Below, in pieces: positions 1-36,101 of a DNA stretch of 36,101 nt. Within the stretch, counting starts at the first letter, position 1; each line of letters begins with the position of its first letter. The position numbers were made by a program, and so were the translations under genes. Where the stretch lies: positions 1-36,101 of the forward strand of contig JAUCBJ010008902.1 of assembly GCA_032718475.1 (NCBI GenBank), given 5' to 3'. The DNA comes from Nemertoderma westbladi. Its lineage: Eukaryota; Animalia; Xenacoelomorpha. The notes under the pieces are model-generated. The model was given only the letters and a program-made list of their open reading frames with translations. It ran no database searches and was not told the origin of the DNA.

Positions 1-1
1 G

Positions 2-3000
2 CTTACTATTAAATCAGAACCAGTTAACACAATAGATGTAGATGATTTAGCCTACAAAATACATCAATTGGAAAATCACCGCCTTGTTTTGTGTAAATTA
101 GCTGAAGATCTTGCACTTCATGGTATTGTAGATAATGCTAATGAAAAGTATGACCATGAAATTGACGAAATTTTATTTAAGAGTAATCGTTTACTTAACC
201 GCTTAGAGTCCACTACTGCAATTAATAGTAGTAGCAGTTCCATTTCTGCTACAGATTGTAAACAAGATGACGATAAGGGTCTTCCTAAAGTCGAAATTCC
301 CAAATTTTATGGAGAATTTTTACAGTGGCGCCCTTTTTGGGACCAATTCTCCACATCCATAGACCAACGAAATATACCTCCAGCCCGTAAGTTTGTGTAT
401 CTAAGGCAGTCATTAAAAGGTGACGCAAAAGATGCCTTAGAGGGGTTAGAAGCAACTGCTGATAACTATATTGTAGCTGTTAATCTTTTGAAGCGCCGGT
501 ATGGAAACCCAAATTTCCTGATTGGTCTTTATTCCTCTAAACTTGTCAACCAACCAAATGTTGTTTCTGGTGATGTTGTTATGTTCCGGAAAATGTTGAA
601 TTCCTTTCAGTCATCTCTCCGCCAAATTAAAAGCCTATCTAATGAACTTGGTCCTAATTCTGGGACTATTCCCTGTACCTCTACAACAATTACCAATGAC
701 TTAACATCATTACTTCTGGCACCCTTGTTGCTCCAGAAATTACCGCATGATGTAGTTATGGAATGGAATCGCCTCCATCCAGATGACCGTTTTAACCTTG
801 ATAAGTTATTAGAGTTTGCTAATTCAGAACTTGAAACTCGTGAATCTTTAGATTTCACTTCCAAGTCAGTAAGGGAACTAATAAAAAGTTCAAATTCCTC
901 TAAACCACAAAACCATTCTGACTTTAAACGTCAATCATATCCACCACGTCAATTATACCCCCCATCTACTGCTGCCCTTACTATTGGTGAGGATTCTAAA
1001 CGTAATACAAACAGAGAGGAGCCAAAGAGAAATGTGTGTCCTGCGTGCAAAGGGAAACCCCACAGTATTCGCCAGTGTCAGTCTTTTCTAAGTAAGTCTC
1101 CACAGCATCGGTTGAACCTTTTAAAATCATCCCGCCTTTGTACTAATTGTTTGGGACCTCACCTATCATCAGCCTGTCCATCTGATGAAACATGTCGTTA
1201 TTGTATGAAAAGGCATCACTCTTTATTGTGTTTTAGTAACAGTAGCAATAATAGCTCCAAGCACGCTTCCGATCCCAGCCTTTCTGTAGCTCCGCCAGCT
1301 GTTTACCCACCACCATCTCGAACCCATGATACATTGCCATGGCAACCACCATATTCTAAGGACATATCACCATCTGTTCATGCAATAGATTTGAAGTCCT
1401 CATCTGTTTTTGTTAAGATTGCAAGAGCATTTATCGCTCTGCCCAACTCAGATAGTGGCTGTTGGATTCATGTATACCTTGATGACGGATCCAAGCGTTC
1501 CTATATCACGGCTTCTCTGTCTGAAGCACTTTCTTTACCTTGTATTGACCAACAGCAATTTACTATCGGGTCCTTTGGAGGTAATTTAACTTTCCATGAT
1601 TCTAGCCTGGTTTCTTTCTCTTTGCGAAGCTTCTTTTCACCGAACCCTATAATCTTATCAGCCTGGACAACCCAATCTTTATGCCCTGTGATGAGGCAAG
1701 AAAGTTGTCCTGTATTACCACCTAATCTCCAGCATCTTAGTCCTTGGGCTGATAATTTTGATGGAGGTCAACGCCACATATCTTTAATAATTGGAGCAGA
1801 TCAACTCCATTTAGTAACCAAGGGGACATTGTCTCACCTAGGGTTACCACAACCTGTTGATACCTTCTTTGGGTTTGTTTTATGCGGACCTTATTCTTAT
1901 TCTGCCACTAGTTATTGTGACCCTAGCCCCAGTATGCTGATTACTGAACCTGATGAGGTTACCCGTCTCTGGGCTTTGGAATCTATTGGTATTACGGATA
2001 ACCCTATTGGTGCAGATGATACTGCCTTCCCACCTCCATCTAAATCTGTCACTGAACCCAACCGCTACCAAGTACGACTTCCATTTAAGGGATCACATCG
2101 CCCATCATCCAACTATTCTGTAGTTTCCCGTATGCAGTATAGTTCTTACCAGAAACTGAAGCCATTGGATTTAGAGTTAACAACTGAGAAATTCACCAAC
2201 TTAATATCTGATGGTATTATCGAGCCTGCCACAACCCATGATGATGTTGGCTATTTTTTACCTTATCATGGTATTTATAAACCATTTCCTAAATTCCGCA
2301 TCGTTTTTAATGGTTCCTCACGAGATAGAGGAGGTATGAGCCTTAACGATTGTCTCGACCCTGGTCATAACTTGTTAGCCTCAATGGTTGACATTCTGAT
2401 GCGGTTTCGCCTCCGGCCATATCCTATTATCGCAGATATTAAAGCTGCATTCCACCAAATAGAATTACACCCAAGTGATCGACAATGGGTTAAGTTGATA
2501 TGGAATGGAACTTCCTGGCAATTTATTAGGACACCCTTTGGTGTCAATTCTAGCCCATACCATTTACACTATGTTGTCATATTCCATATCTTGACATATG
2601 CTGACCCAGCTATTGTGCAACAGCTTCTTAAAGCTTTCTTTTGTGATGACCTTGTGTCAAGTGCAGATACAGAAAATGAAGCTTCATATTTTCTGTCTTA
2701 TGCTACTGAACTTCTTGCCCTTGCTTCCATGGAACTTAAACCAGAAACCTCGCCTTCGAAGGTCTTAGGGATGCCCTGGGATGTATCTTCTGATACCCTC
2801 TATGTTGATGTTGGTGTAATTTCTTCACCCCCAGCTTTCACCCGCCGACACCTCCTTAGATCGTCTGCCAAGATATTTGACCCATTAGGTCTTCTCTGTG
2901 CTTGGACTATTATTCCCCGTCTGTTGCTACAGAAGTCATGGTCTGAAGGTGGCCATTGGGATGATGTTGTCTCGCAGGGAATTCAAGAAACTTGGAAATC

Positions 3001-3283
3001 ATGGCTGTCAGATGTACACCAACCCATTATTCACTTTCCAAGGTGCATATATCTTAATAGCCAATGTGATCTTCACTTATTTTGTGATGCGTCTGAAGAT
3101 GCTTATGCTTGTTTAGCGTATGTCATTCACCCTGAACACCCACCATGTTTATTTTTTGGCAAGTCTCGAGTTGCACCCTTAAAACCAAGACATAGCATAC
3201 CTCGCCTTGAACTTTTAGCTGCATGTATTGGCGCCCGACTGGCTCACATATATCCATTGAAATTTTTTCACCCCATCGACTAG
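2..3283 (+). CDS. BEL/Pao gag-pol polyprotein, N-terminal part (Gag, zinc knuckles, aspartic protease, RT, start of RNase H); frame open from the window start
   Basis: Knuckles CPACKGKPHSIRQC, CTNCLGPHLSSAC, CRYCMKRHHSLLC. Protease YLDDGSKRSYI. RT ADIKAAFHQI, TPFGVNSSP, FFCDDL. Pao motifs KIFDPLGLL, LHLFCDASEDAY, IPRLELLAA. No stop between position 2 and the ORF-track start at 68. Confidence 0.95.
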   Translation, partial: LTIKSEPVNTIDVDDLAYKIHQLENHRLVLCKLAEDLALHGIVDNANEKYDHEIDEILFKSNRLLNRLESTTAINSSSSSISATDCKQDDDKGLPKVEIPKFYGEFLQWRPFWDQFSTSIDQRNIPPARKFVYLRQSLKGDAKDALEGLEATADNYIVAVNLLKRRYGNPNFLIGLYSSKLVNQPNVVSGDVVMFRKMLNSFQSSLRQIKSLSNELGPNSGTIPCTSTTITNDLTSLLLAPLLLQKLPHDVVMEWNRLHPDDRFNLDKLLEFANSELETRESLDFTSKSVRELIKSSNSSKPQNHSDFKRQSYPPRQLYPPSTAALTIGEDSKRNTNREEPKRNVCPACKGKPHSIRQCQSFLSKSPQHRLNLLKSSRLCTNCLGPHLSSACPSDETCRYCMKRHHSLLCFSNSSNNSSKHASDPSLSVAPPAVYPPPSRTHDTLPWQPPYSKDISPSVHAIDLKSSSVFVKIARAFIALPNSDSGCWIHVYLDDGSKRSYITASLSEALSLPCIDQQQFTIGSFGGNLTFHDSSLVSFSLRSFFSPNPIILSAWTTQSLCPVMRQESCPVLPPNLQHLSPWADNFDGGQRHISLIIGADQLHLVTKGTLSHLGLPQPVDTFFGFVLCGPYSYSATSYCDPSPSMLITEPDEVTRLWALESIGITDNPIGADDTAFPPPSKSVTEPNRYQVRLPFKGSHRPSSNYSVVSRMQYSSYQKLKPLDLELTTEKFTNLISDGIIEPATTHDDVGYFLPYHGIYKPFPKFRIVFNGSSRDRGGMSLNDCLDPGHNLLASMVDILMRFRLRPYPIIADIKAAFHQIELHPSDRQWVKLIWNGTSWQFIRTPFGVNSSPYHLHYVVIFHILTYADPAIVQQLLKAFFCDDLVSSADTENEASYFLSYATELLALASMELKPETSPSKVLGMPWDVSSDTLYVDVGVISSPPAFTRRHLLRSSAKIFDPLGLLCAWTIIPRLLLQKSWSEGGHWDDVVSQGIQETWKSWLSDVHQPIIHFPRCIYLNSQCDLHLFCDASEDAYACLAYVIHPEHPPCLFFGKSRVAPLKPRHSIPRLELLAACIGARLAHIYPLKFFHPID

Positions 3284-5253
3284 TCATTTGGACTGATTCC
3301 ATGGCAGTTTTATGGTGGATCCGGAAAGGTATAAATAAAAGAGATATATTCGTTTCCAATAGACTTAAAGAAATAGCAGAGATGAGTCGGCCCGAACATA
3401 TCCAGGACCAGTGGCGATATGTTCCTTCTGAAGATAACCCTGCTGATCTTCCTTCCAGGGGCCGGTCACTTGCCATACTACAGTCTTCTGATCTTTATAA
3501 GTTTGGGCCCGGTTTTCTACACGATGAATCAGCTTGGCCTAAGTTTCCATCACCACCACCTCAACTTTTGGCTATCAGTGAACCTGATATCTTTGCTGAC
3601 TATCCCATACCAATTACTAGATTTTCTAGTCTCGATACATTGGTTCGGGTAACTGCTTTCATGTACCGCTTTGTTCATAATTGCCGGTTCCCAGCAGATC
3701 GCATTGTTGGTTGTTTAACTGCACGTGAGAGAACAACCAGTCTGAATAACCTTATCATTAGTGAGCAGCACAGGTTTTTTCAAGATGAAATACAAACGTT
3801 ATCTAATAAACCAGATGCTATAATTGCCAAGTCATCCTCCCTCTGGAGATTTCACCCAAGGTTACATGATGGGATTTTGATGCTAGTCCCTCGTACCCGG
3901 AGTGATAAGTTATTACCATTGTTACCAACTAAGAGTCACCTTACCTATCTCATTGTTATGAATGTCCATAGTATATTATATCATCAAGGATATGATGCAA
4001 CTCTCAGCCAAATTCGCATCCGTTTTTGGATACCTCATGGGCGATCACTTGTACGAAAGATTATATTTTCTTGTCCACAGTGTCATCGCTACCGAACTGT
4101 GCCATATAACTCACAAGAGTCAGCTCTGCCTAGTTTTCGCACTACAGCTGTTACTCCATTTCAATATACTGGTGTTGACTACCTTGGACACCTCTATTTA
4201 AAGAATGGGGCCAAGGTTTGGATTCTTTTATTTACATGTGCCTGCATTAGAGCTCTCCACTTGGAGCTTGTTCCAGATTGTGGTACCAAATCCTCTCACT
4301 TAGCATTTCGACGATTTCTGGCACGACGTGTGCCACCATTAACTGCCATTCAGTTTCGTTCTGATAATGCAAAAACGTTTATCAAGCTTTCATCAATGAA
4401 GTTTCCCTCACATGTGGTGTCTTGGTATCATATTCCTGCCCGTAGCCCTGAATGGGGTGGTTATTGGGAAAGATTAGTCAAGACCGTGAAAAATTGTTTA
4501 CGGATGACATGTCACCAAGTCCATTTAACACAGAATCAACTTGAAACTGTTATAACGGAGATAGAGTCAGTGGTGAATTCCCGGCCATTGACCTCTGTAT
4601 CTTTGGATCCTGAAGATGATGATCCCCTAACACCAAGTAGTTTTTTGTATGGGATGCCACCACCGACCGACAATTACTTAGATCCATCTGCCATTACCGT
4701 TACCCATTTACGTAATTCCCTAATACAAAGAGACCAGGCCAATCGGATATTTTGGAAACATTGGTCGCAACGCTATATTGCTTCTCTGCAACCATGGCGT
4801 ACTACAGGATCTAGTGGCCCACTTCCTACCGTGGGGGCATTAGTATTGGTGAAACAAGATTCACCACGCAATCGCTGGCCTTTAGCACGAATCCATCGCC
4901 TGTATCAAAGTGCTGATGGTTCCTGTCGGTCTGTTGAAATTCGACTTAATAAACGCATAACAACCCGTGCAACCAATAAACTCTACCCTTTAGAGTGTGA
5001 CTCACCATACCCTAACCGTGGGGGCCTCAAGAATCCTGACATAACCCCCATTCACCCTACCATTACCACTCCTAAACAATCTAGGGTTCTGTGTCCACCA
5101 GATCCCAAGCTCTTGGATGTTGATGACCCTACCCCCCACAACCACCCACCCACCGATCCTATAACCCCTCCTAGAACTGCAATTAGCACCAGTCACACGC
5201 GCTCTGGTCGCAATGTCAAACAACCCAAATACTATGGATTTTGCAACACTTGA
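3223..5253 (+). CDS. BEL/Pao pol C-terminal part (end of RNase H, integrase, DUF5641-like tail); -1 frame relative to the upstream ORF
   Basis: WTDSMAVLWWI; WRYVPSEDNPADLPSRG; zinc finger H..H..CPQC; DDE residues in GVDYLG, RSDNA, YWERLV; WPLARI; terminal TRSGRNVK. Confidence 0.95.
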   Translation: MYWRPTGSHISIEIFSPHRLVIWTDSMAVLWWIRKGINKRDIFVSNRLKEIAEMSRPEHIQDQWRYVPSEDNPADLPSRGRSLAILQSSDLYKFGPGFLHDESAWPKFPSPPPQLLAISEPDIFADYPIPITRFSSLDTLVRVTAFMYRFVHNCRFPADRIVGCLTARERTTSLNNLIISEQHRFFQDEIQTLSNKPDAIIAKSSSLWRFHPRLHDGILMLVPRTRSDKLLPLLPTKSHLTYLIVMNVHSILYHQGYDATLSQIRIRFWIPHGRSLVRKIIFSCPQCHRYRTVPYNSQESALPSFRTTAVTPFQYTGVDYLGHLYLKNGAKVWILLFTCACIRALHLELVPDCGTKSSHLAFRRFLARRVPPLTAIQFRSDNAKTFIKLSSMKFPSHVVSWYHIPARSPEWGGYWERLVKTVKNCLRMTCHQVHLTQNQLETVITEIESVVNSRPLTSVSLDPEDDDPLTPSSFLYGMPPPTDNYLDPSAITVTHLRNSLIQRDQANRIFWKHWSQRYIASLQPWRTTGSSGPLPTVGALVLVKQDSPRNRWPLARIHRLYQSADGSCRSVEIRLNKRITTRATNKLYPLECDSPYPNRGGLKNPDITPIHPTITTPKQSRVLCPPDPKLLDVDDPTPHNHPPTDPITPPRTAISTSHTRSGRNVKQPKYYGFCNT

Positions 5254-5265
5254 AGTGTCGCACGT

Positions 5266-5272
5266 GGGGGAG
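5266..5272 (+). promoter_or_regulatory. Polypurine tract (plus-strand primer)
   Basis: GGGGGAG just after the pol stop, directly abutting TGTTGTG. Confidence 0.8.
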
Positions 5273-5694
5273 TGTTGTGACTCATACTATGTATTATTAT
5301 ACTGTGCCTGCCATGGCCTCGGACTAACTCTTAGATATACCTATGTTATATTGTATGCCTACTCCTATATGCTTGGTTACCGGTACTGATCTAATATCAT
5401 TATGTACTATGTGGTACCTTGTCACTTGTCTGCCTGTGGCCTATCGCTGTATCGATTTATGTTACCGTTTACTGGTTTATACCTTGTCTTAACTTTATGC
5501 CGCCTTTTAATAATATTGGACCGTGATTGCCGCCTATAAACTATATTTTAGTCGCCACACCCTTAATTAACTACGAAATTCAAGTATAATTTCCACCCTG
5601 CAGTATTATTATTTGAAGATATTAAACTATTTGATACCAACTCTTGATAGACAAAACACCCTATATCAGCTTTCAGTTTCATTTGTCCCCAACA
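5273..5694 (+). repeat. 3' LTR of the BEL/Pao element
   Basis: Starts TGTTG right after the PPT. Candidate inverted ends are ...CAACA at 5694 (5/5 terminal match) or ...AGTCGCCACA at 5559 (8/10 match to the reverse complement of TGTTGTGACT). The 5' LTR is outside the window, so this cannot be resolved. Confidence 0.65.
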
Positions 5695-6448
5695 TTTTCG
5701 AGGCAAAACACCCTATAAAATCATTTCAGCCTTTTTTAAGCTCCCAAATTACAAAAGTTGTGTATTTCGCATTTTAAATTCTAAGTTAGTTTATTTGGGT
5801 GACTTGGTATCCAGGCAGCTGTATAACATACTTGTAGAAGAAAACGCGTTTCGTTAAATTACTCAAAACACGATTTTTGGAGATGTATTTTGCCTTAAGA
5901 CGGCAGTATTGCTAAGAAATGATTTCGTGTACCTGCAGTTGCAGTCTCCCCAGTTGTTATCATCCAAGCAGCTTCATATAAACAACAACAATAATAAAGT
6001 TTAAAAGGGGATCAGTTAAAGTGACAACGAACGACTATGGTCGAATTCGAAAATCAGGATTTTTTCTTGTTTTTCTCGGTTTATCAGTCATAATTCTCCC
6101 GCCCTCGCATTAGACCACAGAATTTCAGATTGTTTCTGTTACGCTTTTCATACAGTATGGTCAGCATCAAATCATGTTTCCATAGCGACGGACCGACTGA
6201 TTGTTAAAACTATATTCGAGGATTTCGTAACAATGACAAAATTTGCAATAATTGGTAAAATCCATTAGCCTATTGGAATTTCTGAAACTACAGTACCTAC
6301 TGTACCAGCTTACCGCGCACACCATAATAGGCCCAACAACGAGAACGAGGGCCAAACCCAAACCCATACAGCATTAATCGCAAAATCGCATAACAGTATT
6401 ACTATTTTACCCTACTTTATTTTTAAACTGTCTGAATTAAAACCTACA

Positions 6449-6947
6449 GTGCTACGGTTTCTATGGAGACGCGTAAGTCAGAATTGGTCTCCTCTATGGT
6501 CAGGATTTGCGGTAGGTTTCCTGTGCGTGTTCGGACTTTGTTGCCTTGTCGTCACACCCCGTAAACCGTATTGGATTCTCCGGGTAGCGCAAGGCCTAGC
6601 CCTACGACCGAAATCTAAACTAGTTCTCGTAGTTAGAACCGATTTGAACATGGGGAAAGGCGAAGTCGCCTCTCGATGCTCCCACGCAGCCTTGAATTGT
6701 ATAGTTGGCATTGGCAACCGGGTAATCGTAAACCCCAGGAAGATAAATGAATGTAGTCCTCGCGGTATAGGATATCACGGAAATGCGACGGTTACATATC
6801 CATGCTAAATCATTAAGTATCAATACTTATATTATTCGGGGTGCCGATAGGACGACGGGAGAACACGGTACCGAAACTGTCATCGGAATTGGTCCGGGTC
6901 CAGTAGAACTTGTCGATAAGGTAACCGGTCATCTTAAATTATATTAG
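6449..6947 (+). pseudogene. PTRH2: Peptidyl-tRNA hydrolase 2 (PTH2/Bit1) pseudogene
   Basis: N-terminal hydrophobic anchor and KLVLVVRTDLNMGKGEVASRCSHAA. After a frameshift near 6752 it reads VVLAV*DITEM...AKSLSINTYIIRGADRTT...TVIGIGPGPVELVDKVTGHLKLY* (stop 6945-6947). In-frame TAG at 6768-6770; AATAAA at 6970-6975. Confidence 0.85.
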
Positions 6948-7287
6948 TTTCATTGCAGGATTATAACCCAATAAAGTATGTACCATTTTGCATTCTTAAT
7001 AGCACCCGCCTGGTTATCAGGCGTACCGAAGGAGGGTAGGGGATGACAAGTGTCACATGGCGCCGATAGCGAAGGGCGCCAAATTAGAAAATTCTGTCTA
7101 TGAGTTCTATCGAATTATTAAACATAATAATAATAATATAATTGTCTGATCGTATTTGGGACATTTGGAGTTTGGAGAAGGTTCTTAGAGATAATGAGAA
7201 TAAAATACTATACATATGTCGCATATATCATATGGCATATATCGGATTATGAATTTTTGCAATATTTTTTTTCGAAATGGGGACCTT

Positions 7288-7307
7288 GGGGGGGGGGGGG
7301 GGGGGGG
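7288..7307 (+). repeat. G20 homopolymer
   Basis: Read directly from the sequence. Confidence 0.9.
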
Positions 7308-7908
7308 AGAATTTACAGTTTAAAATTGTATTGTCTATAATGATTATGTCGCACCTACTGTACAGACAAACAATTAATCGATAAATAGTTAGTGTGGGGT
7401 GAGACACGAGCCGGCGAGCCTTGGCATACGGTTCATATAGTACAATAATGGTGCAGTCCGTCTGTCTGTCTGTCTTGAAATCTCAGCTTTATTGGCAACG
7501 GAGCTGGTGAGCTGGAAAAGTATTTTACTGTAGGCGCATAATGTACTCAAAAGGATATCTCACCCTTTATTATTGTGGTCTGGTCTGGTCAGTACTTTTA
7601 ATTTTGCTTTTTCCTTCAAAATTAAATATTTCTACAGTAGGCCTACTCATACTTTTTAACACTAGAAATAAAATATTTCATTATACATGTTAAATATGAT
7701 TAATGATACATTTGTTAACATTTATTATCGGACCTGTTTGTCATATGATTGATTAATTAATCATTTACTGGAATTGAATTTCGATACTTTTCTATTTCTT
7801 TTTGATACTTTTACCTTTACTTCAAAATTTGAATAAAAAAATATTTTCCAGCTCCGAAAGGTTCCCAAAATTTATTCGATACAAGTTTTTAATAATGTAA
7901 AGCGGGAG

Positions 7909-8562
7909 TTAATAGTTTATAATCGTTAGTGGACTTATATCGCCGTATCCCAACCGTTCATAAAGAACTCGAATCCTCGAACATAACTCATCCCAGTCCA
8001 TGTACCCCCCCTCCAGATGACGCTTATCTGTTGGATCCTTTATCGCACTTTTACCGTGGGTCACACGGTTGTTGTCGACTAACACTATTTCCCCGGGTGA
8101 CAGTTTATACTTAATGGCGAAATCGTCGCTGTTAATGAGTCCACTGAGCAATTGAATCGCACGGTAATATTCTTTGACCCCTCCAATATCCACATCCACA
8201 ATATTACCTCTGATGTGATCATTCCATCTGAATTGAATAACATCCCCGGTTGAATTAAACTCAATTACTTTTTGTCGACGTACAAACTTGAATTCATTGA
8301 TAACTTCTTCAAATCCGTAATCGTGGTAAGTGAAATAGACTTCCGAAAGTAACTTATAGGCATCGTTATCTGTTTCCTTGATGTGATTAATGACTGAGAA
8401 TCCATCGGCGAATATGTTGTCACCTCCCCCGTCGGCCTTTGCGTTTTGTATACAATGCAACATAAATATACCGGGGTTCATCTTCACTGAGATAATGTCG
8501 TTGTGTTGGGGGAGTAAGGCTGGTGTATAGGCTAGATTGGACGGTTGAGCTTTGGATTGAAC
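7909..8562 (-). CDS. BBOX1: Terminal exon of a gamma-butyrobetaine dioxygenase/TMLH-like (TauD-family Fe/2OG) gene
   Basis: Acceptor tttctttcaacag|GTT at 8562, then 654 nt to the stop. Motifs SNLAYT, HND (HxD), PGIFMLHC, DGF, LSPGEIVLVDNNRVTHG, RHLEGGYMDWD. The symbol is a family-level call; orthology is not established. Confidence 0.85.
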   Translation of the reverse strand, partial: VQSKAQPSNLAYTPALLPQHNDIISVKMNPGIFMLHCIQNAKADGGGDNIFADGFSVINHIKETDNDAYKLLSEVYFTYHDYGFEEVINEFKFVRRQKVIEFNSTGDVIQFRWNDHIRGNIVDVDIGGVKEYYRAIQLLSGLINSDDFAIKYKLSPGEIVLVDNNRVTHGKSAIKDPTDKRHLEGGYMDWDELCSRIRVLYERLGYGDISPLTIINY

Positions 8563-9124
8563 CTGTTGAAAGAAACACAATGAAATAATATACTGCGGGC
8601 GTAGTAGTAAAAAAGATCGCCAGTGAGAGCAACAATGTCCTTTTTGATAATATGTGAAATTGCATTTTCTCGGATTGAGTTCGAAAAGATTCTAACTACT
8701 GTACATCAGACAGGTCCTATCAGAATTCATTTGCAAATCAACAGCAATTGCAATAAGACTGATGGAAGAAAATTTGAACTGAAGCAACATTAAGTCTACT
8801 AGTGCTGCATGTTCTTTACTATTAATGTTTATTGTATTATATATACCTGAAATAATTATACAGTATCTACTAGATGGTGGTGCTTGCGTACCGCGAAAGA
8901 AGCTCTCTACAGTAGTTTCAGACGACTGTTCAACTATCCGTGTCTTTCGTTCAAGTTACACTCAAAATAATGCATATACATCAATAATGTTTATCACATA
9001 ATGACTATGTTAAGAGTTAATGAACAGAAGGCGGCATATAATTATTGACCTTTCAATAAGTTTACTATATTATTATAACACCGTTACGACTTCTTACTGT
9101 AAAAGTATTCACTATCTATATATA

Positions 9125-9192
9125 TATGTATGTATGTGTGTTGTATGTATGTATGTATGTATGTATGTATGTATGTATGTATGTATGTATGT
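9125..9192 (+). repeat. (TATG)n microsatellite
   Basis: Read directly; preceded by A|TCTATATATATA and followed by GGTGAACT. Confidence 0.95.
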
Positions 9193-9201
9193 GTAGGTGA
9201 A

Positions 9202-9309
9202 CTGGTTCAAACAGGGGACAATAGCATGAATACACAGCGACAAACCGGGGACGATCTACAATCCGGGGACGTCCCCGGAATGAAAAGATATCAAAAATGG
9301 AATCTACGT
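9202..9309 (+). repeat. Dispersed ~105-bp repeat, copy 1, with the 18-bp palindrome TCCGGGGACGTCCCCGGA (9262-9279)
   Basis: Aligns by eye with 16945-17050 (GGGGACAAT.GCATGAATACACA.CGACAAACCGGGGACGAT...AATCTAC). Confidence 0.9.
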
Positions 9310-9966
9310 ACTAAAATTAATGGATTCTGAAAATTTCAGATCATTTCGGCGATGTCCCCTGTTCCACCCAAACCTGTCAAATACGTGTGTAAATTTGTGT
9401 TTGAGTTTTGAAAATTTCACTGACCCCAGTATAATGCGATAGTTTCAAGTGTCCCCATTCCCATACAGTTAATATAACATTCCAAACACACGTTGTAGTA
9501 TGGGTGCTGTTGTTCAATGTGGGGACTGGAATCTACAATGTAATTAATATGTTGTGATCTAATTTAACATTTTGACCAAACGCAGCAGTATGTGTGGTAT
9601 GGTTCAAAATGGGGACTAGGAATTCATTGTCACCTAAAAAGTAGAGATTAATTTTAAGTAAGTAGAATATATATATGTCGAATGTGCCAATTTGGAAATC
9701 AAATACTTTAGTAATCGTGTTTTAAAGCAGAATGGCGCCCCTCACTGCTATTATTTCATTCATTTCATTTCTATTATCTATTATTTCAACAAACAATAAG
9801 AAATCAAATCGAATATATAATTTTATGACAAATTTTCCTGATAAACAACTTGATATACATTTGCAATATACAATTGTAAGTGATTCATGAAGGACATTCA
9901 TTAAGAATGTTACGTTTCCTTTTCTTTCTATAATTTGTATAAGCTGATTCTGACTCAAATTCAAAT

Positions 9967-12900
9967 TCAGTTACTTGAAAATACATCCATATCATCTTTA
10001 CCAGAAACATTTCCCGAATCAGTATCAGAATTGCATAGATTGTTTTTATCTTCTTGAGAATCACCACAGACCATGTCACAGTTACTCAATGCCGGATTGC
10101 TGACATGTTGCTCACTGATGCAATCTGCAAGTTCAGCATAGTTGCTGCACCATGTAAACTCCTTAACAATATCAAGAACATTGGTGGTAGTTAAATCTGA
10201 TGTATCAAATAAGTCATGCCATGAACGCATGGTTTGCATAACAATAACAGACGCAGTTAACCTTGCCCCCAAACCCTATCCTCCTCCAACGACCCTGACC
10301 CATCCACTCCTTCAACCCCCAACGACCTCGTCCCACCCACTCCTTCAACCTCGGACAACCCTGCCCCAACCACTCCTTCAACATGCGACAACCCTGCCCC
10401 ACTCACACCTTTAAACTCAGACGACCCTGCCCCACTCACTACTTAAAACTCCGACAACCCTGCCCCACCCACTCCTTCAACCCCCAACGACCTCGTCCCA
10501 CCCACTCCTTCAACCTCGGACAACCCTGCCCCACCCACTCCTTCAACATCCGACAACCCTGCCCACTCACACCTTTAAACTCAGACGACCCTGACCCACT
10601 CACTCCTTCAACCTCCGACAACCCTGCCCCACCCACTCCTTTAAACTCCGACAATCCTGCCCCAGCCACTCCTTTAAACTCCAATGACCCTGCCCCACCC
10701 ACTCCTTCAACCTCCGACAACCCTGCCCCACTCACTCCTTTAAACTCCAATGACCCTGCCCCACCCACTCCTTTAAACTCCGACAATCCTGCCCCAGCCA
10801 CTCCTTTAAACTCCAATGACCCTGCCCCACCCACTCCTTCAACCTCCGACAACCCTGCCCCACTCACTCCTTTAAACTCAAATGACTCTGCCCCACCCAC
10901 TCCTTCAACCTCCGACAACCCTGCCCCACTCACTCCTTTAAACTCAGACAACCCTGCCCCATTCACTCCTTTAAACTCAAATGACCCTACCCCACCCACT
11001 CATTCGACCTCCGACAACCCTGCCCCACTCACTCATTTAAACTCAAATGACCCTGCCCCACCCACTCCTTCAACCTCCGACAACCCTGCCTCACTCACTC
11101 CTTTAAACTCAGACGACCCTGCTCCACTCACTCCTTTAAACTCCAATGACTCTGCCCCACCCACTCCTTCAACCTTCAACGACCCTGCCCCACCCACTCC
11201 ATCAACCTTCAACGACCCTGCCTCACCCACTCCTTAAACCTCCGACAACCCTGCCCCACTCACTCCTTTAAACTCCGACAACCCTGCCCCACTCACTCCT
11301 TTAAACTCCGACAACCCTGCCCCACTCACTCCTTTAAACTCCGACAACCCTGCCCCACTCACTCCTTTATATTCCAATCACCCTGCCCCACCCACTCCTT
11401 CAACCTCCAACGATCTCGCCCCACCCACTCCTTCAACCTCCAACGACTCTGCCCCACCCACTCCTTCAACCTCGGACAACCCTGCCCCACTCACACCTTT
11501 AAACTCAGACAAACCTGCCCCACTCACTACTTAAAACTCCGACAACCCTGCCCCACCCACTCCTTCAACCCCCAACGACCTCGTCCCACCCACTCCTTCA
11601 ACCTCGGACAACCCTGCCCCACCCACTCCTTCAACATCCGACAACCCTGCCCACTCACACCTTTAAACTCAGACGACCCTGACCCACTCACTCCTTCAAC
11701 CTCCGACAACCCTGCCCCACCCACTCCTTTAAACTCCGACAATCCTGCCCCAGCCACTCCTTTAAACTCCAATGACCCTGCCCCACCCACTCCTTCAACC
11801 TCCGACAACCCTGCCCCACTCACTCCTTTAAACTCCAATGACCCTGCCCCACCCACTCCTTTAAACTCCGACAATCCTGCCCCAGCCACTCCTTTAAACT
11901 CCAATGACCCTGCCCCACCCACTCCTTCAACCTCCGACAACCCTGCCCCACTCACTCCTTTAAACTCAAATGACTCTGCCCCACCCACTCCTTCAACCTC
12001 CGACAACCCTGCCCCACTCACTCCTTCAAACTCAGACAACCCTGCCCCATTCACTCCTTTAAACTCAAATGACCCTACCCCACCCACTCATTCGACCTCT
12101 GACAACCCTGCCCCACTCACTCATTTAAACTCAAATGACCCTGCCCCACCCACTCCTTCAACCTCCGACAACCCTGCCTCACTCACTCCTTTAAACTCAG
12201 ACGACCCTGCCCCACTCACTCCTTTAAACTCCAATGACTCTGCCCCACCCACTCCTTCAACCTTCAACGACCCTGCCCCACCCACTCCATCAACCTTCAA
12301 CGACCCTGCCTCACCCACTCCTTAAACCTCCGACAACCCTGCCCCACTCACTCCTTTAAACTCCGACAACCCTGCCCCACTCACTCCTTTAAACTCCGAC
12401 AACCCTGCCCCACTCACTCCTTTAAACTCCGACAACCCTGCCCCACTCACTCCTTTATATTCCAATCACCCTGCCCCACCCACTCCTTCAACCTCCAACG
12501 ATCTCGCCCCACCCACTCCTTCAACCTCCAACGACTCTGCCCCACCCACTCCTTCAACCTCGGACAACCCTGCCCCACTCACTCCTTTAAACTCAAATGA
12601 CCCTGCCCCACCCACTCCTTCAACCTCCGACAACCCTGCCCCACTCACTCCTTTAAACTCAAATGACCCTGCCCCACCCACTCCTTCAACCTCCGACAAC
12701 CCTGCCCCACTCACTCCTTTAAACTCAGACAACCCTACCCCACTCACTCCTTTAGACTCAAATGACCCTGCCCCACCCACTCCTTTGACCTCCGACAACC
12801 CTCTCCCACTCACTCCTTTAAACTCAAATGACCCTGCCCCACCCACTCCTTCAACCTCCGACAACCCTGCCCCACCCACTCCTTCAACCTCCGACAACCC

Positions 12901-15468
12901 TGCCCCACTCACTCCTTTAAACTCAAATGACCCTGCCCCACCCACTCCTTCAACCTCCGACAACCCTGCCCCACTCACTCCTTTAAACTCAGACAGCCCT
13001 GCCCCACTCACTCCTTTAAACTCAAATGACCCTACCCCACCCACTCCTTTGACCTCCGACAACCCTGCCCCACTCACTCCTTTAAACTCAAAACCCTGCC
13101 CCACCCACTCCTTCAACCTCCGACAACCCTGCCCCACTCACTCCTTTAAACTCAAATGACCCTGCCCCACCCACTCCTTCAACCTCCGACAACCCTGCCC
13201 CACTCACTCCTTTAAAATCAGACAGCCCTGCCCCACTCACTCCTTTAAACTCAAATGACCCTCCCCCACCCACTCCTTTGACCTCCGACAATCCTGCCCC
13301 ACTCACTCCTTTAAACTCAAAACCCTGCCCCACCCACTCCTTCAACCTCCGAAAACCCTGCCCCACTCACTCCTTTAAACTCCGACAACCCTGCCCCAGC
13401 CACTCCTTTAAACTCAAATGACCCTGCCCCACCCACTCCTTCAACCTCCGACAACCCTGCCCCACTCACTCCTTTAAACTCAGACGACCCTGCCCCACCC
13501 CCTCCTTTAAACTCCAATGACCCTGCCCCATACACTCCTTTAAACTCCGACGACCCTGCCCCACCTCCTCCTTTAAACTCCAATGACCCTGCCCCATCCA
13601 CTCCTTCAACCTCCGACAACCCTGCCCCATTCACTCCTTTAAAATCAGACAACCCTGCCCCACCCACTCCTTTAAATTCCAACGACCCAGACCCACCCAC
13701 TTCTTTAAACTCAGACGACCCTGCCCCACTCACTCCTTTAAACTCCAATGACTCTGCCCCACCCACTCCTTCAACCTTCAACGACCCTGCCCCACCCACT
13801 CCATCAACCTTCAACGACCCTGCCTCACCCACTCCTTAAACCTCCGACAACCCTGCCCCACTCACTCCTTTAAACTCCGACAACCCTGCCCCACTCACTC
13901 CTTTAAACTCCGACAACCCTGCCCCACTCACTCCTTTAAACTCCGACAACCCTGCCCCACTCACTCCTTTATATTCCAATCACCCTGCCCCACCCACTCC
14001 TTCAACCTCCAACGATCTCGCCCCACCCACTCCTTCAACCTCCAACGACTCTGCCCCACCCACTCCTTCAACCTCGGACAACCCTGCCCCACTCACTCCT
14101 TTAAACTCAAATGACCCTGCCCCACCCACTCCTTCAACCTCCGACAACCCTGCCCCACTCACTCCTTTAAACTCAAATGACCCTGCCCCACCCACTCCTT
14201 CAACCTCCGACAACCCTGCCCCACTCACTCCTTTAAACTCAGACAACCCTACCCCACTCACTCCTTTAAACTCAAATGACCCTGCCCCACCCACTCCTTT
14301 GACCTCCGACAACCCTCTCCCACTCACTCCTTTAAACTCAAATGACCCTGCCCCACCCACTCCTTCAACCTCCGACAACCCTGCCCCACCCACTCCTTCA
14401 ACCTCCGACAACCCTGCCCCACTCACTCCTTTAAACTCAAATGACCCTGCCCCACCCACTCCTTCAACCTCCGACAACCCTGCCCCACTCACTCCTTTAA
14501 ACTCAGACAGCCCTGCCCCACTCACTCCTTTAAACTCAAATGACCCTACCCCACCCACTCCTTTGACCTCCGACAACCCTGCCCCACTCACTCCTTTAAA
14601 CTCAAAACCCTGCCCCACCCACTCCTTCAACCTCCGACAACCCTGCCCCACTCACTCCTTTAAACTCAAATGACCCTGCCCCACCCACTCCTTCAACCTC
14701 CGACAACCCTGCCCCACTCACTCCTTTAAAATCAGACAGCCCTGCCCCACTCACTCCTTTAAACTCAAATGACCCTCCCCCACCCACTCCTTTGACCTCC
14801 GACAATCCTGCCCCACTCACTCCTTTAAACTCAAAACCCTGCCCCACCCACTCCTTCAACCTCCGAAAACCCTGCCCCACTCACTCCTTTAAACTCCGAC
14901 AACCCTGCCCCAGCCACTCCTTTAAACTCAAATGACCCTGCCCCACCCACTCCTTCAACCTCCGACAACCCTGCCCCACTCACTCCTTTAAACTCAGACG
15001 ACCCTGCCCCACCCCCTCCTTTAAACTCCAATGACCCTGCCCCATACACTCCTTTAAACTCCGACGACCCTGCCCCACCTCCTCCTTTAAACTCCAATGA
15101 CCCTGCCCCATCCACTCCTTCAACCTCCGACAACCCTGCCCCATTCACTCCTTTAAAATCAGACAACCCTGCCCCACCCACTCCTTTAAATTCCAACGAC
15201 CCAGACCCACCCACTTCTTTAAACTCCAACGACCCTGCCCCACCCACTCCTTTAAACTCCATCGACACAGCCCCACTCACTCCTTTAAACTCCGACAACT
15301 TAGGCACTTCAATATCTCTCTGTATCTCTTCTTTATTGTCCAATCTTCTAGTTGCTCTGCTTCTTTTTTGGTAAGATTTGATAACTTCCGTGTTATTCCA
15401 CCTTCTTCTTCTTGTATTCAATACCTTTTCTCCTTCCTTTTCAACCCCATAAACAAGTTAACATCCAT
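9967..15468 (-). pseudogene. Possible disrupted ORF whose middle is the expanded 11-aa repeat (LSEFKGVSGAG)
   Basis: A unique basic N-terminus (MDVNLFMGLKRKEKRY / LNTRRRRWNN...EVPK) runs in frame into the repeat. Unique acidic sequence (GARLTAS...DDMDVFSSN) follows on the other side. Several frameshifts arise from shortened units. Confidence 0.4.
10259..15299. repeat. 33-bp minisatellite, ~150 copies, consensus CCTGCCCCAC(C/T)CACTCCTT(TAAA/CAAC)CTCCGACAAC, with 1088-bp and 1514-bp higher-order duplications
   Basis: Unit counted directly. Near-identical ORF translations recur at 10439/11527 (offset 1088) and 12466/13980 (offset 1514). Confidence 0.97.
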
Positions 15469-15636
15469 GTATTTACAATTATTTTATACATTGATTTCAT
15501 TTACTATTAATACACTTTGTAAAAAGTAGCACTTTTTAGAGGTCGGCCAGAGTGTGTTTATTATCTGAACGAAGCGAGTGTTATAAAATGTCATAACGCT
15601 ATAAAGTGCATCTTTCTTATAAGTATGTTTGTAATT

Positions 15637-15779
15637 TTCTCCAATTATATCAACTTTATACATAGAAACTTGTTTGCACTTAACTTGAAATTGTGAATCC
15701 CGGCATAACCAAGAAAGTTCAACTTTTTGATCCTATAACAATTTTTCTAGAACTGTACAAAGTTGATATAATTAGAGAA
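15637..15779. repeat. Fold-back inverted repeat, 26-bp arms (24/26 match)
   Basis: TTCTCCAATTATATCAACTTTATACA (15637-15662) versus TGTACAAAGTTGATATAATTAGAGAA (15754-15779). Confidence 0.85.
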
Positions 15780-15797
15780 TTAGAGAAAAACACTTAA

Positions 15798-16771
15798 GGC
15801 CCCGGTAGCACTACTTCAATAATTTTTTTCAAAAATTTTTTTAATTTCATCTAGAGCAGATTTATCAAGATTCCAAATTTGAAAACCGCTTAGCAAGATC
15901 TGTCCTATTTCTCGAGATATTGCTGTCTGTCCGTTTTACTGTCGGTTTGTCCGTCAGTATGTCTGTCCGTCAATAAAAAACATACGATTTGTCTAATAAA
16001 ATTCCCTGTGTGGGTTTTCGTGGTCGGTGACTTCATTTCTGATGTCATTAATCAAATTTGCCCTCGTCGGTTCTGTCTGTATGCCTGTCAGTCTGTCTGT
16101 CAAAATATAACCTATTTTTAGCATGGTTTATGCTTTCTTGTTGATACCTATATATTGACAAACTTTCTCACATATTAACAGACAATTTTTGCGCGGGAAG
16201 GTTCAAATTTTAAAGGCAATTATCTCGGAATTGTTTTTTTTGCATAAAAATAGCTTCAGACAATTCAATTTTCAATAAATTTTCAAAAATTTTGCTCAGA
16301 GGGGTTCTCTGATGTGCTCTCTCTTCAGATATCTCGATCTCGAATTCTGATTGTTTTATTCCAATAAGGAAATAATTGGCCAAAATTGAATAAAATATTT
16401 ATAATTTTTAATTTGTCAAAATTAAACAATAAACAAAACAAAAAACAGCACCAAAATGATAATTGTTAATTAATTTTTGAAATTTTGCTTCGAGATATCG
16501 AAAGAGCATACATTTTTGATGCGATTTGAAAAATTAGAAAGGAAAATACTCAAGATTGAATCTGATGAAGGTTTTTGGATTTTTATCCAAAAATTTGTCA
16601 ATATTTGTTAATATTTTTTCAAATTTTTGAAAAATTTGAATTTTTTATTTTTATTCATAATTACAAATCTTCCATTGACCTTCATACCAAGTTATGGTCG
16701 TTTCTGACAATGAGAAGTTGCTCTAACAAGGCAATATAAAAATCATGTCCATGTAGCGCTACCGCGGGGCC
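15798..16771. mobile_element. Non-autonomous TIR DNA transposon with TTAA target duplication (Kolobok-like)
   Basis: TTAA|GGCCCGGTAGCACTAC ... GTAGCGCTACCGCGGGGCC|TTAA. TTAA at 15794-15797 and 16772-16775. Purine (GG) termini fit Kolobok better than piggyBac (CC). No long ORF inside. Confidence 0.8.
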
Positions 16772-16944
16772 TTAAAATAATACCTAGACCAACGTATCGT
16801 ATGTTTTCATTTTTATGTATTTACTGTAGTACTAAAGAATTTAACTTGCTTAGTACCCAATCCTACTTGATATGTTCATGCAATCATATGTATTCAAAAA
16901 TATACATTACATACGGATACGGATTACACAGGATTACGTTGTAC

Positions 16945-17050
16945 CTGATTCATACCGGGGACAATTGCATGAATACACAACGACAAACCGGGGACGATTA
17001 ACAATCCGGGGACGTCCCCGGAGTGAATTGGTAGCTAAAATGCAATCTAC
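16945..17050 (+). repeat. Dispersed ~105-bp repeat, copy 2, with the same 18-bp palindrome (17005-17022)
   Basis: Direct repeat of 9202-9309. Confidence 0.9.
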
Positions 17051-17888
17051 ATCAACATCATTTTTTCTCCATAATCAGTATGAAATAAATGAATCGCTTA
17101 TTAAAATATAAATTTTAGAAACGAAATAATACATGTATTGTTTTCTTCTTATATATTAAGAAAATCAGAATTATAGCATTTAACTATATTATCGACTGTA
17201 TTAATGTTACGAACATCATGTAGTCAATAATATACTATTATTAGGCACTACATACTGCGAAATTAAATAAATGTTTCTTAGGTTTAGTTAATTATTTATT
17301 TCAAGTTCATTGGTTATTTTGATTATTATCACAAATAGCAATAAAAATATTAAAATATTTAGTTAAAATTGGTAGCAAAATGAAATCTACGTATTGTTTC
17401 CTCACATCAAAATCATATTGCCGAGTTAGTTACGAATACAAGGGTTTGAAGATTATGGCTGCCCATTGAACCCTTTCTATTTCTCAAGAATATTCCAGAA
17501 CATTATTTGTTATCCAATCACATATCGTCTGACACGGCAGCACATTGTTAAATGTTTAACATTGGGTAGAGTTAATGATTGTGTAAACTCTACCTGAAAT
17601 GTGCTCAATCACACTGGGGACCGGGTCGTGATTGGAGAAAAACTTAAACACACCAGTGAAATGTGTATGTTTGAGGACCCCAGTTCAACCTATGAGTAAC
17701 AAATTAGCAATCTTTAGAGTTGATAAATTTTGAATCAATAGAATGACGTAAAATGGTCTCCTGAGTCTATCGGTGCCAAAATAATTTAATTTGAACCAAG
17801 AATAAAGAAGTTATAAGGGAATCAATATCGACCCCAGAACCGACCGATAGAAATAACGGTCCCCAGAATGGGGGTTGTACAAAGAGGG

Positions 17889-18039
17889 GTGTATGTATGT
17901 ATGTATGTATGTATGTATGTATGTATGTATGTATGTATGTATGTATGTATGTATGTATGTATGTATGTATGTATGTATGTATGTATGTATGTATGTATGT
18001 ATGTATGTATGTATGTATGTATGTATGTATGTATGTATG
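17889..18039 (+). repeat. (TATG)n microsatellite, ~37 units
   Basis: Read directly; followed by GGGTGAACTCCTCCGAA. Confidence 0.97.
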
Positions 18040-18374
18040 CGTATCTATCTATATCGGGTGAACTCCTCCGAAGCTATAGCTCGTCCGTCAATGAAAGTTA
18101 TATCAATCGACGCAGCTCAAACCTAGGAAGTAGAAAAAAGGTTACGAAAAAAATTATTAAAGTGTCTTTTTTTATTTCGAAAAATAGCCCCATAACACGA
18201 AAATTGCCATAGACTCAATGATAGCACCAGCTGCTGGTGCTCCTGAGGGCATAGTAAGCCACTACTATTGATTGAATGGATAGGCCCAAACTGCAGAGAA
18301 TTATATTTTACTTGCCAAGTTTTTTACTCTATCCCAGACAAGTAATCTAATATAAGCTGTTAGAAAGTAATGTA

Positions 18375-18508
18375 TTATCCCGCCAGCTGAATAGTTCTTC
18401 CCAGTGTGCCAACTAATAGTATATTATTGTAGTATACTAACTACTACGCCTACACAAATTGGAAATGTTTTATCCCGCCAGCTGAATAGCTCTTCCCAGT
18501 GTGCCAAC
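18375..18508 (+). repeat. 39-bp direct repeat, two copies 95 bp apart, one mismatch
   Basis: TTATCCCGCCAGCTGAATAG(T/C)TCTTCCCAGTGTGCCAAC at 18375-18413 and 18470-18508. Confidence 0.9.
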
Positions 18509-18646
18509 AAACTACAGTAATAGTTTTATTATTGTACAGTAGTATATAGTAGGCCTATACATGATATTGTAGCAGTAGTATGATATACTTGTACACTGCG
18601 TCATGGTCACCCGTAGCCCATCATTACCATCATTACCATCCATTTT

Positions 18647-18822
18647 CTAGTACTGCAGCCAATCAGAAGCCACCATTTCAACCTTTACCAGTGGTCGTTA
18701 TTATTTCAACCAATCAGATGTCAGCATTTCATCCGTAACCACTGCAACTTCTCAAGTTCCCGCATCTTCCGCTAGAGGCGTTATTAGTCACCCAACTCTA
18801 GTACTGCATCCAATCATAAGCC
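18647..18822 (+). promoter_or_regulatory. Cluster of three CCAAT boxes (putative Pol II promoter)
   Basis: AGCCAATCAG (~18657), AACCAATCAG (~18708), ATCCAATCAT (~18808). The first and third lie in a duplicated CTAGTACTGCA.CCAATCA.AAGCC context. Confidence 0.5.
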
Positions 18823-19095
18823 TTTATTTTACAGGTGTTCGGGTGTCTACACTTAGCATCAGGTAACTTCTACTATTTTTCAAATCGTTATTTTTCAGCA
18901 ACCAGTATTTTCATATTCAGCAACCTTTATTTTACAGACGCTAGAGGTGTCTACAGGTAACTTCTACTATTTTTCAAATCGCAATTTTTATATTCACTAA
19001 CCTTTATCTTCCAGGTGTTCGAGTGTCTACACTTAGCATCAGGTAACTTCTACTATTTTTCACCAGTAACTAAATTTAATTTTGCAATTTTTCAG
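18821..19095 (+). repeat. Triplicated acceptor/micro-exon/donor unit
   Basis: cctttat.tt.cag|exon|gtaacttctactatttttca three times. Exons 18835-18862 (28 nt), 18938-18956 (19 nt), 19015-19042 (28 nt). Confidence 0.65.
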
Positions 19096-19615
19096 ATAAC
19101 AAAATATTCAACCGGATTCGAACTCGGGACTGATACATCCCCTCATAACTCACCAATCACTCTTCCATCCAATCTCGAGAGAAAAAGGTGATAAATATCT
19201 GAGTTATACCATAGTCATTGAATTCTTCATCTTCATCACTGGTAGCAGATGTTTATAAATAGCATCTAATCCCTTAACATAATTAATATAGCATAGAATA
19301 CATTAATTCGACTATTAATAATAATCGATTTTTTTATCGATGTAACCGATCGATCAACTAAGTTGAATATAAGTTAGAATAATAGGACTAGCATTGTTCT
19401 CGTTGCATCTGTTACTCGTTACTGCTATTTCACTCTCTAACTCACGCTAATGTAATAATTTTAGCTGTACACGTTGTTGCATCTGTTACACGAATCTACT
19501 ATATTCCTCACTGTAAGTCGCTCTGCTGTATTAAAGCAACCATATAAACCGAAGTTTTACAATCTAATAATCATTTATTTAGTTTTTATTTTTCAAAATA
19601 GTTTTCATTCTAATT

Positions 19616-20164
19616 ATGGATTTATTTAAAAAAACTTCAAGCAATACTTGGAAATTTACATTTAATAAATATACCTGTAGTATTGTTTATGGCAAGTACT
19701 TTATATTACTCTCATGCGATAGCAATGTAACAACGTGCTTCTCTTACCTGGATACACTCTACCTTCTAGACGTCTTAGAAATATTATTCAACCGACAAAA
19801 GGAATCACCAGTTTCAAGAGGTAATATTTATCCTAATATAGAATTTACAAGAGGAAAGTTAAATATTTCCACCTGTGTTATTACTGAAAACGTATATATT
19901 CAGAAGCAAGGCAAATGTCAAATTCTAAACAAATCACTCATTAATTTATTGCTTCAGAGTAAGACAGAAATATTAGAATTGTTATCACCACCACTCGAAA
20001 TAATAAATCAGTGTTCTGTTGTTAATTTAACCAACTCATCTTTTGTTGGTTTTGTAAGCAAATATAAAGGAACGACTTATATGGGACTATGGGAGATTTC
20101 AGCTAGATATTCTGATGCTATTGGTCTTAGGTATTATAATGGGTTTAACTTAACTAAACTGTGA
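19616..20164 (+). CDS. 182-aa hypothetical protein with a C-terminal PC4/whirly-like ssDNA-binding motif
   Basis: ATG-started ORF that is long for AT-rich DNA. FVSKYKGTTYMGLWE...GFNLT resembles PC4 VSVRDFKGKVLIDIRE...KGISL. The similarity is by eye only. Confidence 0.5.
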   Translation: MDLFKKTSSNTWKFTFNKYTCSIVYGKYFILLSCDSNVTTCFSYLDTLYLLDVLEILFNRQKESPVSRGNIYPNIEFTRGKLNISTCVITENVYIQKQGKCQILNKSLINLLLQSKTEILELLSPPLEIINQCSVVNLTNSSFVGFVSKYKGTTYMGLWEISARYSDAIGLRYYNGFNLTKL

Positions 20165-20165
20165 T

Positions 20166-21147
20166 TTCTAACGCTGATTGGTGTGTTATTGAAGTGTGCC
20201 TAAGATTACGAATGCTTAGATAGGCGCTCTTTTCCTTTGATTGATTTCTATTTCTTAGTTACAATAATTAGTTATTGATTAGGTCAAAGTAATACGGCAA
20301 ATTAGGCTATTACTAGCGAAACCTGTTGCGTGATAAATTAGAATTACGTATTCTGGAACTCTTAGTAATTAGTACGCTGTTAAATATTTGTGACTGTAAC
20401 TAATTAGTAAAAATTAAGAATTAGTACGCAGCATAGCGGAGAGTAGCTAAGGTAATAATTAGTGTACTGTAAACTATTCACGCTGAGCGGTTATTTGCAT
20501 TAGCGGGCAATCAGCTAGAACGCACTATTCGGTACGCACGATACGCTAGTAATTTTGCTGGCCTAAAGCCAGTCGCGGGCAGTTTTAGACTCGGGTGGTA
20601 TTACCCACGTAGAAACAGATACTGTACCATTTTGATATTTTAAATATTCTCGCATTCACACATTACGTTAGGGAACCTCCAGTATTCGCGATTAGAAAGA
20701 CGTAGGTAATAGCGTGCTTTAATAGTGATAAAATTAGGCGTAAGAATACTCTGAGTGCAAGGCCTCTCGCACTCGTCTTAAGTAAGCTTAGGGAGCCGAC
20801 TCGGGTTTATTGTTTTGGTTATTCCCGCGTGGCTCATAGATTCGAACAGTTAGCTCTCTATCGAGCGATCGGTAGAGAAAGGAACAAGCGATTTTGCAGG
20901 AGTTGTGTAAAATTAGTAAAATATATTAGTGGACGGCAGATTAGCGCCATCTAACGGTAAGTAGCGGTTCTGTATTTAGCAACCCTTACAATTTAGTAAT
21001 AGCACGCTCCTGATCCCCTTTACTTAACAGTAGAGCAGTCTTTGTGTCTTATTGGTTAGGCGAGAGCTCATTAGGTTGACAGAAGGATATTAACGGGTAT
21101 TGGTCTGTTCAACAGTTCTGCTGTTAGTATAGAGGTCGCGGTTGTTT
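20166..21147 (+). ncRNA. Putative ~980-nt multi-domain structured RNA, family unassigned
   Basis: Dense nested helices whose non-Watson-Crick pairs are G-U on the + strand. Long-range closures 20166-20180/20508-20520, 20523-20540/20713-20727 and 20882-20895/21132-21147. GNRA-capped 10-bp hairpin at 20855-20878. No ORF in the track. Confidence 0.65.
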
Positions 21148-21149
21148 AT

Positions 21150-24100
21150 CAACTCCTGTTGTAGAACTGATAAACCTTGTCAACCACTCCTGTTGTAGAA
21201 CTGATAAACCTTGTCAGCCACTCCTGTTGTAGAACTGAACCTTGTCAGCCACTCCTGTTGTAGAACTGATAAACATTGTCAGCCACTCCTGTTGTAGAAC
21301 TGATAAACCTTGTCAGCCACTCCTGTTGTAAAACTGATAAATCTTGTCATCCACTCCTGTTGTAGAACTGATAAACCTTGTCAGCCACTCCTGTTGTAGA
21401 ACTGATAAACCTTGTCAGCCACTCCTGTTGTAGAACTGATAAACATTGTCAGCCACTCCTGTTGTAGAACCGATAAACCTTGTCAGCCACTCCTGTTGTG
21501 GAGCTGATAAACCTTGTCAGCGACTCCTGTTGTGGAGCTGATAAACCTTGTCAGCCACTCCTGTTGTAGAACTGATAAACCTTGTCAGCAACTCCTGTTG
21601 TAGAACTGTTAAACCTTGTAAGCCACTCCTGTTGTAGAACTGATAAACCTTGTCAACCACTCCTGTTGTAGAACTGATAAACCTTGTCAACCACTCCTGT
21701 TGTAGAACTGATAAACCTTGTAAGCCACTCCTGTTGTAGAACTGATAAACCTTGTCAACCACTCCTGTTGTAGAACTGATAAACCTTGTCAGCCACTCCT
21801 GTTGTAGAACTGAACCTTGTCAGCCACTCCTGTTGTAGAACTAATAAACCTTGTCAGCCACTCTAGTTGAAGAACTGATAAATCTTGTCAGCCACTCCTG
21901 TTGTAGAACTGATAAACATTGTCAGCCACTCCTGTTGTAGAACTGATAAACCTTGTCAGCCACTCCAGTTGAAGAACTGATAAACTTTGTCAGCCACTCC
22001 AGTTGAAGAACTGATAAACTTTGTCAGCCACTCCTGTTGTAGAACTGATAAACATTGTCAGCCACTCCTGTTGCTGTTGTAGAACTGATAAACATTGTCA
22101 GCCACTCCTGTTGTAGAACTGATAAACATTGTCAGCCACTCCTGTTGCAGAACTGATGAACCTTGTCAGCCACTCCTGTTTTAGAACTGATACACCTTAT
22201 CAGCCGCTCCTGTTGTAGAACTGATAAACCTTGTCAGCCACTCCTGTTGTAGAACTGATAAACCTTGTCAGCCACTCCTGTTGTAGAACTGATAAACATT
22301 GTCAGCCACTCCTGTTGTAGAACCGATAAACCTTGTCAGCCACTCCTGTTGTAGAACTGATAAACCTTGTCAGCCACTCCTGTTGTGGAACTGATAAACC
22401 TTGTCAGCCACTCCTGTTGTAGAACTGATAAACCTTGTCAGCCACTCCTGTTGTAGAACTGTTAAACCTTGTCAGCAACTCCTGTTGTAGAACTGATAAT
22501 GCTTGTAAGCCACTCCTGTTGTAGAACTGATAAACCTTGTCAACCACTCCTGTTGTAGAACTGATAAACCTTGTCAGCCACTCCTGTTGTGGAACTGATA
22601 AACCTTGTCAGCCACTCCTGTTGTAGAACTAATAAACCTTGTCAGCCACTCCTGTTGTAGAACTGATAAACCTTGTCAGTCACTCCTGTTGTAGAACTGA
22701 TAAACATTGTCACCCACTCCTGTTGTAGAACTGATAAACTTTGTCAGCCACTCATGTTGTAGAACTGATAAACCTCGTCAGTCATTCCTGTTGTAGAACT
22801 GATAACCCTTGTCAGCCACTCCTGTTGTAGAACTGATAAACCTTGTCAGCCACTCCTGTTGTAGAAGTGATAAACTTTGTCAGCCACTCCTGTTGTAGAA
22901 CTGATGAACCTTGTCAGCCACTCCTGTTGTAGAAGTGATAAACTTTGTCAGCCACTCCTGTTGTAGAACTGATGAACCTTGTCAGTCACTCCTGTTGAAG
23001 AACTGATAAACATTGTCAGCCACTCATGTTGTAGAACTGATAAACTTTGTCAGCCACTCCTGTTGCAGAACTGATAAACCTTGTCAGTCACTCCTGTTGT
23101 AGAACTGGTAAACCTTGTCAGCCACTCCTGTTGTAGAACTGATAAACCTTGTCAGTCACTCCTGTTGTAGAACTGATAAACCTTGTCAGCCACTCCTGTT
23201 GTAGAACTGATAAACTTTGTCAGCCACTCCTGTTGTAGAACTGATAAACCTTGTCAGTCACTCCTGTTGTAGAACTGATAAACTTTGTCAGCCACTCCTG
23301 TTGTAGAACTGATAAACTTTGTCAGCCACTCCTGTTGTGGAACTGATAAACATTGTCAGCCACTCCTGTTGTAGAATTGACAAACCATATCAGCCACTCT
23401 AGTTGTAGAACTGATAAACCATGTCAGCCACTCCTGTTGTAGAACTGATAAACTTTGTCAGCCACTCCTGTTGTAGAACTGACAAACCTTGTCAGCCACT
23501 CATGTTGTAGAACTGATAAACATTGTCAGCCACTCCTGTTGTAGAAATAATAAACCTTGTCAGCCACTCCTGTTGTAGAACTGACAAACCATATCAGCCA
23601 CTCTAGTTGTAGAACTGATAAACCATGTCAGCCACTCCTGTTGTAGAACTAATAAACTTTGTCAGCCACTCCTGTTGTAGAACTGATAAACCTTGTCAGC
23701 CACTCCTGTTGTAGAACTGATAAACCTTGTCAGCCACTCCTGTTGTAGAACTGATAAACTTTGTCAGTCACTCCTGTTGTAGAACTGATAAACCTTGTCA
23801 GCCACTCCTGTTGTAGAACTGATAAACTTTGTCAGCCACTCCTGTTGTAGAACTGATAAACCTTGTCAGTTACTCCTGTTGTAGAACTGATAAACTTTGT
23901 CAGCCACTCCTGTTGTAGAACTGATAAACCTTGTCAGCCACTCCAGTTGAAGAACTGATAAACCTTATCAGCCACTCCAGTTGTAGAACTGATAAACCTT
24001 GACAGCCACTCCTGTTGTAGAACTGATAAACCTTGTCAGCCACTCCTGTTGTAGAACTGATAAACCTTGTCAGCCGCTCCAGTTGTAGAACTGATAAACC

Positions 24101-27100
24101 TTGTCAGCCACTCCTGTTGTAGAACTGATAAACCTTGTCAGCCACTCCTGTTGTAGAACTGATAAACATTGTCAGCCACTCCTGTTGTAGAACCGATAAA
24201 CCTTGTCAGCCACTCCTGTTGTAGAACTGATAAACCTTGTCAGCCACTCCTGTTGTGGAACTGATAAACCTTGTTAGCCACTCCTGTTGTAGAACTGATA
24301 AACCTTGTCAGCCACTCCTGTTGTAGAACTGTTAAACCTTGTCAGCAACTCCTGTTGTAGAACTGATAATGCTTGTAAGCCACTCCTGTTGTAGAACTGA
24401 TAAACCTTGTCAACCACTCCTGTTGTAGAACTGATAAACCTTGTCAGCCACTCCTGTTGTGGAACTGATAAACCTTGTCAGCCACTCCTGTTGTAGAACT
24501 AATAAACCTTGTCAGCCACTCCTGTTGTAGAACTGATAAACCTTGTCAGTCACTCCTGTTGTAGAACTGATAAACATTGTCACCCACTCCTGTTGTAGAA
24601 CTGATAAACTTTGTCAGCCACTCATGTTGTAGAACTGATAAACCTCGTCAGTCATTCCTGTTGTAGAACTGATAACCCTTGTCAGCCACTCCTGTTGTAG
24701 AACTGATAAACCTTGTCAGCCACTCCTGTTGTAGAAGTGATAAACTTTGTCAGCCACTCCTGTTGTAGAACTGATGAACCTTGTCAGCCACTCCTGTTGT
24801 AGAAGTGATAAACTTTGTCAGCCACTCCTGTTGTAGAACTGATGAACCTTGTCAGTCACTCCTGTTGAAGAACTGATAAACATTGTCAGCCACTCCTGTT
24901 GTAGAACTGATAAACTTTGTCAGCCACTCCTGTTGTAGAACTGATAAACCTTGTCAGTCACTCCTGTTGTAGAACTGGTAAACCTTGTCAGCCACTCCTG
25001 TTGTAGAACTGATAAACCTTGTCAGTCACTCCTGTTGTAGAACTGATAAACCTTGTCAGCCACTCCTGTTGTAGAACTGATAAACTTTGTCAGCCACTCC
25101 TGTTGTAGAACTGATAAACCTTGTCAGTCACTCCTGTTGTAGAACTGATAAACTTTGTCAGCCACTCCTGTTGTAGAACTGATAAACTTTGTCAGCCACT
25201 CCTGTTGTGGAACTGATAAACATTGTCAGCCACTCCTGTTGTAGAATTGACAAACCATATCAGCCACTCTAGTTGTAGAACTGATAAACTGTCAGCCACT
25301 CCTGTTGTAGAACTGATAAACCTTGTCAGTCACTCCTGTTGTAGAACTGATAAACTTTGTCAGCCACTCCTGTTGTAGAACTGATAAACTTTGTCAGCCA
25401 CTCCTGTTGTGGAACTGATAAACATTGTCAGCCACTCCTGTTGTAGAATTGACAAACCATATCAGCCACTCTAGTTGTAGAACTGATAAACCATGTCAGC
25501 CACTCCTGTTGTAGAACTGATAAACTTTGTCAGCCACTCCTGTTGTAGAACTGACAAACCTTGTCAGCCACTCATGTTGTAGAACTGATAAACATTGTCA
25601 GCCACTCCTGTTGTAGAAATAATAAACCTTGTCAGCCACTCCTGTTGTAGAACTGACAAACCATATCAGCCACTCTAGTTGTAGAACTGATAAACCATGT
25701 CAGCCACTCCTGTTGTAGAACTAATAAACTTTGTCAGCCACTCCTGTTGTAGAACTGATAAACCTTGTCAGCCACTCCTGTTGTAGAACTGATAAACCTT
25801 GTCAGCCACTCCTGTTGTAGAACTGATAAACTTTGTCAGTCACTCCTGTTGTAGAACTGATAAACCTTGTCAGCCACTCCTGTTGTAGAACTGATAAACT
25901 TTGTCAGCCACTTCTGTTGTAGAACTGATAAACCTTGTCAGTTACTCCTGTTGTAGAACTGATAAACTTTGTCAGCCACTCCTGTTGTAGAACTGATAAA
26001 CCTTGTCAGCCACTCCAGTTGTAGAACTGATAAACCTTATCAGCCACTCCAGTTGTAGAACTGATAAACCTTGACAGCCACTCCTGTTGTAGAACTGATA
26101 AACCTTGTCAGCCACTCCTGTTGTAGAACTGATAAACCTTGTCAGCCGCTCCAGTTGTAGAACTGATAAACCTTGTCAGCCACTCCTGTTGTAGAACTGA
26201 TAAACCTTGTCAACCACTCCTGTTGTATAACTCATAAACTTTGTCAGTCACTCCTGTTGTAGAAGTGTTAAACCTTGTCAGCCACTCCTGTTGTAGAACT
26301 GATAAACGTTGTCCGCCACTCCTGTTGTAGAACTGATAAACCTTGTCACCCACTCCAGTTTTAGAACTGATAAACCTTGTCAGCCACTCCAGTTGTAGAA
26401 CTGAAAAACCTTGACAGCCACTCCTGTTGTAGAACTGATAAACCTTGTCAGCCACTCCTGTTGTAGAACTGATAAACCTTGTCAGCCACTCCAGTTGAGA
26501 ACTGATAAACTTTGTCAGCCACTCCTGTTGTAGAACTGATAAACCTTGTCAGCCACTCCAGTTTTAGAACTGATAAACCTTGTCAGCCACTCCAGTTGTA
26601 GAACTGAAAAACCTTGACAGCCACTCCTGTTGTAGAACTGATAAACCTTGTCAGCCACTCCTGTTGTAGAACTGATAAACCTTGTCAGCCACTCCAGTTG
26701 AGAACTGATAAACCTTGTCAGCCACTCCTGTTGTAGAACTGATAAACATTGTCAGCCACTCCTGTTGTAGAACTGATAAACCTTGTCAGCCACTCCTGTT
26801 GTAGAACTGAAAAAGCTTGTCAACAACTCCTGTTGTAGAACTGATAAACCTTGTCAGTCACTCTTGTTGTAGAACTGATAAACCTTGTCAGCCACTCCTG
26901 TTGTAGAACTGATAAAGCTTGTCAACCACTCCTGTTGTAGAACTGATAAACCTTGTCAGCCATTCCTGTTGTAGAACTGATAAACCTTGTCAATCACTCT
27001 TGTTGTAGAACTGATAAAATTAGTCAGTCACTCCTGTTGTAGAAGTGTTAAACCTTGTCAGTCACTCCTGTTGTAGAACTGGTAAACCTTGTCAGCCACT

Positions 27101-30100
27101 CCTGTTGTAGAACTGATAAACCTTGTCAGTCACTCCTGTTGTAGAACTGATAAACCTTGTCAGCCACTCCTGTTGTAGAACTGATAAACTTTGTCAGCCA
27201 CTCCTGTTGTAGAACTGATAAACCTTGTCAGTCACTCCTGTTGTAGAACTGATAAACTTTGTCAGCCACTCCTGTTGTAGAACTGATAAACTTTGTCAGC
27301 CACTCCTGTTGTGGAACTGATAAACATTGTCAGCCACTCCTGTTGTAGAATTGACAAACCATATCAGCCACTCTAGTTGTAGAACTGATAAACCATGTCA
27401 GCCACTCCTGTTGTAGAACTGATAAACTTTGTCAGCCACTCCTGTTGTAGAACTGACAAACCTTGTCAGCCACTCATGTTGTAGAACTGATAAACATTGT
27501 CAGCCACTCCTGTTGTAGAAATAATAAACCTTGTCAGCCACTCCTGTTGTAGAACTGACAAACCATATCAGCCACTCTAGTTGTAGAACTGATAAACCAT
27601 GTCAGCCACTCCTGTTGTAGAACTAATAAACTTTGTCAGCCACTCCTGTTGTAGAACTGATAAACCTTGTCAGCCACTCCTGTTGTAGAACTGATAAACC
27701 TTGTCAGCCACTCCTGTTGTAGAACTGATAAACTTTGTCAGTCACTCCTGTTGTAGAACTGATAAACCTTGTCAGCCACTCCTGTTGTAGAACTGATAAA
27801 CTTTGTCAGCCACTCCTGTTGTAGAACTGATAAACCTTGTCAGTTACTCCTGTTGTAGAACTGATAAACTTTGTCAGCCACTCCTGTTGTAGAACTGATA
27901 AACCTTGTCAGCCACTCCAGTTGTAGAACTGATAAACCTTATCAGCCACTCCAGTTGTAGAACTGATAAACCTTGACAGCCACTCCTGTTGTAGAACTGA
28001 TAAACCTTGTCAGCCACTCCTGTTGTAGAACTGATAAACCTTGTCAGCCGCTCCAGTTGTAGAACTGATAAACCTTGTCAGCCACTCCTGTTGTAGAACT
28101 GATAAACCTTGTCAACCACTCCTGTTGTATAACTGATAAACTTTGTCAGTCACTCCTGTTGTAGAAGTGTTAAACCTTGTCAGCCACTCCTGTTGTAGAA
28201 CTGATAAACGTTGTCCGCCACTCCTGTTGTAGAACTGATAAACCTTGTCACCCACTCCAGTTTTAGAACTGATAAACCTTGTCAGCCACTCCAGTTGTAG
28301 AACTGAAAAACCTTGACAGCCACTCCTGTTGTAGAACTGATAAACCTTGTCAGCCACTCCTGTTGTAGAACTGATAAACCTTGTCAGCCACTCCAGTTGA
28401 GAACTGATAAACTTTGTCAGCCACTCCTGTTGTAGAACTGATAAACCTTGTCAGCCACTCCAGTTTTAGAACTGATAAACCTTGTCAGCCACTCCAGTTG
28501 TAGAACTGAAAAACCTTGACAGCCACTCCTGTTGTAGAACTGATAAACCTTGTCAGCCACTCCTGTTGTAGAACTGATAAACCTTGTCAGCCATTCCAGT
28601 TGAGAACTGATAAACCTTGTCAGCCACTCCTGTTGTAGAACTGATAAACATTGTCAGCCACTCCTGTTGTAGAACTGATAAACCTTGTCAGCCACTCCTG
28701 TTGTAGAACTGAAAAAGCTTGTCAACAACTCCTGTTGTAGAACTGATAAACCTTGTCAGTCACTCCTGTTGTAGAACTGATAAACCTTGTCAGCCACTCC
28801 TGTTGTAGAACTGATAAAGCTTGTCAACCACTCCTGTTGTAGAACTGATAAACCTTGTCAGCCATTCCTGTTGTAGAACTGATAAACCTTGTCAATCACT
28901 CTTGTTGTAGAACTGATAAACTTAGTCAGTCACTCCTGTTGTAGAAGTGTTAAACCTTGTCAGCCACTCTTGTTGTAGAACTGATAAACCTTGTCAGCCA
29001 CTCCTGTTGTAGAACTGATAAAGCTTGTCAACCACTCCTGTTGTAGAACTGATAAACCTTGTCAGCCATTCCTGTTGTAGAACTGATAAACCTTGTCAGC
29101 CACTCCTGTTGTAGAACTGATAAACATTGTCAGCCACTCCTGTTTTAGAACTGATAAACCTTGTCAGCCACTCCTGTTGTAGAACTGATAAACCTTGTCA
29201 GCCACTCCTGTTGTAGAACTGATAAATCTTGTCAGCCACTCCTGTTGTAGAACTGATAAACCTTGTCAGCCACTCCTGTTGTAGAACTTTTAAACCTGGT
29301 CAGCAACTCCTGTTGTAGAACAGATAAACCTTGTCAGCCACTCCTTTTGTAGAACTGATAAACCTTGTCAGCCACTCCAGTTGAGAAATGATAAACTTTG
29401 TCAGCCACTCTTGTTGTAGAACTGATAAAACTTGTCAGCCACTCCTGTTGTAGAACTGATAAACATTGTCAGCCACTCCTGTTGTAGAACTGATAAACCT
29501 TGTCAGCCACTCCTGTTGTAGAACTGTTAAAGCTTGTCAACCACTCCTGTTGTAGAACTGATAAACCTTGTCAGCCATTCCTGTTGTAGAACTGATAAAC
29601 CTTGTTAGCCACTCCTGTTGTAGAACTGATAAACATTGTCAGCCACTCCTGTTTTAGAACTGATAAACCACGTCAGCCACTCCTGTTGTAGAACTGATAA
29701 ACCTTGTCAGCCACTCCTGTTGTAGAACTGATAAATCTTGTCAGCCACTCCTGTTGTAGAACTGATAAACCTTGTCAGCCACTCCTGTTGTAGAACTGAT
29801 AAACTTTGTCAGCCACTCCTGTTGTAGAACTGATAAACATTGTCAGCCACTCCTGTTGTAGAACTGACAAACCATATCAGCCACTCTAGTTGTAGAACTG
29901 ATAAACCATGTCAGCCACTCCTGTTGTAGAACTAATAAACTTTGTCAGCCACTCCTGTTGTAGAACTGATAAACCTTGTCAGCCACTCCTGTTGTAGAAC
30001 TGATAAACCTTGTCAGCCACTCCTGTTGTAGAACTGATAAACTTTGTCAGTCACTCCTGTTGTAGAACTGATAAACCTTGTCAGCCACTCCTGTTGTAGA

Positions 30101-33100
30101 ACTGATAAACTTTGTCAGCCACTCCTGTTGTAGAACTGATAAACCTTGTCAGTTACTCCTGTTGTAGAACTGATAAACTTTGTCAGCCACTCCTGTTGTA
30201 GAACTGATAAACCTTGTCAGCCACTCCAGTTGTAGAACTGATAAACCTTATCAGCCACTCCAGTTGTAGAACTGATAAACCTTGACAGCCACTCCTGTTG
30301 TAGAACTGATAAACCTTGTCAGCCACTCCTGTTGTAGAACTGATAAACCTTGTCAGCCGCTCCAGTTGTAGAACTGATAAACCTTGTCAGCCACTCCTGT
30401 TGTAGAACTGATAAACCTTGTCAACCACTCCTGTTGTATAACTGATAAACTTTGTCAGTCACTCCTGTTGTAGAAGTGTTAAACCTTGTCAGCCACTCCT
30501 GTTGTAGAACTGATAAACTTTGTCCGCCACTCCTGTTGTAGAACTGATAAACCTTGTCACCCACTCCAGTTTTAGAACTGATAAACCTTGTCAGCCACTC
30601 CAGTTGTAGAACTGAAAAACCTTGACAGTAACTCCTGTTGTAGAACTGATAAACCGTGTCAGCCACTCCTGTTGTAGAACTGATAAACCTTGTCAGCCAC
30701 TCCAGTTGAGAACTGATAAACTTTGTCAGCCACTCCTGTTGTAGAACTGATAAACCTTGTCAGCCACTCCAGTTTTAGAACTGATAAACCTTGTCAGCCA
30801 CTCCAGTTGTAGAACTGAAAAACCTTGACAGCCACTCCTGTTGTAGAACTGATAAACCTTGTCAGCCACTCCTGTTGTAGAACTGATAAACTTTGTCAGT
30901 CACTCCTGTTGTAGAACTGATAAACCTTGTCAGCCACTCCTGTTGTAGAACTGATAAACTTTGTCAGCCACTCCTGTTGTAGAACTGATAAACCTTGTCA
31001 GTTACTCCTGTTGTAGAACTGATAAACTTTGTCAGCCACTCCTGTTGTAGAACTGATAAACCTTGTCAGCCACTCCAGTTGTAGAACTGATAAACCTTAT
31101 CAGCCACTCCAGTTGTAGAACTGATAAACCTTGACAGCCACTCCTGTTGTAGAACTGATAAACCTTGTCAGCCACTCCTGTTGTAGAACTGATAAACCTT
31201 GTCAGCCGCTCCAGTTGTAGAACTGATAAACCTTGTCAGCCACTCCTGTTGTAGAACTGATAAACCTTGTCAACCACTCCTGTTGTATAACTCATAAACT
31301 TTGTCAGTCACTCCTGTTGTAGAAGTGTTAAACCTTGTCAGCCACTCCTGTTGTAGAACTGATAAACGTTGTCCGCCACTCCTGTTGTAGAACTGATAAA
31401 CCTTGTCACCCACTCCAGTTTTAGAACTGATAAACCTTGTCAGCCACTCCAGTTGTAGAACTGAAAAACCTTGACAGCCACTCCTGTTGTAGAACTGATA
31501 AACCTTGTCAGCCACTCCTGTTGTAGAACTGATAAACCTTGTCAGCCACTCCAGTTGAGAACTGATAAACTTTGTCAGCCACTCCTGTTGTAGAACTGAT
31601 AAACCTTGTCAGCCACTCCAGTTTTAGAACTGATAAACCTTGTCAGCCACTCCAGTTGTAGAACTGAAAAACCTTGACAGCCACTCCTGTTGTAGAACTG
31701 ATAAACCTTGTCAGCCACTCCTGTTGTAGAACTGATAAACCTTGTCAGCCACTCCAGTTGAGAACTGATAAACCTTGTCAGCCACTCCTGTTGTAGAACT
31801 GATAAACATTGTCAGCCACTCCTGTTGTAGAACTGATAAACCTTGTCAGCCACTCCTGTTGTAGAACTGAAAAAGCTTGTCAACAACTCCTGTTGTAGAA
31901 CTGATAAACCTTGTCAGTCACTCTTGTTGTAGAACTGATAAACCTTGTCAGCCACTCCTGTTGTAGAACTGATAAAGCTTGTCAACCACTCCTGTTGTAG
32001 AACTGATAAACCTTGTCAGCCATTCCTGTTGTAGAACTGATACACCTTGTCAATCACTCTTGTTGTAGAACTGATAAAATTAGTCAGTCACTCCTGTTGT
32101 AGAAGTGTTAAACCTTGTCAGTCACTCCTGTTGTAGAACTGGTAAACCTTGTCAGCCACTCCTGTTGTAGAACTGATAAACCTTGTCAGTCACTCCTGTT
32201 GTAGAACTGATAAACCTTGTCAGCCACTCCTGTTGTAGAACTGATAAACTTTGTCAGCCACTCCTGTTGTAGAACTGATAAACCTTGTCAGTCACTCCTG
32301 TTGTAGAACTGATAAACTTTGTCAGCCACTCCTGTTGTAGAACTGATAAACTTTGTCAGCCACTCCTGTTGTGGAACTGATAAACATTGTCAGCCACTCC
32401 TGTTGTAGAATTGACAAACCATATCAGCCACTCTAGTTGTAGAACTGATAAACCATGTCAGCCACTCCTGTTGTAGAACTGATAAACTTTGTCAGCCACT
32501 CCTGTTGTAGAACTGACAAACCTTGTCAGTCACTCATGTTGTAGAACTGATAAACATTGTCAGCCACTCCTGTTGTAGAAATAATAAACCTTGTCAGCCA
32601 CTCCTGTTGTAGAACTGACAAACCATATCAGCCACTCTAGTTGTAGAACTGATAAACCATGTCAGCCACTCCTGTTGTAGAACTAATAAACTTTGTCAGC
32701 CACTCCTGTTGTAGAACTGATAAACCTTGTCAGCCACTCCTGTTGTAGAACTGATAAACTTTGTCAGCCACTCCTGTTGTAGAACTGATAAACCTTGTCA
32801 GTTACTCCTGTTGTAGAACTGATAAACTTTGTCAGCCACTCCTGTTGTAGAACTGATAAACCTTGTCAGCCACTCCAGTTGTAGAACTGATAAACCTTAT
32901 CAGCCACTCCAGTTGTAGAACTGATAAACCTTGACAGCCACTCCTGTTGTAGAACTGATAAACCTTGTCAGCCACTCCTGTTGTAGAACTGATAAACCTT
33001 GTCAGCCGCTCCAGTTGTAGAACTGATAAACCTTGTCAGCCACTCCTGTTGTAGAACTGATAAACCTTGTCAACCACTCCTGTTGTATAACTCATAAACT

Positions 33101-36100
33101 TTGTCAGTCACTCCTGTTGTAGAAGTGTTAAACCTTGTCAGCCACTCCTGTTGTAGAACTGATAAACGTTGTCCGCCACTCCTGTTGTAGAACTGATAAA
33201 CCTTGTCACCCACTCCAGTTTTAGAACTGATAAACCTTGTCAGCCACTCCAGTTGTAGAACTGAAAAACCTTGACAGCCACTCCTGTTGTAGAACTGATA
33301 AACCTTGTCAGCCACTCCTGTTGTAGAACTGATAAACCTTGTCAGCCACTCCAGTTGAGAACTGATAAACTTTGTCAGCCACTCCTGTTGTAGAACTGAT
33401 AAACCTTGTCAGCCACTCCAGTTTTAGAACTGATAAACCTTGTCAGCCACTCCAGTTGTAGAACTGAAAAACCTTGACAGCCACTCCTGTTGTAGAACTG
33501 ATAAACCTTGTCAGCCACTCCTGTTGTAGAACTGATAAACCTTGTCAGCCACTCCAGTTGAGAACTGATAAACCTTGTCAGCCACTCCTGTTGTAGAACT
33601 GATAAACATTGTCAGCCACTCCTGTTGTAGAACTGATAAACCTTGTCAGCCACTCCTGTTGTAGAACTGAAAAAGCTTGTCAACAACTCCTGTTGTAGAA
33701 CTGATAAACCTTGTCAGTCACTCTTGTTGTAGAACTGATAAACCTTGTCAGCCACTCCTGTTGTAGAACTGATAAAGCTTGTCAACCACTCCTGTTGTAG
33801 AACTGATAAACCTTGTCAGCCATTCCTGTTGTAGAACTGATAAACCTTGTCAATCACTCTTGTTGTAGAACTGATAAAATTAGTCAGTCACTCCTGTTGT
33901 AGAAGTGTTAAACCTTGTCAGTCACTCCTGTTGTAGAACTGGTAAACCTTGTCAGCCACTCCTGTTGTAGAACTGATAAACCTTGTCAGTCACTCCTGTT
34001 GTAGAACTGATAAACCTTGTCAGCCACTCCTGTTGTAGAACTGATAAACTTTGTCAGCCACTCCTGTTGTAGAACTGATAAACCTTGTCAGTCACTCCTG
34101 TTGTAGAACTGATAAACTTTGTCAGCCACTCCTGTTGTAGAACTGATAAACTTTGTCAGCCACTCCTGTTGTGGAACTGATAAACATTGTCAGCCACTCC
34201 TGTTGTAGAATTGACAAACCATATCAGCCACTCTAGTTGTAGAACTGATAAACCATGTCAGCCACTCCTGTTGTAGAACTGATAAACTTTGTCAGCCACT
34301 CCTGTTGTAGAACTGACAAACCTTGTCAGCCACTCATGTTGTAGAACTGATAAACATTGTCAGCCACTCCTGTTGTAGAAATAATAAACCTTGTCAGCCA
34401 CTCCTGTTGTAGAACTGACAAACCATATCAGCCACTCTAGTTGTAGAACTGATAAACCATGTCAGCCACTCCTGTTGTAGAACTAATAAACTTTGTCAGC
34501 CACTCCTGTTGTAGAACTGATAAACCTTGTCAGCCACTCCTGTTGTAGAACTGATAAACCTTGTCAGCCACTCCTGTTGTAGAACTGATAAACTTTGTCA
34601 GTCACTCCTGTTGTAGAACTGATAAACCTTGTCAGCCACTCCTGTTGTAGAACTGATAAACTTTGTCAGCCACTCCTGTTGTAGAACTGATAAACCTTGT
34701 CAGTTACTCCTGTTGTAGAACTGATAAACTTTGTCAGCCACTCCTGTTGTAGAACTGATAAACCTTGTCAGCCACTCCAGTTGTAGAACTGATAAACCTT
34801 ATCAGCCACTCCAGTTGTAGAACTGATAAACCTTGACAGCCACTCCTGTTGTAGAACTGATAAACCTTGTCAGCCACTCCTGTTGTAGAACTGATAAACC
34901 TTGTCAGCCGCTCCAGTTGTAGAACTGATAAACCTTGTCAGCCACTCCTGTTGTAGAACTGATAAACCTTGTCAACCACTCCTGTTGTATAACTGATAAA
35001 CTTTGTCAGTCACTCCTGTTGTAGAAGTGTTAAACCTTGTCAGCCACTCCTGTTGTAGAACTGATAAACGTTGTCCGCCACTCCTGTTGTAGAACTGATA
35101 AACCTTGTCACCCACTCCAGTTTTAGAACTGATAAACCTTGTCAGCCACTCCAGTTGTAGAACTGAAAAACCTTGACAGCCACTCCTGTTGTAGAACTGA
35201 TAAACCTTGTCAGCCACTCCTGTTGTAGAACTGATAAACCTTGTCAGCCACTCCAGTTGAGAACTGATAAACTTTGTCAGCCACTCCTGTTGTAGAACTG
35301 ATAAACCTTGTCAGCCACTCCAGTTTTAGAACTGATAAACCTTGTCAGCCACTCCAGTTGTAGAACTGAAAAACCTTGACAGCCACTCCTGTTGTAGAAC
35401 TGATAAACCTTGTCAGCCACTCCTGTTGTAGAACTGATAAACCTTGTCAGCCATTCCAGTTGAGAACTGATAAACCTTGTCAGCCACTCCTGTTGTAGAA
35501 CTGATAAACATTGTCAGCCACTCCTGTTGTAGAACTGATAAACCTTGTCAGCCACTCCTGTTGTAGAACTGAAAAAGCTTGTCAACAACTCCTGTTGTAG
35601 AACTGATAAACCTTGTCAGTCACTCCTGTTGTAGAACTGATAAACCTTGTCAGCCACTCCTGTTGTAGAACTGATAAAGCTTGTCAACCACTCCTGTTGT
35701 AGAACTGATAAACCTTGTCAGCCATTCCTGTTGTAGAACTGATAAACCTTGTCAATCACTCTTGTTGTAGAACTGATAAACTTAGTCAGTCACTCCTGTT
35801 GTAGAAGTGTTAAACCTTGTCAGCCACTCTTGTTGTAGAACTGATAAACCTTGTCAGCCACTCCTGTTGTAGAACTGATAAAGCTTGTCAACCACTCCTG
35901 TTGTAGAACTGATAAACCTTGTCAGCCATTCCTGTTGTAGAACTGATAAACCTTGTCAGCCACTCCTGTTGTAGAACTGATAAACATTGTCAGCCACTCC
36001 TGTTTTAGAACTGATAAACCTTGTCAGCCACTCCTGTTGTAGAACTGATAAACCTTGTCAGCCACTCCTGTTGTAGAACTGATAAATCTTGTCAGCCACT

Positions 36101-36101
36101 C
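21150..36101. repeat. 34-bp satellite, ~440 copies in the window, consensus GTCAGCCACTCCTGTTGTAGAACTGATAAACCTT, continuing past the window end
   Basis: Unit counted directly; head-to-tail, no spacers, highly homogeneous. Confidence 0.99.

Follow-up and report, generated by a model that had tools for sequence, protein, structure and literature searches.

A predicted kilobase-sized folded RNA segment, possibly a mobile unit, between an orphan reading frame and a satellite array in Nemertoderma westbladi

The mobile folded RNAs described in invertebrate nuclear genomes are, in the accounts cited here, small hammerhead retrozymes, which in animals are tandem units of ~170-400 nt, expressed as circles and defined by their hammerhead ribozyme (PMC7229834; bioRxiv 10.64898/2026.07.22.740005). 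Group II introns, according to the account cited, occur in nuclear genomes only as inert fragments from organelles (PMC4424553), and the telomerase RNA of Ustilago maydis is described as being processed from an mRNA 3' UTR (PMC9564094). Large folded non-coding RNAs of invertebrate nuclear genomes are poorly catalogued. We analysed a window of 36,101 nt from Nemertoderma westbladi (contig JAUCBJ010008902.1), for which an earlier note had proposed a three-part system made of a PC4-like ORF, a large structured RNA and a tandem array. The parts are present; a working system of protein, RNA and array is not supported. Our preferred but tentative reading is that the segment between ORF and array (Table 1) is a dispersed, non-coding, RNA-folded mobile unit, a copy of which cut a gene and now abuts the satellite.

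Like retrozymes as characterised in the cited accounts (PMC7229834; bioRxiv 10.64898/2026.07.22.740005), the segment is non-coding, folded and found in several dispersed copies, and like them it was likely moved by the reverse transcriptase of another element. It differs in its length of ~1 kb and in having one copy in the window, and no hammerhead core was found on either strand of it, nor any ribozyme match in Rfam. With the Ustilago telomerase RNA, as far as its description goes (PMC9564094), it shares the layout of a ~1 kb folded RNA directly behind an ORF in a spliced transcript; here, in contrast, the ORF is an orphan and seemingly interrupted, and the segment exists in several copies. 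A search of the segment for a telomerase template found no complement of the 34-mer above chance and, on the + strand, no CCCTAA (as a template for TTAGGG).

Table 1. Features of the locus (positions in the window; empty strand cells, no strand assigned).
Feature	Position	Strand	Remarks
Promoter-like stretch (putative)	18646..18822	+	three CCAAT boxes within a duplicated 46-nt unit
Five predicted non-coding leader exons	18835-18862, 18938-18956, 19015-19042, 19096-19187, 19465-19512	+	
Orphan ORF, 182 codons	19616-20164	+	TGA at 20162-20164; native sequence likely ends at 20154
Breakpoint	20154..20155		99%-identical X1 contig (20068-20154) continues for 80 nt unlike the window
Non-coding segment, 994 nt	20155..21148	+	predicted single multi-branched RNA; CpG-rich, ATTAG-rich
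Closing helix, 5' arm	20157..20170	+	14 bp; contains the TGA of the ORF
Closing helix, 3' arm	21130..21143	+	
Hairpin with compensatory change	20753..20774	+	C-G to U-A (20758/20769) in an X1 copy
Hairpin opening with AGC triad	20793..20835	+	18-nt U-rich top, short 3' side
10-bp hairpin	20855..20878	+	GNRA-type tetraloop cap; 0/200 shuffles
34-bp satellite, 440 copies	21152..36101		runs off the window; ~4% from commonest unit

The large structured RNA claimed earlier stands as a prediction (z = -3.56, 0 of 20 shuffles; z = -3.27, with none of 56 dinucleotide shuffles folding as well), and the signal persisted against shuffles that preserve 3-, 4- and 5-mers (z = -4.0, -2.9 and -3.8; 0 of 75 as good). 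The - strand gave no fold signal (z = -0.87, 6 of 20 shuffles as good), and with DNA parameters z was -0.9 on both strands (3 of 20 and 4 of 20 shuffles as good), so that the signal (z about -3 to -4) appears only when the + strand is folded with RNA parameters. Pairs with a probability above 0.8 numbered 217, more than in any of 12 shuffles (34-208) or of 18 genomic 1-kb controls (44-174). Taken alone, the 5' half of the segment gave a z of only -1.9. The longest coding frame in the whole segment has 82 codons (tables 1, 4, 5, 9 and 10), Rfam scans, ribozymes included, returned nothing relevant, no tRNA was detected, and prokaryotic promoter and terminator signals were at chance level.

The closing helix, the best supported of the possible terminal helices (mean pair probability 0.98; 4 G-U among its 14 pairs), joins the two ends of the segment. 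The first helix had been placed 2 nt after the TGA and the end of the last at 21147, 3 nt before the satellite; we find instead that the terminal helix starts inside the ORF at 20157, includes the TGA, and ends at 21143, 8 nt before 21152, while by eye one can read another register that reaches 21148. About half of 100 shuffled 1-kb sequences contain a helix of at least 14 bp at some place, and therefore only the position of the closing helix carries weight: both arms lie at borders set by other data, the X1 breakpoint described below and the satellite start. A 14-bp pairing of the first 30 nt with the last 30 arose in 1 of 2000 shuffles and in 2 of 550 overlapping genomic spans. For the last 30 nt before the satellite, the sole 14-bp partner among 628 windows was the breakpoint, with a runner-up of 11.

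The left border comes from X1, the one public run in which the region occurs and whose kind is uncertain, RNA being a guess; stretches where its coverage is absent (18045-19349, 20155-20230 and 21060 onward) were excluded as evidence. X1 contigs match the ORF at 99% over 19771-20154. One of them (20068-20154; depth 2.85, 1 difference in 87 nt) departs from the window at 20154, two bases from the closing helix, and its 80-nt continuation is absent from the whole window and is not the folded segment. This contig may be a chimera, another copy of the gene or a derived state. X1 also holds two diverged copies of the segment, one with 15 substitutions and 6 gap letters in 173 nt and one with 6 substitutions in 110 nt, and beside both it has 99% records of the same places. 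In the first copy pairing is kept in 4 of 5 changes at confident pairs (P = 0.03), and covariation is thin, with a lone compensatory pair (20758/20769, P = 0.08); in the second, one pair is kept and two are broken, the partners of those two falling outside the record. The earlier note had taken independent occurrence of ORF and RNA as evidence against their linkage, and this is partly what X1 holds, with an ORF that lacks the segment and separate copies of the segment. A single transcription unit of protein, RNA and array is thus unsupported, the X1 ORF continuing past 20154 into other sequence, although this verdict is not final because the linkage concerns one contig, at depth 2.85, in one run.

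The ORF itself, with its TGA, proved real, lying in an open frame of 193 codons where 0 of 2000 shuffles reached 183, and its standing as a gene with a promoter-like region and a predicted spliced non-coding leader is supported. CCAAT boxes were confirmed at 18659, 18710 and 18810, three boxes where 0.36 would be expected (P = 0.005, for a stretch picked post hoc). The predicted leader exons have AG/GT ends and are free of ATG; exons 1-3 are products of local duplication, and introns 1-3 measure 75, 58 and 53 nt. In a spliced-leader RNA gene the leader exon opens the transcript, with no acceptor upstream, and an Sm-binding site follows the donor. Here a pyrimidine tract and AG lie immediately upstream of each of exons 1-4, and an Sm-like site was found within 120 nt behind the donor in 0 of 4. 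Having acceptors of their own and no Sm-like site, these exons are therefore not spliced-leader genes, and Rfam gave no spliced-leader match in the region; the repeated short exons reported before are present, as ordinary predicted cis microexons rather than spliced leaders.

The likeness to PC4, on the other hand, turned out to be one of pattern only, since family, sequence and fold searches were all non-significant. Repeats of four strands plus a helix are the layout of the PC4, PUR and Whirly families. Single-sequence models of the ORF resemble this in having three predicted four-strand repeats, with a helix after repeats 1 and 2 and none after repeat 3, and differ from these families in lacking any profile or sequence match; the models are of low confidence (pLDDT 36.6 and 39.2). 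Five forms of the ORF matched neither the PC4 nor the PUR profile in Pfam at E up to 1 or 10. PUR chains scored Z 3.5-5.7 against the models (best, Z 5.7 with rmsd 2.6 over 52 aligned and Z 5.1 with rmsd 1.9 over 45), every match being below 8 and tied in Z with unrelated sheets; PC4 was not among the matches listed, and Foldseek on these models (pLDDT 37-39) gave E of 0.37-0.61. Homologue searches covering 47-151, 229-2000 and 100-319 aa found no relatives of the protein, nor did searches of viral and metagenome loci, phages and PDB sequences. The best matches in PHROGs (E = 0.048, non-significant) and the ESM Atlas (0.87) were unnamed. Repeats 2 and 3 of the ORF fail to align with each other by BLASTP.

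These data can be read, tentatively, as a self-contained unit with paired ends that would have landed in a copy of a spliced orphan gene and truncated its ORF, the TGA at 20162 being perhaps an accidental stop brought by the unit. The closing stem may shield the ends and fix the length of the unit, which could spread through an RNA intermediate that the reverse transcriptase of some autonomous element copies back. The joining of this copy to the satellite, whether two copies of the unit recombined or a deletion ran into the array, would have removed the remainder of the gene. The mobile-element origin suggested in the earlier note is, in this respect, plausible. A poly(A) tail, a ribozyme core and a partner element were sought for the segment and none was found. 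SINEs, transcribed by Pol III, carry A and B boxes internally, lack T4 runs and have a tRNA-like head; the segment has seven T4 runs on its + strand and no tRNA, and was rejected as a SINE. We also rejected a MITE or other DNA transposon: the ends pair only with 4 G-U in 14, there is no fold signal at the DNA level, and no clean target-site duplication was seen, only matches of 4-6 nt in an AACT-rich flank (the right flank may be lost). If the preferred reading is true, a 1-kb, end-paired, multi-copy unit would make a new RNA family. That it would also represent an undescribed class, a kb-sized, end-paired, ribozyme-scale folded RNA moving in an animal nucleus without a hammerhead, its fold kept across copies and possibly group II-derived, we consider unlikely.

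Gene and folded RNA might instead be two modules of one larger multi-copy element derived from a transposon or virus, which we judge somewhat unlikely. Whole copies would then have a longer ORF and, at a greater distance behind it, the RNA, either as a 3' module or as a transcript of its own, and the copy in the window would have lost the intervening part, the stems fixing the ends of the deletion. Such an element would require two independent breaks, each 2-8 nt from the closing helix, and the sharp CpG contrast between segment (49 in 994 nt) and ORF (5 in 385) shows that their compositions differ. Transposase, polymerase and capsid genes are absent next to the locus, where we also found no hallmark genes or ends of Helitrons, Polintons or endogenous viruses, and viral contigs and phages gave no relative. 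Pointing the other way, X1 contains a diverged copy of the leader region (19350-19510), as would suit a larger family that includes both gene and segment; for leader and segment alike, ~90% copies occur there alongside copies at 99%. The two share a strand, the orphan protein has a promoter-like region and a short-exon leader, and PUR-family chains are among the better fold matches of the ORF (Z 5.7 and 5.1).

A further reading, which we hold to be improbable, takes the segment for decayed repeat DNA: a G+T-rich strand and UUAG words able to pair with each other would yield the fold as a side effect, and the borders would be ordinary repeat ends or a mis-join. ATTAG, which can self-pair through G-U, does occur 15 times against 2.8 expected, z of -3 to -4 is likewise found in 3 of the 36 500-nt strand-windows used as controls, covariation is weak and Rfam is silent; nevertheless, the fold signal survives 5-mer-preserving shuffles, the fold is better defined than that of the 18 genomic controls, a closing helix sits at both borders, and one hairpin has a GNRA cap. 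The ATTAG words are not favoured as looped protein sites, being unpaired at 0.42 against 0.35 overall.

Some suggestive marks of the segment recall group II introns as described (PMC4424553): a multi-armed junction with GUGYG at its base, AGC in the fifth arm and a possible exon-binding pairing. The junction has five arms and is opened by GUGUG at 20181; its arm 5 has the AGC triad. The 8 nt preceding GUGUG (20173-80) pair with the loop at 20508-20515 in the manner of exon-binding site 1, an 8-nt complement seen in 0-3 of 1000 shuffles keeping 2- to 4-mers. We nonetheless find it quite improbable that the segment is a degenerate intron of group II type or a retroelement derived from such an intron. 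The candidate IBS1-EBS1 match is one of 18 perfect 8-mer pairings in the segment, where 11-14 are expected, and was picked post hoc; the other candidate for an exon-binding site is on the wrong side. GUGYG is a common 5-mer, recurs at 20194 and is not at the X1 break, which falls at 20154 rather than 20180. The domain V-like hairpin (20793-20835) has the wrong geometry, without the usual tetraloop and spacing, a domain VI with bulged A and AY end was not seen by eye in the fold, and no group II family of Rfam matched with an E of 10 or less, also when a stretch of 161 nt was scanned. Extra domains and the closing helix lie outside the would-be intron, and the setting is nuclear, where the source reports only inert organelle pieces (PMC4424553). 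The X1 contigs, from a low-depth run, include no spliced joint. Should the group II-like marks hold, they would bear on why nuclei lack introns of this kind, which is still an open question.

Very improbable is the earlier note's model of one transcript giving a small nucleic-acid-binding protein and, from its 3' UTR, a 1-kb scaffold RNA tied to the 34-mer array: ORF and segment share a strand with no gap and no AATAAA or ATTAAA before the array, read-through from the upstream promoter would span the segment, and the Ustilago telomerase RNA, described as cut from an mRNA (PMC9564094), sets a precedent, but the X1 ORF continues without the segment, the third ORF repeat in the window lacks its helix, the PC4 identity is unproven and a 34-mer template is absent on both strands. 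Such a three-part system would matter more than a mobile unit but is unsupported.

Broader searches gave no relatives. There was no DNA similarity in phages or plasmids, and exact-pattern scans gave 0 matches, in viral contigs to the satellite, to a leader exon or to the 3' end, and in metagenomes to a 20-mer; three looser patterns hit 14, 1 and 6 loci, none of the 21 being similar outside the pattern itself (best E 0.47). Full-text searches of the literature brought up no paper that treats the segment, or that describes PC4-like genes linked to an RNA of this kind.

Finally, the 34-mer tandem array reported before is confirmed, at 21152-36101 and with 440 copies. Its origin had been tentatively linked to the proposed unit of ORF and RNA; templating by the RNA was rejected, neither strand of the segment holding a 34-mer template above chance, and homology between segment and satellite was none beyond chance (160 of 300 and 248 of 300 shuffles scored as well). 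The satellite thus appears to be a neighbour of the segment, not its product. As at the satellite-transposon junctions described for molluscs (PMC5139131), the array passes abruptly into anonymous or mobile sequence; different from that description, there are no Helitron ends here and the flank is a folded RNA-like unit. At the junction, an 8-nt inverted match (21144-21151) forms a hairpin with a z of only -1.4. Within the array, the best higher-order period is ~1.9 kb.

The segment downstream of the 182-codon ORF is predicted to form a large structured RNA, as the earlier note had proposed: the fold energy is -290 kcal/mol, and the + strand scored z -3.56 (0/20 shuffles), z -3.27 (0/56) and, with 3- to 5-mers preserved in the shuffles, z -2.9 to -4.0 (0/75). 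The - strand gave z -0.87, and DNA parameters z -0.9 on either strand; as the signal is weak in both cases, it depends on G-U pairing in one strand, and G-U accounts for 28 of the 217 confident pairs. The fold definition beat all 12 shuffles and all 18 genomic controls, but z -3 to -4 was also seen in 3 of 36 control 500-nt strand-windows, which counts against the signal. The control windows 15820-16319 and 16820-17319 (-), with fold z -3.6 and -4.0 (ten shuffles each), are likely inverted-repeat elements. Within the segment, z was only -1.9 for the 5' half and at chance level (-0.5) for the internal arm 20542-20742. The predicted layout runs from a closing helix through a large multi-armed domain to a GNRA-capped hairpin and two more arms, with few spacer bases. 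ATTAG occurs 15 times (2.8 expected) with no loop preference; TTAG occurs 26 times on the + strand versus 6 on the -. Rfam scans of the segment gave no match, and no frame in it exceeds 82 codons in the standard code.

Coordinates of features in the window
Feature	Position	Strand	Remarks
BEL/Pao retrotransposon	68-5253	+	two overlapping frames: DUF1759, RT, peptidase A17, integrase zinc finger, DUF5641
PTH2-like sequence	6449-6950	+	intronless, frameshifted; Pfam E 1.7e-09
TauD-family (butyrobetaine dioxygenase-like) frame	7909-8580	-	223 codons; Pfam E 2e-27
TATG microsatellites	9113-9192 and 17890-18039		
106-nt repeat, two copies	9202-9307 and 16945-17050		87% identity; internal palindrome
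Second satellite	10284-15299		33-bp unit, 152 copies
ORF	19616-20164	+	TGA 20162-20164
Folded segment	20155-21148	+	994 nt
Closing helix	20157-20170 with 21130-21143	+	14 bp; predicted fold
Satellite	21152-36101		34-bp unit; runs off the window

Borders were read against X1, a single public run (contains 0.32 of sampled window words; kept as contigs; its RNA nature is a guess). X1 contigs match the ORF at 99% over 19771-20154, and the final one continues for 80 nt that are unlike the window there and absent elsewhere in it, a break seen in one contig at depth 2.85 in one run, which is a large caveat on this evidence. In the 30 letters shown of this continuation the frame, by eye, stays open where the window has its stop. 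Two bases separate the break from the closing helix's 5' arm, and 8 separate the helix's 3' arm from the satellite. Of 2000 shuffles, 1 gave a 14-bp helix linking first and last 30 nt, as did 2 of 550 overlapping genomic spans. The sole 14-bp partner of the last 30 nt among 628 windows is the break site. Across the break CpG becomes more frequent: 5 in 385 nt before it, 49 in 994 nt after. Because of the break, the helix at the borders and the CpG jump, the segment seems to be a unit bounded by ends of its own; the TGA would therefore seem to belong to it, and the helix that the earlier note placed 2 nt after the stop reads better as a junction than as a designed gene end. At the other end, eight bases (21144-21151) repeat part of the satellite unit in inverted orientation, which a fold-back at the junction would produce (the hairpin has a z of only -1.4).

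Building on the observed fold statistics, borders, copies and ORF continuing elsewhere, we tentatively favor a non-autonomous unit that would spread through its own folded RNA, moved by a putative helper enzyme; we infer that one copy cut this gene copy, whose end would have been lost as the unit came to abut the satellite. It is rather unlikely that gene and RNA are modules of a single larger element that has lost an internal part at this locus; X1 also contains a diverged copy of leader region 19350-19510, so the gene region is multi-copy too. It is improbable that the fold is a by-product. X1 holds 99% records across most of the segment and, in places also covered at 99%, two diverged records (15 substitutions and 6 gap letters in 173 nt; 6 in 110 nt), for which 12 and 5 substitutions, respectively, have their positions listed. 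In the first record, pairing is kept in 4 of 5 changes within confident pairs (P 0.03), one pair is altered on both sides (P 0.08) and 7 changes fall outside; in the second, 1 change keeps pairing and 2, with partners outside the record, break it. These comparisons weakly support selection on the fold.

The mobile unit would be closest in working to a retrozyme, as a retrozyme without ribozyme, but differs from that family in hammerhead and size (PMC7229834, bioRxiv 10.64898/2026.07.22.740005). A degenerate group II-like intron is very unlikely: a few marks recall one (a GUGUG beginning at 20181, a fifth arm that carries AGC, an 8-bp exon-loop match), but domain V does not fit, Rfam gives no match and the X1 break lies elsewhere than GUGUG (PMC4424553). 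Ustilago telomerase RNA (PMC9564094) has a similar ORF-then-RNA layout, but the segment contains no template. Full-text literature searches listed no description of the element, which may belong to a catalogued repeat family.

Least likely of all is the three-part system of PC4-like ORF, RNA and array: its parts are present, but the ORF runs on without the segment in X1, and segment and satellite share no similarity beyond chance. Copies or complements of the satellite unit are at chance level in the segment (160 and 248 of 300 shuffles score as well) and in its last 100 nt (244 and 120 of 500), leaving the suggested link to the array's origin with no tie. Overall, the earlier note's observation is confirmed in part and its interpretation supported in part; follow-up should go to the 1-kb unclassified folded unit rather than to this system. 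The satellite (440 units; best higher-order period ~1.9 kb) begins abruptly, as is common where satellites join mobile or anonymous DNA (PMC5139131). The ORF protein is, judged by sequence, an orphan: no relatives emerged from Pfam, PDB sequences, homologue searches, viral and metagenome loci or phages, and PHROGs and Atlas gave sub-threshold unnamed rows only. Models built from the single sequence are of low quality (pLDDT 36.6 and 39.2) but show three strand runs, a helix following the first two and the third truncated without one; in a wide fold search PUR chains ranked 3 and 12 (Z 5.7 and 5.1), level with unrelated sheets. For these reasons the PC4/PUR likeness is only a lead.

The ORF lies within a 193-codon open frame (31% G+C; shuffles reaching 183: 0/2000), and the CCAAT boxes noted upstream hold up (3 versus 0.36 expected). 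A 95-nt direct duplication immediately upstream of them (18369-18561) carries what we take to be an E2F-like word and an E-box. Also upstream, five short exons are predicted; they have AG/GT ends and contain no ATG, and exons 1-3 arose by local duplication. Since exons 1-4 all have an upstream acceptor and none has a Sm-like site behind it, these exons, called spliced-leader-like in the earlier note, are not spliced-leader genes but predicted cis-spliced leader exons. Inside the ORF, a strong acceptor (19769) and a donor (19821) make 19770-19820 a possible alternative exon; an X1 contig beginning at 19771 continues unspliced to 20084.

From its BEL/Pao retrotransposon, PTH2- and TauD-like pieces, short spliceosomal introns and satellites, the window appears to be nuclear DNA from a eukaryote resembling an animal. 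The PTH2-like sequence is likely a processed pseudogene. The second satellite is very C-rich on the + strand (GC skew ~ -0.77) and crossed by open Pro/Thr/Asn-rich frames. The 106-nt repeats resemble non-autonomous Helitron/MITE families. Finally, what resembles, by eye, a BEL/Pao 3' LTR border (purine tract, TG start) lies near 5268-5280.

What the first reader, a model, noticed from the sequence alone, without database searches (positions are those of the whole stretch)
20166..21147. ~1-kb highly structured RNA-like element of unknown family
Seen: nearly the whole segment pairs by eye. Domain 1 is closed by TTCTA-ac-GCTGATTG (20166-20180) with CAATCAGC-TAGAA (20508-20520). It contains GTGCCTA/TAGGCGC (20196/20221), CTTTGATT/GGTCAAAG (20235/20282) enclosing CAATAA/TTATTG, TAATTAGT/ACTAATTA (20366/20399), and CGCTGA-GCGG/TTGC-A-TTAGCG (20481-20505). 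Domain 2 is closed by CACTATT/AATAGTG (20523/20721) and GCACG/CGTGC (20536/20713). Next come a three-tier stem TTAGGC-TAAGA-GAGTGC/GCACTC-TCTTA-GCTTAG (20734-20791), GAGCC-CGGG/CCCG-GGCTC (20793-20835), and a 10-bp hairpin with a GCGA (GNRA) loop (20855-20878). The last domain is closed by GAACAA-GCGATTTT/GAGGTCGC-gg-TTGTTT (20882/21132-21147) and contains CAGGAGT/GCTCCTG and GTTGA-CAGA/TCTG-T-TCAAC. Wobbles read as G-U on the + strand, which points to RNA-level rather than DNA-level selection. I found no rRNA, group I P7, group II domain V, RNase P, hammerhead or telomerase-template signature. Inference: a large, possibly undescribed ncRNA or cis-acting RNA, comparable in size to GOLLD/ROOL-type RNAs but in an animal-like mobile-element setting.
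Basis: partly seen in the sequence, partly recalled or inferred. Interest (0 to 1): 0.92.

Follow-up and report, generated by a model that had tools for sequence, protein, structure and literature searches.

The report
Folded transposon end that spawned satellite
The flagged kilobase is the non-coding, partly folded end of a repeated, probably mobile, DNA element of unknown class in an animal genome, and the 15-kb satellite next to it has a 34-base unit pieced together from short mirror-image copies of that end, so it likely records how a satellite was born.

Summary
No Rfam family matches.

Sequencing runs show the segment is the 3' end of a many-copy element, about 150-fold deeper than a unique stretch in one run. 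This copy has an internal deletion at 20154/20155, and other copies end at about 21151 in unrelated flanks. One divergent copy keeps the GCGA hairpin through two double-sided changes. Variants within the family give mixed support.

Exact reverse-complement patches from the last 270 bases cover 28 of the 34 bases of the adjacent satellite's first unit (0/970 background windows, 0/20000 shuffles), and the unit matches this copy's rare allele. Best reading: a cis-acting terminal fold of an unclassified mobile element, whose free end once snapped back, was extended in patches and was then amplified. Expression, element class and enzyme are not shown.

The parts
18580..19615 (+). 5' part of the many-copy element; left boundary approximate. 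CCAAT boxes and repeated acceptor / mini-exon / donor-like units suggest a Pol II promoter and spliced leader (inferred)
   Evidence: Depth rises in the bin 18590-18697; CCAAT at 18659, 18710, 18810; CAG|GTAACT at 18863, 18957, 19043; acceptor-like sites at 18834, 18937, 19014, 19095; direct repeats
19616..20164 (+). 182-codon ORF, cut short in this copy; predicted repeats of beta-strands plus a helix; PC4/Pur-like resemblance is a lead only
   Evidence: other copies run on differently behind 20154; no homologue; models pLDDT 40 and 66; Pur-alpha Z 5.1, rmsd 2.8, 50 aligned, tied with unrelated sheets
20154..20155 (.). Internal deletion junction of this copy
   Evidence: Loose ends behind 20154 in runs X1, X3, X4 and before 20155-20159 in X1, X3, X4
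20155..21151 (+). Non-coding 3'-terminal region of the element (the flagged segment), partly folded
   Evidence: two X4 contigs leave the window at 21151 and 21155 into non-satellite flanks
20793..20835 (+). Two-tier stem with U-rich loop
   Evidence: Pair probability 0.99; variant 20826 C>T keeps pairing as G-U
20855..20878 (+). 10-bp hairpin with GCGA loop; the best-supported helix
   Evidence: Pair probability 0.99; a divergent X4 contig differs at 5 stem positions, giving two double-sided changes and one G-U to A-U change with the loop kept (loose end behind 20857, compared by eye)
20882..21151 (+). Last domain; holds all template patches for the satellite unit (20897-20903, 21074-21081, 21110-21115, 21113-21119, 21144-21151)
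   Evidence: z -3.07; patches
21152..36101 (+). Satellite array, 440 units of 34 bp, running to the window's end, with higher-order repeats; unit is a reverse-complement patchwork of the last domain

Best explanation
The segment is the non-coding 3' end of a many-copy, likely mobile element of unknown class, and its 3' half likely folds as a single strand that would serve as the end signal for the element's own copying machinery. Shown: many copies, an internal deletion in this copy, an end near 21151, one hairpin kept by double-sided change, and a satellite unit built of reverse-complement patches of the last domain. Inferred: at this one copy a free 3' end of the + strand folded back on the last domain and was extended in five short patches (snap-back synthesis, by a host repair polymerase of the Pol theta type or by the element's own enzyme); the 34-mer was then duplicated and expanded by ordinary DNA-level amplification. 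Whether the folded strand is RNA or single-stranded DNA is open; G-U pairs and GNRA loops on the + strand lean towards RNA.
For: Many copies: ORF contig depth 5288 and a single contig in the folded part at 6208, against 34.9 for a zero-difference contig at 18271-18431 in run X3 (rough, as depth is no copy number); 3516 and 1635 contigs laid in X1 and X3. Defined end: two X4 contigs leave at 21151 and 21155. Fold: hairpin 20855-20878 with 5 of 20 stem positions changed and all pairs kept (chance that five changes include two whole pairs is 720/15504 = 0.046, hand count); last domain z -3.07. Satellite link: 28/34 bases covered by exact patches of >=7 nt, 31/34 at >=6 nt; 0/970 background windows and 0/20000 (2/20000 at 6 nt) shuffles reach this; same-strand cover is 0 at 7 nt. 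Local origin: position 21079 is A here but G in nearly all laid depth (X1 141108 of 143034; X3 and X4 all), and the matching satellite position is T in 405 and C in 0 of 424 full-length units. The first unit carries the perfectly matching variant at unit position 32, while 385 of 424 units carry G. The window's array alone would give 92,000-174,000 summed depth in X3 by simulation (scaled by 35) against 63,000-67,000 seen, so the satellite appears rare beside the element. Higher-order repeats show DNA-level expansion. Short complementary tracts from snap-back synthesis, median insertion 7 bp, are described for Pol theta (PMC4912351, passages).
Against: The thermodynamic signal is modest and present on both strands. 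Of 40 listed family variants (of 70), 9 break, 14 keep and 17 miss predicted pairs; the null gives 13.6 breaks, P about 0.06. Covariation rests on one hairpin in one contig, and strand-switching in a near-palindrome can also produce double-sided change. No polymerase, transposase or terminal repeat was seen in this copy, so mobility and the role of the fold are inferred. The farthest patch lies 254 nt from the end, unit position 11 is a G:T mismatch to its template, and the unit-to-unit junction has no clear microhomology. Run X4 shows the element at depth of only about 80, which does not fit 150 copies unless coverage is low. One X4 copy goes on for four letters like the satellite before leaving (end 21155), so the first patch may recur in other copies or be part of the true end.
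Confidence: 0.5

Rival explanations
1. The region is simply the end or 3' untranslated part of a repeat and folds no more than a G+U-rich sequence does; only a few local hairpins are real. The satellite's patchwork origin holds independently.
For: z only -2.3 and similar on the other strand; 200-nt windows unremarkable; domain 2 z +0.45; 2 of 66 background windows beat the last domain; variants 3 kept, 3 broken in the named helices.
Against: Double-sided changes around a kept GCGA loop; fewer variants in the named helices than expected (6 against 10.5, P 0.064); three of four domains at z -2.2 to -3.1.
Confidence: 0.25
2. Telomerase-like system: an element-encoded reverse transcriptase uses the folded last domain as a multi-segment template and adds the 34-nt repeat again and again to a DNA end.
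For: The unit is complementary to the + strand, is joined to the element's 3' end, and the second unit restarts at the same base. Three of the five patches stop at the edge of a predicted helix (read by eye). The array runs to the window's end.
Against: No contiguous template: the longest match with <=2 mismatches in the non-array window is an unrelated 15-mer at 6078. Patch order along the strand is not monotonic. Unit variants are inherited in higher-order blocks rather than reset by a template. The satellite is rare beside the element, and other copies end without it. No RT seen in this copy.
Confidence: 0.07
3. The last domain is a guide-RNA scaffold of the Fanzor/TnpB type that abuts the element's right end and takes its guide from the variable flank.
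For: A fold that ends at the element's right end, with variable flanks, is the layout described for Fanzor (PMC10432273, passages).
Against: The described scaffold is 75 nt, against 270-1000 nt here; no Rfam match; no RuvC-type ORF in this copy, although the middle is deleted.
Confidence: 0.08
4. A stand-alone large non-coding RNA gene or host gene family carried within the repeat, with its own function unrelated to mobility.
For: Non-coding, about 1 kb, GNRA loops, G-U pairs on +; letters upstream of the deletion in other copies also look hairpin-like (by eye).
Against: No separate promoter or 5' end identified; depth follows that of the ORF; no match to the Rfam models or to phage and plasmid DNA.
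Confidence: 0.1

Closest known systems
Templated (snap-back) insertions of polymerase theta-mediated end joining (PMC4912351, passages read)
   Same: A 3' end extended by short tracts complementary to nearby sequence of the same strand; patch lengths of 6-9 nt.
   Different: Here the patchwork became the unit of a 440-copy satellite, nearly all of it templated, with templates up to 254 nt away inside a predicted fold. The enzyme is not identified.
Transposon-derived satellites, including composite monomers (review PMC12628747, passages read)
   Same: A satellite arising from, and adjacent to, a mobile element, then expanding by DNA-level mechanisms.
   Different: The mechanisms in the passages read repeat a same-strand piece of an element or join remnants of several. 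Here the monomer is a new sequence of reverse-complement patches from one copy. 'Reverse complement' and 'snap-back' occur 0 times in that review.
Terminons and other Penelope-like elements (PMC6431247, passages; PMC11167929, abstract)
   Same: A 3'-terminal fold followed by a short stretch complementary to a tandem repeat; possibly retained introns (recalled feature).
   Different: No hammerhead found, no terminal repeat, no RT in this copy. The array lies on the opposite strand from what target-primed attachment would give (inferred).
Telomerase RNA and DRT10 ncRNA (PMC12632851, abstract and one results section read)
   Same: A structured strand that is complementary to a tandem repeat.
   Different: They use one contiguous A-B-A' template in a loop; here five scattered patches lie mostly in predicted helices.
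Fanzor omega RNA (PMC10432273, passages read)
   Same: A fold at the right end of a eukaryotic mobile element, with variable flank.
   Different: Far larger here; no nuclease seen.
GOLLD, ROOL and other large bacterial ncRNAs
   Same: Size and multi-domain appearance.
   Different: No Rfam match at E<=10; animal setting; weak folding signal.

Membership tests
Any Rfam 15 family (rRNA, group I/II intron, RNase P/MRP, telomerase, GOLLD, ROOL, HEARO, hammerhead) | Covariance-model match | tested here: not met
   0 matches at gathering score in the window; 2 chance-level matches at E 1.3 and 9.7 in 19900-21400
Telomerase / DRT10-type template RNA | Contiguous template of at least one repeat with A-B-A' realignment | tested here: not met
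   No match of 15 nt or more with <=2 mismatches in the element; the part deleted in this copy could not be examined
Telomerase / DRT10-type template RNA | Associated reverse transcriptase | tested here: inconclusive
   None in this internally deleted copy; the only RT in the window belongs to the Bel/Pao element at 2-5253
Penelope-like element / Terminon | Hammerhead ribozyme at the 3' end | tested here: not met
   No Rfam match; no core motif on either strand (motif recalled)
Penelope-like element / Terminon | Terminal (pseudo-LTR) repeat and RT/GIY-YIG ORF | tested here: inconclusive
   No 5'-3' repeat in this copy; middle deleted
Fanzor / TnpB guide scaffold | Fold abutting the right end with variable flank | tested here: met
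   Ends at 21151 and 21155 into different flanks, 2 contigs of one run
Fanzor / TnpB guide scaffold | RuvC nuclease ORF upstream | tested here: inconclusive
   No Pfam match for the remaining ORF; middle deleted
Fanzor / TnpB guide scaffold | Small RNA reading into the flank | not testable with these tools
   No raw RNA reads were available
LTR, DIRS or TIR transposon | Long terminal direct or inverted repeats and target-site duplication | tested here: inconclusive
   No long terminal repeat; only a 7-of-8 inverted match between 18581-18588 and 21144-21151; left boundary uncertain
Polymerase theta-type templated insertion | Short tracts complementary to nearby sequence of the same strand | tested here: met
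   Five patches, 28-31 of 34 bases; allele match to this copy
Polymerase theta-type templated insertion | Dependence on Pol theta | not testable with these tools
   A historical event; enzyme cannot be read from sequence
PC4 / Pur-repeat single-strand-binding proteins (ORF) | Fold or profile match | tested here: inconclusive
   No Pfam match; Pur-alpha Z 5.1, rmsd 2.8, 50 aligned, tied with unrelated folds; low-confidence models

The most novel reading that the evidence does not exclude
An undescribed class of animal mobile element carries a kilobase-scale folded RNA at its 3' end whose last domain acts as a discontinuous, structure-guided template: the element's own polymerase hops between helices to write a new 34-nt repeat onto a DNA end, a telomerase-like way of making satellites or capping ends.
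Probability: 0.07. Interest if true: 0.95.

Novelty: new variant of a known kind. Interest (0 to 1): 0.58.

Why it matters
How a satellite monomer first arises is rarely visible. Here the template of each piece lies next to the array and can be tied to this copy by a rare allele, so a snap-back origin becomes a testable model that can be sought genome-wide. The element itself, with an orphan ORF, promoter-like leader and a large folded end, matched nothing searched and may be an unclassified family; a real kilobase fold in an animal mobile element would be unusual. If the fold proves to be chance, the satellite result still stands.

Tried and rejected
No whole genome is held. No RNA holder listed for the stretch. 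Run X5, whose RNA label is a guess, has low-depth contigs over about 19350-21059 and none over the promoter-like part or the satellite; this is not used as evidence. Runs X8 and X10 (other organisms) had 0 contigs laid, no proof of absence.

DNA patterns: 0 hits in viral contigs, metagenomes and prokaryote genomes. Looser hairpin patterns gave 7 and 19 hits, all judged chance: arms not complementary and no flanking similarity. blastn against phages and plasmids found nothing.

ORF: no relatives by word search, near or longer, by phmmer over 1.84 billion representatives, in viral or genome contigs, PDB sequences, Pfam, or the Atlas (best 0.76); PHROGs gave one hit at E 0.11; Foldseek had no hit at E<=0.001; the putative repeats do not align to each other.

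Recalled motifs for hammerhead, group I, group II domain V and a TTAGGG template were absent on +. A pseudoknot from the U-rich loop had no standout partner. rRNA and mitochondrial origin were considered and dropped for lack of any Rfam signal. Earlier scan findings: none on this genome or this sequence; word hits concern other systems. Literature searches (listings only unless stated) showed no description of this element or of a satellite monomer made of reverse-complement patches; one search timed out. No supplements were read.

Full report
Setting. The window looks like animal nuclear DNA (inferred): Bel/Pao retrotransposon frames at 2-5253, PTH2 and TauD fragments, a 33-bp minisatellite, microsatellites and a 34-bp array of 440 units at 21152-36101. 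The flagged segment lies between a 182-codon ORF (19616-20164) and that array. No whole genome is held.

Observation. All 21 named helices are present with 130 canonical pairs, 14 of them G-U. The signal above chance is modest: z -2.29 on + (0/57 shuffles as good) and -1.73 on - (3/67); with 20 shuffles both strands gave about -2.5. Domain scores are -2.55, +0.45, -2.19 and -3.07, with boundaries chosen by eye beforehand. Two of 66 background values beat the last 300 nt. In the whole-segment ensemble 10 of 21 helices have probability <=0.01, among them the closures of domains 1 and 2, and 5 have >=0.93, all 3' of 20750. The domain 1 closure does form when that domain is folded alone. Rfam has no match, and the segment is non-coding.

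What it belongs to. Six runs of four studies hold the stretch or part of it; the best may be the window's own source. Laid contigs show about 18590-21151 as a many-copy element: in X3 one ORF contig has depth 5288 and one contig in the folded part 6208, against 34.9 for a zero-difference contig just upstream. That is about 150-fold, a rough figure; X4 shows only about 80 and may be low in coverage. Other copies continue differently behind 20154 and before 20155-20159, so this copy has an internal deletion that cuts the ORF and probably the 5' part of the folded region. Two X4 contigs leave the window at 21151 and 21155 into non-satellite DNA (12 of 73 loose-end rows were shown). The 5' part has CCAAT boxes and three acceptor / mini-exon / donor-like units; no long terminal repeat was found. 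The ORF has no detectable relative; a PC4/Pur-like fold is my recalled lead and the fold search is inconclusive.

Is the fold selected? For: a divergent X4 contig carries the 20855-20878 hairpin with five stem changes, A-U to G-C, C-G to U-A and U-G to U-A, and the same GCGA loop (hand-counted chance 0.046 for two whole pairs among five changes). RNA rather than single-stranded DNA is inferred, not shown.

The satellite link. The longest reverse-complement matches to the satellite in 15400-21151 (9, 8 and 8 nt) all lie in the last 255 nt. Exact patches cover 28 of 34 bases of the first unit at >=7 nt and 31 at >=6 nt; 0 of 970 background windows and 0 of 20000 shuffles reach the former. Templates are 20897-20903, 21110-21115, 21113-21119, 21144-21151 and 21074-21081, in that order along the unit. 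The patch at 21074-21081 spans 21079, which is A here and G in nearly all other laid depth; the satellite has the base complementary to A in 405 of 424 full-length units and that complementary to G in none. A simulation indicates that this one array could account for all satellite depth in X3. Higher-order repeats show later expansion at the DNA level.

Mechanism. Most likely the + strand's free 3' end folded back on the last domain and was extended in patches, then duplicated and amplified. Pol theta makes such complementary tracts by snap-back synthesis (PMC4912351, passages); the element's own enzyme is the alternative. The normal job of the fold is most likely an end signal for copying or packaging of the element; this step is inferred from position alone. 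A telomerase/DRT10-like programme needs a contiguous A-B-A' template (PMC12632851, results section), which is absent from this copy. Terminons pair a hammerhead with a short stretch complementary to telomeric repeats (PMC6431247, passages); no hammerhead was found and the array's strand is opposite to that expected (inferred). Fanzor scaffolds abut the right end but are 75 nt in the case read (PMC10432273, passages). PMC12440569 and PMC11167929 were seen as abstracts only; PMC12628747 as passages.

Verdict. Observation partly confirmed; interpretation partly supported. The segment is the partly folded, uncatalogued 3' end of an unclassified many-copy element, and the adjacent satellite very likely arose from it in place (about 0.85). 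Eight literature searches showed no description in their listings; subscription papers and repeat databases were not searchable. Interest 0.58; new variant of a known kind.

Noticed in passing
window 2-5253 (+): Bel/Pao LTR retrotransposon coding region in two overlapping frames (DUF1759, RT, Peptidase_A17; integrase zinc finger, DUF5641).
   Followed up: partly
window 6269-6808 (+) and 7909-8691 (-): Fragments matching PTH2 and TauD; both look intronless and incomplete, possibly processed pseudogenes.
   Followed up: no
window 10284-15299: 33-bp minisatellite of 152 copies with long open repeat frames on both strands; shares a CCACTCCT motif with the 34-bp satellite. Relationship untested.
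   Followed up: no
window 18821-19095 (+): Three repeated acceptor / mini-exon / donor-like units behind CCAAT boxes, inside the many-copy element; introns kept in a repeated element would argue against a simple LINE.
   Followed up: partly
window 18367-18576: Two copies of a 45-bp piece separated by variable TAGTA/TACTA-rich filler; other contigs show many different joints here, suggesting active filler-type repair in this genome.
   Followed up: no
window 15600-16200: Strong local folding on both strands (z about -5), a 43-nt inverted repeat and GTCY-type microsatellite blocks; looks like a small non-autonomous DNA element (recalled resemblance to Helentron/DINE-type elements).
   Followed up: no
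window 20363-20476 and 20911-21000: Recurring TAGTA motifs in predicted internal loops, including a symmetric one in the last domain's long arm; possible loop E-type motifs (recalled).
   Followed up: no
L008-L026 (16 of 19 loci): The loose hairpin pattern hit one conserved coding stretch shared by many small viral contigs; unrelated to this element.
   Followed up: partly
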